A stretch of DNA of 64,000 bases, taken from Gammaproteobacteria bacterium. Lineage in GTDB: Bacteria > Pseudomonadota > Gammaproteobacteria > UBA4575. The notes beneath the pieces are model-generated. The model made no database searches, was not told where the DNA came from, and worked only from the letters and a program-made list of their open reading frames with translations. Both the position numbers and the translations under genes were made by a program. The stretch's first letter is position 1. Every line of letters begins with the position of its first letter. The stretch covers positions 544,001 to 608,000 of the forward strand of contig CBDCUI010000007.1 of NCBI GenBank assembly GCA_965222615.1, read 5' to 3'. Positions 1 to 64,000 of this stretch are shown piece by piece.

Positions 1-463
1 ACATTGATTTTTAAGGATTTTTCTCAAGCAGGTTGTAACTCGCTTTGAATCTCTGATAAGCGGAAGCGCTTGATTTAAAAATGTGAACAGGGTTTATTGC
101 GCGTAAAATAGCGCAACATTTTTCACCGATGAGCGGTAAAAACTACAATAATTAGACTGAAAATCTTTCCTTAACTCAAGTAAAAATTTTCTACGGAAAA
201 TAATTTTCTAAAAGCTTTGATGTATGCACATATAAAACTGTGGATAGTGTGCAAAAAAATCCTGACCAACGCACACGATAAAAACTTACTCACAATAAAA
301 GGTAGAAAAAAGCAGACTTGATGAGATCCGTTCGCATGCATTTTTAAAATGCTTCAAAACACACTGAATTCACATTAGTTATCAAATTTCCACGGATAAC
401 GCTGCGATAAATCCAGACGAATGGAGAATTGATTCAGCCTTTTCTAGATATAAGATTTAGCTT

Positions 464-871
464 TTACCATTTACTAGCAGGAGTTTTGTTATTTCTAGAA
501 TCTAGTGTTAGATCACCATCTGCAACTTGGCCACCTTGTGCAGTCGCCGTTAATTCAACACATTGACTAAGTGTTAATGTGGGACATGCTTGTGCAGTTA
601 CTAAATAGAATTGTTTATCTGAAAGCACGGTCCCTCCACCAGCATCTGGAAACCCTAAGTCTGCAATTAGATCTGCTGTGTAGATACTGTTACGCGAAAA
701 AAACTTTTCTTGCGCTTGCATGATTTCTAATAGCACTTTTTGCCCATCGGTGCGTCGATTTTTGCGCATTTGACTTTGATATCCAGGGAATGCCAATGCA
801 ACTATGATGGCTAGTATGACTACTACAACCATCAACTCGATAAGCGTTATACCAGTGTTTTGTTTAAACAA
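464..871 (-). CDS. pilE: type IV minor pilin PilE
   Basis: Prepilin cleavage motif G|ITLIELMVVVVILAII, then PGYQSQMRKNRRTD; last gene of the minor pilin operon. Confidence 0.9.
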   Translation of the reverse strand: MFKQNTGITLIELMVVVVILAIIVALAFPGYQSQMRKNRRTDGQKVLLEIMQAQEKFFSRNSIYTADLIADLGFPDAGGGTVLSDKQFYLVTAQACPTLTLSQCVELTATAQGGQVADGDLTLDSRNNKTPASKW

Positions 872-889
872 GGTTGAATAGGTAACTGC

Positions 890-1252
890 TTAGTGAGCAG
901 GGATCGTATACGCAGGTAATTGCCACAATTTTTTAATATGGCCTTTTTTAAGCGAGCCGCTATGCAAGCTGAACGCTACCGGCATGCCCGGTTGCAGTTG
1001 ATCGACCGTACCAAATTCAGTACTCAAAAGATGTACTTGTACATTTAGATCATATTTAATACGTAGTGCACCAAACAACATTTCGCTTTTCTTTTTATCA
1101 ATACCAGTGAAAATTGCAGAATGTTCGAAATAATCCGGATAGTATTGTGGTAAATTGGAAAGTGTTACTTGAGCAGGCTGTTCAGCAAACAATACTGCAG
1201 AAATTAAACTAAGTGCTACTACAAAAGTTAAATTTCGAATCTTCCTACACAT
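890..1252 (-). CDS. secreted protein in the PilY2 position
   Basis: Signal peptide; lies between pilY1 and pilE; family not recognised from sequence alone. Confidence 0.6.
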   Translation of the reverse strand: MCRKIRNLTFVVALSLISAVLFAEQPAQVTLSNLPQYYPDYFEHSAIFTGIDKKKSEMLFGALRIKYDLNVQVHLLSTEFGTVDQLQPGMPVAFSLHSGSLKKGHIKKLWQLPAYTIPAH

Positions 1253-1264
1253 AACTAGTTACCG

Positions 1265-4200
1265 CTAATCAAAACGTATCTCTTTCCAGGAGTGTCTACC
1301 TAATAAACTACCCAAACCATCATCAAGGTCAGGATTTACCAGGATACGATCGAGTGTTTTATTGGATAGTTGAGTCACGCGATAGTCACCAACAAAAGTA
1401 GAGTCGCTGGGAGTACTTTCAAAGCGAGTGCCCACAATGATATTGGTAATACCACTTAAGTCATTCAAATTGTCATCCGCATTAAACACGCCATCAATAT
1501 TGATATCAAAGATTACATCTGAACCGGAACCGCCAGTAACGGGATCGATACTCAGACCAAATCCCCCTGGAGGCGGTGCACAAATCGTACCTTCTTGAGG
1601 AATCACGGTACTAAAGAACAATTGATTACTGCGCAATTGCAAATTACGTATAGGGCGTTCACCTGGAAACTGAATACCCGTGCCTGATGGCGGCGGCACA
1701 TCAAAATCGATATACCAGCCTCTAACTTGATTACTGCCAGTGTTATCCCAGGGAACGGGATTACTGGTCACCGTACGAACTTCTAGACCATTATCAATAG
1801 AAGTTGTTAAAGTCTGCTCGACTAATTCCGATGTAGTGCTGTTTAATTCAATAGGTAAGTTAGTGCCAAGCGTATCATCCCAAAGCCCGTAAAGGGTTTG
1901 AATGCCAGTGCTGGTGGCATCGTCTTTAGTAAAGAAGCTACCGGTTCCGACCACTATGATAAACCCATCTGCAGTGGGATGTTTAATTACCGTTGGTTGA
2001 TTGGTAATCGGTTGCGGCGTTGTGCGCGGAAAGCCGGAACTATATTTTGCTTGCAACAAAACTTTTGTATTACTTAAATTTGACCAATTACTCGCATTGC
2101 CACTGCTGATATCGACGACATAGACATTGCCTTGCAAGTCACCGGCATAGAGTCGATCTACCGTGCCATCGCCATCCGCATCGATACCTCGAACACCCGC
2201 AATGCCATTGGGCGTGCTGCCATCGACACTAGTTGTTTTTCCAATACCGGTATCGATCTTAATGAAATCACCAACATCGGCCCAGCCATTGAAACCTTCT
2301 TCAATAAATAGGATATAGATTACCGCATTGCCATCTGTACTGGTGCTGTTAAAGCCGTTGCCAAAAATTGCCACCCATTTATTATCACCATTTGCAGCTT
2401 CTACATTACTCATAGCAATTACGGGTTTACTAAAAGTAAAACCGAGGTCACTAGCACCCACACCACCATCGTCTTTCTCGGTGAACTCCCACATTACCGT
2501 ATTGGTATCAAAGCTAGTGGGATCAGTTATATCTAATGCGAAATAGCCTTTGCCACCGGCACCCAAACCATTAATTAGCACAGTACGCCATTCACGCGAT
2601 GATGCTGAGCCTGTTGGCAAAATATAAGCATCATTGATACTTGGCGTCGCATCGACAAAAAAGCGGTGGTTATAGTCTGGATCGGTATATAAAGGAATGT
2701 CACCCAGCAATACATTCGGAATATAAGCGAATTTTTCCACTCCATCGGCCACTTTAAATGCATGTAACATGCCATCATTAGCGCCCACATAGACCAACTG
2801 TTCACGTGTACGATTCGCCACTACGAATTCAAAATAGGAATTGCCAGAGGTGTTTGGGAATTCACCACCAAATCGACTAGCAAAAGGTGGTTCACCTACG
2901 AATACCGGTGCTGAATGTACAATGTCACCAATTTTCCCACCCGTAGTAATATTGTCTGTGCTGGTACTACGCGGAGCACGTATACGCATTTCACCATCAT
3001 CATAACTAACGCCTTCGTTTGAAGTATCACCACGTAAATAATTTACGCGTATGGGTGTAATGGCACTTGTGGGGCTTACATTTGCAGGTGGAGGCGAAGG
3101 TGCGGAAGCCAATGTGGTTTTTTGATTATTGGTCAAGCCATTTGCAGCGACTGCATCGAATACCCGACCGCCACGTGGTGATTCGTCACTATAGGTTAGT
3201 ATTAAGCGTGAACTTATTGGCAAATCATCCAACTCCCTTGCCGCACTCCATTCAAAAATTGGATTGCCCGTAATCGGATCTTCATTAAAAGTACCATCGG
3301 TATTAACACGTTGTGCCGCAAGCTCACCGCTGTTGTTACCTAGATTAGAAAAGGTTCTAAACACCAAGGTATCTTCGGTAATATTCTGTGTATTAAAGGC
3401 AACCGATGAGGTAGAGCTCTCATTGGTTGCGGCACGTGTAAACACAGTTTGCACATCTGTTTGTAATTGATCTAAGTCATCGGTAGTAAAAAAATCTCCG
3501 CGACCATTGAAAGCCGTATGTCGTAAGTCATCGGCCATGCCATCTAAAGTCGAGGGATCGGGCCAAGCAGGACTTGCTGCACTACTGGGTGGAGACGGAT
3601 TCGCCGATATAGTGCCAATCCCTTGTAAACCAATTCCGATCACATTAGTTTCAAGATGCTGTTGTAATTTATCGCCTGCTTGCAAAGTAGGTGTACTGGG
3701 ATCGCGATTTAAATCGATATTGGTAACCGGCACATCATCCACTAAAGAACTATGTAAATCTCTTTCATAATAGTGTATTGCCACATCTGCAAGTGTATTG
3801 CTAAAGCTATCCGCAAATGCCCCGCCATCAAAATCTGTATTATTATCACCATCCGCATTACCAACACTAGGAGCTACACCATCATAAGTACTATCGGTAA
3901 TTACAATGGTTGCGTTACGTTGACACGCACCTGTAGGAGCTGCTTCAACGGGACATACTGCATCACCCGGATTTGAATTTGAAGTACTGTTAAAAATATC
4001 TCCAGACAGACATTCAAAATAGCGGCCAACTTTGCCTAAGCTGGTTCGCAATGGGCTCCCGCCGATAGAGTTGGTTTTGTAGATTTCATCCAGGATTAGT
4101 TTTTTATCGCCAATGCGTGGTGATTGATTTAATAATTTCACTGCGACACCATTACTAGCATTCTGGTTAGTGGTTGCATAACCGATACGTGCAGAACTAT

Positions 4201-5053
4201 TCCCTGCGACCAATCTACCGGTAATCGCCTTAGCAACAAATTCTCGTTTGCGGTAATAAGTAAACCAGTTGGCAAACTTTTGTTGCAAAGCGGCTTCATT
4301 TTTAATTAAAAATTCTTGTGGCATCTCACTATCTTGTGCAATACCGTCATTATTGGCATCTATCCACTCGCCATAATATTTAAACCCGTCGCCATTAATA
4401 CGATTACCACTAGCATCCATGCCTGCTTTATGCAGGGTTAAATCAATAAAGTGTTGTGGATCAAATGGGTCATCGGGTGCATTGGTAATGGATGCATCGC
4501 CAAATGGATTGCCATTGATATCCACTCCCGACCACGGCGAATATTCTTTACTCGGATCAAAATACAAAGGATTAAAAGAAAAACTACGCGCTCGCCATGC
4601 ATCATCATCGGCGACAAAACAGTTTTCACTGCCTGCAACAGTTGGGCTACTGGTATTGGTTGGAAACGCAACGATATAGGCATAACCGCCTGCCGCACTG
4701 GACTCTGTCAAACAATTTGCATCACCGGGATCGCCATCATCTTCTCTTTGCGTAATCTCCGTAGGCAGTCCACTGCCATCCAAACCGGGGGCATTAAACC
4801 TGCCACCATTTAATGCATCTCGGGTTAATATCTCCCAGTCCATACTTGCCGAGTCATTACTAAGGATAAAAACATTAGGCGCGACAGAAGGGGTTAGCTC
4901 TAATGGAACATTCGAAATATCTAAAGGCCCTGCATTAATTTGTGTAGCGATAGAAAAAACAACTACGCACACCAAAGCATAAATGGTCTGTTTTAAGTTT
5001 TTTATAGCAGGAAAATTCACAAACTTAATTTTGTTAGAACCTATCGGAGCCAT
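1265..5053 (-). CDS. pilY1: type IV pilus tip adhesin PilY1
   Basis: 1262 aa; FANWFTYYRKR, VYVGANDGMLHAF, Ca-binding DADGDGTVDRLYAGDLQGN and C-terminal GRHSWKE motifs. Confidence 0.95.
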   Translation of the reverse strand: MAPIGSNKIKFVNFPAIKNLKQTIYALVCVVVFSIATQINAGPLDISNVPLELTPSVAPNVFILSNDSASMDWEILTRDALNGGRFNAPGLDGSGLPTEITQREDDGDPGDANCLTESSAAGGYAYIVAFPTNTSSPTVAGSENCFVADDDAWRARSFSFNPLYFDPSKEYSPWSGVDINGNPFGDASITNAPDDPFDPQHFIDLTLHKAGMDASGNRINGDGFKYYGEWIDANNDGIAQDSEMPQEFLIKNEAALQQKFANWFTYYRKREFVAKAITGRLVAGNSSARIGYATTNQNASNGVAVKLLNQSPRIGDKKLILDEIYKTNSIGGSPLRTSLGKVGRYFECLSGDIFNSTSNSNPGDAVCPVEAAPTGACQRNATIVITDSTYDGVAPSVGNADGDNNTDFDGGAFADSFSNTLADVAIHYYERDLHSSLVDDVPVTNIDLNRDPSTPTLQAGDKLQQHLETNVIGIGLQGIGTISANPSPPSSAASPAWPDPSTLDGMADDLRHTAFNGRGDFFTTDDLDQLQTDVQTVFTRAATNESSTSSVAFNTQNITEDTLVFRTFSNLGNNSGELAAQRVNTDGTFNEDPITGNPIFEWSAARELDDLPISSRLILTYSDESPRGGRVFDAVAANGLTNNQKTTLASAPSPPPANVSPTSAITPIRVNYLRGDTSNEGVSYDDGEMRIRAPRSTSTDNITTGGKIGDIVHSAPVFVGEPPFASRFGGEFPNTSGNSYFEFVVANRTREQLVYVGANDGMLHAFKVADGVEKFAYIPNVLLGDIPLYTDPDYNHRFFVDATPSINDAYILPTGSASSREWRTVLINGLGAGGKGYFALDITDPTSFDTNTVMWEFTEKDDGGVGASDLGFTFSKPVIAMSNVEAANGDNKWVAIFGNGFNSTSTDGNAVIYILFIEEGFNGWADVGDFIKIDTGIGKTTSVDGSTPNGIAGVRGIDADGDGTVDRLYAGDLQGNVYVVDISSGNASNWSNLSNTKVLLQAKYSSGFPRTTPQPITNQPTVIKHPTADGFIIVVGTGSFFTKDDATSTGIQTLYGLWDDTLGTNLPIELNSTTSELVEQTLTTSIDNGLEVRTVTSNPVPWDNTGSNQVRGWYIDFDVPPPSGTGIQFPGERPIRNLQLRSNQLFFSTVIPQEGTICAPPPGGFGLSIDPVTGGSGSDVIFDINIDGVFNADDNLNDLSGITNIIVGTRFESTPSDSTFVGDYRVTQLSNKTLDRILVNPDLDDGLGSLLGRHSWKEIRFD

Positions 5054-5579
5054 ATACAGACTGTAAAATTACGGCAGTGTTGTCACTGCCACCTGTGCCT
5101 CTTGAGGTGATACGGAAAAGTTGCACGGTTTTACTGGCTTCACCTTCACCATAATTTTCTAATTGAACCTTGGGTGCAATTTGTGTTTCTGCAATGTGTT
5201 GCACTACAAACTTTGGAGCTGTAATTACGTTAAGTAGATTAAATCCGGTGTGGGTACGTGAACCTGTGTCCCAATCAATCGCATCCCAAATCATGTCGTA
5301 TTGATTGTCATACAGACCATCACTACCATCATTATCAAACATGCCCAAAGTTAATGTGCCGGAATCAATTAAGGCTTCCCCTGCTTGTAAACCTGCTTCA
5401 GCCGCTTGAAATGTCACCATGCTATCGCGTGTATTACCTGCCATACGCTCTTCTAAGTTAGTACTCTGCATGCTGGTGATCGCAATGAGTGACATAATTA
5501 ACAACAGGATCAAACCAACAAACAATACGGCACCTTGTTGATTTGTAGATTGACTAATTATTGTTGTTTGAATTTTCAT
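5034..5579 (-). CDS. pilX: type IV minor pilin PilX
   Basis: QQG|AVLFVGLILLLIMSL, ERMAGN..D, FQAAEAGL, FRITSRGTG. Confidence 0.92.
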   Translation of the reverse strand: MKIQTTIISQSTNQQGAVLFVGLILLLIMSLIAITSMQSTNLEERMAGNTRDSMVTFQAAEAGLQAGEALIDSGTLTLGMFDNDGSDGLYDNQYDMIWDAIDWDTGSRTHTGFNLLNVITAPKFVVQHIAETQIAPKVQLENYGEGEASKTVQLFRITSRGTGGSDNTAVILQSVYGSDRF

Positions 5580-5581
5580 AA

Positions 5582-6646
5582 TTAATTAGCCACTCGGTTA
5601 CGTAAATTTACTGTGGTATTCACTACATAACGAAGTCTTTGATCACCTAAATGTGCAGGAGTCGAGCTATCAGAAATTAACGTGCCGGCGACATTATAGG
5701 TATTGGTGTCGACTTGAGTTGCAATCTGTTCACCCGTTGACATTAACAATCCAAGTCGTACCGTAATAACACTAGGCCATTCTGCTACATCGATGTCATT
5801 GGCGGCTTCATAACGATCTGCAACTTGGTCATTATCAACATCTAAGCCATACAGGATTTGCATAGTTTCGACACCTTCCAGTAACTCTTCCTCGTTCATA
5901 GTCACAGTTTCATTTCCACCAATTAATTCCGCTTCAAGTACACGCACTTTTAGGGCATTTACATTCGGGTTAAAGCTGCTTGGCGCAATGTAATAAATCA
6001 CTGGCTCATAAGAAGCGATTTGTGCATCTTCTCCAAACACACCAATATTAGTGATTGCATTTCCAGGTGCTATTCCAGCATTAGACCCGTAATCAATAGT
6101 CGCGTTACCGGGTAAGCTATTAAAAATTTGAAACATTGCAGCTTGACGAGGATCACAAACCAATGCGACTTCACCTTTTTTAAATTCTCCACTTGGAAAA
6201 GAGTCTTGCAGTTTAAATCGATCAATGCTGTCATCATGAAAAGCGATCGTACCTGCAAATACTCCACCTTTTAGAATCGCCACTGCGTCCGAGCCTGCAA
6301 CAACATCACTACTGATCTGAGTTGGAAAAGTACTCACACCACCCTCATAACCTCGTATGCCAAAATTAAAGTAATCTAAATACCAGTTGGTATTGCCCGT
6401 TACTGCATTAGTTACGGTTGATGGAAATCTACATGGCATATAACCAGCCATGCGAATATCGCGTGTCATGAATTCCAAGCTATAACGTAAATTTTCTTGC
6501 AAACGCGATAAATTATCCGTCATGCGATAGGTTTGTTTACTGCTTAAATACACACCAAGCACGCCACTTGTTAAAAATAGCCCCAACAATAATGCGACCA
6601 TTAACTCGACGACGGAAAAACCTCGTTGTTTAGCGACGATCTTCAT
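5582..6646 (-). CDS. pilW: type IV minor pilin PilW
   Basis: QRG|FSVVELMVAL, DIRMAGY, GVETMQILYGLD, VNLRN. Confidence 0.92.
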   Translation of the reverse strand: MKIVAKQRGFSVVELMVALLLGLFLTSGVLGVYLSSKQTYRMTDNLSRLQENLRYSLEFMTRDIRMAGYMPCRFPSTVTNAVTGNTNWYLDYFNFGIRGYEGGVSTFPTQISSDVVAGSDAVAILKGGVFAGTIAFHDDSIDRFKLQDSFPSGEFKKGEVALVCDPRQAAMFQIFNSLPGNATIDYGSNAGIAPGNAITNIGVFGEDAQIASYEPVIYYIAPSSFNPNVNALKVRVLEAELIGGNETVTMNEEELLEGVETMQILYGLDVDNDQVADRYEAANDIDVAEWPSVITVRLGLLMSTGEQIATQVDTNTYNVAGTLISDSSTPAHLGDQRLRYVVNTTVNLRNRVAN

Positions 6647-7137
6647 AACTCAACTAAAACGGTTATAGACTCGGGATTAGGATTACCACGTTCCAACCAT
6701 TGCACAGTTACCGTAATCTCATTGCCATTGCGCGTAACGCTACCATCTCCACCAGGAAGAATCGTGGTTAAATTATGTGGTGCAATACATGCAGCATTCC
6801 CTGCATAAGCACCTAGTGCACATTTCCATTGCAATACATCAAAATTGGCAAGCTGTGAGGGAGAGCAGTCAGCCGTAGTAGTTTGACAATTAATAAAAGC
6901 CGGAATTGCATTCAAGGCAGTGTTGTAACCACCAACAAGTGCTTCGTCTCGATTGGCTCTTATTTTATCCACCATATCATAGGCAAAATAAGTCGCCTGT
7001 GTACGCATATAGGCATCGCGATTACTGGACAGGCTAAATAATTGCATACCTGCCATTCCCAATAAGCCAATGGATAACACGGCCAATGCCACTAATACTT
7101 CCATTAAAGTAAACGCGCTGTACTTACGAATATTCAT
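6643..7137 (-). CDS. pilV: type IV minor pilin PilV
   Basis: A|FTLMEVLVALAVLSIGLLGMAGMQ, RTQA, IRAN. Confidence 0.92.
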   Translation of the reverse strand: MNIRKYSAFTLMEVLVALAVLSIGLLGMAGMQLFSLSSNRDAYMRTQATYFAYDMVDKIRANRDEALVGGYNTALNAIPAFINCQTTTADCSPSQLANFDVLQWKCALGAYAGNAACIAPHNLTTILPGGDGSVTRNGNEITVTVQWLERGNPNPESITVLVEL

Positions 7138-7147
7138 TTGAAGTAAA

Positions 7148-7717
7148 TCATAAACATGTTGTTATAGGATTACCGCCATCATCGAGAGGAGTACCATTAT
7201 TATCAAGCTGAGCAAGTCGCACTCTGCCACTTATAACTACGAATATTGCTCTTGCCTTGGTCAGATCACCATCTTTACACATAACAAAGCGGCCACTATC
7301 ATTTGTACGCCCGCTTGGTCGAAAAGAAAGATTACCGCTAAGATTATCACCAAGTGAAATATTTGCAGGTAATGCGGAATGCACACGTAAAATAACATCG
7401 TCAGGATTATCACGATCCCCATCTTTATCGATGTCTAAGAATATAATCCAGCCATCTTCAAAATCTGTGCCACTACAACTTGAACTGTCACTGCTGTGAC
7501 AAATAGAAACTCGCTGGTTTCTTCTTATTGCTTCACTACGCGCATAATTTAAGGATGCTACAAACTCATTTATGTTTGCAGTAAGTTGATTACGTTCAAT
7601 GACGCGTTCAAAGCTGGGGACCCCTAAAGTCAACACAATAGCGGCCACCGCGATGGCAATCATGAGCTCGATCAGTGTGAATCCAAAATACTGTATCCGC
7701 ATCGCTGTCACCCACAT
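7148..7717 (-). CDS. fimT: FimT/FimU (GspH-like) minor pilin
   Basis: G|FTLIELMIAIAV, ARSEAIRRNQRVSIC, GWIIFLD; start may be 7702. Confidence 0.88.
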   Translation of the reverse strand: MWVTAMRIQYFGFTLIELMIAIAVAAIVLTLGVPSFERVIERNQLTANINEFVASLNYARSEAIRRNQRVSICHSSDSSSCSGTDFEDGWIIFLDIDKDGDRDNPDDVILRVHSALPANISLGDNLSGNLSFRPSGRTNDSGRFVMCKDGDLTKARAIFVVISGRVRLAQLDNNGTPLDDGGNPITTCL

Positions 7718-8118
7718 AAGTGATGCGATAGCACGACGTAAAGTTGACTAGGCCTATATCGTGGCCACTACCTTGTCAAAATTCTCAGTGCTCTAATATT
7801 ATAGAGCGTGTTCCTTCCTGAAACCTTCGCCGCGATATATCGCGATCTAATATTTTATTTAAATATAGTATAGCCTGTTGTTACAGTTTATTGTCTTGTC
7901 TGCCTATATTGTATTAGGTTCTATAAGTAAATTCTTGTTCCAAAACGAAAAACTTCTTTGCGGCTATGTGCTTGCTGGTAGGTAAGTTTTTTATTTTGCG
8001 GAATTTTTAACAGGTAAATGAGTTTACTCAAGGCGTGAATCTAGAGTACATATTTCCTTATAAAATATAAGGCTAAATGGATCTCAGGTGGGAGTTGAAT
8101 TTTCTTTATATATAAATG

Positions 8119-8147
8119 AAAAACCCACGGCCTCGCGACCGTGGGTT
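8119..8147 (-). terminator. intrinsic terminator hairpin
   Basis: Minus strand AACCCACGG-TCGCGAGG-CCGTGGGTT followed by TTT(C)ATTT. Confidence 0.75.
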
Positions 8148-8182
8148 CGAAAGCCTGCTTCCCTGTAGGCTTATGCGTAACC

Positions 8183-8225
8183 ATTTTATTGAGAGGGTAA
8201 GTGTGAAATCGTGAACCAGTTCACG
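8183..8225 (-). promoter_or_regulatory. putative CRP/Vfr class II promoter
   Basis: CGTGA-N6-TCACG at 8210-8225, centred at -41.5 relative to a TSS (~8176) inferred from -10 TAAAAT (8188-8183). Confidence 0.55.
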
Positions 8226-8294
8226 CAATTAGCAACGCCAATTTCCTTGCATCTTGTAAAGATTACCGATTATCCATGGTTATAAAAAACTACT

Positions 8295-8849
8295 CTAATT
8301 AGGCCTTTGTAAAGCTGCTTCCACTTGATTACGTTTTTCATTACCTGCTAAACAGGCAATAATTTCTAAAGCAAAATCCATTGCCGTACCAGGTCCACGT
8401 GAAGTAAAGATATTTCCATCTTGCTGCACTGCTGAATTTGTAATTTTCGTAGTTTTCAAATTTAACTCTTCTAAAACACCAGGATAAGCAGTTGCCTTTT
8501 TGTTTTCTAGCAAATTTGCATTAGCTAACACTTTTGGTGCAGCACATATTGCTCCAATCGGTTTGTTGTCGCTTAGCGTGCGCTTCAAGATTTCATGAAC
8601 CCTTTCGTCTTCATTCAAGTAATCAGCACCGGGTAACCCACCAGGTAGTACCACCATGTCAAACTCTTGATCCAACACTTGGTCCAGGGTTGTGTCGGCA
8701 ATAATTTTGGTACCACGGGATGCAGTAATGGCTTGTTCATCTAAACTTGCAGTAATAACTTCTATTTCCGCACGGCGTAATAAATCAATTATAGTGACCG
8801 CTTCCAGCTCTTCACAGCCTTGGGCTAAAGGGATGAGTACGCTTGCCAT
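8295..8849 (-). CDS. yajL: DJ-1/PfpI family protein (YajL/ThiJ)
   Basis: GCEELEAV, VLPGGLPGA, GAICAAP, TSRGPGTA. Confidence 0.9.
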   Translation of the reverse strand: MASVLIPLAQGCEELEAVTIIDLLRRAEIEVITASLDEQAITASRGTKIIADTTLDQVLDQEFDMVVLPGGLPGADYLNEDERVHEILKRTLSDNKPIGAICAAPKVLANANLLENKKATAYPGVLEELNLKTTKITNSAVQQDGNIFTSRGPGTAMDFALEIIACLAGNEKRNQVEAALQRPN

Positions 8850-9604
8850 TGTTTCGTTTTTGCTATTTCAATTAATTCGCTAACAGTTACTAGTCTTATA
8901 TTTTCTTTACCTAGTTTAGAAAGCTCTTGATCAAGTGCTTGCATGGTTGAATCATGAGGATGACCAATTGCTAGCGCATAGCCTTGATGTTTAGCAATTT
9001 TTATTAATCGTTTGATCTGCTTTTTCACAAATTCTTTATCATGTGCCTTAGTATCAAGAAAAACATCACGCACCAAGTTAGGAATATGGTATTCACTAGC
9101 AATATTGCCCGCAATGGTGCTGGCACTGGTTTTACTATCGATAAAGTATAAATAGTCATCTCGATTCGCGAGTGTTTGCATAAACAAGTCCATATGATCT
9201 TGATGCCGAGTTAATAAACTGCCCATGTGATTGTTAATACCGCGTGCATAAGGAACTGCGTCGATACTTGCATTGATAGTAAATATAAAGTCTTGTTTTT
9301 GCATGCCCATAGTCAATGCGCCATACCCAAGCTGTAGAGAATTATCTGCCTGCATGGGTAAATGCACCATCACCTCTTTACCTTTATGATGTGCAAGCTT
9401 TGCCAGTTCAATAGAATAAGGTCGCGCAGGTAGTATTGAACAGGTAATTTTCCAATCGGCATTGATGACGCGTTGACCTACACTGAGGCTATTACCCAAG
9501 TCGTCTATGATAATTGCTATGGCGGGTGAGCCAGCACTCACACCATTAAAAAGATGTACAAAAAATAAACTGGCGGCTATAGCCAGTCTATATAAATGTG
9601 TCAT
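8825..9604 (-). CDS. divergent polysaccharide deacetylase (YibQ family)
   Basis: IAIIIDDLG, HLPMQ, GINNHMGS, RDVFLD, AIGHPH. Confidence 0.92.
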   Translation of the reverse strand: MTHLYRLAIAASLFFVHLFNGVSAGSPAIAIIIDDLGNSLSVGQRVINADWKITCSILPARPYSIELAKLAHHKGKEVMVHLPMQADNSLQLGYGALTMGMQKQDFIFTINASIDAVPYARGINNHMGSLLTRHQDHMDLFMQTLANRDDYLYFIDSKTSASTIAGNIASEYHIPNLVRDVFLDTKAHDKEFVKKQIKRLIKIAKHQGYALAIGHPHDSTMQALDQELSKLGKENIRLVTVSELIEIAKTKQWQAYSSL

Positions 9605-9615
9605 GTAGTTACATA

Positions 9616-10968
9616 CTAGGTTGCAGTATTGCTAGTATAACTCACGCCTTTTAAAACTTTTAGTGCCTCGTCCAACGCATAATCCGTAGTATCGCTATCG
9701 GTTGCTTTTGGAATCGTTATGACTGATTTGGGCTTACGTACATCTTCCTCTTGACCCTCGTTCTCAAGATGGCCAGCTAAATCGGCCTCAGAAATACCAC
9801 CAAACCCTTTGTCTTTCTCTTCGTCTTCACCTTCTTCTTTTAATAAAATATCTGGAACAATTCCTTGGCTTTGAATCGACCTACCTGATGGCGTGTAATA
9901 CCGTGCAGTGGTCAATTTTAACGCAGCATTTTCTTTTAGCGGTAAAATAGTTTGTACAGAACCTTTACCAAAAGAAGTGGTTCCTAAAATAGTTGCACGT
10001 TCATGGTCTTGCATTGCGCCTGCAACAATCTCAGAAGCAGAAGCAGAGCCCTGGTTTATTAATACCACCAATCTTGCGCCATCAAGAGAATCACCCGTAC
10101 TTGCTGTGTACTTAAGCTCAGATTCTTCTACACGCCCCTCGGTATAAACAATTAGTTTATTGTCCTTTAAAAATACATCGGAAACCCCAACTGCACCCGT
10201 TAACACTCCGCCTGGGTTGTTACGTAAATCTAAAACCAATCCTTTTAGGTCTCCCTCATTTTTCTTTTTTAAACTATCAATTGCATTGAGTAAACCACGT
10301 GTAGTTTTAGATTGAAAATTAGAAATGCGCACATAACCATAACCTGGCTCAAGCATACGGCTTCTTACACTGCGCACACGAATAACATCTCGTGTTATAG
10401 ATATGTTAAGCGGAGCATCCTCGCCTTCACGCACAACGGTTAACTCAATTTTAGTCCCCTTCTTGCCCCGCATCAGCTTTACAGCTTCTTCCAAAGTCAT
10501 GCCTTTAACTGATTTATCATCTAACTTGATGATCAAATCACCTGCCTTTACTCCAGCACGTTCTGCTGGGGTATCATCAATGGGAGCAATAACTTTTACA
10601 AAACCACTCTCCATACCTACTTCAATTCCCAAACCACCAAACTCACCAGAAGTGCCAATTTGCAATTCACGAAATTGTTCTTCGTCTAAAAAAGCCGAAT
10701 GCGGATCAAGACCAGATAACATGCCACGAATGGCATTTTCTAAAAGCTCGCTATCGTCAACCTCAGTTACATAATCTTGTTTAATACGCGCATACACATC
10801 CGTAAAGACACGTAAATCTTCGAGCGGTAGTGCTGCAACTTTTTGTTTCTCTGCCCACACATTATGAGCCAAAGTCAGAGTAAACCCGAACACTAGACCC
10901 AACATCACTCCGATACTCATAGGGTGTTTATACTTCATCGCGACACTCCTAGACTGTAATTTTTCCAT
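9616..10968 (-). CDS. ctpA: carboxyl-terminal processing protease, S41 family
   Basis: LDPHS, PDZ GLGIEV, LDLRNNPGG, SASASEIVAG, FGKGSVQ. Confidence 0.95.
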   Translation of the reverse strand: MEKLQSRSVAMKYKHPMSIGVMLGLVFGFTLTLAHNVWAEKQKVAALPLEDLRVFTDVYARIKQDYVTEVDDSELLENAIRGMLSGLDPHSAFLDEEQFRELQIGTSGEFGGLGIEVGMESGFVKVIAPIDDTPAERAGVKAGDLIIKLDDKSVKGMTLEEAVKLMRGKKGTKIELTVVREGEDAPLNISITRDVIRVRSVRSRMLEPGYGYVRISNFQSKTTRGLLNAIDSLKKKNEGDLKGLVLDLRNNPGGVLTGAVGVSDVFLKDNKLIVYTEGRVEESELKYTASTGDSLDGARLVVLINQGSASASEIVAGAMQDHERATILGTTSFGKGSVQTILPLKENAALKLTTARYYTPSGRSIQSQGIVPDILLKEEGEDEEKDKGFGGISEADLAGHLENEGQEEDVRKPKSVITIPKATDSDTTDYALDEALKVLKGVSYTSNTAT

Positions 10969-11165
10969 CTAACCATCGCTCCATTATGAAAGGAAAATAT
11001 AGATACGCAATATATAAGACTGAACATTATTAAGGTTTAATCAAGTAAAAATGGTTCCAAATATTGGCTGTAATACTTAGATTATGGCTTAATTCGACAA
11101 AAATTTGCTTGAAATAAGTCACCTAGCACTGCAAATCCGACTACTGGATGATATTCAGCATCAAT

Positions 11166-12389
11166 TTATCCAGATCTTGTCGAAGACGCCGGTTTTGTAC
11201 ACCATTTAGCTGGATTTACCGGCTTTCCCTGTTTGCGAATTTCAAAATAAAGACCTGGACTCGCTTTACCTCCACTATTGCCAACTGTGGCGATCAAATC
11301 ACCCGCCTCCACCCATTCTCCAAGCTGCTTATAAAGGCTTTGATTGTGTCCATATAAACTCATATAGCCATCACCATGGTCAATGATAATCAGTAGCCCT
11401 AAACCACGCATCCACTCTGCAAAAGCAATTCGACCATGGAAAATACTACGTACATTATTACCTTCAGAGCTTGGAATAAAAACGCCTTGCCAATTTAATT
11501 TACTACGAGCTGCATTACGTCGTTGCCCAAATTTATTACTTGGCTTACCTACTACTGGCCAATAAAGTTTACCTTGCAGTTCTCCAAAACCTTGGCCTTG
11601 ATCAATAACAGGTATATTTGCGAGTGCATCACGGATCTCATTAATCAAATCCTTAAGCTGCGCTTCATCTTTTTCAAGACTGGACAATTTCGTCTGCTCG
11701 GAGGAAACACTAGCACTTAGGTCTGTCAATACAGATTTTCTTTCACTTTGTTGCTGTTGTAATAATTGTTTTTCACCAATCAGCTTTAACTTAGCTTGTT
11801 CAGCAAGCTTTTCTTGTGCCGCAATTTCGACGTGTACATCATTTACTGAACTTAAGATTTGTGAGGCTTGCTCAATTTCACGCAATCGGGCACGGTGCAA
11901 ATAATCGTAATATACAAGGTCACGCGATAACTTAGTCGGCTCTTGTTGACTCAATAACAACTTTAATTTTTGTTGACCGCTATAGAGATATTCAGACCTG
12001 ATTTGGGAATATAAAATATCACGATGTTGTGACAGCTCGTTGAGCAACCTCTGCTTTTGCGATGCTAAGCTTTGTATTTGTGTTCGAATATTATCCAGAT
12101 TGATCTTCGTCTGTCTGAGTAGTTCATTGAGTTTACCAATAGCTTGCTCGGATTCACGCAGCTTATTTTCAAGCCGGCCTACTTCGCCACGATCCTTGGC
12201 CATCTTTTGCTGACTTTTGCGAATTTGTGTCTGAATGTTCGCCAGTTTTTTCTCGACCTCTTGTTGCGAAGGTGCTGCCACAATGCTACTAAAGCCAAAC
12301 AGTACATATAAGATACAACCCACACATAAGCCTAGTAGGGCGGTACTTATACTCAATTTTTGTACCGAAGAAGAGGCTAGTAAAAACAT
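11166..12389 (-). CDS. envC: murein hydrolase activator EnvC
   Basis: Long coiled coil plus degenerate M23 domain (IIDHGDGYMSLYGH, LYFEIR); upstream of ctpA. Confidence 0.9.
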   Translation of the reverse strand: MFLLASSSVQKLSISTALLGLCVGCILYVLFGFSSIVAAPSQQEVEKKLANIQTQIRKSQQKMAKDRGEVGRLENKLRESEQAIGKLNELLRQTKINLDNIRTQIQSLASQKQRLLNELSQHRDILYSQIRSEYLYSGQQKLKLLLSQQEPTKLSRDLVYYDYLHRARLREIEQASQILSSVNDVHVEIAAQEKLAEQAKLKLIGEKQLLQQQQSERKSVLTDLSASVSSEQTKLSSLEKDEAQLKDLINEIRDALANIPVIDQGQGFGELQGKLYWPVVGKPSNKFGQRRNAARSKLNWQGVFIPSSEGNNVRSIFHGRIAFAEWMRGLGLLIIIDHGDGYMSLYGHNQSLYKQLGEWVEAGDLIATVGNSGGKASPGLYFEIRKQGKPVNPAKWCTKPASSTRSG

Positions 12390-12440
12390 AAAAAGCTTGA
12401 TGAAATCATATAACTTATTGATTTATATGTTGTATTAATG

Positions 12441-12458
12441 TATTAGACATTTATAATA
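12441..12458. promoter_or_regulatory. putative ArsR/SqrR-type operator
   Basis: TATTA-N8-TAATA palindrome ~30 bp upstream of the ArsR gene. Confidence 0.45.
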
Positions 12459-12488
12459 TTAGCCTATACTATAGATATATAAACTAAC

Positions 12489-12848
12489 ATGGAAGTCACA
12501 TCGAACAACATATTGGACCATGACACTATGAGCATTACTGCAGAAGAACTTATTCATAAAGAAGAGGATATCGAGCAGGCATCCAGATCACTCAAGGCCA
12601 TGTCACACCCACTACGTTTAAAAATCCTGTGTGTGTTGGGGGAGCGTGAAATTAGTGTACAAGATATCGTCGACAACGTTGGTACATCGCAAAGTAATAT
12701 TTCACAACATTTAGCTATTCTACGCGACAAAGGTATTTTGGCCTCTCGCAAAGATGCAAATCGTGTGTATTATCGGGTTGGAGATGACCGTACCCTTAAG
12801 CTAATCGATATGATGCAGCAGGTTTTTTGCTCTACTCGCCATACTTAA
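12489..12848 (+). CDS. ArsR/SmtB regulator, BigR/SqrR/YgaV-like
   Basis: LKAMSHPLRLKILC, SQSNISQHLA, C-terminal VFC; two-Cys pattern of persulfide sensors. Confidence 0.88.
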   Translation: MEVTSNNILDHDTMSITAEELIHKEEDIEQASRSLKAMSHPLRLKILCVLGEREISVQDIVDNVGTSQSNISQHLAILRDKGILASRKDANRVYYRVGDDRTLKLIDMMQQVFCSTRHT

Positions 12849-12929
12849 TAAGCTATGCTCTCGCTCATGGCATGTTAAATATGCCGGTATTCGATTGAAT
12901 ATAGCAATTCAGTTTAAAAAACTTCATAG

Positions 12930-13355
12930 ATGGAAGAATACATAAATTTCGCCAGTAAACACTATTGGCTGTTTGTAGCCTTAGGGGCTGTAATCACACT
13001 GATTATTGTTACTGAAGTACGTCGCTTTACACGAGGATATAAAGAAGTATCACCTAATGACGCTGTTCTCCTCATCAATAAAGAAGATGCATTAGTTCTA
13101 GATGTACGTGAACCAAGCGAACTCGCACAAGGCACTATAATTGGTGCCAAACATGTAGCTTTAAGCACGCTGCCACAAAACACAGACAGTATATCAACAG
13201 ATAAAAACAAACCGATTTTGGTATTTTGCAAAATGGGAAATCGATCACCACAAGCGTGTAAGTTATTACTAAAAAACAGTTATACAAAAGTATTTGGATT
13301 AAAGGGTGGTTTAACTGCCTGGATTAATGATGAGTTACCGATAACAAAAAAGTGA
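12930..13355 (+). CDS. membrane-anchored rhodanese (YibN-like)
   Basis: N-terminal TM, LDVRE, FCKMGNRS, LKGGLTAW. Confidence 0.9.
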   Translation: MEEYINFASKHYWLFVALGAVITLIIVTEVRRFTRGYKEVSPNDAVLLINKEDALVLDVREPSELAQGTIIGAKHVALSTLPQNTDSISTDKNKPILVFCKMGNRSPQACKLLLKNSYTKVFGLKGGLTAWINDELPITKK

Positions 13356-13362
13356 GCAGTTA

Positions 13363-13623
13363 ATGAGTAAAGTTACTATTACAATTTACACCGGCAATCG
13401 CTGCGCATATTGCAATGCTGCAAAGCGCTTGTTCGATAATAAAAATGCAACCTATGTTGAAGTAAATGTTGATGAAGACCCCGCTTTACGTGAAGAGATG
13501 GTTACACGTACACAACGTCGAACTGTTCCACAAATTATTATTGGTGATGTTCACGTAGGAGGCTTTGATGATCTCTCTGAGCTTAATCATGAGGGTAAAT
13601 TGGACGAGATGTTAATGTTATAA
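13363..13623 (+). CDS. grxC: glutaredoxin 3
   Basis: CAYC, RTVPQI, GGFDDL; context. Confidence 0.92.
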   Translation: MSKVTITIYTGNRCAYCNAAKRLFDNKNATYVEVNVDEDPALREEMVTRTQRRTVPQIIIGDVHVGGFDDLSELNHEGKLDEMLML

Positions 13624-13635
13624 TGAGTATAAAGC

Positions 13636-13660
13636 TAAGGAAGCTCTGATTTATTCTGAT
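13636..13660 (+). repeat. solo MITE terminal inverted repeat
   Basis: TAAGGAAGCTCTGATTTATTCTGAT; 22/25 match to the reverse complement of 49782-49806. Confidence 0.6.
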
Positions 13661-13704
13661 ATGTCCCAAAAAAGATAAATTAGCAATGATTTCTCAAAAT
13701 ACTT

Positions 13705-14166
13705 ATGTCTGAAGAAGAACAAAAATTTGAGATCCAAAAAATCTACGTGAAAGATATTTCTTTTGAAACTCCCAACTCCCCAAAAATATTTACCACAAAG
13801 TGGAATCCAAAGACCGACGTCCACATTCAAACTGAAAATTCCAAACTTGATAACGACATATTCGAAGTCTGCATAACGATAACGGTAACCGCGACACAGG
13901 AAGAAACTACTGCTTTTTTAGTTGAAGTAAAACAAGCGGGAATTTTTCTATTACAAAATTTTAAGAACGATCAACATGGCCAATTGCTTGGTAGTTATTG
14001 CCCCAATATATTATTTCCTTTTGCTCGTGAGGCGATTGCGGAGTTGATTGCAAAAGGTGGTTTCCCGCAGTTGCTATTGAATCCAGTTAACTTTGATGTC
14101 TTGTATCAACAGCATCAAGAAGCATTAAAAGAACAAAAGTCAAACCCCGATCAAATAAAGCACTAA
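13705..14166 (+). CDS. secB: protein export chaperone SecB
   Basis: IQKIYVKDISFETPN, CPNILFPFARE, GGFPQL. Confidence 0.97.
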   Translation: MSEEEQKFEIQKIYVKDISFETPNSPKIFTTKWNPKTDVHIQTENSKLDNDIFEVCITITVTATQEETTAFLVEVKQAGIFLLQNFKNDQHGQLLGSYCPNILFPFAREAIAELIAKGGFPQLLLNPVNFDVLYQQHQEALKEQKSNPDQIKH

Positions 14167-14219
14167 ACCCATATATTGCACGAGAGCGCTACTTAAGCAT
14201 CTATAAAGAATTAATAAAA

Positions 14220-15215
14220 ATGACTACTGTAGCGGTATTAGGAGCTGGATCATGGGGCACAGCGCTTGCTATCCAACTTTCTCGCAATGACCATGATGTA
14301 AAAGTGTGGGACTGCGATTCGGAGTTAATCAATTCCATGCAAAGCCAAAAACGTAATCTCCGTTACCTTCCTGATAACCCACTTCCTGATCTATTACTAC
14401 CACAACAAGATTTAGCATCTACATTAAAAAATGCAGATTTTATTTTAGCCGTAATACCAAGCTACGCCATGCGGACTGTTTGTGAACAGCTTACACAACA
14501 AAACTTTATATCAAAATTTGTGTGGGCTACCAAAGGATTCGAAAAACAAAGCAGGCTAATGATGCATCAAGTTATCACCGAAGTACTTGGTGATGAGTTA
14601 CAAACAGCTGTTATTTCAGGACCTTCTTTTGCAAAAGAAGTTGCTAATAATCTACCTACTGCAGTAACACTTGCATCAAAAAATTTAACTTTTGCAAAAG
14701 AAGTAGCTGGATATTTCCATAGTGATAATTTCCGCGTCTATATAAGTGACGATGTGATTGGTGTTGAGTTAGGTGGCACTATAAAGAATGTGCTTGCCAT
14801 CGCTGCTGGTATTGCCGACGGGCTTGGTTTTGGTGCCAATGCCCGCGCCGCTTTGATTACCAGAGGCCTTGCAGAAATGATGCGCTTAGGGAAAACACTT
14901 GGGGCAAATCCAAAAACGCTGATGGGGTTAGCCGGCATGGGCGATTTAGTCCTCACTTGTACGGATGATCAATCTCGCAATCGTCGTCTTGGCCTGGCAT
15001 TGGCTAACGGCAAAACTGCACAACAATATATGGAAGAAGTAGGTCAAGCGGTTGAAGGCTTTCATGCCGCACAAGTAATACACGAAATTGCTAAAAACAA
15101 TCAAACCGAAATGCCAATCTGTGAGCAAGTATGGCATGTGCTAAATGGTAAGTTAGATCTTAAAGTTGCAATATCAGAATTGCTTGGGCGTGATATGAAA
15201 GAAGAGTTTATTTAA
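14220..15215 (+). CDS. gpsA: NAD(P)H-dependent glycerol-3-phosphate dehydrogenase
   Basis: GAGSWGTALA, SGPSFAKEV, GDLVLTCTDDQSRN. Confidence 0.97.
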   Translation: MTTVAVLGAGSWGTALAIQLSRNDHDVKVWDCDSELINSMQSQKRNLRYLPDNPLPDLLLPQQDLASTLKNADFILAVIPSYAMRTVCEQLTQQNFISKFVWATKGFEKQSRLMMHQVITEVLGDELQTAVISGPSFAKEVANNLPTAVTLASKNLTFAKEVAGYFHSDNFRVYISDDVIGVELGGTIKNVLAIAAGIADGLGFGANARAALITRGLAEMMRLGKTLGANPKTLMGLAGMGDLVLTCTDDQSRNRRLGLALANGKTAQQYMEEVGQAVEGFHAAQVIHEIAKNNQTEMPICEQVWHVLNGKLDLKVAISELLGRDMKEEFI

Positions 15216-15312
15216 TAGCTAAAATTTCTTATTTCTTGTTGGTTTAGTTTTTTGATCTTGAATTGATTACGTCATCTTTGACGTAACTCTCACTTATACC
15301 TCCATATACTCG

Positions 15313-15853
15313 CTGGATTGCTTCACTCCGTTCGCAATGACAACTGGGGCAAACTGCTTGGTACACAAGTGAAACAAAATACCTCATATAGACAATAATT
15401 AATTAATGTGCTGATGTCATGTCATTTTTAGTTTATTTTTCTTTATTAATAATAAACCTAAAACTATAAAATATCTTGGTACAAATCATCCCAGTTGGGA
15501 TTATTTTTCTCTATTAGGTTTAATTTTTTCTTTCTTGAACCTGCTTTTATTTGCTTTTCTCTAAGAATTGCTGAGTTTATGTTTTCATGCACTTCATACC
15601 AAACAAGAATGTGCACGTTATATTTTTTGGTAAACCCATCAACTAAGTTATGTTTATGTTCATACACACGTTTTACTAAGTTGCTTGTAACACCTACATA
15701 TAGTGTCCCATTTCGTTTGCTTGCAAGTATATATACACAAAACTGCAAAGAGTTATTCATGTATCTAAAGGTTATATTGTCATTGCGAACGAAGTTAAGC
15801 AGTCCAATAAATAACTATGGTATAGTCATTGCGAGTGAAACGAAGCAATCCAG
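15313..15853. repeat. three 29-bp GTCA-tagged repeats flanking the GIY-YIG gene
   Basis: 15313-15341 (minus GTCATTGCGAACGGAGTGAAGCAATCCAG), 15779-15807 (GTCATTGCGAACGAAGTTAAGCAGTCCAA), 15825-15853 (GTCATTGCGAGTGAAACGAAGCAATCCAG). Confidence 0.8.
15464..15760 (-). CDS. small GIY-YIG nuclease (UPF0213-like)
   Basis: VYILASKRNGTLYVGVTSNLVKRVYEH, AILREKQIK, NPNWDDL. Confidence 0.92.
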   Translation of the reverse strand: MNNSLQFCVYILASKRNGTLYVGVTSNLVKRVYEHKHNLVDGFTKKYNVHILVWYEVHENINSAILREKQIKAGSRKKKLNLIEKNNPNWDDLYQDIL

Positions 15854-15859
15854 TCATCA

Positions 15860-16315
15860 TTATCGAAAATTATTTTGACGCCAAGCTTCATACAAAATTA
15901 TCCCGACAGCATTGGCAAGATTAATACTACGGGATTCTTCACGCATCGGAATGCGAATAATGTGTTGTGAATCATATTGTTCAAGTATTGATGTTGGTAA
16001 GCCACGTGTCTCAGGACCAAAGATAAAAATATCTCCTGGCTGATAGCTTGGAATATGGTAATTTGTGCGTCCTTTAGTAGAACATGCGAAAATCCGTTGT
16101 GGCGATAGTTGGTCTAACATTGCTTGATAGCTTTGGTGTTCAGTAATTTGTGTCCATTCTTGGTAATCAAGCCCGGCTCGACGTAATTTTTTTTCATCTA
16201 AAGCAAAACCCAAAGGATGAATTAAATGTAAATGACAGCCCATGTTTGCACATAGGCGTATGATGTTACCGGTATTGGGTGGAATTTCAGGTTCAAATAA
16301 AACAACGTGAAACAT
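15860..16315 (-). CDS. trmL: tRNA (cytidine/uridine-34 2'-O)-methyltransferase
   Basis: EPEIPPNTGN, RRAGLDY, FGPETRGLP, RSINLAN. Confidence 0.95.
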   Translation of the reverse strand: MFHVVLFEPEIPPNTGNIIRLCANMGCHLHLIHPLGFALDEKKLRRAGLDYQEWTQITEHQSYQAMLDQLSPQRIFACSTKGRTNYHIPSYQPGDIFIFGPETRGLPTSILEQYDSQHIIRIPMREESRSINLANAVGIILYEAWRQNNFR

Positions 16316-16338
16316 GCTTAAAATATGAGCATTAAAAA

Positions 16339-17292
16339 ATGAACAACGATAAACTTAAACTTGAGTTTTGCGGTTTAAAGCTTTCTACACCACTCGTATT
16401 GCTTTCCGGATGTGTAGGCTTTGGAGAAGAATATACCCGTATTGAGGGATTCTCCAATCAAGATGTAGGTGCAGTATGTTTAAAAGGCACAACGTTAAAA
16501 CCCCGCTTGGGTAATGCCCCGCATCGTCTCGCAGAAACACCCGATGGCATGCTCAATGCAATTGGCTTACAAAATCCTGGTGTGGATTATGTTGTCAATG
16601 ACATTTTACCGAAATTGGATTTCACCGAGACACGATTCATTGCCAATGTAGCTGGTTCCACTATTGAAGAATATGCCGAAGTCACGCGTAAGTTTAATGA
16701 CTCCCCTATCGATGCCATTGAAATCAATATCTCCTGTCCTAATGTAAGAGAAGGCGGTGTAGTATTTGGCAACGATCCACAAATGTCAGCACGTGTAGTC
16801 GAAGCCTGTCGTGCAGTGACCAAAAAGCCGTTGATTACAAAACTATCCCCAAATCAAACAGACATTCAGCTCAACGCAAAACTTTGCCTTGAAGCAGGCA
16901 GTGATGCCTTTGCTGTAATCAACACCGTAATGGGCATGGCCATCGATATCGAAACCAAACAACCAATTGTTCACAATAATCAAGGCGGCTTATCCGGTCC
17001 TGCTATTAAACCTATTGCATTATTAAAAGTGCATGAAGTACATCAAGTGTGTAAGCCACATGATATTCCCATCATCGGCCAAGGCGGTGTGGTTAATGCA
17101 AAAGACGCCATCGAATTTTTCATCGCCGGTGCAACTGCTATCGGTGTTGGCACTGGGTTATTCTATAATCCATTGTGCTGCCAAAAAATTAACCACGGTA
17201 TTCTCGATTACTTAGAAAAAAATCATCACAAGCATATTAGTGAAATTATTGGCAGTTTAATTGTTCACTCAGACTCAACCAGTTATGTGTAA
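16339..17292 (+). CDS. pyrD: dihydroorotate dehydrogenase, family 1 catalytic subunit
   Basis: NAIGLQNPG, EINISCPN, KLSPN, GGLSGPAIKP. Confidence 0.92.
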   Translation: MNNDKLKLEFCGLKLSTPLVLLSGCVGFGEEYTRIEGFSNQDVGAVCLKGTTLKPRLGNAPHRLAETPDGMLNAIGLQNPGVDYVVNDILPKLDFTETRFIANVAGSTIEEYAEVTRKFNDSPIDAIEINISCPNVREGGVVFGNDPQMSARVVEACRAVTKKPLITKLSPNQTDIQLNAKLCLEAGSDAFAVINTVMGMAIDIETKQPIVHNNQGGLSGPAIKPIALLKVHEVHQVCKPHDIPIIGQGGVVNAKDAIEFFIAGATAIGVGTGLFYNPLCCQKINHGILDYLEKNHHKHISEIIGSLIVHSDSTSYV

Positions 17293-17400
17293 TTAATTAT
17301 TCGCCACACCATTCTGTCTATTTCTTTCAGCACGCTTCAATATGATGCCCTCCCCAAACCTCGAAGGATGGAGCTGCAAAAACATGTAAAAGAAATCTTC

Positions 17401-18273
17401 TTAGAACTCGTATTCCAAACTCCATTTAAGTGTCGTGTCAGGTGTATTATTGTTTAAGCCAATAAATAAACCTAAACCAAGGCTAAGAACTTCAGGGTCT
17501 TCATCTTCACCAATCACGTGATTAAAATATGCGATAGGCCCCAGACGATGTAAATTATGATCACCAAATAATTCAGCTTCTTCGCTTGGATTGCCTGTAT
17601 TACCTAACCGATCAATTGTGCCATATGCCTCTAAAGCAAAATCCCACTTGTCCGATTTTGCATAACTGATTTGCAAGGCATAAGTAAAATCCAATTTATC
17701 GTCTTTTTCATCACCGTTAAAAAATTGGACTAGGGCAGGATTAAAAACTATTGAATACTTACCAAACTGTGATTCCACTATTGGTCCCAAAACAAATGAA
17801 TCTGCTTCAGAACGGTCACGTATGAACTGATATTCAGCAAGAATTCCCCAACCAACCCCATAGTCTTCTACAGGTACAATTACAGCGACCCCTTCGAGTG
17901 CTATTTCTTCTAACTTCAATGACTCAAAGTCATTACGCTCAGAAAACAATAAAGGATCTTCTACACGCTCTTGTTCAAATTCAATTCCAAAGCGAGTACG
18001 AAGCCATTCTAATATGCCCACTTCAATTTCTAATGCATAGCGTTGACGTACAACGGTGTTTTCATCGAATTCAAATTCACCGGGTTCTTCTTCAACGAAT
18101 TCACGTTTAGGCTGTCCCCATGAGTAAGCATTTTGACTTTGAAATTCCCATTGCCCAACTTCAACTTCTAGGTCCTTTACTTCAAATTGGTTGATGGCTG
18201 GACCGCCTGCTTGGCAAATAGCCGAATAAAAAGCAAAACCTAAAAATAAGGCATTTCTAAACCAGCAACACAA
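17401..18273 (-). CDS. putative outer-membrane beta-barrel protein
   Basis: Signal peptide, alternating amphipathic strands, C-terminal LEYEF; RBS AAGGAG. Confidence 0.6.
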   Translation of the reverse strand: MCCWFRNALFLGFAFYSAICQAGGPAINQFEVKDLEVEVGQWEFQSQNAYSWGQPKREFVEEEPGEFEFDENTVVRQRYALEIEVGILEWLRTRFGIEFEQERVEDPLLFSERNDFESLKLEEIALEGVAVIVPVEDYGVGWGILAEYQFIRDRSEADSFVLGPIVESQFGKYSIVFNPALVQFFNGDEKDDKLDFTYALQISYAKSDKWDFALEAYGTIDRLGNTGNPSEEAELFGDHNLHRLGPIAYFNHVIGEDEDPEVLSLGLGLFIGLNNNTPDTTLKWSLEYEF

Positions 18274-18543
18274 AGAAACTCCTTGAATATGATTATTGTT
18301 TACTTTTTAAAAGTGGGTAGGGGATATAGTACGTGCATCCAAATCTAATAATACCAAAACTGAGAAATAGAAAACTTTAGACATTGCGACATATTTTGGA
18401 AGTATATCTATTCTTACTGAATAATTTTGACATACTCCAAGCCAAATACAATACTCGCGAATGAAAAACTAGTAGAAAACTAAAAACGAGCGGAACAATT
18501 TGAATTGAAAACACCCATAACTATTTCGCTACTTTAGAAAAAG

Positions 18544-18635
18544 TTATGTTTGAAACAACCCCAACTCTTGAATCTTTCTGGTTAAGGTATTTCTGCCCCA
18601 ACCTAAAAGTTTAGCTGCCTCTTGGCGTTTTCCTC
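18544..18635 (-). repeat. duplicated 3' end of ntrC (att-like direct repeat)
   Basis: 18550-18615 is identical to 20030-20095 (66 bp); similarity continues to ~18635; encodes ..KRQEAAKLLGWGRNTLTRKIQELGLFQT*. Confidence 0.9.
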
Positions 18636-18712
18636 AGCCTTGTACATCGCCGTGGTGTTCTTTTATTCTATAACACAGGTCAATTCTCTTTATTCTTTAG
18701 TGAAAACAATTT

Positions 18713-19331
18713 TTATGGTTGTTTATAGCCAACAAAATTAAACAAAGGCAGATAGTCACCGTTATCTGCTGCTCGAAGAGCATCGATATATTGTCGCCTG
18801 ATATCGTTTTCAGATTTAAGTGCGTCTTCACCACCCCATTCTATGGAATCAGTTTTGAATATTTTTGTCAGTAGCGCATCTGCCATGATACGCGCATGAC
18901 GACCGTTCCCATTTGGAAACAGATGGATATAAACCAGTCTATGGTGAAAACGCATAGCTATTTCTATATGGAGGATATATTTTTTTTTCAATCCAATATT
19001 GAACATCATCTAAAAGTAATCTTAACTGAGTACTTATCTGTAACGGATCTACTCCAATATTCTTTTCTGTTGTTCTGTAGATTCCTGCCCATTCCCAAAC
19101 TTCACCAAATAGTTTCATATGTAATTTTCTAGCAAATGCATCAGTTAGCATATCGGGGGTTTTTTGCTTATCCAGCCAAATTAAACCTTCTGCAATATTG
19201 GCACTTTCTAAATGATCCAGTTCACCGCGTGTTGTGATATGCGGGTGTTTAAGTCCCTCATTTTCATCTGGATCTAGTGGGGTTGCTCCATACGGAAGTT
19301 TATCTAAATCATCGACCATTATTTGTCCCAC
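18713..19331 (-). pseudogene. mobile mystery protein B (Fic-like), frameshifted
   Basis: N-half GATPLDPDE..WAGIYRTTEKNIG and C-half RFHHRLVYIHLFPNGNGRHAR lie in different frames; the break is at or next to an A9 run (18980-18988). Confidence 0.85.
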
Positions 19332-19783
19332 AGAGAAGATAAGTCATTTTTGAGGATATCTTCTGCGATACGATTTACTTCAAACTCAAGCTGTTCTTTT
19401 GTGAGTGATTGGGCTTCCAATGCCATTTGTAAATCTGTTTTTTTTACAACTTCTTTTGCTTTTTTAATCGCCCTGTTTTTTAGAATATCTCCAACAGAGC
19501 CATCTTTTGGAATCACTGCATAGACAAAACGACATTCCATAGCCTCAGCTATCTGCTGCATATTTTTTATCGATACCGCACCCGACTGCTCGGCAAGCTC
19601 GGTTTTGGATATATTTGCACGTGTGACTTGCATTCTTTTAGCCAGCTGCGCTCCAGACATGCCCAACGCATTTCTGGCAGTACGTAACCATCCTTCCGGG
19701 GGAATATGTAAATCCTTAACTTGCGCATATGCCTTATCAATAATGGACTGATACTGTTTTAATACGACTTCTTTAATACTCAT
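19319..19783 (-). CDS. mobile mystery protein A (XRE-family HTH)
   Basis: PPEGWLRTARNALGMSGAQLAKR, C.FVYA, QMALEAQ, LWD; overlaps the protein B start. Confidence 0.88.
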   Translation of the reverse strand: MSIKEVVLKQYQSIIDKAYAQVKDLHIPPEGWLRTARNALGMSGAQLAKRMQVTRANISKTELAEQSGAVSIKNMQQIAEAMECRFVYAVIPKDGSVGDILKNRAIKKAKEVVKKTDLQMALEAQSLTKEQLEFEVNRIAEDILKNDLSSLWDK

Positions 19784-19785
19784 AC

Positions 19786-19868
19786 GTATACCTATAGGTT
19801 GACGCTATAATCTTATTTGTCAACTTATTAGTATACAGTAATAATGGGAATGTCAACTAAAAAGTTGA
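19786..19868. promoter_or_regulatory. three operator-like palindromes at 33-bp spacing
   Basis: GTATAC-N6-GTTGAC (19786), GTCAAC-N6-GTATAC (19819), GTCAAC-N5-GTTGAC (19852). Confidence 0.65.
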
Positions 19869-20023
19869 CATTTTTTAACACTTAGGGAACACAGCTTTTA
19901 GGGGAGAAGGTCACACTCAAAAGTTATTACAGTAAGTACCAGGAAGGTGAATGGAAGAAAACACATACCATCTATCCCCCGGCCCCGTTGCAATCCGATC
20001 AAGTTTGGTAGAGTAAATTCCCC

Positions 20024-21436
20024 TTACGATTGAAACAACCCCAACTCTTGAATCTTTCTGGTTAAGGTATTTCTGCCCCAACCTAAAAGTTTAGCGGCTT
20101 CTTGGCGTTTGCCTCCCGTCTTGCGCATGGCTGCTTTGATCATCACTGCTTCAAACAAAGGGGTTGCTCGATCCAGAATACCGTCCTCACCTTTAGACAA
20201 CTCATGTTCTGCCCATTCATTTAATAAACTTTGCCAATCCGATGTTTCTTCAGTAGACATCTCGTCTTTAAGCATTTCTGCTGGCAAGTCTTGCATGCGA
20301 ATTTCATTACTGGATGCCATTACTGTTAACCAACGGCATACATTTTCTAACTGGCGAACGTTGCCTGGCCATTCTAATGCACTTAGATACTCTACAACTT
20401 CTGCAGTGAGTTTTTTTGGCTCTGCCGCTAACTCCTGTGCAGAACTTTTCATAAAGTGTTTTAACAGAATAGGAATATCTTCTTTACGTTCACTCAAAGT
20501 AGGCAGGTGAATTCGAATTACGTTTAGACGATGAAATAAATCTTCACGAAATTTTCCACTTTTAACCCTTGCTTCCAAATTTTGATGTGTAGCCGCAATA
20601 ATGCGCACATCGGCCTTGATCGGCTCATGCCCACCCACACGATAAAAATGTCCATCCGACAACACACGTAGTAAACGTGTTTGTAAATCTGCAGGCATAT
20701 CTCCAATTTCATCTAAAAATAATGTGCCTTGATGGGCTTGTTCAAAGCGCCCCTTGCGCTGCGTCTGTGCTCCTGTAAATGCGCCTTTTTCATGCCCGAA
20801 CAATTCGGATTCTAATAAGTCACGAGGAATCGCCGCCATATTCAATGCAATAAATGGTCCTTGGGCACATGGGCTGTGTTCATGCAGTGCCTGTGCGACT
20901 AGTTCTTTTCCCGTTCCTGATGCACCATTGATAAGTACTGTGATATTTGAATTCGATAATCTGCCAATGGCACGAAACACTTCTTGCATGGCAGGCGATT
21001 CACCAATGATTTTTGGTAGCTCTTGAGTAAGTACATTGTCTGTTTCGGTACTTTTGGCTTCGCTCTCATCGGCAGCCAAGCAAGCCCGCTTGGTGAGTTC
21101 CACGGCTTCATCTACATCAAATGGTTTTGGCAAATATTCAAACGCACCTTTTTGATAAGCGCCGACTGCACTTTGTAAATCAGAGTGCGCAGTCATAATA
21201 ATAATGGGTAAGCTTGGGTAATCTGTTTTAATACGATCAAGAAATTCTAATCCATCGATACCCGGCATACGCACATCGGTAAGAATTGCCGATGGTGTTT
21301 GTTGTTCTAATTCACGTATCGCGATACTAGCGGATTCAAAAGTAGTAACCGGTATTTCTGCTTTTTGAAACGCGCGCTCTAAGACCCAGCGCATCGCTTG
21401 ATCATCATCTATTACCCAAACATTCGTACAATTCAT
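20024..21436 (-). CDS. ntrC: nitrogen regulation response regulator NtrC
   Basis: REC domain, GASGTGKE, GAFTGA, WPGNVRQLEN, HTH LGWGRNTLTRK. Confidence 0.97.
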   Translation of the reverse strand: MNCTNVWVIDDDQAMRWVLERAFQKAEIPVTTFESASIAIRELEQQTPSAILTDVRMPGIDGLEFLDRIKTDYPSLPIIIMTAHSDLQSAVGAYQKGAFEYLPKPFDVDEAVELTKRACLAADESEAKSTETDNVLTQELPKIIGESPAMQEVFRAIGRLSNSNITVLINGASGTGKELVAQALHEHSPCAQGPFIALNMAAIPRDLLESELFGHEKGAFTGAQTQRKGRFEQAHQGTLFLDEIGDMPADLQTRLLRVLSDGHFYRVGGHEPIKADVRIIAATHQNLEARVKSGKFREDLFHRLNVIRIHLPTLSERKEDIPILLKHFMKSSAQELAAEPKKLTAEVVEYLSALEWPGNVRQLENVCRWLTVMASSNEIRMQDLPAEMLKDEMSTEETSDWQSLLNEWAEHELSKGEDGILDRATPLFEAVMIKAAMRKTGGKRQEAAKLLGWGRNTLTRKIQELGLFQS

Positions 21437-21441
21437 AGCTT

Positions 21442-22572
21442 CTATACTTGTTTTTCTTTAGTAAAGTAATCTGCACCATTTAATGGTAACAACACTCTAA
21501 ATTCTGTATTCCCAGGAACAGAATCAAATTCGATTAAACCGCCATGCAGATTTATTAAATTTTGTGATATAGGTAGACCCAATCCTGTTCCATTTGCGTT
21601 TCCTGAAACCATTGGGAAAAATATTTGTGGTTGTAATTCTTCGGGAATTCCACAACCATTATCAATGACACTAATTTGTGCCACTAAACGATGACAAATA
21701 TCACCAACGGTGTATTTGCGTAAAACACGAGTTTTAATTGTAATCAGGGCATCAATGTCTACTGCACATACTGCGTTACGTACAATATTAAGGATGGCTT
21801 GCACAAGCAGATCACGGTCGGCTTTGATCAATGGAATACTAGGATCGTAATCGGTATTAAATTTAATTCGACTGGATGCCTCGGCAATGGCTAAATGACG
21901 AATATGCTCAAGTACATCGTGAATATTTATCTCTTGTTTTGCTGGTGTAATGTTTGGTCCGAGCATGCGATCAACAAGTTTTCGCAGGCGATCCGCTTCG
22001 CTAATGATTACGTCTGTGTATTCACGTAAATCTTGATCACTTAGCTCGCCCGATAATAATTGTGCTGCACCGCGTAACCCACCTAGTGGGTTTTTAATTT
22101 CATGCGCAAGTCCACGCAGCATGTTACGCGTGGCGTGACTTTCTAATAGCAGATGCTCTTCACGCGAAATACGTAACAAATGATCTACTTGAGTAATCTC
22201 CAATATACATTCTGATTTTTCTCCCTTGCTCAACATTGGCGTAATTGCACAATTAATAGTCATTTCATTTCCACCCAAGCGTTTAATGCACACTTCTCTT
22301 TGCGAGAAAGGGTGGCCGGTTCGTAATGATTTTTGAATGTGTGAAATAAAATTTCCGTCAACGTCTTGAATAAACTCAGTCAAAGGACGATTCAGAACAT
22401 GGCGAACACCCGTGCCCAAAAGCTCTTCGGCAGCCGGATTGACATAATTCAAGCGAAGTTCTTCATCGAGCAAAAAAATCGCCAAAGTTAAATTATCGAT
22501 AATCTTTTTATGTTCCATGGCATGCGCAACATTTGGAATCTCGCCAAATACATGTTTTAAAACGGTAGTCAT
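21442..22572 (-). CDS. ntrB: nitrogen regulation sensor kinase NtrB
   Basis: PAS domain, LAHEIKNPLGGLRGAAQLL, DYDPSIP, GTGLGL; start more likely 22518. Confidence 0.96.
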   Translation of the reverse strand: MTTVLKHVFGEIPNVAHAMEHKKIIDNLTLAIFLLDEELRLNYVNPAAEELLGTGVRHVLNRPLTEFIQDVDGNFISHIQKSLRTGHPFSQREVCIKRLGGNEMTINCAITPMLSKGEKSECILEITQVDHLLRISREEHLLLESHATRNMLRGLAHEIKNPLGGLRGAAQLLSGELSDQDLREYTDVIISEADRLRKLVDRMLGPNITPAKQEINIHDVLEHIRHLAIAEASSRIKFNTDYDPSIPLIKADRDLLVQAILNIVRNAVCAVDIDALITIKTRVLRKYTVGDICHRLVAQISVIDNGCGIPEELQPQIFFPMVSGNANGTGLGLPISQNLINLHGGLIEFDSVPGNTEFRVLLPLNGADYFTKEKQV

Positions 22573-22584
22573 GCTGGTATTCAG

Positions 22585-22719
22585 TGCAATAATCGATCCA
22601 ATGTCTTTACATAATCTAAGCTAATGAAATCAACGGCTTAGCTCATACATACATGAATTATAGCACTGAAATAGTGCATTAGCGTCATTCTAGGGCGCAG
22701 TATGCACTAAAATAGGGCT
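22585..22719 (-). promoter_or_regulatory. sigma54 promoter, IHF site and NtrC boxes upstream of ntrB
   Basis: Minus TGGATCGATTATTGCA (22600-22585); AATCAACGGCTTA (22628-22640); AGCACTGAAATAGTGCA (22662-22678); TGCACTAAAATAGGGCT (22703-22719). Confidence 0.7.
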
Positions 22720-22750
22720 AATGAGAAAGTAAAATACTTAGTACTGCAAA

Positions 22751-23428
22751 TTAGGGCAAAGTAGGTGGCGGTGGAGGAGGTGGTCGTTGTGGGAGCTTAG
22801 TATTGGTCGGGATATTAAACGAGTTGCTGCCATCACCACTATTGCCTTCATTGTTATCACCGCCTTCACCTCCGTCGTTAGCTGAATTAACAGTATTCTG
22901 CAGACGTGAATAGCGGTGTAATGTGAAACTTACCGGCTCAGAGCTAATTAAAGTACGGCCATTGCGAGCCACGATCGTTGCCTTTACTACATGGGTGCCT
23001 CGATCAACATTTTTTACCGTTACACTACCTTCGGTACCTTTGTAGACTTGTTTACCTCCAAGTATCACAACATATTTGTGACCTCGGCGTGTGTTCAGTG
23101 CCGGGCTAGCTTGAAAGGTAATATTCACTACACCTGAGTTATCACGAATACTCGTATCATTTCCTGGCGCAGTGATGGTTAAAGCTTGATAACCATTATT
23201 CTCTTTTTGTGTAGAGGAGCTCGATGTTGAGCTTGGCGAAGTGGTAAGTGGCTTGGTTTCAATTAATGTAGGTAATTTATCGGTCTTCACCTCTTCAGGT
23301 TGTGCGCATTCAGTAGGATTGTCGGTATATATGGTGTTGCCATCCTTATCTTTGCAGGTATAGATACGTGCCTGAGCGATGTTTACACAGACAATAACGA
23401 CTAGTAGTAATAACAAACTTCCACGCAT
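22751..23428 (-). CDS. DUF4124-domain secreted protein
   Basis: Signal peptide, IYTCKDKDGNTIYTDNP, Ig-like RDNSG..NVDRGTH; usual position between glnA and ntrB. Confidence 0.85.
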   Translation of the reverse strand: MRGSLLLLLVVIVCVNIAQARIYTCKDKDGNTIYTDNPTECAQPEEVKTDKLPTLIETKPLTTSPSSTSSSSTQKENNGYQALTITAPGNDTSIRDNSGVVNITFQASPALNTRRGHKYVVILGGKQVYKGTEGSVTVKNVDRGTHVVKATIVARNGRTLISSEPVSFTLHRYSRLQNTVNSANDGGEGGDNNEGNSGDGSNSFNIPTNTKLPQRPPPPPPPTLP

Positions 23429-23514
23429 CTTAAAAACTCAGGCTTAAAACTCCATCAACATGAATATAGTACTCTCTGATAGTAATTATGACTCAGGAAT
23501 TGTCGCCCAAGTTG

Positions 23515-23546
23515 CACAAAAAACGCCTCAAATGAGGCGTTTTGTG
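23515..23546 (-). terminator. glnA intrinsic terminator
   Basis: AAAACGCCTCA-TT-TGAGGCGTTTTTT on the minus strand. Confidence 0.85.
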
Positions 23547-23579
23547 ACTGAATACTCGAGTTTGTAGGGTTTTAGCAGC

Positions 23580-24989
23580 TTAGCAGCTGTAGTACATATC
23601 AAACTCAATCGGATGGGTAGACATGCGTAAGGCAGTGACTTCATCCATCTTTAAATCGATATAGCCATCAATGCAGTCATCTGAGAATACACCACCAGCT
23701 TTAAGAAAGTCGCGATCGTTATCCAGTGCTTCCAATGCTTGATCGAGTGAAGCACAAACCGTTGGAATTTTTGCTTCTTCTTCAGGCGGCAGATCATACA
23801 GATCTTTGTCAATTGCTGGGCCTGGATCAATCTGATTTTGAATCCCATCTAACCCCGCCATTAACATCGCAGCAAACGTCAGGTATGGATTGCCCGTAGG
23901 ATCACCAAAACGAACCTCGATCCTGCGTCCTTTTGGATTACTCTCATAGGGAATACGAATGGATGCCGAGCGATTGCGCGCAGAATATGCCAGCATTACC
24001 GGCGCTTCAAAACCTGGAACCAGTCGTTTGTAGCTATTGGTACTAGCATTAGAGAATGCATTGATTGCACGCGCATGTTTAATAATGCCGCCGATATAAA
24101 ACATGGCCGTTTGCGAAAGATTACCGTATAGGTCCCCTGCAAATAAATTATCACCATCTTTGACTAAAGACTGATGTACATGCATGCCACTGCCATTGTC
24201 ACCAACGATAGGTTTGGGCATAAACGTAGCGGTTTTACCATAGTTGTGCGCAACATTGAGTACGACATATTTTAAAATTTGGTTCCAGTCTGCACGCTTA
24301 GTCAGGGTGTTATAAAGAGTACCAATTTCGCATTGTCCGGCTGTGCCCACCTCGTGGTGATGTACCTCAACTGTCACACCCATTTCTTCTAATACCTGGC
24401 ACATGGCCGAACGCAAATCTTGTAATGAATCCACTGGAGGCACTGGAAAATAACCGCCTTTAACGCCTGGGCGATGTCCAATATTGCCTTCTTCAAATCC
24501 CTTGTTTGAATTCCAAGCCGATTCATCCGAGTCAATGGCATAGGAAGCACTGGACATTTCATTCAACCATTTGATGTCGTCAAACACGAAAAACTCAGGC
24601 TCAGGGCCAAAGTTAGCGGTGTCGGCAATGCCTGTTGAGCGCAAATAGGCCTCAGCCCGTTTTGCTACCGAACGAGGGTCACGACCGTAACCTTCCATAG
24701 TAGAAGGTTCAAGAATATCGCAGCGTAGAATGAGTGTGGGGTCACTGAAAAACGGATCTATTACCGCCGTGCTTGGATCCGGCATTAATATCATGTCGGA
24801 CTCATTAATTCCTTTCCAACCTGCAATAGAAGAGCCATCAAACATTTTGCCTTTTTCAAAAATATCCTCTTCGATGACTGTAGCAGGTACAGAGACATGT
24901 TGTTCTTTACCTCGTGTATCAGTAAATCGAAAATCAACGAATTTAACATCGTTGTCACTCATCATCTTCATTACATCGCTCGCGGACAT
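23580..24989 (-). CDS. glnA: glutamine synthetase type I
   Basis: [27 protein letters not shown], adenylylation site [10 protein letters not shown]. Confidence 0.99.
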
Positions 24990-25073
24990 TAGGTTTCTCC
25001 TTAGCTTTTCGACTCGAATGTTATTCTTATGGTCGTGGTTAATTGCTAACCACGTACTCTCGACATCCTCTAA

Positions 25074-25212
25074 AGCACATTACGTGCCAGTAACATTGGA
25101 TGCACTTTATTGAGGCCAGGGCGGCATTATACGCGGCTTGCAGGCGATAGAAAGATCAATAAAGTAGGTTATTTGCACCAGGATAGTGCTTTATAAGCAC
25201 CAGAACAGTGCT
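25074..25212 (-). promoter_or_regulatory. glnA sigma54 promoter with two NtrC boxes
   Basis: Minus TGGCACGTAATGTGCT (25089-25074); TGCACCAGGATAGTGCT (25174-25190); AGCACCAGAACAGTGCT (25196-25212). Confidence 0.85.
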
Positions 25213-25566
25213 TGTTGTTTGGAATTATTCTGCAGCTCTATAACACAAACGCCAAACTTACACGTTGAGCTTTAGTGAACAATGGAACCCTTGTTCATGG
25301 ATTTTTCCTACACCTCGACTTAGTCAAACATCGAGGACATAAACGCAAATCAATACAAGACTGGAGCATTAACTGCTGAAGAAATTGAACTTAAAAAAGT
25401 AGATATACATCACATCGGCAATGCCGAAATTTGTCACCAAAGGCCAAATTCTGGGGACAAAATTGGTCCAATTTGCGACTAAGGGTGTTTGTTAGCAAAT
25501 GCTAATACACACTTAACCTACCCTATGTCAGTAAGTTAATTACACTACTTCAAGTCGCCAAAAAGC

Positions 25567-25582
25567 TGGCATAGCCCTTGCT
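25567..25582 (+). promoter_or_regulatory. sigma54 -24/-12 promoter
   Basis: TGGCATAGCCCTTGCT (GG-N10-GC), immediately before the GGA-rich tract. Confidence 0.75.
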
Positions 25583-25592
25583 CAAATAGCTA

Positions 25593-26030
25593 GTAATAGG
25601 GACGTTTTTATTTGCCAGGGATTGGCGAAACTATTTTAGACAAGGAGGTCAACATGGTCGGCAACACGGACGTACTCACAACATTATATGTTGTATGGAT
25701 CGCCGCTAGTGTAGCAGCGCTGGCTTGGGCCTATCGCGACACAGTGAAACAAAAACTTTGTGGCGTAAAAAAAGGCGCTTAAACACTAACAAGGATTCAT
25801 GGTGATAAGTGTTGAGCTTATCACGATGTGTAAGGATACGGACTTGTATGCAAGTGATACGGATATCTACTTTGCAAATCAAGTCACCATATTTAAGGAA
25901 TTTGCTAATGGTATGGATACCATGGCAAGCAAGGAAGCAACTGAATAGCTCATGCATCAGGAGAGCTTTTTACTTTAAGTCTTAGGGATGAGAGCTGCGT
26001 GACAGGGACGTCAACTCGCAGCTTCTTCAT
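25593..26030 (+). ncRNA. CsrB/Rsm-like CsrA-sequestering RNA
   Basis: About 15 GGA motifs, mostly ANGGA and many in short stem-loops (GCCAGGGATTGGC, GACAAGGAGGTC, GATACGGATATC, ATGGTATGGATACCAT, TGACAGGGACGTCA); 3' end uncertain. Confidence 0.75.
25654..25782 (+). CDS. 42-aa single-TM small protein inside the CsrB-like RNA
   Basis: RBS AAGGAGGT (25642-25649); MVGNTDVLTTLYVVWIAASVAALAWAYRDTVKQKLCGVKKGA; hydrophobic span followed by a basic tail. Confidence 0.6.
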   Translation: MVGNTDVLTTLYVVWIAASVAALAWAYRDTVKQKLCGVKKGA

Positions 26031-26114
26031 TCAAACTTCAATATATTCATTCATATGCTGGTCGCAGGACGGACGCATCGCTATACTCACGCTGCGTCAT
26101 TTGCCAGCAAAGAC

Positions 26115-27026
26115 ATGCCAAAGCCTCGATCAACACAAACTCAGATATCTTTTCAAGATCTAGTGCATAAACTTGAACAGTTTTGGGCTGCTCAGGGCTG
26201 TGTAATTGAACAACCGTATGACTTGGAAATGGGTGCAGCAACGTTTCATCCCGCCACATTTTTACGGGCTCTTGGACCAGAGCCTTGGCATGCTGCTTAT
26301 CCACAACCTTGTCGTCGCCCGACCGATGGACGTTATGGAGACAATCCAAATCGCTTGCAGCGTTACTTTCAGTTTCAGGTAATTTTAAAACCCTCACCAG
26401 ATAATATTCAGGATCTCTACTTAGAATCACTAATCAAATTGAATATTGATCCTCTGGTTCACGATATCCGTTTTGTCGAGGATAACTGGGAATCTCCAAC
26501 CTTAGGAGCATGGGGACTAGGCTGGGAAGTTTGGTTGGACGGCATGGAAATCTCTCAATTTACTTACTTTCAACAAGTGGGGGGATTAGATTGTAATCCA
26601 GTCAGTGGAGAAATTACCTATGGACTAGAACGTATCGCCATGTATTTACAAAACAAGGACAGCGTTTACGATTTAATTTGGACACAGCGGCAAGGTAAAG
26701 ACATAAGCTACGGAGAAATTTATCAACAAAATGAAAAAGAACAATCCGCCTATAATTTTGAACATGCCGATACAGAATTTTTATTCGCATCTTTTGATGC
26801 TCACGAAAAAGAATGCAATCAGCTTGTTGAGCTAGAACTTCCTATTGCAGCTTATGACCATGTATTAAAATGTTCACATGCATTCAATTTATTAGATGCG
26901 CGACAGGTGATTTCCGTAACGGAACGACAACAATATATTTTACGAATCCGTCGTTTAGCACAAGCCGTTGCAACAGGTTATTTCGAAAGCCGTGAAAACA
27001 TAAGCTTTCCTTTACTCAACAAATAA
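26115..27026 (+). CDS. glyQ: glycyl-tRNA synthetase alpha subunit
   Basis: [31 protein letters not shown]; start taken at ATG 26115 (ORF track starts at 26055). Confidence 0.97.
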
Positions 27027-27035
27027 ATTCTAAGC

Positions 27036-29111
27036 ATGAGTGACAAACGAGATTTATTAGTTGAGTTAGGCACAGAAGACTTGCCTGCACGTTTACTATC
27101 CAACCTCACCAATGAATTTGGTGAGAATTTAAAAGCACAATTATCAGATGCAGGACTTGAATTTATTGACTGTAAAGTTTTTTGCACACCACGTAGATTA
27201 GCCATCATTATTGAAGGCCTTGATAGCCGTCAACGAGATCAACAAATACAGCGCAAGGGGCCTAGCAAAGATAAGGCATTTGATAATGAAGGCAATCCAA
27301 CGCAAGCTGCCGTAGGCTTTGCGCGATCATGTGGTGTCGAAGTTGCACAGTTGGAGATTGACCACTCTGAGGCACAACCACGGCTACTCTTTCATGAACA
27401 TAAGCCGGGTGAAAATACTGTAGCGCTCTTACCACAATACTTAGAAACCTCGATAAAAAGATTGTCCATTCCTAAACGTATGCGTTGGAATGAAACCGGC
27501 GCAGAATTTATCCGGCCGGTACGCTGGCTATTGGTTATTTTTGGCACAAGCGTGGTACCCGTTTCATTATTTGGACAGCAAGCAGACAATCTTACTTATG
27601 GTCATCGATTTCACCATCCAGCAAGTATTGAAGTGGGCCAGGTCCTTGATTATGAAAACTTGTTGCATGAAAAAGGACAAGTGATTGCCGACTTTAGTAA
27701 GCGCAGACAATTGATTATCGACCAAGTAAGCTCGTTGGCGAAAAAGGCAAAGGCTAAACCCGCCTATAGCGCGGCTTTACTAGACGAAATCACCAGCTTG
27801 GTAGAGTGGCCACGTGCGTTGTTAGGCAGTTTTGATAAAAAATTTTTAGCCGTACACAAAGAGCTGTTAATCAACACCATGCAGGATAACCAAAAATATA
27901 TCCCTTTATTAAATAAAGAGGGTGAGCTTGCCCCCAAATTTATTGTGATAAGTAACATCGAGAGTAAAAATCCCGAAAGCGTTATACAAGGTAATGAAAA
28001 AGTTATCGTGCCGCGTTTTGAAGACGCGATGTTTTTCTGGAAAAGAGATAAAGGCAATAAACTAGAAGACAATTTAATAAAACTTGAAAGTGTAGTTTAT
28101 GAAAAACAATTGGGTACGCTTAAAGATAAAACTGATCGCATGGTAAAACTTTCTGCTTATTTGTCTAAGTTTACCCATGCGGATCAGTCACATTGTGAAC
28201 GTGCAGCAAAACTAAGTAAGTGTGACTTAGTCACTGAGACCGTGGCAGAGTTTCCAAAACTACAAGGGATTGTGGGTAGAAATTTAGCTTTATTAAATGC
28301 CGAAGAGCAAGAAGTGAGTCAAGCGCTAGAAGAACAATATCTGCCGTTACAAGCAGGCGGTGAATTACCAAACACCACTACAGGACAAACCCTTGCACTT
28401 GCCGATCGCCTAGATACCTTAATTGGAATTTTCGCCATTGGCAAAAAACCGACGGGGCTTAAAGACCCATACGGATTACGACGCGCTTCATTAGCTGTGT
28501 TGCGGATACTAATTGAAAAAGATATTGACCTTGATCTTCGACAAATCTTACAAACCACTGCAAATCTTTTCCCAAAAGACCTCAATGCTGCTTCTGTTGT
28601 TGGTGATGTATATGATTATATTACTGAGCGGTTGCGTGGCTATTTTTCTGATCAGGGTATAGCCATAGATACCGTTGATTCCGTTTTAGCCAATCGCCCC
28701 AACTCACCTAAAGATATCGCCGCACGTGTACAAGCCTTAGGTAATTTTCGCAAATTACCTAATGCTGAAAGCCTTGCTGCTGCTAATAAGCGTATTCGCA
28801 ATATATTGAAAAAAATCGATCGTGACTCAATTGGTCAAGTAAACAAGAGTTTATTGAGAGAAAATGCCGAGAATGACTTAAATGATGCATTAGAAAAACT
28901 ATCTAAAGATGTTGAAATCCATTTTCATCAACATGAATATGAACAAGCGCTAAATAAACTTGCAGACTTGCGTCAGCCTGTAGATACTTTTTTTGATGAT
29001 GTAATGGTAATGGATGAAGATGAGGCATTAAAAACTAACCGTATTGCATTACTTGCTAAAATTGATTCCTTATTTATGCATGTTGCAGATTTCTCAAGAC
29101 TACAGTCATAA
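27036..29111 (+). CDS. glyS: glycyl-tRNA synthetase beta subunit
   Basis: LLVELGTEDLP, TPRRLA, KRMRW, DPYGLRR, ADFSRL. Confidence 0.97.
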   Translation: MSDKRDLLVELGTEDLPARLLSNLTNEFGENLKAQLSDAGLEFIDCKVFCTPRRLAIIIEGLDSRQRDQQIQRKGPSKDKAFDNEGNPTQAAVGFARSCGVEVAQLEIDHSEAQPRLLFHEHKPGENTVALLPQYLETSIKRLSIPKRMRWNETGAEFIRPVRWLLVIFGTSVVPVSLFGQQADNLTYGHRFHHPASIEVGQVLDYENLLHEKGQVIADFSKRRQLIIDQVSSLAKKAKAKPAYSAALLDEITSLVEWPRALLGSFDKKFLAVHKELLINTMQDNQKYIPLLNKEGELAPKFIVISNIESKNPESVIQGNEKVIVPRFEDAMFFWKRDKGNKLEDNLIKLESVVYEKQLGTLKDKTDRMVKLSAYLSKFTHADQSHCERAAKLSKCDLVTETVAEFPKLQGIVGRNLALLNAEEQEVSQALEEQYLPLQAGGELPNTTTGQTLALADRLDTLIGIFAIGKKPTGLKDPYGLRRASLAVLRILIEKDIDLDLRQILQTTANLFPKDLNAASVVGDVYDYITERLRGYFSDQGIAIDTVDSVLANRPNSPKDIAARVQALGNFRKLPNAESLAAANKRIRNILKKIDRDSIGQVNKSLLRENAENDLNDALEKLSKDVEIHFHQHEYEQALNKLADLRQPVDTFFDDVMVMDEDEALKTNRIALLAKIDSLFMHVADFSRLQS

Positions 29112-29263
29112 AAATATATGGAAACTTTGATTTATCCTGATATAAAGTTAAAAAATGTCTCAAAATTCTCATGTATTCGCCTATACACTGCACTTTCTCA
29201 GCATTTTACCTCATCTCAGTCATTTCATTAATAAACCAGAGCTTCCATAGGTAGTATTTAGCT

Positions 29264-29800
29264 ATGAGTGAATTAAAAGCAGTAATCATGGATCGAGATG
29301 GTGTAATCAACGAAGAGTCAGACGAATTCATAAAATCACCTGAAGAATGGATCGCAATCGAAGGCAGTCTAGAAGCCATAGCAAAATTAAATCATGCCAA
29401 GGTGAAAGTATTTATCGCCTCAAATCAATCTGGTGTTGAACGCGAATTATATGATTACAATGTATTAAACCAAATTCATCAAAAAATGTTGGCCGAACTT
29501 GCGCAACATGGTGGCCACATAGACGGGATTTTTATCTGTCCTTATAAGGAAGGTGAATGCCGCAAGCCCAACCCAGGAATGCTTGTTGAAATTGAAAAAC
29601 GTTCAAAAATATCTTTACAGAAAGCCCCTTTTATTGGCGACTCATTGCGTGATGTTCAGGCCGCGATTGCGCATGGATCGATGCCTATATTGGTACGTAC
29701 CGGTAACGGCTCGGTTACAGCGCAAAGCGAACAGCTACCAAGAAATATCCCCATTTATGATGACCTAGCCAGCTCCGTGGACGCATTATTAGCTCAGTAA
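29264..29800 (+). CDS. gmhB: D-glycero-D-manno-heptose 1,7-bisphosphate phosphatase
   Basis: DRDGVIN, SNQSG, CRKPNPGM, GDSLRD. Confidence 0.93.
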   Translation: MSELKAVIMDRDGVINEESDEFIKSPEEWIAIEGSLEAIAKLNHAKVKVFIASNQSGVERELYDYNVLNQIHQKMLAELAQHGGHIDGIFICPYKEGECRKPNPGMLVEIEKRSKISLQKAPFIGDSLRDVQAAIAHGSMPILVRTGNGSVTAQSEQLPRNIPIYDDLASSVDALLAQ

Positions 29801-29824
29801 ATTAAAAAATATAGCGTTGCTTTT

Positions 29825-30538
29825 ATGCAAACAATCCGCTCGATACTCTATTTATTAGGTATGGCCACACTTACTTTAGTTTTTGGCTTTTTATGCCTTT
29901 TTACTGTTTTAATACCTTACGAAACTCGTTATAAGTTTATTCTGTATTGGTGTGTATTTAATCTATGGTGGCTGCGTGTAACATGTGGGTTAAAACATAC
30001 CGTAGTCGGTGAAGAAAACATCCCCTCTGGACCTTGTATTGTGATGGCGAATCACCAGTCAACCTGGGAGACTCTGGCACTTGGAATGGTATTTCCACCT
30101 TTAACTTGGGTAGTAAAACGAGAACTTTTCTTAATTCCCATATTCGGATGGGGACTTGCGCTAACCTATCCCATTGCCTTAAATCGTAGTGCAGGCCGCA
30201 AGGCAGTTGATCAACTCGTAGAACAGGGTAAAAAAAAATTAAATCTTGGGCGGTGGATTTTAATTTTCCCTGAAGGTACTCGCATCCCGCCCAAAACCAA
30301 GCGAAAATTTAAAATTGGTGGTGCAATGCTCGCTGCTGAATCGGGTGTTCCTATTGTTCCCGTGGCACATAATTCAGGTAGTTTTTGGGCTAGAAAGCAG
30401 CTCACCAAAAAACCGGGCACTATTCAAATGGTAGTCGGTCCCGTAATACATAGTGATGGCAAAACCGCAGAACAAATTAATCAAGAAGTATTTGATTGGA
30501 TTAGTACACAACGCGATGTACTAGAATCATCACTATGA
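29825..30538 (+). CDS. plsC: 1-acyl-sn-glycerol-3-phosphate acyltransferase
   Basis: NHQSTWET, IFPEGTR, PIVPVAHN. Confidence 0.92.
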   Translation: MQTIRSILYLLGMATLTLVFGFLCLFTVLIPYETRYKFILYWCVFNLWWLRVTCGLKHTVVGEENIPSGPCIVMANHQSTWETLALGMVFPPLTWVVKRELFLIPIFGWGLALTYPIALNRSAGRKAVDQLVEQGKKKLNLGRWILIFPEGTRIPPKTKRKFKIGGAMLAAESGVPIVPVAHNSGSFWARKQLTKKPGTIQMVVGPVIHSDGKTAEQINQEVFDWISTQRDVLESSL

Positions 30539-30594
30539 AAGGTTTATTTAAAAAACCTTTTTACTCTAATAAAATTCAGCTAGGTGACTGAAGG

Positions 30595-30810
30595 TTATTT
30601 TAAAGCCAACTGTTCTTGCGAATAAATTTGATGATAGTTCTCTATAGTGAATTTGGTTACCGCCAATAATCCACTTATCAAAACTAGACCCGCAATAGCA
30701 CTTATCACGCTATAGCGAATTATTCTTGTATGTATATCTGCACTACATGAAGGGCAGTATTGTTCACCACAATCTGCTCCACAACATTGGCACTCGCATC
30801 TCATAATCAT
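30595..30810 (-). CDS. small Cys-ribbon plus TM protein
   Basis: RBS GAGGAG; CECQCCGADCGEQYCPSC followed by a hydrophobic helix. Confidence 0.6.
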   Translation of the reverse strand: MIMRCECQCCGADCGEQYCPSCSADIHTRIIRYSVISAIAGLVLISGLLAVTKFTIENYHQIYSQEQLALK

Positions 30811-30900
30811 AAGCACTCCTCTTAGCTTTGATTATTACTTCCCCAACGTTAGGTAAGATTATACAAATTATTATTTGTTTATTTTTGATTTGTTAATTGA

Positions 30901-30922
30901 AAATGTGAATTTATTCACACTT
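30901..30922. promoter_or_regulatory. CRP/Vfr box
   Basis: AAATGTGA-ATTTAT-TCACACTT, near consensus; about -61 from a minus-strand TATAAT (30863-30858). Confidence 0.7.
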
Positions 30923-31097
30923 AAATAAACGTTATAGATATTTATAAAGCTACTTTAAAGTAAATACTGAGGATTAAATGGGAAAATTGCACAATACTGC
31001 TATTGATTAGCACAAACTTTTTGGTAAATACAAAACTATATGAGTAAAAAGTTATTAGGTCTTATCCTTGAATATTTGCTATGCAATTCAAAGATGT

Positions 31098-31433
31098 TTA
31101 AAAACAAATTTTTGTTTTAATAATTTTCCAACGTCTACCGTGCTGATCTTCACCTGTAGAACCATCACCCAACAAATATGGTGAATTCAGTTCAATAATA
31201 TAAGGGTCCTCACCATCCAGATATATAATTACATATGTAGAGTGACCGCTGTAGTTATGCGTCTTATAGCTTCTATTCAATGCATCACCACTTGTAATAA
31301 CAGCCTCGATTTCTTGACCTTTAGACCATTTATAATTTTCTCTAAATTTTGCACATACCAGATCATCTTCACCACCAAAAACAACTTTGGAAAGTACACA
31401 AAAAACTAATGTAAAAACTAATGCTCGATACAC
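31098..31433 (-). CDS. hypothetical secreted protein
   Basis: Signal peptide; 111 aa; no recognised motif. Confidence 0.6.
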   Translation of the reverse strand: MYRALVFTLVFCVLSKVVFGGEDDLVCAKFRENYKWSKGQEIEAVITSGDALNRSYKTHNYSGHSTYVIIYLDGEDPYIIELNSPYLLGDGSTGEDQHGRRWKIIKTKICF

Positions 31434-31488
31434 TTTGATTTCTAAAAGGCCTTATAAAAAGTTACCCCTGTGTTGGCGTGTGTAAACT

Positions 31489-32523
31489 TTATGGACAAGG
31501 ATTGGGTTGTAGTTGGTGCAATTTTTCTATTTCAGCATATACTTCTTGTGATATTTCTAAATTAATACTGTCAATATTTTCTTTTAGTTGCTCTAGATTT
31601 GTTGCGCCAATTATGTTGGATGTTACAAAAGGTCTAGTATTGACAAATGCTAACGCCATTTGCGTGGCCGAATAACCATATCGCTGTGCTAATTCAACAT
31701 ATGATTTAGTCGCTGTGATACCTTGTTCATTAGTATATCGATCAAAACGTTCAAATAAGGTAAGGCGCGCAGTTGCTGGTGCATTGCCGTCTAAATATTT
31801 ACCGCTTAATACACCAAAACCGAGTGGTGAATATGCAAGTAAACCAATATTTTCGCAATGCGAGACTTCTGCCAGGCCTACTTCATAGGTACGATTCAAT
31901 AGGCTATATGGATTCTGGATACTCACAATACGTGGCCATGAATTTTTAGATGCGCAAAACTGATACCGCATAACTCCCCACGGAGTTTCATTACTGATCC
32001 CCAAATAACGAACTTTGCCTTGGTCCACCGCATCAACTAAACACGCATAAGTATCTTCGATAGATGTTGAGCTGTCGTCTTCATCATGTTGATAACCAAG
32101 TTTGCCAAAGTAGTTAGTGTTTCGTGCTGGCCAGTGCACTTGGTATAAATCGATGTAGTCTGTTTGCAATCGCCTGAGACTGGCCTCTAATGCAGCATTG
32201 ATGTGCTCAGGTGTTAATTGTGGGCCATTGCGCAGATAGGGCATCATGCCAGGCCCAGCAACTTTGGTTGCCAAAATTACTTGTTTGCGTAAACCACTTT
32301 TCGTTAGCCAACTACCTATATATTGTTCGGTAAGCCCCTGGGTGTTCTCTTTAGGCGGTACCGGATACATCTCAGCGGTATCGATAAAATTAACTCCTCT
32401 TGAGACGGCATATTCAAGTTGCGCGTGTGCTTCTTGTTCGGTGTTTTGTTCACCAAACGTCATGGTACCTAAGCAAATTTTGCTGACTTTTACTCCTGTA
32501 TCACCTAATTCACTAAATTGCAT
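31489..32523 (-). CDS. tas: NADP(H)-dependent aldo-keto reductase Tas
   Basis: LGTMTFGEQNT, DTAEMYPVPP, DLYQVHWP, SNETPWG. Confidence 0.93.
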   Translation of the reverse strand: MQFSELGDTGVKVSKICLGTMTFGEQNTEQEAHAQLEYAVSRGVNFIDTAEMYPVPPKENTQGLTEQYIGSWLTKSGLRKQVILATKVAGPGMMPYLRNGPQLTPEHINAALEASLRRLQTDYIDLYQVHWPARNTNYFGKLGYQHDEDDSSTSIEDTYACLVDAVDQGKVRYLGISNETPWGVMRYQFCASKNSWPRIVSIQNPYSLLNRTYEVGLAEVSHCENIGLLAYSPLGFGVLSGKYLDGNAPATARLTLFERFDRYTNEQGITATKSYVELAQRYGYSATQMALAFVNTRPFVTSNIIGATNLEQLKENIDSINLEISQEVYAEIEKLHQLQPNPCP

Positions 32524-32526
32524 ATC

Positions 32527-32548
32527 AAAGAAGCTCTGATTTATTAGC
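32527..32548 (+). repeat. solo MITE terminal inverted repeat remnant
   Basis: AAAGAAGCTCTGATTTATTAGC resembles the ends at 13636 and 49590. Confidence 0.5.
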
Positions 32549-33669
32549 TAGGTGAATAGTGTAAGTACACCTGTATATCCATATAGTCGGTTATGAAAAA
32601 TTTCTCCGTTTGCAAAAAAACCAGCGAGAGGAAAGTCGCCTAATTCATCTTGTATCATTTTAAGTTCTTCTGAATTTTCACCAAATTGATAACGCCCACG
32701 TCCTAAGCATGTGTAATAGACACCACCACGTGGAGGATTGCTCATACGAGACTTCATCGTACTTAGCATGCGTAACATATCTTGTCTGGCACTATTGCCA
32801 TCACGCCGACAAAACATGAATTTACTACCTTCATACAGATAATCACCTATTGCGATAATTTTTTCACTTTCATCAAAGCCGACAATATTTCTTACTAAAT
32901 AGTCGCCAGTATCTGAAAATTCAATCGGTAATCCAGCAAAAATATAACCCGTTATCTTATATAAATCTTTTGCCAACACTTCTCCAATGTCTTCTCGAAA
33001 CACATCGAGTGCAGGACGATGGTCTAGTTCAATAAGTAAGTTACGCTCTGCTCTGGTAATTACATGTTGTTGATCTAAAGGTGTACAGCCTTGTGTGTGT
33101 CCAACAATTGTGTGTACTTGTGGTGAGAAAAAAATCCCTGATACACTACCACTAACTACCTGCTCTGCGACTTGATAATTCTGAAAGTTCGAAGAAGTAA
33201 GACCACCGACTAAATATACGGCAGGTACCGTTTCTGAAATTTTTTCAATCAAGTTTGGTGTAGCGGGATTACTAGGATCACCGTGAATAATTCCGACGTG
33301 AGGTAATTCTTCCTTGCAATAACTCGATACTTGCTCTAGCAACTGCTCTTCGTTTGATTCATTTGTACCAATGATTGCAAAATCTTTCGCTGCAATATCC
33401 GCTAGCATCACTATTAATGCGGCATCATCATAATACTCTGTGCCTGTACTACATAAACCAATGCCCACTGTCCCCACCCAGTGTTCAACGCCGGTTTCTT
33501 GTTTAAGTCTACCTACTATGTGTTCTAAGTCACTGCTTAATGTATCGTTTGCATAGATAAAACCAAGCTGGAATCTGCCTCGCACCTCACCAAGTTGTCG
33601 CAGACAATCGTTTACAAGCTCGCGCATGGGTTGACTAAAGGCAGTAGCGAGTAGAAACGATTCGGCCAT
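32548..33669 (-). CDS. FIST-domain signal transduction protein
   Basis: TQGCTP, DYLVRN, CLGRG, LAGFFANGEI, LYGYTGVL. Confidence 0.9.
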   Translation of the reverse strand: MAESFLLATAFSQPMRELVNDCLRQLGEVRGRFQLGFIYANDTLSSDLEHIVGRLKQETGVEHWVGTVGIGLCSTGTEYYDDAALIVMLADIAAKDFAIIGTNESNEEQLLEQVSSYCKEELPHVGIIHGDPSNPATPNLIEKISETVPAVYLVGGLTSSNFQNYQVAEQVVSGSVSGIFFSPQVHTIVGHTQGCTPLDQQHVITRAERNLLIELDHRPALDVFREDIGEVLAKDLYKITGYIFAGLPIEFSDTGDYLVRNIVGFDESEKIIAIGDYLYEGSKFMFCRRDGNSARQDMLRMLSTMKSRMSNPPRGGVYYTCLGRGRYQFGENSEELKMIQDELGDFPLAGFFANGEIFHNRLYGYTGVLTLFT

Positions 33670-33693
33670 ACTGTGTAGTATTCAGCTCTGTGG

Positions 33694-34587
33694 TTAGCCT
33701 GTCTGCTGCTTTAAGTCTGTACGTTTTTCTACCAACATTTTTATAACCGGTGTGAGGAGTAGGCCCATGGCAAACACCATCTTCTCGGCAGGTATCACCA
33801 GTTGATTGGGTTTGATGTTAAATGAGTTATCTATTTGTTCACGCAACTCATTTATGCTCAAAGTAAATTTTTCCGGGCGACGGATGTGTACAATGACCAA
33901 ACTTTCATGTAACGCCGGTATTTCTTGTACATCAAAGGGATTGGCTGTATCTATGATAGGGACACGTTGAAAATTTACATCTGTTCTCGAAAATTGTGGA
34001 GATATATAAGTCACATAGTCTGGCATGCGCCGCACTATGGTGCTGACAACCTCTGCATGTGAATAGCCTCGTTCTGCACTATCACGATGAATTTTTTGTA
34101 TCCACTCCAAGTTAGTGGTGGGGGCAACTCCAATTAAAAGATCAACATGTTGAGCAATATCGTAGTCCTCTGTAACCAAGCCACCATGTAGACCTTCATA
34201 AAATAATAAATCCGATCCAGGTGGAATTTTTTCCCATGGAGTAAATTCCCCCTGTTTCAATCCGGGATAAGCAGTCGCCTCTTCTTCACTGTGCAGGTAT
34301 AGACGTTTTAGGCCGGTACCATTTTGTCCATACTCATTAAATAGTTGATCTAATTCTTCCAGTAAATTGCCATTGGGAGCAAAATGCGTCATACGACGAC
34401 CAAATAAATCCGGTACTTTTATACGTTCGTACATCTCTGCACGCGTGTATTTATGAAAACTATCCCCCTCTACAACGATCGGGCTAATTCCACATTTGGA
34501 AAAGATGTATTCAAATGCTTCACGTACTGTTGAGGTACCCGCGCCTGAGGACCCTGTTACGGCAATAATAGGATATCGTGCGGACAT
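33694..34587 (-). CDS. prk: phosphoribulokinase (proteobacterial type)
   Basis: PIIAVTGSSGAGTS, EGDSFH, LLFYEGLHG, NLEWIQKIHRD, NFQRVP. Confidence 0.92.
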   Translation of the reverse strand: MSARYPIIAVTGSSGAGTSTVREAFEYIFSKCGISPIVVEGDSFHKYTRAEMYERIKVPDLFGRRMTHFAPNGNLLEELDQLFNEYGQNGTGLKRLYLHSEEEATAYPGLKQGEFTPWEKIPPGSDLLFYEGLHGGLVTEDYDIAQHVDLLIGVAPTTNLEWIQKIHRDSAERGYSHAEVVSTIVRRMPDYVTYISPQFSRTDVNFQRVPIIDTANPFDVQEIPALHESLVIVHIRRPEKFTLSINELREQIDNSFNIKPNQLVIPAEKMVFAMGLLLTPVIKMLVEKRTDLKQQTG

Positions 34588-34915
34588 GATTTTATTCTAT
34601 CCCCTAATATGGCAAGTATTTTTATATAGCTCGTGGACACGCATAACCATACAATTACCGGGCATGAGTCTTACCTTTTTGGCAATCACTTTACCGTGTT
34701 CTAGCGACAAAACGAAATTCGAGATCAAGTTCATACAAATTTTTTTTATAACTCTATAGATTAACAACGATTAGGCCCATGGTTTAAGAAAGCATGTTAA
34801 GATAGTTGCTTAACTACATGTAACCTCTTTGTTACCACCTGCCGAGTAGTCTGGCCAAAAGGCAGGAAACCTTAATGAAAATCCCGCTACTCAACTGTGG
34901 TTGAGTTAAAGGACT

Positions 34916-36751
34916 ATGGAGCGTGATCAGGAGTGTCGGTTGATCTCAGCACAACAATATACACGTGAACTGTTTAGGCGATTCATCCCTTATATAAATT
35001 GGTTGGGTGAGTTAAAAGATCTTTCAATAGTATGGAAAGACTGTCTTGCGGGCTTGACCGTAGCTCTAGTGCTTATCCCTCAATCCATGGCCTATGCGCA
35101 ACTCGCTGGTTTACCTGCATATTACGGTTTATACGCCTCTTTTTTACCAGTGATTGTTTCTGCACTATTTGGCTCTTCGCGCCAATTGCAAACTGGTCCG
35201 GTCGCCGTCGTATCCTTAATGACGGCTGCGGCATTGGAGCCTTTGGCTGTTGCAAACCCAGAAGGGTATTTAGTCTATGCTGCCGTGATTGCAATCATAG
35301 TTGGGCTATTCCAGCTTTCACTTGGGTTATTACGTTTAGGAGTTTTAGTCGAATTTTTATCACATTCGGTAGTAATTGGTTTTACCAATGCTGCCGCAAT
35401 TATTATTGCGACCTCTCAATTATCCAAGTTATTCGGAGTAACCGCAGAAGCTGGACATCATTTTTATCTGACTATTTGGAATGTGCTGGTTGAAGCATCC
35501 AAGCATACTCACTTTCCAACGCTAGCCATGGGGATTACCGCTTTAGCAATTATCTTTGGCCTTAAACGTTATGCACCAAAAATCCCTGGAGTACTTACTG
35601 CCGTAGTTGTAACCAGTCTTATCTCTCTGTTTGTAGGTTACGAATCGCTAGGTGGAAAAGTAGTTGGCAATGTGCCGGCTGGTTTGCCGGCCATAAGTTT
35701 TCCCAATTTTGATATGTCGATCGCTTTTGATTTAGTAGGTAAAGCAATAGTTATTGCGGTAGTCGGATATATGGAAGCCATCTCAATTGCAAAAGCGATT
35801 GCGGTACAGACAAGACAACGCATTGATGCAAATCAGGGTTTGGTTGGGCAGGGTTTGGGCAACATCGTCTCGGGCCTTTCAGGTGCCTACCCGGTTGCAG
35901 GATCATTTTCACGTTCGGCGGTAAATATGTCTGCAGGGGCAAAGACCGGTTTTGCTGCAATTGTCACTGGTTTAATCGTTGCGGTATCACTAATACTTTT
36001 ATATTTCACACAATACTTATATTACTTGCCCCAAGCCACTCTAGCTGCCGTTATCATCTCTGCAGTAATCAATCTGGTACGAATAAAACAAATTAAATAT
36101 GCATTGCGCGTGCATAAACACGATGGCTTTATTGCCATACTTACCTTTGTACTAACCTTGATCCTAGCACCGCACTTAGAACAAAGTATTTTTGTCGGAG
36201 TCGTACTATCACTTGGGCTATTCATGTACAGAACCATGCATCCACACATCTCTGTACTATCCCGGTACACAGATGGATCTTTACGTGATGCAGAAGCCAA
36301 TATTCTCAAAACATGCCCACATATTTCAGTGCTGCGTTTCGAGGGGCCATTATTCTTTGCCAGTGCCATGTACTTTGAAGAAAAGGTCTTAGAACGTGTT
36401 GCTGCAAAGCCCGATCTTAAATTCATTATTATTGATGCTGAAGCGATTACAGAAATTGATGCTACCGGTGAGGACATGCTGCACCAACTTTCCTTGCGGC
36501 TAGTTGCATTAGGTATTGAATTGGTATTCGCCCGCACTAAACGTCAAGTGATGGATGTGTTTGTGCGTACCGGATTTGCAGGTGCCGACTGGATTGATCA
36601 CTTCTATCGCACGGATGAACGTGCCATCGAGTTTGCCTGGCAAAACATCGATCACTGTGATGAAGAGGTTTGTCCACTTGCAAAAGAACAGGAATGTCCT
36701 GCAAAACGCTTATCTCTACCTATAAATGAAAAAGAAACTTCCACCAGTTAG
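34916..36751 (+). CDS. SulP/SLC26 anion transporter with STAS domain
   Basis: AGLTVALVLIPQSMAYAQLAGLP, GSFSRSAVN, STAS IDATG. Confidence 0.95.
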   Translation: MERDQECRLISAQQYTRELFRRFIPYINWLGELKDLSIVWKDCLAGLTVALVLIPQSMAYAQLAGLPAYYGLYASFLPVIVSALFGSSRQLQTGPVAVVSLMTAAALEPLAVANPEGYLVYAAVIAIIVGLFQLSLGLLRLGVLVEFLSHSVVIGFTNAAAIIIATSQLSKLFGVTAEAGHHFYLTIWNVLVEASKHTHFPTLAMGITALAIIFGLKRYAPKIPGVLTAVVVTSLISLFVGYESLGGKVVGNVPAGLPAISFPNFDMSIAFDLVGKAIVIAVVGYMEAISIAKAIAVQTRQRIDANQGLVGQGLGNIVSGLSGAYPVAGSFSRSAVNMSAGAKTGFAAIVTGLIVAVSLILLYFTQYLYYLPQATLAAVIISAVINLVRIKQIKYALRVHKHDGFIAILTFVLTLILAPHLEQSIFVGVVLSLGLFMYRTMHPHISVLSRYTDGSLRDAEANILKTCPHISVLRFEGPLFFASAMYFEEKVLERVAAKPDLKFIIIDAEAITEIDATGEDMLHQLSLRLVALGIELVFARTKRQVMDVFVRTGFAGADWIDHFYRTDERAIEFAWQNIDHCDEEVCPLAKEQECPAKRLSLPINEKETSTS

Positions 36752-36754
36752 AAC

Positions 36755-37426
36755 CTACTTGAGCTTTTTATAAATTTGAGAAAATACCTGGTGTCCTAGT
36801 TTTTCCCCACGGCATTCAAATTTTGTTTTCGGCCGCTGAGTAATAAAGTTTGATGCATCTATTGCTGTAAACAAATTGCCTTGTTGTAAAACATGTTCGA
36901 TATGTTCCGCATAGGGTTGCCAATCCGTCGCGATATTAAGCTCTCCTTCATCTACTAGTTTGCTAGATGCAAGTTCTACAAAATCTGCTTGGATTAATCT
37001 TCTTTTATGATGACGTTTCTTGGGCCAAGGATCGGGAAACCAAATTAATATTGAAGTCAAACTTTTAGAAGCGACACACTCCTGCAACAAATCAACAGCA
37101 TCTATATTCGCCACACGCACATTGTTAATTTGGGCCTCAAATAGCTTTCTCAATAATGCACCTATACCTGGTCGATATACTTCAACGCCCAGAAAATTTA
37201 AATGTGAATGTTGTAAGGCAAGTGAACACAAGGCATCGCCATTACCAAATCCAATATCTAAAATAACTGGTTGTGAATTTCTAAATAGGTCTTGAAAATT
37301 AAGCTGTCGGTCTTTGGTATTAATACCATAAACAGGCCAATACTTTTTTAACGCGATTTGTTGGCCCTTGGTAAAACGACCTTCACGACGTACAAAACTA
37401 CGGACTGCGAATGGAGCTTTTGGCAA
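36755..37426 (-). CDS. trmB: tRNA (guanine-N7)-methyltransferase
   Basis: RSFVRREGR, DIGFGNG, FPDPWPKKRHHKRR, ATDW. Confidence 0.96.
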   Translation of the reverse strand: MPKAPFAVRSFVRREGRFTKGQQIALKKYWPVYGINTKDRQLNFQDLFRNSQPVILDIGFGNGDALCSLALQHSHLNFLGVEVYRPGIGALLRKLFEAQINNVRVANIDAVDLLQECVASKSLTSILIWFPDPWPKKRHHKRRLIQADFVELASSKLVDEGELNIATDWQPYAEHIEHVLQQGNLFTAIDASNFITQRPKTKFECRGEKLGHQVFSQIYKKLK

Positions 37427-37444
37427 GAGATAAGGTAAATTTAA

Positions 37445-38263
37445 CTAAAGTATAGAGTCGTCTATAGGCGAGGAAGCCGATGCAAAACGTCGCTTCGGCA
37501 TACGCCCGGCAAGAAATGCCTCACGACCCGCTACGATGGCGTGTTGCATGGCACTGGCCATCAACACTGGATTTTTTGCCTCGGCAATGGCCGTATTCAT
37601 CAACACACCATCACAACCAAGCTCCATGGCAATCGCGGCATCCGATGCAGTACCTACCCCGGCATCTACTAAGATGGGCACCGTAGCATTCTCGACAATA
37701 GTGAGAACATTATAAGGGTTGCGCACACCCAAACCCGAGCCTATGGGTGCCGCTAAAGGCATCACGGCAACACAGCCCATTTCTTCAAACTGCTTCGCAG
37801 CAATGGGATCATCATTGGTATAGACCATGACCTCAAAACCTTCTTTGATTAAGATCTTGCTAGCCTCTAAGGTCTCAACAATATTTGGGTACAAGGTTTT
37901 TTCATCGCCGAGCACTTCAAGTTTAACTAAGGTGTGACCATCCAATAATTCCCGTGCTAGTCGACAAGTGCGTATTGCATCTTTTGCAGAATAACAGCCA
38001 GCAGTATTTGGCAGGATGGTGAATTCACTTGGTGGAATCACATCAAGCAAATTGGGTTCATTTTTATCTTGCCCGATATTGGTTCTGCGAATGGCAACGG
38101 TAACCATCTCTGCGCCACTCGCTACAATTGCAGCACGTGTCTCCTGCAAATCTTTGTATTTGCCTGTGCCTACTAACAAGCGCGATCGATAAGGTTTTCC
38201 CGCAATGATTAAACCATCATCTTTATGCTCATCCTTAGGTATTGATATCTGGCTTACTGTCAT
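37445..38263 (-). CDS. thiG: thiazole synthase
   Basis: [30 protein letters not shown]. Confidence 0.97.
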
Positions 38264-38325
38264 GTCATTACAATTATGTTACATTTTTACTACAACCTAA
38301 CATCATTCATAAGGTCATTTTTGCA

Positions 38326-39018
38326 ATGGCAAACTCATGGACTGACAACGTTGTTAATCTGCTCATTTTAGCCTTACTACCTGTATACATATATATACAT
38401 ACTTATTTACTCCCACCTACTTTAAGCTATGGTGGTATCGAGGATGCCGGATTTGTTTCTATCATAACACTGACTTTTATAGGCAGTGTATTTTTTACCC
38501 TACTTACTATTACTTTTAATTCACGTTTTGCTGCCTCAAAACTAACTGCAGTTGCTGCCTCTTATGTGGTTTTAATCTATTTTATGCGTGAAGCCGATTT
38601 GCATCGCTTACTGACTGTTGAACATGTTACGCGTGGTAAATTTTACACCATGTCAGATGTGCCATTCTGGCAAAAGTTCTGTGCTGCTTTAGTATTTCTA
38701 CTTCTGGCAGTATGTCTTTTATATTTATTATTCAAATTTACGAAATTAATATGGAGAAAAGTATTCAGTCGCGAACCATGGGCAATTGCACTCTTGTTTT
38801 GGTTAGTGGTTCTCTTTGTCTCACAACTATGTGATAGGACCGGTTTTAATGACACTCATTTTGGAAGGGTAATAGAAGAATGTTCTGAATGTTGGGCGGC
38901 AATTTTTATGTTTTTGGCAGTCATCCAAATTATTCCCGCTCTTAAACTACGGTCATTGCAAAAACAAGAATCTACCGTCTTAAACACTACGCGCCAAACG
39001 GCGACACGAGATATTTAA
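38326..39018 (+). CDS. multi-pass membrane protein of unknown function
   Basis: About 6 TM helices, READLH and EE motifs; ATG 38326 preferred because the ORF-track start overlaps thiG. Confidence 0.75.
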   Translation: MANSWTDNVVNLLILALLPVYIYIHTYLLPPTLSYGGIEDAGFVSIITLTFIGSVFFTLLTITFNSRFAASKLTAVAASYVVLIYFMREADLHRLLTVEHVTRGKFYTMSDVPFWQKFCAALVFLLLAVCLLYLLFKFTKLIWRKVFSREPWAIALLFWLVVLFVSQLCDRTGFNDTHFGRVIEECSECWAAIFMFLAVIQIIPALKLRSLQKQESTVLNTTRQTATRDI

Positions 39019-39215
39019 CCGCCACCTATCGCTTGAATGATTTCCACTCGATCACCTGGCTGAATCCTATGTGTAGCAAAGGCACTGCGAATCACTAGCT
39101 CTTGATTAATTTCCACTGCAATACGCCGATCCTGCAAGCCTAATTCTTCAATCAGCCGCTGTGTAGTAAGGTCTTCGGCAATTTCAGTTTCTGCGCCATT
39201 TAAAAAAATTTGCAT
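39015..39215 (-). CDS. thiS: sulfur carrier protein ThiS
   Basis: IAVEINQE, GDRVEII, C-terminal GG. Confidence 0.95.
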   Translation of the reverse strand: MQIFLNGAETEIAEDLTTQRLIEELGLQDRRIAVEINQELVIRSAFATHRIQPGDRVEIIQAIGGG

Positions 39216-39260
39216 GGCATATTCTTAATTAAACAGTTTTTGTCGAAGTAGTTATAATCA

Positions 39261-40364
39261 GTGAACATTATGAATAATGCAACTCAAACTCAGCCTTATG
39301 ACGCTTTAATAGTAGGCGGCGGCTTGGTAGGCATGCTCACTGCACGTGATTTAAAACTTGCAGGACTGCATGTTGCACTAGTTGAAAAAAATAAACTTGG
39401 TGCTGAATCCAGTTGGGCAGCCGGCGGCATTTTGTCCAAGCTGTATCCGTGGCAGCAAGGCGAGGCCATGCAACAACTTATTACACAAGGACAAACCTCT
39501 TTTCCTACATTGGCGAGAGAACTGTTTGAAGAAACCGGTATCGATGCACAACTCTTGCATAGTGGCATGATCATTACCGATTTGGCTGAACAACAGAAAG
39601 CACTTGAGTGGTCACAAAAAAATAAAACTCAAATTCAAGTAATCGAGCGCAAACAGATCGATCAATTAGAACCGAATTTAAACCATAACATTCCTGCTGC
39701 GCTATATATGCCAAAAACCATGCAAGTGCGCCCACCAAAATTAATTAAAGCACTAAAACAATCTCTATTAAATCGTGGTGTAGATATATATGAAGGGATT
39801 GCGGCAAATAAATTAGTACTGCAAGCTAAAAAAGTAATTGGGATCGAAACTAAAGATAAAACCATGTTTGCTGATCAGATTGCCGTTTGTAATGGTGCAT
39901 GGGCACAGCAATTTTTAAGCCAAATCAGTCAAGATCTTACCGATATTGAACCCGTACGTGGACAGATGTTGCTATTTAAACCCCAACAAAATGTACTCTC
40001 CCATATTATTGTCAAAGACGGGTTTTATCTCATTCCACGAAAAGACCAATACGTGTTATGTGGGAGCACTGTAGAACAAGTGGGGTTCAACAAAAACACT
40101 ACACCAGAAGCTAGAGAATTGCTGAGTACACAAGCTTATGGTTTGTGCCCAACTTTGCGAGAAACAAAACTGGTACAGCATTGGTCAGCACTGCGTCCAG
40201 GTACGGCACAGGAATTACCGTATGTAGATGCACACCCAGAAATAGAAGGCTTATATATCAACGCTGGCCATTATCGTTACGGTATTGTAACCAGTATCCC
40301 TACTGCTAGAATGGTTTCCAAGCTAATTACTAATAAGCTGAATACATCACAAATTTTCGCTTAA
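39261..40364 (+). CDS. thiO: glycine oxidase ThiO
   Basis: GGGLVG, SSWAAGGIL, PVRGQM, LRP, GHYRYG; divergent from thiS. Confidence 0.88.
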   Translation: MNIMNNATQTQPYDALIVGGGLVGMLTARDLKLAGLHVALVEKNKLGAESSWAAGGILSKLYPWQQGEAMQQLITQGQTSFPTLARELFEETGIDAQLLHSGMIITDLAEQQKALEWSQKNKTQIQVIERKQIDQLEPNLNHNIPAALYMPKTMQVRPPKLIKALKQSLLNRGVDIYEGIAANKLVLQAKKVIGIETKDKTMFADQIAVCNGAWAQQFLSQISQDLTDIEPVRGQMLLFKPQQNVLSHIIVKDGFYLIPRKDQYVLCGSTVEQVGFNKNTTPEARELLSTQAYGLCPTLRETKLVQHWSALRPGTAQELPYVDAHPEIEGLYINAGHYRYGIVTSIPTARMVSKLITNKLNTSQIFA

Positions 40365-40416
40365 ACATGGCGGAAAATAGTTTGCATATCCAACTAAACA
40401 AGTATTTAGGAACATA

Positions 40417-40433
40417 AATAGACTTTGTCTAAA
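40417..40433. promoter_or_regulatory. ICE-like palindrome upstream of the Fur-family gene
   Basis: AATAGAC-TTT-GTCTAAA resembles the Irr box TTTAGAA-N3-TTCTAAA. Confidence 0.4.
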
Positions 40434-40452
40434 TTATGACTATAATTTAACT

Positions 40453-40881
40453 ATGGATGTAAATGCAGAATTCCCAAAATCACGTGCTGAAGTGGTGTCG
40501 TTGTTACGCGAATACGGTATTACTCCCACGCATCAGCGCATTAAAATCGGCAAAGTGCTATTTGCTCGTCCACAACATTTATCTGCGGAACAAGTGTTAG
40601 TTGCCGTCAATCAAGATGACGATGAAGTTTCCAAGGCTACGGTATACAACACACTTGGCCTATTTGCAGAAAACGGTTTGATACGTCAAGTAATCGTCGA
40701 CCCGTCTAAAGTATTTTATGACTCCAATTTAAGTAAGCATCACCATCTATTTTATTCAGATACAGGCAAGCTGGAAGATATTGCAGACCAGGACATCGAA
40801 ATAGCCAAATTACCTGAACTGCCTGAAGACCTACAGATCGAAGACGTAGACGTCATCATCCGAGTGCACCGCAACAGCTGA
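40453..40881 (+). CDS. Fur-family regulator, Irr/PerR-like
   Basis: TPTHQR, HLSAE, SKATVYNTL, YDSN..KHHHLF; no CxxC motifs. Confidence 0.88.
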   Translation: MDVNAEFPKSRAEVVSLLREYGITPTHQRIKIGKVLFARPQHLSAEQVLVAVNQDDDEVSKATVYNTLGLFAENGLIRQVIVDPSKVFYDSNLSKHHHLFYSDTGKLEDIADQDIEIAKLPELPEDLQIEDVDVIIRVHRNS

Positions 40882-40935
40882 CCAAAAAGCTACAAACTTT
40901 TCACTAACGCGCTATTATTTCCTCTCGCACTACGT

Positions 40936-41011
40936 GCCGGAGTAGCTCAGCTGGTAGAGCAACTCATTCGTAATGAGTAGGTCGGGTGTTCGAATCACCT
41001 CTCCGGCACCA
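40936..41011 (+). tRNA. tRNA-Thr(CGT)
   Basis: GCCGGAG acceptor stem, anticodon arm ACTCA-TTCGTAA-TGAGT, TTCGAAT T-loop, encoded CCA. Confidence 0.97.
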
Positions 41012-41014
41012 GAC

Positions 41015-41236
41015 TTGCGCGTGGCTATTACGCGCAAATCAATTTGTGGCGCAGCCACTCATATTCTATCTTTCATGCGACTAGGTATTATTCGCAAATT
41101 AAATCGTCGCGATAGCGACACATACTTTTCTTAAAAGCGTGTGGGACACGTGCGCATGGGTATTATGCGCAAGCAAATAGTGACGAAGTCACACAAACAG
41201 ATTAAAAAGTTGTAAATTAATTTGTCGCGAAGCGGC
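41015..41236. repeat. array of 3.5 double-hairpin units
   Basis: Hairpin A at 41015, 41076 and 41151; hairpin B GTGGC-GCA-GCCAC, GTCGC-GATA-GCGAC, GTGAC-GAA-GTCAC, GTCGC-GAA-GCGGC. Confidence 0.75.
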
Positions 41237-41427
41237 TTCTTTTTAATTTCCATTATGAATCTTGTTCTATAACTTAGACCTGAACTTACCCCTTTTATTA
41301 ATTGCGCGACGAAACAATTCCTGAACGTATAGATCCCAATTCTTCCAGATCGAACCTCTTTTCAAATCAGTCACATCTCCTCACTACTTTCACAAAAGAA
41401 TATTTGTTATAGCTTCTTTAATCATTG

Positions 41428-42570
41428 TCAATCTTGTTTACCAAAAATCGCCAAGTAGCTTTCAAACCAAAACATCTGGCTTCGTTGTCTTCCCGTAAAT
41501 TCTTTCAACACACCATATTTAACAAAATCTTTCACGAGTGCCGCGGCTGTATTAGTTTTTATATTCAGAAGTTCTGATACAGATTTAATGTTCACAACTG
41601 GAGCTTCATAGAGGTGTTTCATCAGCGTTTGGGCATTTTTTTGTCTCCGAGTACTAAAATGTGGTAACACTTTTTGCTCTAATCTTAATTTTAGTTCAAA
41701 TATATCTTTAAAGACTTGGATAGAGTTTTTTGCAGTCTCGACCACACCATACAAAAAGAAAATCACCCATTGCTTCATATGATTTGATTCACGAACTGCC
41801 ATTAAGCGATCAACGTATTGAGTTTTATTTCGTTCAAAATAATCAGAAAGGTAGAGAGCAGGTTTTTGTAGTAATCCAAAACTGGCAAAGTAAAGAGCAA
41901 TCATCAGCCTCCCAAGTCTTCCATTACCATCTAGGAATGGATGGATTGTTTCAAATTGATAATGGAGAATTGCAATTTTGATTAAGTGCGGTATTTGAAG
42001 TACATCATTGTGTATAAACAATTCCAGATCACTCATTAGCTCTACTACTTCATCTTGGTGAGGCGGTATAAATACAGCATTTTTTAAGCTAACCCCGATC
42101 CAGTTTTGACTAATTCGAAACTCTCCCGGTTGTTTACCCTCACCCCTGACACCTTGCATTAGTATTCTATGCGTATCCCTTAACAATCGATTGGACAGCG
42201 GTAGTTCCTCTAACTGTTCAATAGCGTAATTAATTGCTTCGACATAGTTTTGTACTTCTTGCCAATCGTCTCGTTTCTCAGGTTCAATATCTTGTTCATC
42301 TAACAAAGCCTCTTCCATATTAGTCCGTGTGCCCTCAATTCGGCTGGATTGAGTAGCTTCCTTAGTAATATGCATTTTGATAAAAAAATCGACATCGGGA
42401 ATTAACTGTGAAAACGCATTAAGTTCTCCCAATACGCGATCAGCTTCGCTTAGTAATTGTTGTATTTCAGGGTCAGATAATGACCAGGGGTGATTTATGA
42501 GTTCTGGTTTAAAACTCTTATATTGGTATTGCTGCTGATAACTGCCTGATTTATAATCGTTTATGTCCAT
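41428..42570 (-). CDS. Fic family protein with C-terminal HTH
   Basis: HPFLDGNGRLGR; inhibitory motif SSRIEG; start ATG 42570. Confidence 0.93.
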   Translation of the reverse strand: MDINDYKSGSYQQQYQYKSFKPELINHPWSLSDPEIQQLLSEADRVLGELNAFSQLIPDVDFFIKMHITKEATQSSRIEGTRTNMEEALLDEQDIEPEKRDDWQEVQNYVEAINYAIEQLEELPLSNRLLRDTHRILMQGVRGEGKQPGEFRISQNWIGVSLKNAVFIPPHQDEVVELMSDLELFIHNDVLQIPHLIKIAILHYQFETIHPFLDGNGRLGRLMIALYFASFGLLQKPALYLSDYFERNKTQYVDRLMAVRESNHMKQWVIFFLYGVVETAKNSIQVFKDIFELKLRLEQKVLPHFSTRRQKNAQTLMKHLYEAPVVNIKSVSELLNIKTNTAAALVKDFVKYGVLKEFTGRQRSQMFWFESYLAIFGKQD

Positions 42571-42692
42571 TAATGTCAAATAAGTAGCTAGTTTTCGATA
42601 TAAAGGATTTATAATATCGAAATGTAAGGGCCAATCAAGCTAATGTCAAATTATAGGGTGGTTTTCGATATAAGCATTTTCTAATATCGAAA
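42571..42692 (-). promoter_or_regulatory. fic sigma70 promoter inside a 70-bp-period duplicated operator
   Basis: TTGACA(42649-42644)-N17-TACATT; two copies of TAATGTCAAA-N10-GTTTTCGATATAA-N9-TAATATCGAAA. Confidence 0.7.
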
Positions 42693-42846
42693 AGTGCGAA
42701 AATCGGCTGCTCTGCTCTATTTACTGAATGATCTCTCTTGGTTGTGTAGACAGTTACCCCAAAAATACAGTTATTGACAGAGCCCCAAGGCTACTCACCC
42801 CTGAGGCTACAGGAAAAAAGCCAGAGCCCTTTTTTATATGCTGTAT

Positions 42847-43233
42847 CTACAGACATTCAATCACTTTTTTCAGCTTTTCTTGTACTTGATTCGCAACATC
42901 CCCTAATTCAGCATTTTCAATTGCTTGCATAGAGGCAATTGGATCCACGGCTGAAACTTCTATCTCACCATCATTCGTTTCTTGAACAACTACATTGCAT
43001 GGCAACATAATGCCTATTTTATCTTCTGCTTGCAGGGCTTGATATGCAAATGGCGGATTGCACGCGCCCAAAATTCGATAATTTTTATAATCGACGTCTA
43101 ATTTCTTTTTCAAAGTTGCTTTCACATCGATGTCTGTAAGTACACCAAATCCTTCTTTTTTTAACTCCTCTGTAACCTTTTCTACGGCTTCATCGAACGG
43201 AATTTTCATTGTGGTACTAAAGTAATAGCTCAT
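42847..43233 (-). CDS. DUF302 domain protein
   Basis: EGFGVLTDIDV, YRILGACNP, LPCNVVV. Confidence 0.92.
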   Translation of the reverse strand: MSYYFSTTMKIPFDEAVEKVTEELKKEGFGVLTDIDVKATLKKKLDVDYKNYRILGACNPPFAYQALQAEDKIGIMLPCNVVVQETNDGEIEVSAVDPIASMQAIENAELGDVANQVQEKLKKVIECL

Positions 43234-43289
43234 AATTTTCCTTTATAAAAATAATTGTATGAAATAAAAGGGCCTGTCTATTTTAATTA

Positions 43290-43445
43290 TTAACGACCCT
43301 TTAAAAAGCGCACAAAGTTAATAAGCAAGTTCATCGCGGTGATTACAACCAGAGCAATTATTAACATTTTAACAACTGTGACACTATCATGAAGTCTTGT
43401 GACTTCTAATGATAGAGCTTCCATTTGATCAATCATCTCAAACAT
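43290..43445 (-). CDS. 51-aa small membrane protein (not in ORF track)
   Basis: RBS GGGAG; MFEMIDQMEALSLEVTRLHDSVTVVKMLIIALVVITAMNLLINFVRFLKGR. Confidence 0.55.
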   Translation of the reverse strand: MFEMIDQMEALSLEVTRLHDSVTVVKMLIIALVVITAMNLLINFVRFLKGR

Positions 43446-43651
43446 ATTTTTAAGCTCCCTTTACTAATTCGATTCCATTTACAGTTATACGCCACTATAA
43501 ACGCTAAATTATTATTGACAATACCGGATTTATCTAGTCAATTTCCGCTTTTTGTAATCACCCCATATTCATAAACAAACCGGGCATGTGCGATAATTAA
43601 GTAAACCACGAATACATCTATGGCGTTAAATCTCTAGAAAGTTTAAGTAAG

Positions 43652-44047
43652 ATGGAAGAATTCTCGTCTAAAATTGACACCTGGTTACTTATTATTTTTA
43701 TTGTCACAATTTTAGTATGTGTTTGGGCAGCTTTTGTTAGTATTAGAAAAGGTGGAGTAACGGGTTATCTTTCCGCACTAATTGTTTTTTTAATCGGGAT
43801 CGTTTTACCATTTTGGGTACTGCTATCAACAAAATATATTATCGATCATGAAGAACTGGTTGTAAGATCTGGGCCTTTTTCATGGACAATTCCGATTGCT
43901 TCAATATCTTCCGTACAAGACACTAGAAATTCACGATCAAGTCCAGCGCTTTCCTTAGATCGCCTTCGAATAAACTACCATAACGGTAAGGCCATCATGG
44001 TTTCACCGAAAAATAAAGAAGAGTTTAGAAAAACAATTGGTCACTAA
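43652..44047 (+). CDS. bacterial PH-domain membrane protein (YyaB-like)
   Basis: SKIDTW, two TM helices, SSPALSLDRLRI, ISP-like motif. Confidence 0.85.
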   Translation: MEEFSSKIDTWLLIIFIVTILVCVWAAFVSIRKGGVTGYLSALIVFLIGIVLPFWVLLSTKYIIDHEELVVRSGPFSWTIPIASISSVQDTRNSRSSPALSLDRLRINYHNGKAIMVSPKNKEEFRKTIGH

Positions 44048-44115
44048 AAAATTCAGCTAGCGTTACTACTTGCTAAATTTAATAGGATAAAAAGCACCTA
44101 TAAATACTTCTATCG

Positions 44116-44907
44116 CTAAGTATCATTGTAAATATGATAGTGATCTCGTCCCACAAAACATAGTTTTGAAGACGGTAGCGATGAAGTATCTGGCACATAA
44201 TAAATCGATGCAGTGGTATGCTGTAATGCATCTAAGTGGGTTTGTATTTGTTTCGCATGACGAATTGGTAATGAGATGTAAATTTCATCGATATGGTTAT
44301 GTTTTACATATTCTGCCAGCTCAGACATTTGACCAAGCACCTTGCCTTGCTTAAGTGGCTCAATTTGTTCTATATTTTGATCATCAAAGTATCCAACAAA
44401 ATCTCTTGCTAAATTTTGATTTTGTGAGAATTGCTCAATTAATGTTTGACTCACTTCCGTTGCACCTGCAAACACAACTCTTCGTGCATCACTGGTACTT
44501 GGAAATAAAACACTCTTGAGACGATTTAGTGCTACCTGCATAAGCCGTAGAGGCAAAGGTGTAATAACAAACCACGTAAAAAGCACAAGGTAAGAATATG
44601 TCTGTGAGTATTTAATCAAATTTCCTATAAGCAAAAGTATCCCTATGATTATCATCCATACTACTAACAAATTGGCCTTGTTATCTTTAAAACTATCTGC
44701 GTCTTGCGACCATAAAGACTCTATTTCACGAATAATAAAAAAGGTTAGTAAAAATGAAACTACAACGAGAATCTTATAATGATCTTGCAAAGGCATTTCA
44801 TATAGCGCCATCGTTAACAACAGTGTTGTAACAACTACGCATGCGTGGCTTACCCAGCCCCAAATTTCGATAAATCTATAAACCATTATATGTGCAAAAA
44901 CTTCCAT
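44116..44907 (-). CDS. WcaJ-like N-terminal TM and Rossmann-like domains without the catalytic domain
   Basis: 4 TM helices, VGYFDD, IDEIYISLP, TTASIYYVPD, then stop; no KRxFD phosphoglycosyl-transferase domain. Confidence 0.7.
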   Translation of the reverse strand: MEVFAHIMVYRFIEIWGWVSHACVVVTTLLLTMALYEMPLQDHYKILVVVSFLLTFFIIREIESLWSQDADSFKDNKANLLVVWMIIIGILLLIGNLIKYSQTYSYLVLFTWFVITPLPLRLMQVALNRLKSVLFPSTSDARRVVFAGATEVSQTLIEQFSQNQNLARDFVGYFDDQNIEQIEPLKQGKVLGQMSELAEYVKHNHIDEIYISLPIRHAKQIQTHLDALQHTTASIYYVPDTSSLPSSKLCFVGRDHYHIYNDT

Positions 44908-45705
44908 TTTTTTACACGCGGCTTGACTGTGTTTGTCAAACCTTAAGTCTCCTCAGCTCCTCTATTTGCTTTATCTTTTTATAAAAATTTAACTTTGTAA
45001 AGTGAAATTACAGTTTTACTTCCACATTCTATCGCTTGATTATTACCTTTTATTTTTTCAACTTAGTAAATTATTGAGTTGATGTTAATTTATTATTTTG
45101 TAAATAAAAGAAAACAAACCCTAGTATTAATTATTAATTAGTTGTCGTGCTAACAACGGTCATTCAATACATTTGAGTATTAATACACTGAATATTCTTA
45201 GTTTTAAAAATAACTATGTGTAATAGTCAAATACAGTTTAATATTATTTATTTCCTGGACCTTTGAACGTTCAGACTTATGGAATGGCCCACGTGCTGGG
45301 GTGCGTGTAGATAGCGATATGTATTTGAGTGCTGAATGTATTGGGATATGATGTTTGTATACTTAGGAATATTTTCTGATTGGCCCGCTAGGGTGGCTTA
45401 TTTATGCAAACTGTATGGGAACTCGATAAAACGGTGAGCGTTTAAAAGCATAACTTATTGTAATAGAAGATATTTTTTAAAGTGTCACTGGTTTGTTAAG
45501 GATGATTGATTAGTGACTGAAGATCCCAAAACCTACTCATACAAGTGCACAAAAATATCCAAACTACCCATACACAGATGAATTGATCTTCAACACTAGT
45601 ACACCATTCATCCGAATAAATCATCCGTTTAACTCTGAAGATATTAGTTACCCTATTATTTTTAATTTACGCTGTAACCTTGTAGAGGAGAACAGGGGTT
45701 TTTTT

Positions 45706-45909
45706 ATGTCGAGCAGCAAGGAGCGACGCTCAGGTATAGACCGTAGACAAGCGCCCAAAATTAGATATTTTCCAATTTTAGATTCTAAAGGTCGTTACAT
45801 TAAACGCGATCGTAGAAGTGGTCTCGAGCGACGTGTAAATTCACATGCTACACATCAATTCATGCCAGCCAATGAATATTTAGCTCCGTTAGCAGAGTTT
45901 CAAGACTAA
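45706..45909 (+). CDS. small Arg-rich protein with [DE]RR repeats
   Basis: MSSSKERRSGIDRRQ..RDRRSGLERR; purine-rich RBS upstream; ORF track starts at 45583. Confidence 0.6.
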   Translation: MSSSKERRSGIDRRQAPKIRYFPILDSKGRYIKRDRRSGLERRVNSHATHQFMPANEYLAPLAEFQD

Positions 45910-45928
45910 TCGTTTTATCTTGCAAAAA

Positions 45929-46591
45929 TCACAGGTGTCCGGTTTTAACAAAAATTACACAGCCTTCTCTAGTAAATGGCGTGTGACAACTGTTTGGTGG
46001 ATTTCTTAACCAAGTCCCGGTTGGGTAACTACCCATTTCATCTTCAAAAGTCCCTTCGAGAACAAATATTTCCTCACCACCAATATGTGTATGCGGTTGA
46101 AACACCGTATTGGCCTCCCACTTTACTAACGCAACATGTTCCCCATTGTATTCATGCAAAGGCATGACTTTTAAACCTTCTACTAAGCCAGGAAGCCAAG
46201 CTTGTTGTTGTGTTTGAATATTTAGTCGACGGTTATCGTTTGCCTGAAACTGCTGTAGCTTCACCAATATGGTACAACCCTGTTCACTATATGGCGCGTG
46301 ACTAGAGCCAGCTGGATTCCGCAAATAACAACCGGCATGATAATCTCCATGGTTATCGGAAAAAGTACCCTGTAATACGAATATTTCCTCGCCATTAACG
46401 TGTTTATGCGGTGGGAAAGAGCTACCCGGTAAATATCGCACTACAGTGGTCACAGGTTCAGAATCACCTTTTAATCTTTCCAGGCGCTTGCGTAACACCC
46501 CCTCTGCCTCGGAAGTCTCCCATTCCATATGCTCTGTCTGCAAAACTACACGCTGGCTGCGATCTGCATTAAGTTCTTGTATGGTTTCCAT
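45929..46591 (-). CDS. ChrR-like tandem cupin protein
   Basis: Two HxHxxGEEIFVLxGTFxD..YxRNPxxSxHxP repeats. Confidence 0.92.
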   Translation of the reverse strand: METIQELNADRSQRVVLQTEHMEWETSEAEGVLRKRLERLKGDSEPVTTVVRYLPGSSFPPHKHVNGEEIFVLQGTFSDNHGDYHAGCYLRNPAGSSHAPYSEQGCTILVKLQQFQANDNRRLNIQTQQQAWLPGLVEGLKVMPLHEYNGEHVALVKWEANTVFQPHTHIGGEEIFVLEGTFEDEMGSYPTGTWLRNPPNSCHTPFTREGCVIFVKTGHL

Positions 46592-46623
46592 GCCTGAATA
46601 ATTTATTATCTAATCTAATAAAA

Positions 46624-47112
46624 ATGCGCTCGTCTTCTTACAAAATTTGGTTGTTACTATTAATTCTATTAGCAGCAATTTTGCTTGCTATAGGTTTAGT
46701 CGCGCCGATTATTACTTTTAAAAAATTTATCTTTATTCAAAATACATTTTCTATACTTAGTGGGACTTGGCAACTTTTACAAGACGGACAGTTGTTTTTA
46801 TTTGTAATCATTACATTATTTAGCATCATTTTACCAATATTTAAGCTCGGCTTACTTACCAAACTGACATTTAGCTCAGATGCTATTAGCGCAAGTAGTG
46901 AAAAAACTTTAGCGCTGATACATCGAATAGGCAAATGGTCGATGTTAGACGTATTTGTCGTAGCAATACTTGTGGTGGTAGTAAAGCTAGGTGCAATAGC
47001 AGATGTCGAAAAACATATCGGCCTATATGCCTATGCGTCGGCGGCAATTTTGATCATGTTAATTACTAACACCATAGTCAAAATGAAAGAAGCTAACATC
47101 GAGGAAAAATAA
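46624..47112 (+). CDS. pqiA: paraquat-inducible protein A domain
   Basis: FSILSG, IGKWSMLDVFVVA; single domain. Confidence 0.88.
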   Translation: MRSSSYKIWLLLLILLAAILLAIGLVAPIITFKKFIFIQNTFSILSGTWQLLQDGQLFLFVIITLFSIILPIFKLGLLTKLTFSSDAISASSEKTLALIHRIGKWSMLDVFVVAILVVVVKLGAIADVEKHIGLYAYASAAILIMLITNTIVKMKEANIEEK

Positions 47113-47617
47113 TATGCTTAAACTAATAAAATATTCGCTACTGATTAGCATTTAGCAAAAATCAGGAACTTTGATTCGAAATCAAATTTGATTTAGAACT
47201 TGCTTGGAAATGGCATGAAAAATTAGAGGGGTGCCTTCCTTGGCTTTGGGGACTTCCTTACATTTATATGACAGTATTTCTTATTTTTAGTTCGCCGTAA
47301 TTCTCGAATAAGCTTTAACATCCGTGTTACATTTTCCTATTAAAATAAACTGCATGCCCACGTATAAAAGACCGTGGCATTAGTAATATTATTACTGATG
47401 ATTTTTAACCGCTATCCTGTATATGCCTGAATAAGGTACGAAAACTAAGGTTTTGTTAAGTTTACAATCTGTGTAGGAACTTATTCATTCACAGGCTTGT
47501 CATAGAGTTACAACTTTATTTGCCCTTCGTAATCCCAATTGCAGTATAGTGTGGACTTTAGCAAGTCTAAATGCCTGATAGGCTTGATTGTTTAAGCTAT
47601 AAGATGAATTTAGGAAT

Positions 47618-48355
47618 ATGGTGTATCGGCTAATATTTGTACTTGTTGTTGCGATAGGTATAGGAGCCTGCAGTAGCTCCTCGTCTGTCGGCCTGCCTAA
47701 AATCCCCAGTCCTTCATCCAGTGAACCACAAACTAGCTCTGAAGCAGCCGAAAAACAAGCCAAACAAACTGAACAAAGCAAGCCCTCTAAACAAGCAGAC
47801 AGTTCCAGCAGTAAAGAACAACAAGACGAGGCACCAGCAAGTGCTCAGACCGAAGAAGAAAAAGTAGCGGTACTCGACAAACAACTGGAAGAGGAATTGC
47901 GAAGTTACGATGAAGAATTACACAAAGAGCTAGAAAAAGCTGAAGCAGAAAAACAAGCTCAAGCTGCAGAACAAGAAGCCAAACAACAAGCCGAATTAGA
48001 ATCAGCAGAAGACGAAGCCATGGAAGAGGCTGGCGACACTGGTGAAGAACAGGAGTCTGGCCAACAAGGTGAACAAGTTGCTAAGGCGGGTTCACCCACC
48101 GCTGAACCTTCAGCCGATAGTGATGCAGGTGAGAACAGCCAATCAAGCACTGGAACACAAGACAAAGGCGCTACTGGTAGAACCCCAAAAGATATCCCAA
48201 GTGGTGACGATGATGATGTTGTCGCACGACAACTAAGAGAGGCAGCAGAAAAAGAACCTAACCCTGAACTTCGAGAAAAACTATGGGAAGAATATCGTAA
48301 ATATAAAAAACAACAAGCAAGTGTTAGTGCTCCAACCCCTAACGTAGAAAAATGA
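47618..48355 (+). CDS. acidic low-complexity lipoprotein
   Basis: Lipobox IGAC; S/E/Q-rich body; ordered C-terminal DIPSGDDDDVVARQLREAA..LWEEYRKYK. Confidence 0.8.
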   Translation: MVYRLIFVLVVAIGIGACSSSSSVGLPKIPSPSSSEPQTSSEAAEKQAKQTEQSKPSKQADSSSSKEQQDEAPASAQTEEEKVAVLDKQLEEELRSYDEELHKELEKAEAEKQAQAAEQEAKQQAELESAEDEAMEEAGDTGEEQESGQQGEQVAKAGSPTAEPSADSDAGENSQSSTGTQDKGATGRTPKDIPSGDDDDVVARQLREAAEKEPNPELREKLWEEYRKYKKQQASVSAPTPNVEK

Positions 48356-49536
48356 ACAAACAAGCAAGCCTTTTTCATCTTTTATTATTAATTCTCATTA
48401 GCAGCTTTCAGTTCAGCGGCTGTGCAACAAATACAGTAAAAGTTGATGGTGCAGAAAAAATAGAAACTGAAACTGTACAGTTACAAGAAGACAACTTGTT
48501 AGACGTGGGTATATTGTTGTTCGAAAAAGGTGAAATAACTGAAAAGCAAGAAGAAGATGAAGGCGTGCATGAAGACATACGTAAAGCCGAAGCACGTTAT
48601 ATGGCTTATCACCTTAAAGAAACGATGCAACGCGCCAATGGCTGGGGGGCCATTCGTGTGTTACCAACGGAATCGCAAATAGCCGATGTGATTGTACGCG
48701 GTACAATTATTTCCTCTAACGGTGAAGAATTAATAGTAAAAATGAACATCGTTGATAGCACAGGTCAGTTATGGTTTGAAAAAACCTATAAAACTGCTGC
48801 CGATGAAGAATCTTATCGTTATGCAAAACCTGGCAGAGATGTTTATCAACATGTTTATAACCGTATAGCAAATGACATACGCAAACATCGAAAAAAATTA
48901 ACCGAAAAAGAAACTATCACGATTAGAAATACTTCTGAATTGCGCTATGCAGCAGGCCTTTCACCCGATCCATTTGCAAACTATATTGATTCTGGTCCAA
49001 ATGGACAAAACACTATTGCACGATTGCCCGCTTCTAACGACCCAATGTTAAATCGCGTGCGTAAAGTTAGAGAACGTGAGTTTTTATTTGTTGACACTAT
49101 AAATGAGCATTACTCAAACTTTTACAATGAAATGTGGGACCCTTATGAGAATTGGCGAAAGTTTTATTTAATAGAAGCTGAACAACGACGTGAAGTAGAA
49201 CGACGCGCTAATCAAACAAAATTTATTGCTGCAGTGGTAATGATAGCAGGTATCTTTAGAGGGCCTGGTTTATTCACTACTGGAGCACTTTTATATAAAA
49301 ACGGAATGGATATAAGTAATGAAGCCGATATTCACGATGAGGCCATTCGTGAGCTCGGTGACTCTCTGCAGGCTGAAGTTAGCCCCTTGGTTGTAGAGAT
49401 ACAAGGACAAACTGTTGAGTTGACTGGTTCGATTGAAGAGCAATACCAGAAGTGGCGCAAGTTACTACGCGAAATTTATATTAATGAAACCGGTTTTGCC
49501 TTAGACGACAGCACAACAGAAAGCGCACAACTTTAG
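48352..49536 (+). CDS. lipoprotein of unknown function
   Basis: Lipobox FSGC; overlaps the previous stop (ATGA). Confidence 0.8.
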   Translation: MNKQASLFHLLLLILISSFQFSGCATNTVKVDGAEKIETETVQLQEDNLLDVGILLFEKGEITEKQEEDEGVHEDIRKAEARYMAYHLKETMQRANGWGAIRVLPTESQIADVIVRGTIISSNGEELIVKMNIVDSTGQLWFEKTYKTAADEESYRYAKPGRDVYQHVYNRIANDIRKHRKKLTEKETITIRNTSELRYAAGLSPDPFANYIDSGPNGQNTIARLPASNDPMLNRVRKVREREFLFVDTINEHYSNFYNEMWDPYENWRKFYLIEAEQRREVERRANQTKFIAAVVMIAGIFRGPGLFTTGALLYKNGMDISNEADIHDEAIRELGDSLQAEVSPLVVEIQGQTVELTGSIEEQYQKWRKLLREIYINETGFALDDSTTESAQL

Positions 49537-49589
49537 CTCGTGTGTTCTACGCGCGTAACCTAAGCGCACTAAACTGAATTTTAAAAACT

Positions 49590-49806
49590 TAAGGAAACAT
49601 TGATTTATTAGCGATAGCGACTGAGACTAGGCAAAAATGTCGAGACAAATTTGCCAGGAGCAAATTTGGGAGGCTCTGCTAGCCGCAGGCCGAGCACCAG
49701 GAAGGTGCGAGTCAAAGTAGAGTTTACACATTTGTTTGCGGCTTCGCCCGCCCCGCATTTTGAGACATTTTTTAACGATGGATCAGAATAAATTAGAGTT
49801 TGCTTA
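49590..49806. mobile_element. MITE, ~217 bp, with nested GGA-loop hairpins
   Basis: Ends TAAGGAAACATTGATTTATT and (reverse complement) TAAGCAAACTCTAATTTATT; no ORF; same ends elsewhere in the window. Confidence 0.7.
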
Positions 49807-49828
49807 GTCTGGTTTGCACCTGGGTGCT

Positions 49829-51352
49829 ATGGAAAAACAAGATCCCACTCCTATTGAAGCGATTGACTTTACATCGCTAAACAAACATACAGAAAAAACT
49901 AAACCTGCTGAACAGATATCGGTAGGTAAAAACTCTAAATTGTGGTTGGCTTTTTTACTTCTCATCACCTGTGCTATTGGAGTATTTGTATTTCTGCCAA
50001 ACTTTGTACCAAAAAAGCAAGTTACGATTTCTCCTCCATCAAATACACCCATCGAAGCAGAACAAACACCAGAAATAACTGAACCTATAATAGAAGAATC
50101 TACAAAGTTATCAGCTGCAGAGCTAAGTAAACTCAAGGCTGAAACTGAGGAACTATTACTTCAAGTAATCAAGAAACAGGAATTACTACAGTCAAAAGGG
50201 ATTGAAAAATGGGCCAAGGAAGAATTCTCACAAGCTAGTTCTTATGCAACAACAGGTGATGAATATTTTCGTAAACAACAATATCCAGATGCAATAAATT
50301 CCTACCAACAAGCCATCGATGCCTTGCAACTCTTAGAAGATAATGTTGCACCCACCTTAGCCAAACACTTAGAGCAAGGTGAACACGCATTATTACAAGC
50401 CAATCGTGAAACAGCATTGTTTCATTTTGAGCTTGCTCAGGCGATTGACGCAGAAAACACACAGGCACTTAATGGTATAAAACGTGCTGAAACCATTGAA
50501 GAGCTATTTAAATTATTAGAACAGGGTGGAAATCTAGAAGCCGCAAATCGACTTGAAGATGCCAAACAAATTTATCAACAAGCCTTTGATTTAGATCCCT
50601 TATCCATTGAGGCAAAGACCGCAATTGCAAGAGTCTCAAAGCGTCTAGTTGAAATCAAATTCACTCAATTAATTGCGTCAGGCTATAGCTCTTTGGAAGC
50701 TAAGCAATTTAATGATGCACGCAAAGCATTCCTAGCCGCACAGAAACTAATGCCATCTTCCGAAAAAGCTAAGCAGGGTTTAAAAAAAGTAGCAACTGCA
50801 GTTCGCCGAGAGAAAATTTCCACTTTGACGGTTGAAGCTCAACATTTTGAAAACCTTGAAGAGTGGGAACATGCAATGCAAAGCTACCAACAGATTCTCA
50901 GCCTAGACTCGGCTTCCTCATTTGCGCAAAACGGTGTTGAACACAGTCAAAAACGAGCTGCTCTATTGCGAAATCTCGACGACTATCTCAAAAACCCTGA
51001 ACGATTATATTCTGAAGACGTTGCCAAAGAAGCAGGGAACTTATTAAATAAGGTTGCATCTTTACAAACACCTGGTGTGAAAATTTTGCAACGAGCTACC
51101 ACATTAAAAGAATTATTGGCTAGTGCCAGTCAGCCAGTCTCCATTATTTTACAGTCAGATAACCAAACCGATGTAGTAATATTTAAGGTTGGAAAGTTCG
51201 GTCGTTTTGAAAGTCATAAAGTAGAGCTTAAACCTGGTAAATATACTATCGTTGGATCGCGACCAGGATATCGAGATGTTAGAAAAGTGTTAACGATTAC
51301 TGCTGACATGACAAACAAAAATATTTTAGTTCGTTGCGAGGAACCAATATAA
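49829..51352 (+). CDS. membrane-anchored TPR protein with C-terminal PEGA-like domain
   Basis: One TM, several TPR-like helix pairs (YQQAFDLDP, YQQILSLD), C-terminal LKPGKYTIVGSRPGYRD. Confidence 0.8.
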   Translation: MEKQDPTPIEAIDFTSLNKHTEKTKPAEQISVGKNSKLWLAFLLLITCAIGVFVFLPNFVPKKQVTISPPSNTPIEAEQTPEITEPIIEESTKLSAAELSKLKAETEELLLQVIKKQELLQSKGIEKWAKEEFSQASSYATTGDEYFRKQQYPDAINSYQQAIDALQLLEDNVAPTLAKHLEQGEHALLQANRETALFHFELAQAIDAENTQALNGIKRAETIEELFKLLEQGGNLEAANRLEDAKQIYQQAFDLDPLSIEAKTAIARVSKRLVEIKFTQLIASGYSSLEAKQFNDARKAFLAAQKLMPSSEKAKQGLKKVATAVRREKISTLTVEAQHFENLEEWEHAMQSYQQILSLDSASSFAQNGVEHSQKRAALLRNLDDYLKNPERLYSEDVAKEAGNLLNKVASLQTPGVKILQRATTLKELLASASQPVSIILQSDNQTDVVIFKVGKFGRFESHKVELKPGKYTIVGSRPGYRDVRKVLTITADMTNKNILVRCEEPI

Positions 51353-51396
51353 ATTTTCAAGTTCTACTGCAAATAATTAACTACGTGTAATAGGAA

Positions 51397-53799
51397 ATGA
51401 TTAAACAAGTATGTGTAACGGATATTGGTGGGCCAAGATTTTATACTCATGCAGATTTTCCTCTTGCGATTGGGACGCACCCTGGGGCTGATATTCACAT
51501 CGAAAGCGACAATTCATCCTCACCTATTGCCTTTTTAATCATTATTGTCAATCGCACTTATATTGAAACGGAAAACAACTATGCCGATATATTAATTAAT
51601 AATGAGCGTGTAGTCGGCCAGCAAGAATTGCAGCATGACGATATCTTGCAAATTGAAAATACAACATTTCATTGTGAGCATATCGGCGACACTCTTTCTA
51701 TTTCTCTATATGATGATCAAGAGCATCTTGTTGCAACTGATCATGATGTTGCCTCTCACGGTGATTTAATTGAGCCAATTGAATTAAAAGAAGCATACCA
51801 AATACCAAAAAAGAACAAACTGGCTCGTTTATTATCAATTTTAGTTTTATTAGTTTTTGCGCTACTAGCTTTAGTCATTGGTTATATCTTTACAGCAAAA
51901 TCTCTATTAATCGAAATTGAACCGAAGCCAGACAGTGTTGCTTTAAGTGGAAAAATCTGGCCTTTAAAAATTAAGCACCGATACATCGTACAACCTGGAA
52001 AATATGCATTAGAAGTAAAAAAATCAGGTTATTACCCATTACAAGAGGAAATTAAAGTCACTCACCATCAAGCGCAAAGCCTATCCTTTGCGCTGAAAAA
52101 AAAGCCCGGTTACTTAAAAATAAATAGTCACCCCAGTGATGGTGTTCGTATTCTCATTGATGAAAAGGAATATGGAACCACGCCACTGGAAGAAATTGAG
52201 TTAGATGCTGGCTCTTATTCCGTACAAGCCTCTATTGATGATTATCAACTCTATACCACCCAGCTGGTCGTCGAAGGTAAAGAGCAACACCAAGAATTAA
52301 GCATAGAGCTGCTACCAAATTGGGCTGAAATATCGATTAACTCCAAACCTGGTAATGCTGAAGTTTGGATAAATGGAATGAACAAAGGCACCACGCCTTT
52401 GAAGCTAGATTTGCAAGCAGGTAGTTATACATTGGAACTACGTCATTCAGATTATTTACCCTATACATCTGATTTCTTAGTGGTTGCAAACGAACCTCAA
52501 GAATTGCCCTTAGCTGAGTTATTTAGCAACCCTAGTCATTTAGTCATCACTAGCGTCCCCTCTAAAGCCAAAGTATTACTGGCAGGTATTGAACAAGGCA
52601 TAACACCTTTAACTTTACGTTTAAACCCAAATACTGAACATTCTTTAACACTTAGCAGAGCCGGATTTAGGGATAATCAACAAACTGTTTTATTGAAACC
52701 AGGAGAACAGTCAACGCTTTCTGCTGAACTTGAAGCAATATTAGGGACAGTAGTATTCAATATACAACCGCAGGACTCTGAAGTATTTATTAATGGTAAA
52801 TTTACTGGTAGCGGTAACGTAAAACTTTCGCTCCCGAGTAGTCCACATAGAATAGAGGTTAGAAAGTCAGGTTATGAAGTTTTTGAAAAAATGATTACAC
52901 CTACAGCAGACTCGCCACAAATATTTGATGTGGTCTTAAATCGTATCACTAGTGCCACCAAGACCGATAAACCTAGTTTGATCCAAACTAGTCAGGGACA
53001 GGAATTAAAATTAATTTTTGGTGGCAAATTTTCTATGGGTGCTGCACGTCGTGAACAGGGTCGCCGTTCCAATGAAACTCTACACACCGTTGATCTACAG
53101 AGGCCTTTTTATATAAGTACAAATGAAGTTTCCAATGCACAATTTTTAGAGTTTAACCGCACACATAACTCTGGAATCTATAAAGGTAATGATTTATCTA
53201 GATCAAACCTACCGGTTGTGAATATAGAGTGGAATGATGCTGCAAAATATTGTAATTGGCTGAGTGAAAAAGAAGGTTTAGATAAGGTGTATAAACAAGA
53301 AGGTAATCAGTTAAAAGCCATCCATCCCATTCCTAACGGTTATAGGCTACCAACAGAAAGTGAATGGGAGTGGGTTGCACGCGTACAAGCTAGTGGCAAT
53401 ACACAAAGGTATATTTGGGGAGATACCTACCCGCCAAAGCAAGTTGTCGCGAACTTCGCCGATGTGTCAGCGGCAACGATATTAGATAGCGTAATCGAGG
53501 ACTACGATGATGGTTTCGCCATCAGTGCTCCGGTAAGAAGCTTCAAGTCTAATCACTTGGGAATTTTCAATCTAGGCGGTAACGTAGCAGAATGGTGTCA
53601 CGACTATCACAGTATTTACCCCAGCTTAAGTGACAAAGTATTTGTCGATCCCAGTGGTCCTTCGACAGGGGTAAATCACGTGATACGTGGTGCCTCTTGG
53701 ATGAGTGGAGATTTAAGTAGTACTCGCTTGAGTCACCGAGACAGAGCCAACAAAAAACGTGTTGATGTTGGCTTCCGTATCGCTAAATACATAGACTAA
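51397..53799 (+). CDS. FHA-like / TM / PEGA repeats / FGE-sulfatase-domain protein
   Basis: 4-5 PEGA repeats (INSKPGNAEVWING..GTTP); FGE motifs EVSNAQF, PVVNIEW, YRLPTESEWE, GNVAEW, GFR. Confidence 0.88.
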   Translation: MIKQVCVTDIGGPRFYTHADFPLAIGTHPGADIHIESDNSSSPIAFLIIIVNRTYIETENNYADILINNERVVGQQELQHDDILQIENTTFHCEHIGDTLSISLYDDQEHLVATDHDVASHGDLIEPIELKEAYQIPKKNKLARLLSILVLLVFALLALVIGYIFTAKSLLIEIEPKPDSVALSGKIWPLKIKHRYIVQPGKYALEVKKSGYYPLQEEIKVTHHQAQSLSFALKKKPGYLKINSHPSDGVRILIDEKEYGTTPLEEIELDAGSYSVQASIDDYQLYTTQLVVEGKEQHQELSIELLPNWAEISINSKPGNAEVWINGMNKGTTPLKLDLQAGSYTLELRHSDYLPYTSDFLVVANEPQELPLAELFSNPSHLVITSVPSKAKVLLAGIEQGITPLTLRLNPNTEHSLTLSRAGFRDNQQTVLLKPGEQSTLSAELEAILGTVVFNIQPQDSEVFINGKFTGSGNVKLSLPSSPHRIEVRKSGYEVFEKMITPTADSPQIFDVVLNRITSATKTDKPSLIQTSQGQELKLIFGGKFSMGAARREQGRRSNETLHTVDLQRPFYISTNEVSNAQFLEFNRTHNSGIYKGNDLSRSNLPVVNIEWNDAAKYCNWLSEKEGLDKVYKQEGNQLKAIHPIPNGYRLPTESEWEWVARVQASGNTQRYIWGDTYPPKQVVANFADVSAATILDSVIEDYDDGFAISAPVRSFKSNHLGIFNLGGNVAEWCHDYHSIYPSLSDKVFVDPSGPSTGVNHVIRGASWMSGDLSSTRLSHRDRANKKRVDVGFRIAKYID

Positions 53800-53803
53800 A
53801 GAT

Positions 53804-54046
53804 ATGAAAACTCAAAAAACCCTATTACTTATACTTATATCATTTGTATTTTATACAAGTAACCATTTTGCAATCGCAGAAGAAGCTACTACAGAAAAAA
53901 ACCAAGACACAGTTGAAGATGAAAGCACTACTGCTAGGCCAAAAATCAGTTCAAAGAAACGCAGCGAAGTTAAAAATTTGGAAGAATTTATTCCAAGTGA
54001 AGAAGTCTCCGCAGATAAACCAATTTCTTTCCCAATAGATATCTAG
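53804..54046 (+). CDS. small secreted protein
   Basis: Signal peptide, flexible linker, C-terminal EEFIPSEEVSADKPISFPIDI. Confidence 0.75.
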   Translation: MKTQKTLLLILISFVFYTSNHFAIAEEATTEKNQDTVEDESTTARPKISSKKRSEVKNLEEFIPSEEVSADKPISFPIDI

Positions 54047-54052
54047 TTAATA

Positions 54053-54850
54053 ATGAAAAAACATTATCCCTTTGAGTTTATATATCAAGTTTTTAGCTTA
54101 TTGATAATTGTAATCATTGTACATGCTGCATATGTCGCAGTAATTCGTCCTAATGCCGAAGCCGAACTGGAACAACAAGCTGCACAAATTAATATAGACA
54201 AAAACTATGTGCCAAAGCGTTCAATATATGTGTTGATACGCGACTATGAGCAAGAAGCATGTTTCATTCTAATGTTTTGGGCATTAGTAATTATGTCTTA
54301 TAAAGCAGCTAATTTATTTCGCGAACGCAGCTTACTTGAAAAAGACATATTACATGCCAAAGATGGCATGAAATTTTTACCACAAGACACACGCGAATTA
54401 TCCAGACAAATACAAAATCTACCTGAAGAAGAACATAATTATTTACTACCGCGTGCATTACAAGTTGCTCTACATAGATTTAGCTCCACGAAAAATATCC
54501 AAGACGTTTCATCAGCAACTAATATAGTTTGTGAATCAGAATCAGAACGTCTTGACTCTGAGTTATCAATTATCCGTTACATCACTTGGGCAATTCCCTC
54601 CATAGGATTTCTAGGAACCGTTCGTGGCATTGGTGATGCACTTGGACAAGCGCATAAAGCAGTAGAAGGAGATATAGCTGGTGTAACAGAAAGCTTAGGT
54701 GTGGCATTTAATTCAACACTTATTGCTTTGTGCATTAGTATATTCTTGATGTTTATTGTGCATCAGTTACAACTCCTACAAGAGAGGTTTATTTTAGATA
54801 CACAAAATTACTGCAACAACAATTTAATACGCCACCTACAAGTTCCATAG
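54053..54850 (+). CDS. MotA/TolQ/ExbB proton-channel family protein
   Basis: WAIPSIGFLGTVRGI and LGVAFNSTLIAL motifs with conserved Pro/Thr. Confidence 0.92.
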   Translation: MKKHYPFEFIYQVFSLLIIVIIVHAAYVAVIRPNAEAELEQQAAQINIDKNYVPKRSIYVLIRDYEQEACFILMFWALVIMSYKAANLFRERSLLEKDILHAKDGMKFLPQDTRELSRQIQNLPEEEHNYLLPRALQVALHRFSSTKNIQDVSSATNIVCESESERLDSELSIIRYITWAIPSIGFLGTVRGIGDALGQAHKAVEGDIAGVTESLGVAFNSTLIALCISIFLMFIVHQLQLLQERFILDTQNYCNNNLIRHLQVP

Positions 54851-54860
54851 CATCAGATAT

Positions 54861-56201
54861 ATGACGGCTGTAGTTGTTGATTTATATGATAGTGGTGTAC
54901 TAATTTGCGATGGAAATCGTATTCTTGCCAATAGTGCAAGCTTCGCTTTAATTGAATCTGATAACACCATCATTGTTGGTGAAACTGCTCAACAACAAGC
55001 ACACATTCGCCCACGGGAAATCAGTACACAATTTTGGCAACAACTGTCAAAAACTAGTAATACCAAGCACGTTGTAAGCAATGCTGAGATTGCATGTAGG
55101 CATTTGCAATACGTATGGGAACAGATTGAAGATCAAGCATATCAAGTCATTTTAGCCATTCCCAATGTATTAACTAAGCAAGATTTAGGGCTATTACTAG
55201 GTATTTGCGAAAAACTTTGCATAGCCGTTGCTGGCATTGTCAGTAAATCTGTACTTGCCCTGCATGGATATGCAGATGACTGTCGTGTTGTTTACCTAGA
55301 TATTTTACAACAACAAATCATCATTACAGAAATACTGCATAAAAAATCAAGCATATCAACATCAGATTCCAATTTATTTATAGACAACGGTATTCAACAT
55401 TTAACAAATAACCTAGCAAAACACATTGCCAAGAAATTTATTGCTGAAACGCGTTTTGACCCCTTACATGTTGCAGAAGATGAACAACTCTTTTATGACA
55501 AATTAGCCATGTGGTTATACCAGTTAGAATCAAGTGACAGTATACAATGCAGTTTAAGTTCAAGCTCTGGCGAATACCATGTTGAGATTCATAAAGACTA
55601 CTTATTGCTCTGCAATAAGAAAACATTTGATGCTATTGCTAATAGTTTAATGTCATTTGCGCAGGATCAAAAAAATGTCCTTATCATTTGTTCACCTACA
55701 TGTTTATCAATATTTGGATTACTCGATCATTTAATGTCACTTCCTGGCTGTGCGGTAAAAACCCTAAGCCACATCGATTTAGCTAAGCAAGCATTGCTTT
55801 ATGAAAATCAGATTAGCGCCAAAAGTGCTCAAATACATTACACAACATCACTTACTGACCAGGATTTGGCTTCGCTTGATTTAAACTTTAATTCTGGATC
55901 TTTATCAGATTTAAACAAAAAGCCTACACATCTACTAATAAACCATCATGCATATTCGCTTTCACAAACAAATTATCTGGCACAAGATAAACAAGGAGAG
56001 ATAACTATAGGCCTAGAATGCAGTCAAAGTAGTGTATGCAAAATCACGATGAATCAATTTTTAGTAAATGTTGAAAAAACGCAAAATGTGAAGCTTCATT
56101 TAAATGGAGTTGAAATTACGCAGCAACAATCTGTACAAATCGGTGACCGTCTGAGTATCAACAAAGATACTAATGAGCTATTTTTTATTAATGTGAATTA
56201 A
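54861..56201 (+). CDS. degenerate Hsp70/actin-fold protein with C-terminal FHA-like domain
   Basis: VVVDLYDSG..SFAL..IIVGETAQQQA, ILAIP, VVYLDI; C-terminal LHLNG..VQIGDRLSI; fold inferred by eye. Confidence 0.55.
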   Translation: MTAVVVDLYDSGVLICDGNRILANSASFALIESDNTIIVGETAQQQAHIRPREISTQFWQQLSKTSNTKHVVSNAEIACRHLQYVWEQIEDQAYQVILAIPNVLTKQDLGLLLGICEKLCIAVAGIVSKSVLALHGYADDCRVVYLDILQQQIIITEILHKKSSISTSDSNLFIDNGIQHLTNNLAKHIAKKFIAETRFDPLHVAEDEQLFYDKLAMWLYQLESSDSIQCSLSSSSGEYHVEIHKDYLLLCNKKTFDAIANSLMSFAQDQKNVLIICSPTCLSIFGLLDHLMSLPGCAVKTLSHIDLAKQALLYENQISAKSAQIHYTTSLTDQDLASLDLNFNSGSLSDLNKKPTHLLINHHAYSLSQTNYLAQDKQGEITIGLECSQSSVCKITMNQFLVNVEKTQNVKLHLNGVEITQQQSVQIGDRLSINKDTNELFFINVN

Positions 56202-56202
56202 T

Positions 56203-57294
56203 ATGAAGCGAAGATCTGTCAATGCATTTAGTTTAGCTTTTTTGGATGTGATGTTTTGTGGATTTGGTGCGGTCATCCTATTTTTTATGATCATTAACGC
56301 TAATACTTATGAAAGAAGGGAAAAAATTAATGTTGTCGTTACTGGCGAGGCTGAAAAACTAGATGCTGAAGTTTTAGAAGGAAAAAAATTTCTTGTTGAG
56401 CTTAAAAACACACTGCAAAAAATAAATGAAGAGTTGGTGAAAACTCAAGGGCGCTCAAAAGAAGTCATTGAAAACATTACTGACAAAAAAGTTCAAATCG
56501 CACTACAACGCAAAGAAACCCTTGCTACGATCGAACAAATAAATAAGCTCAAGGCAGATTTAAAAGCACTTGAGGAGGCGAACCAGCGGCTAGAGGGCGG
56601 TGCTGCGAATGCACAATCACAAGGTGAACGGTTAAGATATTTTGCTGGGCAAGGGCAACGACAATATTTAACTGGCTTAAAAATGGGTGGCGAACGCATT
56701 TTGATTTTGGTTGATACATCCGCCAGTATGCTAGCAGATCGGATTATCAATATTTTACGTTTTCGCAATCTACCACAGACGGAAAGAATACGAGCAGCAA
56801 AATGGCAACAAGTATTGTACACCGTTGATTGGATCACTACGCGCATACCACCCTCTAGTAAATTTCAGATCTATACATTTAATGAGACCAGTTCGCCTGT
56901 TTATACAATAGAAGGTTCGCAGTGGTTAGACGGTGGCAATATTAAACATTTGAATACGGCTGTAGATAACTTCTTCGCAACTGCCCCAAATAAAGGGACA
57001 AGTCTATTAAATGCATTTCAGAGCATAAATAAACTTTCTCCACCACCCGATAACATTTATTTACTCACTGACGGGTTACCCACGCAAGGTGCGAACAAAT
57101 CAATTCGCTCAAAGATTAGCGCTAAGGATCGTAAAAAACTTTTTAATAAAGCCCTAAACAAACTGCCAACTGGCATACCCATTAATATAATTTTATTCCA
57201 TATGGAAGGAGATCCAGAGGCATCAAGCTTGTATTGGAAACTCGCGCAAAGATCCAATGGCGCATTTTTCAGTCCTTCCAAAGATTGGCCTTAG
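56203..57294 (+). CDS. ExbD-like TM, coiled coil and VWA domain protein
   Basis: FSLAFLDVMFCGFGAVILFFMI; MIDAS DTSASM; GTS; LLTDGLP. Confidence 0.85.
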   Translation: MKRRSVNAFSLAFLDVMFCGFGAVILFFMIINANTYERREKINVVVTGEAEKLDAEVLEGKKFLVELKNTLQKINEELVKTQGRSKEVIENITDKKVQIALQRKETLATIEQINKLKADLKALEEANQRLEGGAANAQSQGERLRYFAGQGQRQYLTGLKMGGERILILVDTSASMLADRIINILRFRNLPQTERIRAAKWQQVLYTVDWITTRIPPSSKFQIYTFNETSSPVYTIEGSQWLDGGNIKHLNTAVDNFFATAPNKGTSLLNAFQSINKLSPPPDNIYLLTDGLPTQGANKSIRSKISAKDRKKLFNKALNKLPTGIPINIILFHMEGDPEASSLYWKLAQRSNGAFFSPSKDWP

Positions 57295-57302
57295 TAAGAA
57301 AA

Positions 57303-58310
57303 ATGAAAAAACGTAGAAATATAGAAATATTTAACCTGTCTTTCTTAGACTGTGTTTGCTGCGGGTTCGGCGCACTTATACTGCTATTAGTACTATCAAA
57401 AACTGCAGAACCGATTATCTTCGAAGAGTACAGTAAGAATTTAGACAAGGTCGTAGCTAAACTTCATGAAGAACTCTATGAAATACGTGGTGAAACTCAT
57501 ATCCTGAACCGCGAATTGGTGAGCAAGAAAGAACAGCTTGCCCTTGAAGTTGAAAAGATCGCACGCCTGCAAGGTGATTTATCCTCTATTCTAGGACAAT
57601 TTTCGGCGTCAAAAGATGATGCAGTCATACAAAATAAAATTGAAGGACAACTTGCATCAGCTAAGCAGGATCTCACTGAAGAAATACGCCGTTTACAAGA
57701 ACAAGAGTTGCCACAACGCAGTGAGCCAGATGCCACTGTTGGAGGAATCCCTATTGATAGTGAATATATTATTTTTATTATCGATACATCTGGAAGTATG
57801 CAAAATCACGGTTGGGGCACTGTGCAACAAAAACTCCGTGAAGTATTAAATGTGTACCCAAAAGTAAAAGGTATGCAAGTGATGAATGACATGGGTGAAT
57901 ATATGTTTTCACAGTACACTGGTAAATGGATTCCAGATACGCCTGCGCGACGCAAAGTAGTGTTAAAACGTCTACGTAATTGGCAACCATTTAGTAACAG
58001 TAGTCCAGTTGAAGGAATCACGGCTGCAATACGAACTTTTTACTCTAAAAACAAAAAAATTAGTTTATACGTATTTGGCGATGAATTTACTGGCCCATCG
58101 ATACAATCTGTACTGCGCGAAGTAGACCTTATCAATAAAAAAGACAAATTTGGAAATCGTCGTGTTCGTATTCATGCAGTAGGCTTTCCTATTCAATTCA
58201 GTCGACCAGAAAGAGAACAAATTACTGGAATTCGGTTCGCCACGTTAATGCGTGCCCTGTGTGAACAAAACGGTGGAACATTTGTTGGATTGACTTCTCA
58301 TAGCCGTTAG
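57303..58310 (+). CDS. second ExbD-like TM, coiled coil and VWA domain protein
   Basis: FNLSFLDCVCCGFGALILLLVL; MIDAS DTSGSM; VFGDEF; RIHAVGF; ATG 57303 preferred. Confidence 0.85.
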   Translation: MKKRRNIEIFNLSFLDCVCCGFGALILLLVLSKTAEPIIFEEYSKNLDKVVAKLHEELYEIRGETHILNRELVSKKEQLALEVEKIARLQGDLSSILGQFSASKDDAVIQNKIEGQLASAKQDLTEEIRRLQEQELPQRSEPDATVGGIPIDSEYIIFIIDTSGSMQNHGWGTVQQKLREVLNVYPKVKGMQVMNDMGEYMFSQYTGKWIPDTPARRKVVLKRLRNWQPFSNSSPVEGITAAIRTFYSKNKKISLYVFGDEFTGPSIQSVLREVDLINKKDKFGNRRVRIHAVGFPIQFSRPEREQITGIRFATLMRALCEQNGGTFVGLTSHSR

Positions 58311-58326
58311 AGAGGTTATTCAAACT

Positions 58327-58483
58327 TAAGGGGTCTCTGATTAATTCAGAGGTTCTGCGATACAAGGACTTGCCACCAAAATCGATGATCACAGACCGTT
58401 GATTTTGAAAGCAACGTAGAAATCACATTTTTTTACATTGCATGCGCTGAGAATTCATGAATGAATTATGCAGAGCTTCCTTA
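58327..58483. mobile_element. MITE, ~157 bp
   Basis: Ends TAAGGGGTCTCTGATTAATTCA and (reverse complement) TAAGGAAGCTCTGCATAATTCA. Confidence 0.7.
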
Positions 58484-58605
58484 ACAATTTAGCAGCGACT
58501 AGTTTACTGCTGCATATTGTGATTAACTGATTGAAGTAACATAGTTTTATATTAATTCTTACTTTTTCTAGCAAAATAAACACGAAACCCCTAATTCATT
58601 TTATC

Positions 58606-59232
58606 GTGAGAAATATACCATTCACATCTTCAAAACCGTCTTATCTATTCAAGGAGTACAAAATGTCACCACTTAACGTTTATCAAATTTTGAATTTCAA
58701 ACGGTTGGGAAATTTTAAAAGTATTTGCGGCTTACTATGCCTAACATCGCTTATTTTAATTGCATGTGGTGGAAACAATAATGAAACACCTGCTACAACT
58801 GAAGAATCTACAACTTCTTCTGTTCAAGTAGAACAAGCTAGCGACAGTGATATTGTCGCAGAGGTACATGCCAATAAAGAAAAATGGTTATCAAATGAAA
58901 TTAAACAGTATGAAATTGAAATACAGAAAATATGTTTTTGTGAACCAGATGCTGTTCGTTTAATGATATTCCATGTAGAGAATAATGAAATACAAGATGT
59001 ACGTTATGCAGATTCTGGTGAACAGGTAGATCCTAGTCATTATAACGAATTAAACACAATAGAAGGAATGTTTACATTAGTGGAACAAGCATTAGATAAA
59101 AACCCTGCAGATATTAGCATTGCTTATGATACAGAGTATGGTTACATTAAAGAACTTACTGTTGATTACCATGAAAATATAGCGGACGACGAGTTCACAT
59201 TTATTGCTTCTAATATGAAACAGAAAAAATAA
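58606..59232 (+). CDS. lipoprotein (DUF6174-like)
   Basis: Lipobox LIAC; W...I..Y...CFC, TIEGMF, YD..YGY, IADDE; start may be 58663. Confidence 0.75.
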   Translation: MRNIPFTSSKPSYLFKEYKMSPLNVYQILNFKRLGNFKSICGLLCLTSLILIACGGNNNETPATTEESTTSSVQVEQASDSDIVAEVHANKEKWLSNEIKQYEIEIQKICFCEPDAVRLMIFHVENNEIQDVRYADSGEQVDPSHYNELNTIEGMFTLVEQALDKNPADISIAYDTEYGYIKELTVDYHENIADDEFTFIASNMKQKK

Positions 59233-59261
59233 TTAAAATAAATTTATGGGTTGAGCTTTGT

Positions 59262-61295
59262 ATGAAAAAAATTTTTTTAGCTATAGTATTTATTTCACTA
59301 TTTACCCTTTTAAGTACAGCCCATTCCAACCAAACTCTCCCTATAGAAATAAATGGTGAAAGTTATCAAATTAAGTATTGGCCTAGCTATTTCGCTAAAG
59401 AACTAGATATAAATTACGTAGGTACTGATAAAGCTGATGCAGATAAAATAGATATCAGTTTTTATCGTGGCGAAGTCGTTGGTCATCCGGATTCACTGGT
59501 CACTCTTTCTAAAGCCGGTGATGATTTAAATGGCTTAGTATTCTTTTATGGTGAATACCATGAGATTGCTGGCACCATGTCTAAGTTAAATAATCAGTCA
59601 AACACTTCTATGCGAAGTGCAAAAATCCAGATCGCAGATATGGCGAAAAATGTGACACAAGAAATGTGCCCGATTCATACCCATGAACACCAAGAAATGC
59701 AAGCGACTGCTATGGTAACCATGGATACGAACACGAATGGTTTGCCTCCCATTGCATTTGCAGTTGGTAATGTAAATTTGGTCGCCGATGTTGCTTTGGC
59801 TTTAGACCCACAATATGTTTCCGTACATGGTGGCGCGACGAATGCTGTAATTAGAGCATTAGGAACGCTTGATAGGGCTGATATGTTTTATCGTCAAAAC
59901 AAACCCGCTACGGGGGCAGGTGGCTTGGGCATCGCGCTTAATAATGTAAGTGTCAATGTATACGCCAATACATTACCGTTTAATGTTGCCGATATCATCG
60001 ACGCCAGTCCCGATCTCAGTAACGGCTCGCGTCCTGAAATAGACGCCACCGCATATTTAACTAGAATTCAAGCTAACGGTGCAGCATTGTTTGGAAACAC
60101 ACGTACCGTAGGGGCCATGTTTAGTGGTTATGACTTAGACGATACTACTGTAGGTGATGGCGTCGCAGGACTGGCTTTTATTGCAACCACTTGTAGCAAT
60201 CTAGGTGTGAGTGTTTCAGAGGGTTGGGGTACCGAGGCCGCATCTGCTGTAATCACCGCACATGAAATTGCCCATAATTTTGGATCTTGTCATGATGGAG
60301 ACGGTATCCTAAATGCAGGACTAAATCTCTGTCCGGTTACCTCTGTTACTTGCCCTGCGAATGGTGGTTTTATTATGGCGCCATTTGTTAATGCGGTTGC
60401 TACACAATTTTCGCAGTGCTCTATTGCTAATATCGATTCTCACGCAAATCTACAAACCTGTTACAAACAGCCTATCGATATGCAAATTAGCTTACAAAAT
60501 GTTACCCCTGCCGTTAACAATACATTAAATCAAGGTGGCACAAGTGTACGAACATTTAGTGTAAGTAATATGGCTGATGTAATCCTCAGCAATATTAATA
60601 TCTCTGGCACATTAGCAAATCTTAGTGATCCCAATAATCCCAATACACAATATAGTGCAGTCACCTTAGAAGGCAACGCCTGTAGCATTGCGGCAAATGC
60701 TCAGTCTTATATTTGTTCGATTCCAACCATTGGTGCCAACAATGCCGATGTTCAACAAATCGTCGAAACCGTCACAGCTATAGGTACTGGCCAATATAAA
60801 TCTACAACCGAATACCGAAATGTCGTTGCCAATCAGCAAGTAGACATCGAACCACAAAATAGTATTGTAGAGCTAACGCAAGTTATTAATGTAAATGCGG
60901 CGGCTGCACCTCCTGCAGCACCGAGTAATGTACAAGCCATCGCATTATCCACTGGAGACATTCAAGTAAGCTGGACCGATAACAGTAACAATGAGGCTGG
61001 TTTTATTATTGAACGTAGTGAAGATGCGGGCGTAATGTATACGGTTATTCAAAATAACATTGCGGCAAATACTACAAGCTATGTAGACACCAATCTTGTT
61101 GAAGGCACGACCTATACGTACCGCGTCTCGGCAAGTAATAACATGGGCGCAGTAGTCGCAGCTAGTACACCAAGTGCTACCTCTTCTACCAACGCTGTTA
61201 TTTCTTCTGGTGGTGGTGGCGGAGGAGGTGGTGGTGCTTTTTATATTTTGTCATTGTTTTTGTTACTAGCACGAACTTTAACAAGGTCTAAATAA
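59262..61295 (+). CDS. M12B reprolysin-like zinc metalloprotease with FN3 and GlyGly-CTERM
   Basis: AGLAF, HEIAHNFGSCHD, Met-turn FIMAP, FN3 SWTDNSNNEAGF, GGGGGGGGAF-TM-basic tail. Confidence 0.9.
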   Translation: MKKIFLAIVFISLFTLLSTAHSNQTLPIEINGESYQIKYWPSYFAKELDINYVGTDKADADKIDISFYRGEVVGHPDSLVTLSKAGDDLNGLVFFYGEYHEIAGTMSKLNNQSNTSMRSAKIQIADMAKNVTQEMCPIHTHEHQEMQATAMVTMDTNTNGLPPIAFAVGNVNLVADVALALDPQYVSVHGGATNAVIRALGTLDRADMFYRQNKPATGAGGLGIALNNVSVNVYANTLPFNVADIIDASPDLSNGSRPEIDATAYLTRIQANGAALFGNTRTVGAMFSGYDLDDTTVGDGVAGLAFIATTCSNLGVSVSEGWGTEAASAVITAHEIAHNFGSCHDGDGILNAGLNLCPVTSVTCPANGGFIMAPFVNAVATQFSQCSIANIDSHANLQTCYKQPIDMQISLQNVTPAVNNTLNQGGTSVRTFSVSNMADVILSNINISGTLANLSDPNNPNTQYSAVTLEGNACSIAANAQSYICSIPTIGANNADVQQIVETVTAIGTGQYKSTTEYRNVVANQQVDIEPQNSIVELTQVINVNAAAAPPAAPSNVQAIALSTGDIQVSWTDNSNNEAGFIIERSEDAGVMYTVIQNNIAANTTSYVDTNLVEGTTYTYRVSASNNMGAVVAASTPSATSSTNAVISSGGGGGGGGGAFYILSLFLLLARTLTRSK

Positions 61296-61354
61296 CAAGC
61301 ACTTTATTAAGCTTAATTTCCACTTTCTAAATAACTACTTTTGATTAAAAGTAG

Positions 61355-61729
61355 TTATTTAATTTCAACAATATCTTCCTTTAAGCTAGTCACAAAAGCC
61401 GCAATTTCATCACATTCTTGCTTGGGAATATTTAAAGCCCCCATCGTATCTCCAGCATAACCCATAAAAATTGCCCAATCACTTTCACTAATTCTCATGC
61501 CTTCATGGGAAGCCTTCATATCTCGTCCCGTGTAATACATCGGCCCTTGGGCATTTGCACATAAATAATCGATAAGCAATTGTTTCTCTCGCGCTACTCC
61601 ATCATCCCCTCTATGTTGCCAAAAACGACCTAGTTGTGGATCCGCCTCTAAGCGCGGTAATAGGTCTTCAACAAAAGAAGTAATGCCTTCGTAACCACCT
61701 AATCGTTCATATAGTGTTTTTTTACTCAT
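61355..61729 (-). CDS. group 1 truncated hemoglobin
   Basis: TLYERLGG, GPMYYTGRDMKASHEGM; RBS GGAGG. Confidence 0.9.
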   Translation of the reverse strand: MSKKTLYERLGGYEGITSFVEDLLPRLEADPQLGRFWQHRGDDGVAREKQLLIDYLCANAQGPMYYTGRDMKASHEGMRISESDWAIFMGYAGDTMGALNIPKQECDEIAAFVTSLKEDIVEIK

Positions 61730-61900
61730 GATTTCCTCCTGCTATATTATTTGCAAATAGCGGGTTCTATTAGGATCAAGAATTGCTCTTTATATAATAA
61801 CGGTAGCAAACTTCTATAGCATAAATTGACTGCCAAAGATAATGCCAATCTATGGTACTAATATACTGAGTTTTAACTATCGAATTTTTTCAGCTTTATA

Positions 61901-61931
61901 AAATAAAATCATGGCGATAAGTTGTCACCAT
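61901..61931 (-). terminator. terminator-like hairpin downstream of the riboswitch
   Basis: ATGGTGA-CAACTTA-TCGCCAT-GATTTTATTT. Confidence 0.45.
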
Positions 61932-62045
61932 AACTTAGACACGTTGTAGTATCGAGATGTGAGGATCCTAGCTAAGGGAAGTGTGGAAGCAAGGTAGACG
62001 GGGATTAGAAATAGAGAATGAGAGTTGTTGGAGAAGAGAGGTTCA

Positions 62046-62138
62046 CTATCTGGCAATCCCGCTGTCTTAGAATCCTTGCTTCCGTAGACCGGTAATTTTG
62101 CGCCCCTATCTTTCAATAGGTTTGCCTTTTTTCAGTAG
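62046..62138 (-). ncRNA. c-di-GMP-I (GEMM) riboswitch
   Basis: GGCAAACCTATT-GAAA-GATAGGGGCGCAAAATTACCGGTCTAC..GACAGCGGGATTGCCAG; P2 GNRA loop, P3 receptor region, G20 present. Confidence 0.88.
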
Positions 62139-62375
62139 TTTGGTTACTCCGTAATAAATTTATCAACGTGTTCAGTGTAGGTGGGTTTATGCATGAATAG
62201 CTTGAATTCAGTCACAATTTCTTGGCCCATGAATCTAACTGTGGCTTAGGCTCAAATTTATTTAATTCTCTTAAAATTCAATAAGTTATCGAGCCAAGGA
62301 CAACAAACGGTAGTAATTAGCCGATAGTTTACACAGAGCGCTTCCACTTCTATATCTGGTCTTTTCATTCTTTCA

Positions 62376-62411
62376 TAAAATGAATTATTACTATGAAAAC
62401 AATTCATTTTA
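62376..62411. promoter_or_regulatory. inverted repeat upstream of catalase (OxyR/LysR-like site)
   Basis: TAAAATGAATT-N14-AATTCATTTTA. Confidence 0.45.
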
Positions 62412-62516
62412 CTGAAATCAGCTTTTGCTTGATCATTATTCCTAAACGTAGTTTTCACGCCCTTAACTAACACAAGCTAAGAGCATATCGACACCTTCAA
62501 CTTTAGGAGAACAATT

Positions 62517-64000
62517 ATGGCAAACAATAAAATGACAACCTCAGCTGGCATTCCGATCGTGGATGATCAAAATGCCGTGACTGTAGGTAAACGCGGCCCC
62601 GTGTTAATGCAAGATGTTGCGTTAATGGAAAAGCTGGCACATTTCAATCGCGAAAGGATTCCAGAACGCGTAGTACATGCGAAAGGAACCGGGGCTTATG
62701 GAACTTTTACCCTGACACGCGATATGTCTGACTATACCATCGCAGATTTTTTAAATGGTAAAGATAAACAAACTGAAGTCTTTTTACGCTTTTCAACTGT
62801 TGGCGGTGAAATGGGTTCGGGAGATGCGGAACGCGATCCGCGTGGTTTTGCGGTGAAGTTTTATACTCGAGAAGGTAACCACGATATCGTTGGCAATAAT
62901 ACTCCGGTTTTCTTTATTCGAGACGGGCATAAATTTCCTGACTTTATTCATACCCAAAAACGTGACCCTAAAACCAATTTCAAGTCACCGGAAGCAGTGT
63001 GGGATTATTGGTCCTTGAATCCAGAAGCCATGCACCAAATTACCATTTTGATGTCTGATCGTGGCGTGCCCACTTCTTACCGACATATGAATGGTTACGG
63101 TTCGCATACCTTTGGCATGTGGAATAAAAACGCTGAACGCTTTTGGGTTAAGTTTCATTTTAAAACCAAACAAGGCATTCAATGTCTTAGCGAATCAAAA
63201 TCGCGTGAAATAATTGGACAAGACCCAGATAGTGCACAACGTGATTTAGTCGAGGCCATTGAGCATGGCGATTACCCGCAGTGGAGTGTTAACGTTCAGA
63301 TCATGCCAGAGAAGGAAGCCGAAACCTATAAAGTCAATCCATTTGATGTCACTAAGGTTTGGAATCATAGCGATTATCCATTGATTGAGATTGGCACTTT
63401 GGAACTCAATCGCAATGTGGAAAACTATTTTGCGGAAACTGAGCAATCTGCCTTTGCCCCTAGTAATATGGTTCCTGGTATTGGTGCATCCCCTGATAAA
63501 ATGTTGCAAGCTAGATTGTTTGCCTATCAAGATGCGCATCGTTATCGCATCGGCGCAAATTACAATCAGGTGTATGTGAATTGTCCACATGCCACACGTG
63601 CTCAAAATTATCAACGTGCTGGCGCGATGGCGGGAGTCATGCAACCGGGCTCTTACCAAAACAGTATTGACCATAGTGGAGCAAACTATTACCCGAACTC
63701 TAAGGGTGGACCGGTAGAGGGTACTCTAGTACCGGAACCAGCGTTGCGAATTTCCGGTGATGCCGATCGCTATGATCGAAACAAAGACAACGACGATTAC
63801 TCACAAGCTGGAGATTTGTTTCGCCTCATGTCTGAAGATCAACAACAACAATTAGCAAACAATATTGCAGGTGGTTTAAGTCAGTGTTCATCTGAAGTAC
63901 AAAAACGCATGTTGCCTCACTTTGATCAATGTGATCCAAAATATGGAAGCAAAGTGCGTGAAGCGATTGCTTCTATCATTGATATACGTAAGGCCAGCTA
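62517..64000 (+). CDS. katA: monofunctional heme catalase (stop codon at or just past the window edge)
   Basis: RBS AGGAG; FNRERIPERVVHAKG, RFSTV, RDPRGFA, RLFAYQDAHRYR; 494 codons then TA at the window end; absent from the ORF track. Confidence 0.95.
   Translation, partial: MANNKMTTSAGIPIVDDQNAVTVGKRGPVLMQDVALMEKLAHFNRERIPERVVHAKGTGAYGTFTLTRDMSDYTIADFLNGKDKQTEVFLRFSTVGGEMGSGDAERDPRGFAVKFYTREGNHDIVGNNTPVFFIRDGHKFPDFIHTQKRDPKTNFKSPEAVWDYWSLNPEAMHQITILMSDRGVPTSYRHMNGYGSHTFGMWNKNAERFWVKFHFKTKQGIQCLSESKSREIIGQDPDSAQRDLVEAIEHGDYPQWSVNVQIMPEKEAETYKVNPFDVTKVWNHSDYPLIEIGTLELNRNVENYFAETEQSAFAPSNMVPGIGASPDKMLQARLFAYQDAHRYRIGANYNQVYVNCPHATRAQNYQRAGAMAGVMQPGSYQNSIDHSGANYYPNSKGGPVEGTLVPEPALRISGDADRYDRNKDNDDYSQAGDLFRLMSEDQQQQLANNIAGGLSQCSSEVQKRMLPHFDQCDPKYGSKVREAIASIIDIRKAS

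Follow-up and report, generated by a model that had tools for sequence, protein, structure and literature searches.

Organization of a conserved nine-gene cluster

Nine co-oriented open reading frames (g1 to g9) at positions 47618-58310 on the + strand of the window (the whole 64,000-nucleotide stretch of gammaproteobacterial DNA analyzed) raise the question of what, together, they build. All features described below lie on this strand, and the intergenic spacings from g1 to g9 are, in order, -4, 277, 44, 4, 6, 10, 1, and 8 nt. A prior sequence-only reading had described nine co-oriented genes here, and both its coordinates and its named domains hold up in the ORF map, Pfam, and family profiles. 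It had also remarked on the absence of TonB, TolA/TolB/Pal, MotB-OmpA, and TonB-dependent receptor genes; Pfam and NCBIfam searches of all nine proteins agree, finding no TonB_C, TolA, TolB, OmpA, or TonB-dependent-receptor domain. Elsewhere, the same genome encodes canonical TolQR, ExbBD (at three loci), and a pair resembling MotAB/PomAB; it has a single copy of the g8/g9 pair.

The order g1-g2-g3-g4-(g5)-g6-g7-g8-g9 is preserved in 45 of 49 related loci, all genes lying on the same strand; colinearity was scored for g1-4 and g6-9, and only where the upstream flank spans 9 kb or more. The loci derive from Gammaproteobacteria, Desulfobacterota, Acidobacteriota, Myxococcales, and Kiritimatiellia, and recurrence of the same order in several phyla puts the arrangement far beyond what chance would give. 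The fixed order anticipated from the sequence extends well outside the Gammaproteobacteria. No additional conserved gene family is present in the flanks of these loci.

A predicted motor core

The product of g6 (54053..54850; 265 aa) is a TolQ/ExbB/MotA-family channel subunit, scoring 54.9 bits against MotA_ExbB (PF01618; cut-off 22.9). Alignment with the TolQ and ExbB proteins of its own genome reveals invariant columns in TM2 (P182, G185, G188, T189, and G192) and TM3 (A218, T222, L226, and I230). The last two genes, g8 (56203..57294) and g9 (57303..58310), encode paralogs (32% identity over residues 2-176) in which family alignments delineate a trans-pore helix, a coiled coil, and a vWA head; the g9 start is the ATG at 57303, its ORF opening at a TTG at 57234. 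The trans-pore helices span residues 9-31 of g8 (nt 56227-56295), with Asp15, and residues 10-31 of g9 (nt 57330-57395), with Asp16, and the metal-ion-dependent adhesion sites (MIDAS) read DTSAS (g8 residues 171-175) and DTSGS (g9 residues 161-165). The g8 and g9 of the window match VWA_2 weakly, under the Pfam gathering cut-off; the DxSxS motifs and the Asp in the ExbD-like N-terminal helix are invariant across both families. The full sets of invariant residues are F9, L11, F13, D15, C19, G20, G22, A23, D171, S173, S175, T266, and D290 in g8, and S13, F14, L15, D16, C20, G21, F22, G23, D161, T162, S163, G164, S165, and D260 in g9. The g8 family has more than 5,000 homologs and g9 has 336 homologous cluster representatives at E <= 1e-30; the two are always paired, and 79 of 80 loci contain the pair family (162 ORFs).

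These domains and Asp-helix alignments support the earlier proposal that two vWA proteins replace ExbD/TolR beside a MotA/ExbB-family channel. The accompanying suggestion that such a motor was uncharacterized needs amending: a 'TPH-vWA' motor class was predicted computationally in 2025, with no function or phenotype given (PMC12204202). Its published core comprises a gene resembling tolQ, together with a heterologous pair of vWA proteins that carry the Asp helix, tolR/exbD being absent, and an AF3 model of the same architecture puts both Asp residues inside the pentamer's Thr ring (PMC12204202). Since this core has been described, the motor idea is not new.

Proposed inner-membrane arms

Two further proteins are predicted to be anchored in the inner membrane. 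The first, g3 (49814..51352, with the ATG at 49829 a likelier start than 49814), has a short cytoplasmic N-terminus, a transmembrane helix at residues 43-61, periplasmic TPRs (Pfam TPR_2, 7e-11), and a C-terminal 90 aa that are weakly PEGA/CarboxypepD_reg-like, falling below threshold in all seven proteins tested. The g3 of the window is without a kinase domain, and orthologs elsewhere carry an N-terminal Pkinase domain (L028, 3e-45; L054, 6e-41; L048, 3e-29; L059, 3e-22).

The second, g4 (51397..53799), consists of a divergent FHA domain, a linker peptide, a transmembrane helix (residues 145-165), five PEGA stretches (Pfam, 9e-55), and an FGE-like domain (FGE-sulfatase, 6e-42), with the FHA on the cytoplasmic side and the PEGA and FGE-like domains on the periplasmic side. 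The FHA is detected only with a family profile (EssC FHA, 1.3e-4; GarA, 4e-4); among 32 family members, Pfam assigns the N-terminus to Yop-YscD_cpl in 12 and to FHA in 9. Alignment with the solved FGEs 6muj and 2q17 places Ser at both catalytic Cys positions, and none of 12 homologs has a conserved Cys there, so that the FGE-like domain is, to judge from its residues, noncatalytic. The FGE domains of GldK and PorK are reported to be noncatalytic as well, in line with a parallel drawn previously with GldK/GldJ; by sequence, however, the g4 domain is nearer to true FGEs (2.6e-25) than to PorK (2e-11).

Lipoproteins and a small secreted protein

The first gene, g1 (47618..48355), encodes an acidic low-complexity lipoprotein of 245 aa (lipobox IGAC, residues 15-18) that has no match in Pfam and has homologs at the equivalent position in 51 loci. 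Its C-terminal helix motif, DDDVVARQLREAAEKEPNPELREKLWEEYRKYK (residues 198-230; 48209..48307), is almost unaltered in an alignment of these 51 loci from several phyla. The start of g2 (48352..49536; 394 aa) overlaps the g1 stop by 4 nt, and the Cys of its lipobox (FSGC) is retained in the consensus of 49 homologs. No sequence match to g2 was found in Pfam or the PDB, and its clusters in the Atlas are named only 'hypothetical protein'. The AF2 model (pLDDT 81.4) shows an N-terminal alpha/beta domain together with a long helical hairpin and a small beta unit. The modeled N-domain has a weak resemblance to periplasmic or lipoprotein folds that form rings, including a flagellar LPHT-ring chain (Z 9.2, 177 aligned residues, rmsd 5.2), PelC (Z 8.3), the TolB N-domain (Z 8.0), and CsgG (Z 7.7); such matches are middling (Z 8-9, Foldseek E 1e-4), and Z values under 8 are common by chance. 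The lipoboxes would place g1 and g2 at the outer membrane, and together with the weak fold match they suggest that the system may reach that far.

Between g4 and g6 lies g5 (53804..54046), encoding a small acidic protein of 80 aa, putatively secreted by virtue of a signal-peptide-like N-terminus, and ending in the motif FIPSEEVSADKPISFPIDI-COOH (53987..54043). In a pattern search, F-x-P-[ST]-...-[FYL]-P-x-D-[IVL]-stop (...FPxDI) is found in a small ORF at this position in 54 of 55 loci, and the sole exception (L082) carries a close variant; in total, the six-frame translations of 80 loci (2.46 million codons) contain 67 matches. Distant loci L089-L091 retain a short form, ...SPxxFPxDI.

An Hsp70-like protein predicted to dock on g4

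The g7 protein (54861..56201) has no Pfam match as a single sequence. A family profile searched against the PDB recovers Hsp70 nucleotide-binding domains (Ssb1, 5e-5) and FHA domains (Ki-67, 1e-5), corresponding to a cytoplasmic Hsp70-NBD-like region (about residues 1-340) and a C-terminal FHA fold (about 357-446). The AF2 model (pLDDT 92.5, pTM 0.86) agrees, with Hsp70s as the top Foldseek matches (E 1e-17). The g7 FHA is degenerate in the clade of the window, where the S-x-x-H motif is missing and there is no glycine-rich phosphate-2 loop; in most other lineages S-x-x-H is canonical.

Complex prediction with g7 and g4(1-130) places a juxtamembrane peptide of g4, DVASHGDLIEPIEL (residues 117-130; 51745..51786), against g7 residues 75-79, 102-118, 126, 166-171, and 324-330, a surface overlapping the near-invariant L109, L111, L113, and G114. 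The ipSAE is 0.67 (runs 0.70, 0.67, and 0.64; best of three controls, 0.00), the runs share at least 64% of contacts, and partner pLDDT is at least 70. Among 80 solved complexes, 58 come up to this mark, as do 2 of 110 mismatched pairs; these counts are only approximate because our own alignments were used. The peptide motif [IVL]-x-P-[IV]-x-[FYL] is matched in 49 of 54 loci bearing g7 (a few off-register) and in none of the six lacking it (L043, L089, L090, L091, L094, and L096), although this co-variation represents few independent events because most of the loci without g7 belong to a single distant subfamily. Many g4 orthologs keep the motif even though they have no FHA domain. The interdomain linker of Hsp70 docks into the same cleft, and the g7-g4 score may in part be the model's memory of it. 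Supported by the co-variation, g7 is predicted to grip the g4 juxtamembrane peptide.

A Ser/Thr kinase is present on g3 in 21 of 51 loci, and in 18 of those 21 the g7 FHA has S-x-x-H. The association is imperfect, with 13 of the 30 kinase-less loci also having S-x-x-H, and it is confounded by relatedness. Because the FHA is canonical in most lineages and the g3 kinase is often present, the motor is probably under phospho-control. In the window, the system is without the kinase and the phosphothreonine motif of the FHA, both lost, but it retains the predicted g7-g4 clamp.

A proposed machine, its rivals, and known systems

The explanation we favor, and consider probable, is that all nine genes contribute to a single machine spanning the envelope, with a TolQ/ExbB/MotA-type ion-driven motor at its center, a scaffold, and a cytoplasmic clamp. 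From the sequence and the published AF3 models, g6 would form the channel ring, into which one g8 and one g9 would insert their Asp-bearing N-terminal helices in place of TolR/ExbD, giving a heterodimeric axle turned or pulled by proton flow. A coiled coil of ~110 residues would bear the two vWA heads, with intact adhesion sites, toward the outer membrane, where they could grip an acidic ligand. The anchored arms, g4 with its five PEGA and noncatalytic FGE/lectin-fold domains and g3 with its TPR and PEGA-like domains, may ring the axle and contact the lipoproteins g1 and g2 and secreted g5, whose free ...FPxDI C-terminus is a likely plug-in ligand for TPR or MIDAS sites. In the cytoplasm, g7 is predicted to clamp the g4 peptide and display its FHA domain. 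The output is a guess, since none of the cluster genes codes for an outer-membrane barrel, a peptidoglycan-binding domain, or an obvious cargo; our best is that components of the outer membrane or cell wall are tethered or remodeled in a Tol-Pal-like, force-dependent way, in preference to motility or secretion. Set against the proposed machine is its patchy occurrence, in 21 of the 301 genomes sampled from the class (counting unpublished genome G039), which suits an accessory function better than a housekeeping one.

It is unlikely that the cluster is instead a trans-membrane sensor, in which the periplasmic FGE/lectin-fold, TPR, and vWA domains detect an envelope or external ligand and signal to the cytoplasm through the g3 kinase, FHA domains, and Hsp70-like adaptor, the TolQ-like unit merely energizing or gating sensing as in TonB-dependent signaling. 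The Hanks kinase-TM-TPR form of g3, the FHA domains on g4 and g7, the predicted clamping of the g4 cytoplasmic tail by g7, and the lack of cargo or an outer-membrane conduit in the cluster are all compatible with this. However, neither a transcription factor nor any other output domain is conserved within the cluster or next to it, and for each of the kinase, the g4 FHA, and g7 there are whole lineages that do without it, whereas the periplasmic parts of g1-g4, g5, g6, g8, and g9 are retained; the most conserved proteins are motor parts (g6, 52-93% identity; g9, 55-90%).

Less probable still is a surface-motility or adhesion machine like Myxococcus Agl-Glt, with the motor driving substratum-coupling vWA heads or lipoproteins. 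In its FHA-TM architecture g4 parallels GltG, for which an AlphaFold model predicts that the FHA beside the TM helix binds the AglR pentamer (PMC11761067), a vWA adhesin (CglB) operates in Agl-Glt, and TPR proteins are present. But Pfam and NCBIfam detect neither Glt outer-membrane barrel homologs nor TonB_C domains, the vWA heads are inner-membrane-tethered rather than surface-exposed, a flagellar-type stator is encoded in the host genome, and the flanks hold no conserved motility gene. The motility, adhesion, or transport output first envisaged is not directly supported, with no Glt, T9SS, or secretin homolog in the cluster or conserved flanks (Pfam, NCBIfam, and flank families).

We give little credence to a Zorya-type anti-phage or conflict system, in which a MotA-like motor would detect disturbance of the envelope, with the vWA, FGE, FHA, and Hsp70-like modules functioning as they do in NTP-dependent conflict systems (Kaur et al. 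2020). Domains of the vWA, FGS/FGE, FHA, and PEGA types do recur in conflict systems (PMC7159879), g6 weakly matches ZorA (1.2e-4, PADLOC), the system is patchily distributed (in 21 of those 301 genomes), and two copies, of different types, occur in genome G191. Against this, no effector (nuclease, protease, pore, or NTPase) is encoded, PADLOC gives no match besides ZorA, and sequence and order are very highly conserved over phyla (45-93% identity), unlike fast-evolving defense genes. In near relatives, moreover, the chromosomal context is stable and mobile-element genes do not lie alongside.

An apparatus for secretion or surface assembly, analogous to the T9SS PorKLMN core and with motor and long periplasmic dimer driving an FGE-fold ring under the outer membrane, is very improbable: the motor resembles the motor-plus-periplasmic-dimer logic of T9SS PorL/PorM, GldK/PorK is the top NCBIfam match of the g4 FGE domain (7e-30), and the modeled g2 fold weakly resembles ring-forming lipoproteins, but the GldK score (104.6) is far under the cut-off of 350, true FGEs fit the domain better than PorK, g4 is anchored in the inner membrane and is no lipoprotein, and no PorL, PorM, PorN, or Sov homologs, secretin or barrel, or conserved cargo genes were found (Pfam, NCBIfam, and flanks).

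Returning to the envelope-spanning motor, no characterized system matching the cluster was found in PADLOC, NCBIfam, Pfam, or the literature, in keeping with the initial view of a distinct gene set. In the literature we found only the motor core predicted, and nothing on g1-g5 or g7. Beyond that core, the features that are new are the predicted g7-g4 docking, the g1 and g5 motifs, the FGE lacking its catalytic Cys, and the g3 kinase of other lineages.

Composition and conservation of the nine-gene cluster

Nine plus-strand ORFs are found within positions 47618-58310 of the window, encoding two lipoproteins (g1 and g2, with lipoboxes IGAC and FSGC in the translations), a TM-TPR protein (g3), an FHA-TM-PEGA-FGE protein (g4), a small secreted protein whose translation starts with a signal peptide (g5), a TolQ/ExbB-type channel (g6), an Hsp70-like/FHA protein (g7), and two paired vWA proteins (g8 and g9); g3, g4, g8, and g9 have one TM helix each. 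The intergenic spacings from g1 to g9 are -4, 277, 44, 4, 6, 10, 1, and 8 nt, so that every junction except one is close enough for a single transcript. A scan for promoter-like sites (21, with 39.4 expected from shuffles) and terminator-like sites (10, with 9.5 expected) was uninformative on operon structure, and an Rfam search of window 44000-62000 returned no family. Pfam identifies TPRs in g3, five PEGA stretches and an FGE-sulfatase domain in g4, and MotA_ExbB in g6, with sub-threshold VWA_2 matches in g8 and g9 and no match for g1, g2, g5, or g7. No NCBIfam model is reached by any of the nine proteins, the top match being GldK (104.6 bits, with a cut-off of 350). Searched against both databases, the nine proteins show no domain of the TonB, TolA/B, Pal, OmpA, or receptor type, in agreement with the sequence-only reading, which had described the cluster as lacking TonB, TolA/TolB/Pal, a TonB-dependent receptor, and MotB-OmpA. 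Elsewhere, the host genome carries TolQR, a MotAB-like pair, and ExbBD at three loci, and the nine-gene cluster is therefore an additional system.

Homologues of g8 number more than 5,000 among the candidates scored, nearly all of them without a name or labelled 'VWA domain-containing', and include a Brocadiaceae protein. A scan of one genome per species gave 573 relatives, from which 80 loci were kept as a comparison set, all with titles denoting MAGs, uncultured bacteria, or symbionts. These loci come from Gammaproteobacteria (including Thiotrichales and Methylococcales), Desulfobacterales and other Thermodesulfobacteriota, Myxococcales, Kiritimatiellia, and Acidobacteriota (Holophagae, Vicinamibacteria, Thermoanaerobaculia, Ca. 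Marinacidobacterales, and Ca. Sulfomarinibacter). Co-occurrence in gene neighborhoods had been proposed as a check in the sequence-only reading, and the order is indeed fixed in several phyla: among the 49 loci for which 9 kb or more of upstream sequence was available, 45 have g1, g2, g3, g4, g6, g7, g8, and g9 colinear by tblastn, on one strand almost everywhere. The four exceptions lack g1 (L039), g7 (L043), or g1 and g2 (L047), or have g1-g4 inverted downstream (L059). All-against-all clustering of the flanking ORFs, in which a kinase, a barrel, and a peptidoglycan binder were sought, gave no conserved family beyond the nine; the other recurrent flank 'families' are antisense shadow ORFs or are restricted to a few loci. 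The six further proteins form a fixed set with the motor, and this set is conserved in four phyla or more, most of the bacteria being uncultured inhabitants of the sea and of sediments.

Upstream of the cluster is an ORF for a 162-aa PqiA-domain protein (window 46624-47112), followed by a 505-nt noncoding gap before g1; it is kept at the same place in L010-L012 and L014. Directly downstream (window 58606-61295) are a DUF6174 protein and a metalloprotease, M12B/reprolysin-like and bearing an fn3 domain, a position kept only in the nearest relatives, L009-L013. With conservation restricted to the nearest relatives, we reject all three as parts of the system.

Across phyla, the motor parts are highly conserved (g6, 52-93% identity; g9, 55-90%; g8, 45-77%), and g7 is poorly conserved (22-56%). 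Within the class of the host, g9 (E <= 1e-20) is present in 21 of 301 sampled genomes, including one unpublished genome (G039), and in 20 of 271 genera, indicating a patchy distribution; among 1.84 billion, it has 336 cluster representatives at E <= 1e-30. Among the homologues listed, the only cultured bacterium named is Sneathiella sp. P13V-1, at 37% identity. A distant subfamily with about 30-40% identity (L089-L091, L094, and L096) retains g1-g2-g3-g4-g5-g6-g8-g9 and lacks g7, and at another locus, L093, g6 is relocated to the end of the cluster. One genome, G191, carries two copies of the system, L094 of the g7-less type and L095 with g7. At L099 (G275, 1372-4352), g6-g8-g9 are present, but the 12.6 kb of sequence retrieved past g6 contain none of g1-g4, g5, and g7, representing either a bare motor core or one with partners encoded elsewhere.

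The motor core

The g6 protein matches PF01618 (MotA_ExbB) at 54.9 bits, with a curated cut-off of 22.9, and shares with the TolQ and ExbB proteins of the host invariant residues in TM2 (P182, G185, G188, T189, and G192) and TM3 (A218, T222, L226, and I230); T189 and T222 presumably form the functional Thr ring. Each of g8 and g9 begins with a short basic tail and a helix of the form F-S-L-x-F-L-D-x-x-x-C-G-F-G-A, which is the single TM helix, contains an invariant Asp (D15 in g8, D16 in g9), and is similar to the helices of TolR and ExbD of the host. The helix is followed by a coiled coil of about 110 residues and a vWA domain with an invariant DxSxS motif (D171/S173/S175 in g8, D161/S163/S165 in g9) and further positions of the metal-ion-dependent adhesion site (MIDAS) type (T266 and D290 in g8, D260 in g9). 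The two proteins share 32% identity over their first half, are always found together, and are old paralogues. Pfam and NCBIfam find no ExbD- or OmpA-type periplasmic domain in either, and the coiled coil and vWA domain are in its place. The cluster thus has the channel and Asp helix of the MotA/TolQ/ExbB motor family, with a partner that differs from the family in its periplasmic domain. A role for a Thr ring is described for the tolQ-like channels of the trans-pore-helix vWA (TPH-vWA) class, whose AF3 models, in the part of the paper that treats this class, place two Asp residues within the ring (PMC12204202).

We note that the host genome contains another atypical stator-like pair (L007; G000:C8:643563-646781), in which a 258-aa ORF that weakly matches MotA_ExbB (E 8e-10) precedes a 202-aa ORF with an N-terminal helix resembling the Asp-bearing helix of ExbD/TolR; a 170-aa membrane ORF comes next.

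A predicted cytoplasmic clamp

The assignment of g7 as an Hsp70/actin-like-FHA protein, made in the sequence-only reading, is borne out by profile, structure model, and fold search. A profile built from 60 homologues matches Hsp70 nucleotide-binding domains (NBDs) over positions 80-296 (Ssb1, 5e-5) and FHA domains over positions 357-448 (Ki-67, 1e-5; also EmbR and Rv0020c), and the AF2 model (pLDDT 92.5, pTM 0.86) has Hsp70s as its best Foldseek matches (E 1e-17), with target-normalized TM-scores to isolated Hsp70 NBDs of about 0.66-0.68. In both profile and model, the FHA fold stands where the substrate-binding domain of an Hsp70 would be. The D-x-G phosphate-1 motif is kept, and the columns that, judged against Hsp70 loop motifs, we take to be the phosphate-2 loop read LDxxLxx, with no glycines; without a glycine-rich phosphate-2 loop, ATP use is doubtful.

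Complex prediction of g7 with residues 1-130 of g4 scored 0.67 (runs of 0.70, 0.67, and 0.64) and the best of three controls scored 0.00. The prediction passes a mark that 58 of 80 complexes of solved structure attained, as did 2 of 110 mismatched pairs; custom alignments having been used, these counts apply only approximately here. At least 64% of contacts agree among the runs, and the partner pLDDT is at least 70. The predicted interface on g4 is not the FHA domain, but rather the linker peptide at residues 117-130, DVASHGDLIEPIEL; on g7 it involves residues 75-79, 102-118, 126, 166-171, and 324-330, including the nearly invariant L109, L111, L113, and G114. The interdomain linker of Hsp70 docks into the corresponding NBD cleft, and the favorable prediction could in part echo that docking.

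The distribution of the g4 peptide also bears on the clamp. A regular-expression search for the motif [IVL]-x-P-[IV]-x-[FYL], 15-25 residues before the TM helix, finds it in 49 of 54 g7-bearing loci (a few off-register), as well as in L093 and L095, and it is kept at the extreme N-terminus of many g4 orthologues that lack any FHA domain (for example, L030 and L038). It is absent from all six g7-less loci (L043, L089, L090, L091, L094, and L096). This covariation is independent of the structure model, with few evolutionary events behind it. At L092 (G052), a 308-aa ORF with no Pfam match occupies the g7 position (11136-12062) and may be a very divergent g7; the adjoining g4 has V-V-P-R-P-Y before its TM helix.

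In most lineages, Acidobacteriota and Desulfobacterota among them, the FHA domain of g7 has the canonical motifs (G-x-S-R-x-H ... G-T-F-V-N); in the clade of the window it is degenerate, and the S-x-x-H and G-T-x-V-N motifs are absent. In other lineages, g3 carries an N-terminal Hanks kinase domain (Pfam Pkinase: L028, 3e-45; L054, 6e-41; L048, 3e-29; L059, 3e-22), which is present in 21 of the 51 loci judged. The g7 FHA motif S-x-x-H occurs in 18 of these 21 and in 13 of the 30 kinase-less loci; among the other 17 are all ten of the nearest relatives (L009-L019, L033), and the g7 of the window itself also lacks the motif. A strict link between kinase loss and FHA decay is thus rejected, S-x-x-H being retained in 13 kinase-less loci, and the association is a trend that is confounded by relatedness. 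Elsewhere, the host genome encodes at least seven kinases and at least ten canonical FHA domains.

Periplasmic arm and outer parts

The g4 protein is anchored in the inner membrane by a TM helix at residues 145-165, followed by five PEGA beta-sandwich domains and an FGE-fold domain. Its N-terminal FHA domain is divergent in every lineage compared, and Pfam reports Yop-YscD_cpl in 12 and FHA in 9 of 32 members; the FHA fold is supported by a 32-sequence profile, which matches the FHA domains of EssC (1.3e-4), GarA (4e-4), and Rv1747. The FGE domain is highly conserved, column identity averaging 51% in an alignment of 12 sequences that represent several phyla; it matches PF03781 at 5.8e-42, and by sequence is closer to solved FGEs (2.6e-25) than to PorK (2e-11). 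Both Cys residues of the solved FGEs 6muj and 2q17, which we take to be the catalytic pair, are aligned to Ser in g4, and among 12 homologues no Cys is conserved at these positions. With this pair missing, we reject g4 as an active formylglycine-generating enzyme and read the domain as a binding module.

In addition to its TM helix and TPRs, g3 has a weak PEGA-like C-terminal domain (sub-threshold in seven of seven tested). A structure model of g2 (pLDDT 81.4) has an N-terminal alpha/beta domain similar to a flagellar LPHT-ring chain (Z 9.2, 177 aligned, rmsd 5.2), with further middling matches to DUF330 (Z 8.9), PelC (Z 8.3), the TolB N-domain (Z 8.0), and CsgG (Z 7.7); the Foldseek E values are 1e-4 to 1e-2, and the matched folds are ring-forming periplasmic or lipoprotein folds. 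A g2 sequence profile has no match in the PDB (best E, 0.43). The protein also contains a long helical hairpin with a hydrophobic tip, FIAAVVMIAGIFRGPGLFTTGALLY (window 49222-49296, residues about 291-315), possibly a membrane-inserting segment or an oligomer core.

The g1 protein is acidic and of low complexity and ends with a 33-residue motif, DDDIVARQLREAAExExDPxLREKLWxEYxxYK, that is almost unchanged in 51 loci. By BLAST, g5 is found in near relatives only, yet the protein is universal in the system. Of 55 loci, 54 have between g4 and g6 a small ORF with the C-terminal pattern of g5, F-x-P-[ST]-E-x-[IVL]-x-x-[DE]-x-x-[IV]-x-[FY]-P-x-D-I-stop, the remaining one has a close variant, and the pattern occurs only 67 times over the six frames of the 80 loci; in the distant subfamily g5 has 41-47 residues and terminates in ...SPxxFPxDI. 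The free, conserved, acidic C-terminus of g5 is of a type bound by TPR domains and by MIDAS sites, which are its putative partners.

A proposed ion-driven envelope machine

Flagella run on ion-driven 5:2 motors, as do nutrient import, outer-membrane stability, gliding, type 9 secretion, and one phage-defense system, and every new set of partners for such a motor has so far revealed another mode of energy transfer across the periplasm. The analysis establishes the parts and their domains, that they are conserved together, that residues of the motor family are present and the catalytic ones of FGEs lost, and the short motifs; to these the model adds the predicted clamp of g7 on g4 and, from published models, the predicted insertion of the Asp helices in the pentamer. 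We infer that a proton-driven g6 ring would rotate or pull the g8/g9 heterodimer, whose coiled coil of about 110 residues (about 16 nm if fully helical) would raise two MIDAS heads to about the same height as that reached by the five PEGA domains of g4. The g3, g4, g2, g1, and g5 proteins would provide the surrounding scaffold and ligand set at the outer membrane, and the cytoplasmic clamp, with a kinase and FHA domains in most lineages, would switch or localize the motor.

We favor a Tol-Pal-like use of the force, in tethering or remodelling of outer-membrane components, because lipoproteins are the only outer parts encoded, a conduit, a cargo, and a surface adhesin are all missing, and strong purifying selection acts on the motor parts. 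The rival outputs are signalling, gliding or adhesion, defense, and secretion. The FHA domains and the g3 kinases of other lineages could be read as belonging to a sensing device, with the high conservation of the motor parts among the points against it; in the favored, Tol-Pal-like interpretation, the same domains would switch or localize the motor.

Taken as a whole, we tentatively propose, as a reading that could well prove wrong, a new class of envelope machine that is functionally apart from Ton, Tol, Mot, Agl-Glt, and T9SS, in which the rotor of a 5:2 ion motor itself bears MIDAS 'hands'. In repeated cycles, these would take hold of an acidic ligand at the outer membrane, possibly the free ...FPxDI tail of g5 or the acidic lipoprotein g1, and pull on it. 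Gating would come from the cytoplasm, where an Hsp70-fold clamp holds the g4 tail and, in most lineages, a Ser/Thr kinase and FHA readers are built in. What would be distinctive is that two adhesion-type heads make up the very subunit that transmits the force. If true, this would be the first stator-type motor to be directly phospho-controlled, and kinase/FHA control, if real, would be a new regulatory principle in this motor family. The parts list, three candidate docking motifs (the g4 tail, the g5 C-terminus, and the g1 helix), and the predicted clamp make an operon of 'hypothetical proteins' accessible to point mutation.

Comparison with known systems

By its sequence features, the cluster does not belong to Agl-Glt, T9SS, Zorya, or the FGE enzymes, and the first three bear on the remaining rival outputs. 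Gliding or adhesion draws on the resemblance to the Agl-Glt machine (GltG) of Myxococcus, which likewise has a TolQ/R-type motor in a trans-envelope complex with TPR proteins, a vWA protein, and an FHA-TM protein, the last with a cytoplasmic part for which contact with the motor side is predicted. However, the accessory proteins of the cluster lack sequence homology to Glt, its vWA domains are on the motor axle rather than on an outer-membrane lipoprotein, and neither the TonB_C domains of GltG/GltJ nor the GltA/B/H/K barrels are present in the nine proteins or conserved flanks. A defense role is raised by a weak PADLOC match of g6 to ZorA over the channel region (1.2e-4); PADLOC gives no other match in the cluster at E <= 0.001 (g2 with PDC-S05, at 0.0035, is taken as chance), and Zorya is rejected because a long-tailed ZorA, a ZorB with a peptidoglycan-binding domain, and ZorC/D or ZorE are lacking. 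Secretion would follow the T9SS, PorK/GldK-PorL-PorM-PorN, in having an ion-driven motor, a long periplasmic dimer, and a noncatalytic FGE-fold protein near the outer membrane, but g4 is TM-anchored, with an internal TM helix, PEGA repeats, and no lipobox, it scores 104.6 bits to the PorK/GldK equivalog TIGR03525 (cut-off 350), and no PorL, PorM, or PorN homologue is found by Pfam or NCBIfam among the nine proteins.

For the clamp, the closest parallels are PilM-PilN and FtsA-FtsN, in which an actin/Hsp70-fold protein holds a short cytoplasmic peptide of a bitopic membrane protein; similarly, g7 has the actin/Hsp70 fold and is predicted to hold a conserved linear motif 15-25 residues before the g4 TM helix. 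In contrast to these clamps, g7 is nearest to Hsp70 NBDs by fold search, carries an FHA domain, and lacks a glycine-rich phosphate-2 loop.

The ExbB-ExbD/TolQ-TolR 5:2 motors share with the cluster the MotA_ExbB family, the TM2 and TM3 Thr residues of g6, and a partner with one TM helix and an essential-type Asp near a short cytoplasmic N-terminus. They differ in that the partners in the cluster are two different paralogues rather than a homodimer, with a coiled coil and vWA domain in place of the ExbD/TolR domain, that there is no TonB/TolA-type transducer, and that the g6 channel has additional cytoplasmic insertions.

The cluster had been put forward in the sequence-only reading as an uncharacterized system, which holds for the accessory set, the literature search having found no paper on the nine-gene set or any experiment, but not for the motor core, which has been predicted in the TPH-vWA paper (Mol Biol Evol 2025, msaf138, PMC12204202). 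That work is a computational prediction and, in the section on this class, gives the function as unknown and reports no phenotypes; its supplements may list members and neighbors. The motor core is therefore already in print, and the accessory set, motifs, and cytoplasmic clamp appear to be undescribed. That section makes no mention of the remaining six genes, the arm of FGE and PEGA domains, the Hsp70-like/FHA protein, kinase variants, or the motifs of g5 and g1. The class is described there as heterologous pairs of TM-tethered vWA proteins tightly linked to tolQ, without tolR/exbD (PMC12204202). Common to it and to the nine-gene cluster are a tolQ-like gene without tolR/exbD, two different vWA proteins tethered by TM helices, a trans-pore helix that resembles the one of TolR/ExbD and has a conserved Asp, and conserved channel Thr residues. 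Compared by description, the paper's seed being from Idiomarina, the cluster fits the class on all four features that describe it, namely vWA proteins tethered in heterologous pairs, a neighboring tolQ, the absence of tolR/exbD, and the Asp in the helix. The g7-less loci (L089-L091, L094, and L096), in which tolQ lies directly beside the vWA pair, also fit the description of the class.

Follow-up and report, generated by a model that had tools for sequence, protein, structure and literature searches.

Ion-driven motors of 5:2 stoichiometry are known to power the flagellum, the Ton and Tol systems, gliding, type 9 secretion, and Zorya defence. Among their inner subunits, MotB ends in an OmpA-like peptidoglycan-binding domain. 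In type 9 secretion, GldM/PorM and GldL/PorL form a motor in which two helices sit in a pentamer and a long periplasmic stalk reaches an outer-membrane complex with GldK/PorK. Outside these motors, a vWA fold is carried on a membrane anchor by BatA/BatB of Bacteroides, for which we know of no motor gene partner.

In the Agl gliding machine of Myxococcus, as set out in PMC11761067, the plug in the pentamer is a heterodimer of unlike TolR-like proteins (AglQ/AglS), i.e. an arrangement like the one we consider below for two proteins termed A and B. Like the machine proposed below for the cluster of A and B, the Agl machine is envelope-spanning and multi-protein, with FHA domains, TPR proteins, and a vWA adhesin. 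It differs from them in that AglQ/AglS are TolR-like and the vWA protein CglB is a separate outer-membrane adhesin (PMC11761067).

Proteins with the same architecture as A and B have been predicted under the name "TPH-vWA" (PMC12204202; Mol Biol Evol 2025;42:msaf138). The main text of that study describes them as membrane-tethered vWA proteins with a TolR/ExbD-like helix that has a conserved Asp and no SHLS/His motif, encoded as unlike pairs in tight linkage with a tolQ-like gene and with no tolR/exbD. A Thr is conserved in the TolQ-like protein, and AF3 models place the Asp pair within the Thr ring. The predicted proteins are placed in Proteobacteria and Verrucomicrobia, with Idiomarina as the reference species (PMC12204202). 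We found no experimental work on this family in the literature, nor a reported deletion phenotype.

The gene pair and its neighbourhood

We analysed one stretch of DNA of 64,000 nt, hereafter the window, from a Gammaproteobacteria bacterium (UBA4575; GCA_965222615.1, contig CBDCUI010000007.1, forward strand positions 544,001–608,000). Gene A, at 56203–57294 of the window on the plus strand, encodes 363 aa laid out as a basic N-terminal tail, a transmembrane helix, a helical stalk, a flexible linker, and a vWA domain. Gene B (57303–58310, plus strand) encodes 335 aa with the same layout. The mechanical list of open reading frames begins B with a TTG at 57234. Many orthologous reading frames begin at the position equivalent to the ATG at 57303 and, judging from these, that ATG, 8 nt past the stop codon of A, is the true start, giving B its 335 aa.

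The two N-termini read MKRRSVNAFSLAFLDVMFCGFGAVILFF (A) and MKKRRNIEIFNLSFLDCVCCGFGALILLL (B), and these sequences, together with the relationship of the two proteins, bear out the motif claimed in the original prediction, i.e. a basic start followed by an Asp-bearing hydrophobic stretch in both. BLASTP aligns the N-terminal halves of A and B at 28% identity (E = 2e-14), and an hhalign comparison of the two families runs over their entire length (probability 100%, E = 9.6e-42, 321 columns), pairing D15 with D16 and DTSAS with DTSGS. On these alignments, A and B are full-length paralogues.

B lies directly downstream of A in all 68 loci with enough sequence, a count that, like the other gene-order counts given here, is not made of independent observations because the loci were gathered by likeness to A and many are closely related. 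Among the relatives' genomes with a match, 22 of 23 (G000 included) have two matches, which are adjacent wherever both places are known. The loci span Gammaproteobacteria, Desulfobacterales, Kuenenia, Thermodesulfovibrionia, Woeseiaceae, and Rhodospirillaceae; one of them (L054) is from the cultured environmental bacterium Lentisalinibacter sediminis. A and B belong to a gene cluster, of about nine members, that is conserved across phyla. A total of 1355 representatives at 50% identity match A at E ≤ 0.001, with cluster names among the relatives of A and B including Desulfofustis and Puniceicoccaceae. The spread is patchy: of 401 genomes sampled from the phylum, 19 have the family, a figure that includes the genome of the window itself. 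Scans of positions 47200–58800 revealed no excess of promoter-like sites (19, against a shuffle mean of 32) or of terminator-like sites (10, against 7.9 in shuffles).

Directly upstream of A, a gene at 54861–56201 (plus strand) encodes a 446-aa protein with no predicted membrane segment, an Hsp70-type nucleotide-binding-domain fold, and a C-terminal FHA domain. Its AlphaFold2 model has a pLDDT of 91.3, and its best Foldseek matches are DnaK, Ssb, and BiP (E of about 1e-17). The FHA assignment comes from the family, in which 19 of 40 members match Pfam FHA (best E = 1.2e-13), whereas the window copy does not. The gene for the 446-aa protein was found at 65 of 71 loci and not at the other 6. An apparent fusion of the MotA-like and 446-aa proteins at one locus (L053) was traced to a run of N where the two genes meet and was rejected; its sister locus, L059, has two genes.

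The membrane helix and its candidate partner

The transmembrane helix of A comprises residues 9–31 (56227–56295, plus strand), with the Asp15 codon at 56245–56247 and a Cys19-Gly20-Phe21-Gly22-Ala23 stretch. That of B comprises residues 10–32 (57330–57398, plus strand), with the Asp16 codon at 57348–57350 and cysteines at positions 17, 19, and 20. We aligned the window's A protein with 105 of the best 150 representatives at 50% identity, leaving out 45 with lengths outside 330–385 aa. In this alignment, Asp15 is found in 93 of 93 rows (13 rows are gapped there), alongside Cys19 (94 of 99), Gly20 (97 of 99), Gly22 (99 of 99), and Leu26 (100 of 100). The B family is equally strict at Asp16 and Cys20 (71 of 71 rows each), with Cys19 in 60 and Cys17 in 49 of the 71. 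The Asp is also invariant in second alignments of 52 (A) and 34 (B) sequences. The conservation check proposed with the original prediction thus came out in favour of the Asp in both families.

The helix is the most conserved region of both proteins. Specifically, the mean frequency of the top residue in A is 0.76 in the helix, 0.34 in the stalk, 0.54 in the vWA domain, and 0.48 over the whole protein; in B, the values are 0.89 in the helix and 0.69 overall. The operon encodes two more single-pass proteins, of 800 and 512 aa, whose anchors, with 0.41 and 0.44, respectively, do not exceed the means of their own proteins. Residues L11, D15, C19, G22, and L26 of A share one helical face (20–100 degrees), and neither the A nor the B helix contains His.

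The basic N-tails suggest that the N-terminus is cytoplasmic and the vWA domain periplasmic. R3 is found in 67 and R4 in 80 of the 93 A-family rows with a residue there, and B begins with K2, K3, R4, and R5. The window's A protein has 3 Lys/Arg on each side of the helix, so the positive-inside argument for A draws on the family consensus and on B.

The layout of the N-termini, basic residues and then a hydrophobic segment with an internal Cys, could also mark a cleaved signal peptide or a lipoprotein leader, in which case the mature vWA proteins would lie in the periplasm, either soluble or held by a lipid anchor. At the position preceding the Cys, A has Phe and B has Cys, neither of which fits a lipobox. 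The hydrophobic stretch is 23 residues long, holds the invariant Asp, and is the best conserved part of the protein, followed in A by variable positions 32–35 with no conserved small-x-small site; in the AlphaFold2 model it forms one helix with the stalk. Cleavage, which the original prediction had named as an outcome that would undo it, is scarcely credible against these features, and a retained membrane helix is the reading that we follow below.

The candidate partner of this helix is encoded at 54053–54850 (plus strand), a 265-aa MotA/TolQ/ExbB-like channel protein that presumably forms a pentamer. It matches Pfam MotA_ExbB (PF01618) at E = 9.5e-15 (54.9 bits, cut-off 22.9) and scores below the cut-offs of both the TolQ and the ExbB equivalog models, making it neither TolQ nor ExbB proper. 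Its gene lies upstream of A in 65 of 67 loci, with 56–95% protein identity across loci. Residues T189, T222, and P182, at least 90% conserved among 68 sequences, align with T145, T178, and P138 of TolQ. PADLOC defence models give the channel protein a weak ZorA-type match (E = 1.2e-4), and none of them matches A or B.

An ExbD profile that recovers all six ExbD genes of the window's own genome found no ExbD-family gene on either strand of 80 loci (1.14 Mb; best E values of 0.85 and 1.7). The six genes lie at four places, each adjoining a MotA_ExbB gene, and the MotA-like gene of the window has no ExbD gene beside it. Two of the six paralogues carry Asn at the Asp position.

The original prediction assigned the helices of A and B to the ExbD/MotB type, and the profile comparison that it proposed for the N-termini did not uphold this as homology. 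Pfam searches limited to the N-terminal 40 or 60 residues of each protein return nothing at E ≤ 10, and the whole proteins have no ExbD match (PF02472) at E ≤ 0.1. Against an ExbD alignment of 29 sequences, hhalign gives A and B probabilities of 0.4–2% (E = 0.03–0.16) and needs a five-residue gap at C-G-F-G-A; the best local alignment sets the Asp of A/B on the ExbD Asp in 3 of 4 profile comparisons, without statistical significance. N-terminal HMMs of A and B recover A and B alone among 9737 reading frames of the own genome, with no ExbD gene in the top 25. Conversely, the ExbD HMM scores the A/B orthologues in the loci at E values of about 1–6 only, and A and B fall outside its 14 best own-genome matches. 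Homology of the helix to ExbD therefore has no statistical support in these sequence comparisons.

The likeness to ExbD/TolR lies instead in layout, i.e. a single-pass protein with a short basic N-tail, an Asp near the cytoplasmic end (on the topology suggested by the N-tails), and a gene beside one of ExbB/TolQ type. The ExbD proteins of the own genome also resemble A and B in a local hydrophobic-Asp-Val-hydrophobic pattern. In contrast to ExbD/TolR, A and B have no detectable homology to that family, an extra C-G-F-G-A one turn past the Asp, and, as predicted periplasmic part, a 100-residue helix and a vWA domain in place of the small ExbD domain; unlike ExbD, they are two unlike subunits that both keep the Asp. 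MotB/PomB resemble A and B, as we read them, in forming an inner dimer of Asp-bearing helices in a MotA-type pentamer, with a periplasmic end that grips something. GldM/PorM are alike in layout and not homologous by any search that we ran.

With the published class, A and B share the tethering of a vWA domain by a single helix, one Asp per subunit, the occurrence as unlike pairs, and a helix free of His. The locus likewise combines tight linkage to a tolQ-like gene, no ExbD gene by the ExbD profile, and a Thr ring in the partner. A and B are thus probably a new member of the TPH-vWA family, itself a computationally predicted kind. The wider cluster, the conservation of the MIDAS, and the small-protein motif described below go beyond the main text of PMC12204202, in which the words Hsp70, sulfatase, PEGA, and MIDAS do not occur.

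Given the invariant Asp, the conserved helix, the gene order, the missing ExbD gene, the retained Thr and Pro residues of the channel protein, and the published prediction, we favour with moderate confidence the reading in which A and B, as two dissimilar subunits, form the core (axle or plug) of a 5:2 motor that is of the TolQ/ExbB/MotA type and runs on protons, with an outer pentamer that would be built from the 54053–54850 protein. The heterodimeric motor core of the original prediction stands insofar as genomic context, Asp, and published prediction all fit it; for the ExbD type of its helices no significant similarity was found, and the assembly and ligand that it named are kept here as conditional steps. 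A predicted complex of A (residues 1–160) and B (residues 1–150), run without controls, reached a median score of 0.30 against a mark of 0.32.

Stalk, vWA head, and predicted metal site

The stalk of A (residues 32–131; 56296–56595, plus strand) is a heptad-periodic helix. The AlphaFold2 model of A (mean pLDDT 84) has a single helix over residues 8–131, low confidence at 130–152, and an alpha/beta domain at about 160–363. In both A and B, the best hydrophobic period of the stretch after the membrane is 3.5 residues, a signal reached by about 1% of 2000 shuffles (1.05% for A), and the A and B alignments, searched as profiles against the PDB, give only weak matches over the stalk, mostly to well-known coiled-coil proteins. 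The heptad periodicity of both proteins and the modelled helix of A thus agree with the coiled coil that had been claimed for them.

The DxSxS motif of A (56713–56727, plus strand) reads D171-T-S173-A-S175, with T266 and D290 as further MIDAS positions. Conservation in the A family is 90% or higher at D171, S173, S175, and D290 and at least 70% at T266 (at least 90% in the 52-sequence alignment). In B, the motif (57783–57797, plus strand) is D161-T-S163-G-S165, and D161, T162, S163, G164, S165, and M166 are invariant among 34 sequences, as is D260. The Thr position of the A site aligns with an S-N-S-S stretch in B, and the metal site of B may differ from that of A.

Foldseek searches with the A model return vWA domains, with ITIH1 as best match (E = 8.2e-8) and further matches to the bacterial vWA 4fx5, CLCA1, and the vWA domains of LapA. 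Pfam VWA_2 scores the window's A and B at 22.5 and 21.1 bits, both below the 27-bit cut-off, which one A orthologue (P0077) clears with 36.2 bits. Among B orthologues, 20 of 34 match VWA_2 at E ≤ 0.01, and these matches, together with the homology to A, point to a vWA fold for B. The claim of a vWA domain with a DxSxS MIDAS is thus sustained by the model of A and by the conservation of the MIDAS residues, with metal binding as a prediction. Pfam finds in A and B only families of vWA and coiled-coil type and, unlike the case of MotB, no OmpA-like peptidoglycan-binding domain. NCBIfam has no family matching either protein, and Protein Atlas lookups gave just the proteins' own vWA or nameless clusters.

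Solved membrane-anchored vWA domains are also found among the fold matches of A (BatB 3ibs, E = 1.5e-6; 4jdu), and A and B resemble BatA/BatB in carrying a vWA fold on a membrane anchor. They could be ordinary membrane-anchored vWA adaptors in the periplasm, the role ascribed to BatA/BatB, that stand beside the pentamer, not inside it, with a helix conserved for some other packing. The lack of significant similarity to ExbD agrees with this, as do two loci (L066 and L074) in which the A-B pair has no other cluster gene within 9 kb upstream and hence no nearby MotA-like gene. However, in both paralogues an invariant, buried Asp is kept on a face of the helix that is itself conserved, the plain anchors of the same operon are not conserved, and the MotA-like protein would be left without an inner partner in 65 loci. 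We regard a role as simple adaptors as improbable.

The same searches retrieve vWA structures of the ArnB type (8s05 and 5a8j). In Sulfolobus, the vWA protein ArnB has the FHA protein ArnA as its partner, and an FHA-bearing protein is encoded directly upstream of A; the vWA domains might therefore be cytoplasmic and recognised by the 446-aa protein through its FHA domain. This inverted topology is very improbable, since short and strongly basic N-tails stay cytoplasmic by the positive-inside rule and no gene for the FHA protein was detected at 6 of the 71 loci. Periplasmic vWA heads on a motor plug are what we carry forward.

Other cluster genes and the proposed machine

Five further genes, all on the plus strand, precede that of the channel protein. 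The first encodes a putative lipoprotein of 245 aa (47618–48355), acidic and of low complexity, with a conserved C-terminal segment, i.e. residues from about 198 to 230 are conserved in distant loci. A second putative lipoprotein (394 aa; 48352–49536; gene in 50 of 52 loci) has a Cys after a hydrophobic leader, and its Atlas clusters have no prevalent Pfam family. They are followed by a single-pass TPR protein of 512 aa (49814–51352; gene in 53 of 55 loci), which matches Pfam TPR_2 (E = 7e-11) and, weakly, PEGA at its C-terminus (E = 0.012).

The next gene (51397–53799; in 56 of 58 loci) encodes a single-pass protein of 800 aa, with an unassigned N-terminal domain, a membrane anchor, five PEGA repeats (Pfam E = 9.3e-55, 5 stretches), and an FGE-sulfatase-type domain (E = 5.8e-42). 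Its match to the GldK/PorK model (E = 7.3e-30) reflects a shared domain only, since the score of 104.6 bits is far below the cut-off of 350. An FHA domain read by eye at its N-terminus was rejected, with 0 of 10 orthologues matching any Pfam family at E ≤ 0.01.

Between this gene and that of the channel protein, a small secreted protein of 80 aa (53804–54046) ends in 19 conserved residues (53987–54043). The pattern F-x-[PS]-[ST]-[EQ]-x4-[DEG]-x2-[VI]-x-F-P-x-[DN]-I-stop, composed after viewing the sequences, closes a small reading frame within this interval at 64 of 65 loci and, across all six frames of the entire own genome, has a single match.

The two additional conserved single-pass proteins and the conserved 446-aa protein, free of membrane segments, adjoin the motor gene and allow a different division of labour within the same 5:2 complex. 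In such an arrangement A and B would be fixed, as MotB is in the flagellar stator, with their heads serving solely as anchors to an envelope structure. The pentamer, as it turns, would do work either on the PEGA/FGE-sulfatase or the TPR protein, seated on its rim in the manner of TonB, TolA, or GltG, or on the Hsp70-like/FHA protein in the cytoplasm. A precedent is given by the Agl-Glt model, as outlined in PMC11761067, in which AglQ/AglS plug the AglR pentamer and GltG binds that pentamer through a helix and an adjoining FHA domain. Rim-bound transducers, however, are described in PMC12204202 as carrying a His-bearing helix motif of the SHLS type, and no His is present in the anchors of the 800-aa and 512-aa proteins, which accordingly have no such motif and, with mean frequencies of 0.41 and 0.44, are poorly conserved. 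The Hsp70-like/FHA gene, for its part, was not found in 6 of 71 loci, and at one locus (L070) the MotA-like gene lies immediately 5' of A. Fixed A and B are, on balance, unlikely.

Under the motor reading that we favour, A and B would take the place of the ExbD, TolR, MotB, or AglQ/AglS of known motors. Each would have its N-terminus in the cytoplasm and its helix inside the Thr-lined pore of the pentamer, where the invariant Asp, near the cytoplasmic end, would bind and then release protons. The passage of protons would set the pentamer turning with respect to A and B. On the periplasmic side, two vWA heads would be borne on a stalk some 100 residues long (about 15 nm when wholly helical), followed by a flexible linker. 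With their metal sites, these heads may grip a carboxylate on some partner close to the outer membrane, and the flow of protons would then serve to pull, turn, or hold that partner. The 5:2 stoichiometry, the A/B heterodimer, its insertion in the pentamer, proton binding, the periplasmic location, and the acidic ligand are all steps that we infer.

More tentatively, and with rather low confidence, we propose that A, B, and the channel protein are the engine of an envelope-spanning machine of about nine genes that would not yet have been described as a system, comprising the two lipoproteins, the TPR, PEGA/FGE-sulfatase, and small secreted proteins, the channel protein, the Hsp70-like/FHA protein, A, and B. 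The vWA heads might grip the C-terminal peptide of the small protein or an acidic segment of the lipoproteins, in a proton-driven cycle of capture, pull, and release at the outer membrane. If true, this would amount to an "integrin on a rotary motor", with the C-terminal peptide F-x-P-S/T-E ... F-P-x-D/N-I-COOH as a candidate ligand. A motor whose inner subunits themselves terminate in heads that bind in a metal-dependent way would add another type of output to those known, and the conserved gene set and small-protein motif give candidate ligands for such heads.

Paired membrane proteins with a conserved helix

Gene A (56203–57294, forward strand) encodes a 363-aa protein, and its neighbor B, on the same strand, starts at ATG 57303, 8 nt past the stop of A, to give a 335-aa protein beginning MKKRRNIEIF. 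Many orthologous ORFs begin at this ATG, while the mechanical ORF list opens B at a TTG at 57234. The N-terminal motif in the original prediction is exact in both proteins: basic residues, then F-[SN]-L-[AS]-F-L-D-x-x-x-C-G-F-G-A-x-I-L. BLASTP aligns only the N-terminal halves of A and B (28% identity, E 2e-14), and the comparison of the two family profiles aligns 321 columns (probability 100%, E 9.6e-42), pairing Asp15 of A with Asp16 of B, DTSAS with DTSGS, and Asp290 with Asp260 of the MIDAS, the metal-ion site of the vWA domain. Judged by sequence, A and B are paralogues along their entire length.

Among 1.84 billion representatives, A finds 1355 matches at E ≤ 0.001, of which 266 reach E ≤ 1e-30. 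The alignment comprises the window's A and 105 of the best 150 matches; the 45 excluded fall outside 330–385 aa (fragments or long forms). Asp15, whose conservation the original prediction proposed checking, is present in all 93 rows that have a residue there (13 rows start later), and the same helix keeps Cys19 (94/99), Gly20 (97/99), Gly22 (99/99), and Leu26 (100/100). Conservation in A peaks in the membrane helix, whose mean top-residue frequency is 0.76, compared with 0.54 in the vWA domain and 0.34 in the stalk. In B, aligned with 70 orthologues from related loci (71 rows with the window's own), Asp16 and Cys20 are each kept in 71/71, and helix conservation is 0.88–0.89 vs 0.69 for the whole protein. 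As an internal control, the anchors of the operon's two other single-pass proteins reach 0.41 and 0.44, no higher than the means of their proteins. L11, D15, C19, G22, and L26 of A share one helical face, as do their equivalents in B. Set beside this conservation, a reading of the N-terminal stretch as a cleaved leader is barely credible.

A cluster of about nine genes

The A–B pair closes a conserved cluster of roughly nine genes (47618–58310). We retrieved 80 loci on the basis of similarity to A and counted each gene only in those with sufficient flanking sequence. Their sources are Gammaproteobacteria MAGs, Desulfobacterales, Kuenenia, Thermodesulfovibrionia, Woeseiaceae, Rhodospirillaceae, and Steroidobacteraceae. 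B lies downstream of A in 68/68 loci, and the MotA-like gene is found in 65/67, the 446-aa gene in 65/71 (not found in 6), the PEGA/FGE-sulfatase gene in 56/58, the TPR gene in 53/55, and the 394-aa lipoprotein gene in 50/52; because the loci were selected via A and many are related, these counts represent linkage, not independent events. Two loci from Steroidobacteraceae MAGs (L066 and L074, ~9001–11131) have an A–B pair with the Asp kept, and the other cluster genes are absent up to 9 kb upstream. Matches occur in 23 of 41 relatives' genomes (the window's own counted), in 21 of 24 within the window's own family, and in 19 of 401 genomes sampled evenly across the phylum (E ≤ 1e-15). The system is widespread but patchy. 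Further downstream, a putative lipoprotein (58606–59232) and a 677-aa secreted protein (59262–61295) that combines a zinc-protease-type H-E-x-x-H motif with a run of Gly residues and a hydrophobic tail at the C-terminus are kept in closer relatives only and are therefore probably outside the core cluster.

Two overlapping putative lipoprotein genes, 47618–48355 and 48352–49536, are conserved along with the cluster. The product of the former is acidic and of low complexity, with a conserved C-terminal segment (..D-D-V-A-R-Q-L-R-E-A-A..D-P-x-L-R..L-W-x-E-Y), and that of the latter falls in no known family. In addition to five PEGA repeats, the 800-aa single-pass protein (51397–53799) has an FGE-sulfatase-type domain, which the GldK/PorK model matches at the domain level only. 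Its N-terminal part of ~120 residues is missing in orthologues of many loci, including Desulfobacterales and Kuenenia, and matches no Pfam family in any of the 10 tested.

The 446-aa protein (54861–56201) has a confidently predicted fold (pLDDT 91.3) with an Hsp70-type nucleotide-binding domain and a beta domain. The second phosphate loop of DnaK is Gly-rich; the family consensus has no evident Gly-rich loop at this position, and the protein may therefore be a non-catalytic scaffold. Pfam returns no match, FHA included, for the window's own copy, and 19 of 40 family members match FHA (best E 1.2e-13). These FHA matches bear on an inverted topology, in which cytoplasmic vWA domains would be read by FHA, a reading we consider very improbable.

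An 80-aa acidic secreted protein is encoded at 53804–54046, in the gap that separates the FGE-sulfatase gene from the MotA-like gene. Its last 19 residues (53987–54043), F-I-P-S-E-E-V-S-A-D-K-P-I-S-F-P-I-D-I, follow the pattern F-x-[PS]-[ST]-[EQ]-x4-[DEG]-x2-[VI]-x-F-P-x-[DN]-I-stop. In 64 of the 65 loci that have both flanking genes, a small ORF in this gap finishes with the motif, a figure that is descriptive rather than a blind test, because the pattern was written after the sequences were known. The invariance of F1, F15, P16, and I19 (64/64, across phyla) is real. The motif occurs a single time in the six frames of the window's own genome. The motif is a candidate ligand of the vWA metal sites or of the TPR protein.

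Comparison with ExbD and the vWA heads

The product of 54053–54850 belongs to the MotA/TolQ/ExbB family (Pfam E 9.5e-15, above cut-off) and, scoring below both equivalog cut-offs, is not TolQ or ExbB proper. T189, T222, and P182, kept in at least 90% of 68 sequences, align in a gap-free block with T145, T178, and P138 of Escherichia coli TolQ, and the two Thr correspond to the ring around the inner subunits' Asp described in PMC12204202. The window's own genome has six ExbD genes at four places, each adjoining a MotA_ExbB gene, and the window's MotA-like gene is without ExbD. A profile built from 29 ExbD/TolR sequences, taken from the window's genome and related ones, recovers 6/6 (E 3.5e-52 to 6.2e-8) and finds no match on either strand of the 80 loci (1.14 Mb; best E 0.85 and 1.7). 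The six lie on contigs C8 and C9 (loci L087–L092); two of the four places hold two ExbD genes, one with the helix Asp and the other with Asn at that position.

In Pfam, N-terminal stretches of 40 or 60 residues from A and B match nothing at E ≤ 10, and N-terminal profiles of the two, run against 9737 ORFs of the same genome, return A and B only, with 0/6 ExbD genes in the top 25. Comparing the N-termini with ExbD profiles, a check named in the original prediction, gave hhalign probabilities of 0.4–2%. In three of four comparisons, the best local alignment sets the Asp of A or B against that of ExbD (F-L-D-V-M on L-I-D-V-V); it requires a gap of five residues at C-G-F-G-A and is not significant. 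A and B therefore fail ExbD family membership, and an ExbD origin of the helix cannot be shown by sequence. They fit the ExbD role by position, context, and conservation. That A and B are plain anchored adaptors, a reading that the profile results would accommodate, is improbable beside this fit.

AlphaFold2 (52-sequence alignment, mean pLDDT 84) models A as a single unbroken helix (residues 8–131), a low-confidence linker (~130–152), and a confident alpha/beta domain (~160–363), which Foldseek matches to vWA domains (ITIH1, E 8.2e-8; bacterial vWA 4fx5; CLCA1; LapA; BatB). After the membrane helix, the strongest hydrophobic period of both proteins is exactly 3.5 residues, reached by ~1% of 2000 shuffles, and PDB profile matches across the stalk are weak and mostly to well-known coiled-coil proteins. 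The best, still weak, match of both stalks is PDB 8qox chain B, a 475-residue "conserved membrane protein" (E 0.003–0.007), which may reflect coiled-coil likeness only. MIDAS conservation, also proposed as a check, holds: both families keep DxSxS and the downstream Asp. A also conserves the MIDAS Thr, and the corresponding position of B aligns with an S-N-S-S stretch. The putative vWA assignment of B draws on its homology to A and on the 20 of 34 B orthologues that match Pfam VWA_2 at E ≤ 0.01.

A predicted motor and its precedent

In full-text searches, a single paper was seen to describe the architecture of A and B, Mol Biol Evol 2025;42:msaf138 (PMC12204202), which reports close linkage to tolQ homologues with the tolR/exbD gene absent, mostly heterologous pairs, occurrence across Proteobacteria and Verrucomicrobia, and AF3 models with the Asp pair inside the Thr ring. 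Compared by described features, A and B agree with each one that is testable. The sequence features first noted in A and B are thus confirmed. The motor core read from them, likened to the heterodimeric AglQ/AglS plug described in PMC11761067, is a reasonable interpretation, predicted independently in print, but it is unproven, and the ExbD profile test fails.

The best-supported reading, which we consider probable, is that the MotA-like protein forms a pentamer with A and B as its inner pair. The Asp residues would carry protons, the stalk of ~100 residues (~15 nm if fully helical, by arithmetic) and its linker would bring two vWA heads toward the outer membrane, and their metal sites would hold a carboxylate of a partner. 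The heads may be the output, as PMC12204202 proposes. In an alternative that we regard as rather unlikely, they would anchor the complex much as MotB does, and the pentamer would drive partners bound to its rim or lying in the cytoplasm.

A and B are a new member of a predicted, uncharacterized family. The words Hsp70, sulfatase, PEGA, and MIDAS are absent from the main text of PMC12204202, and new relative to that main text are the cluster of about nine genes, the Hsp70-type/FHA protein, the PEGA/FGE-sulfatase protein, and the C-terminal motif of the 80-aa protein. The wider conserved cluster and this motif are the parts that deserve bench work.
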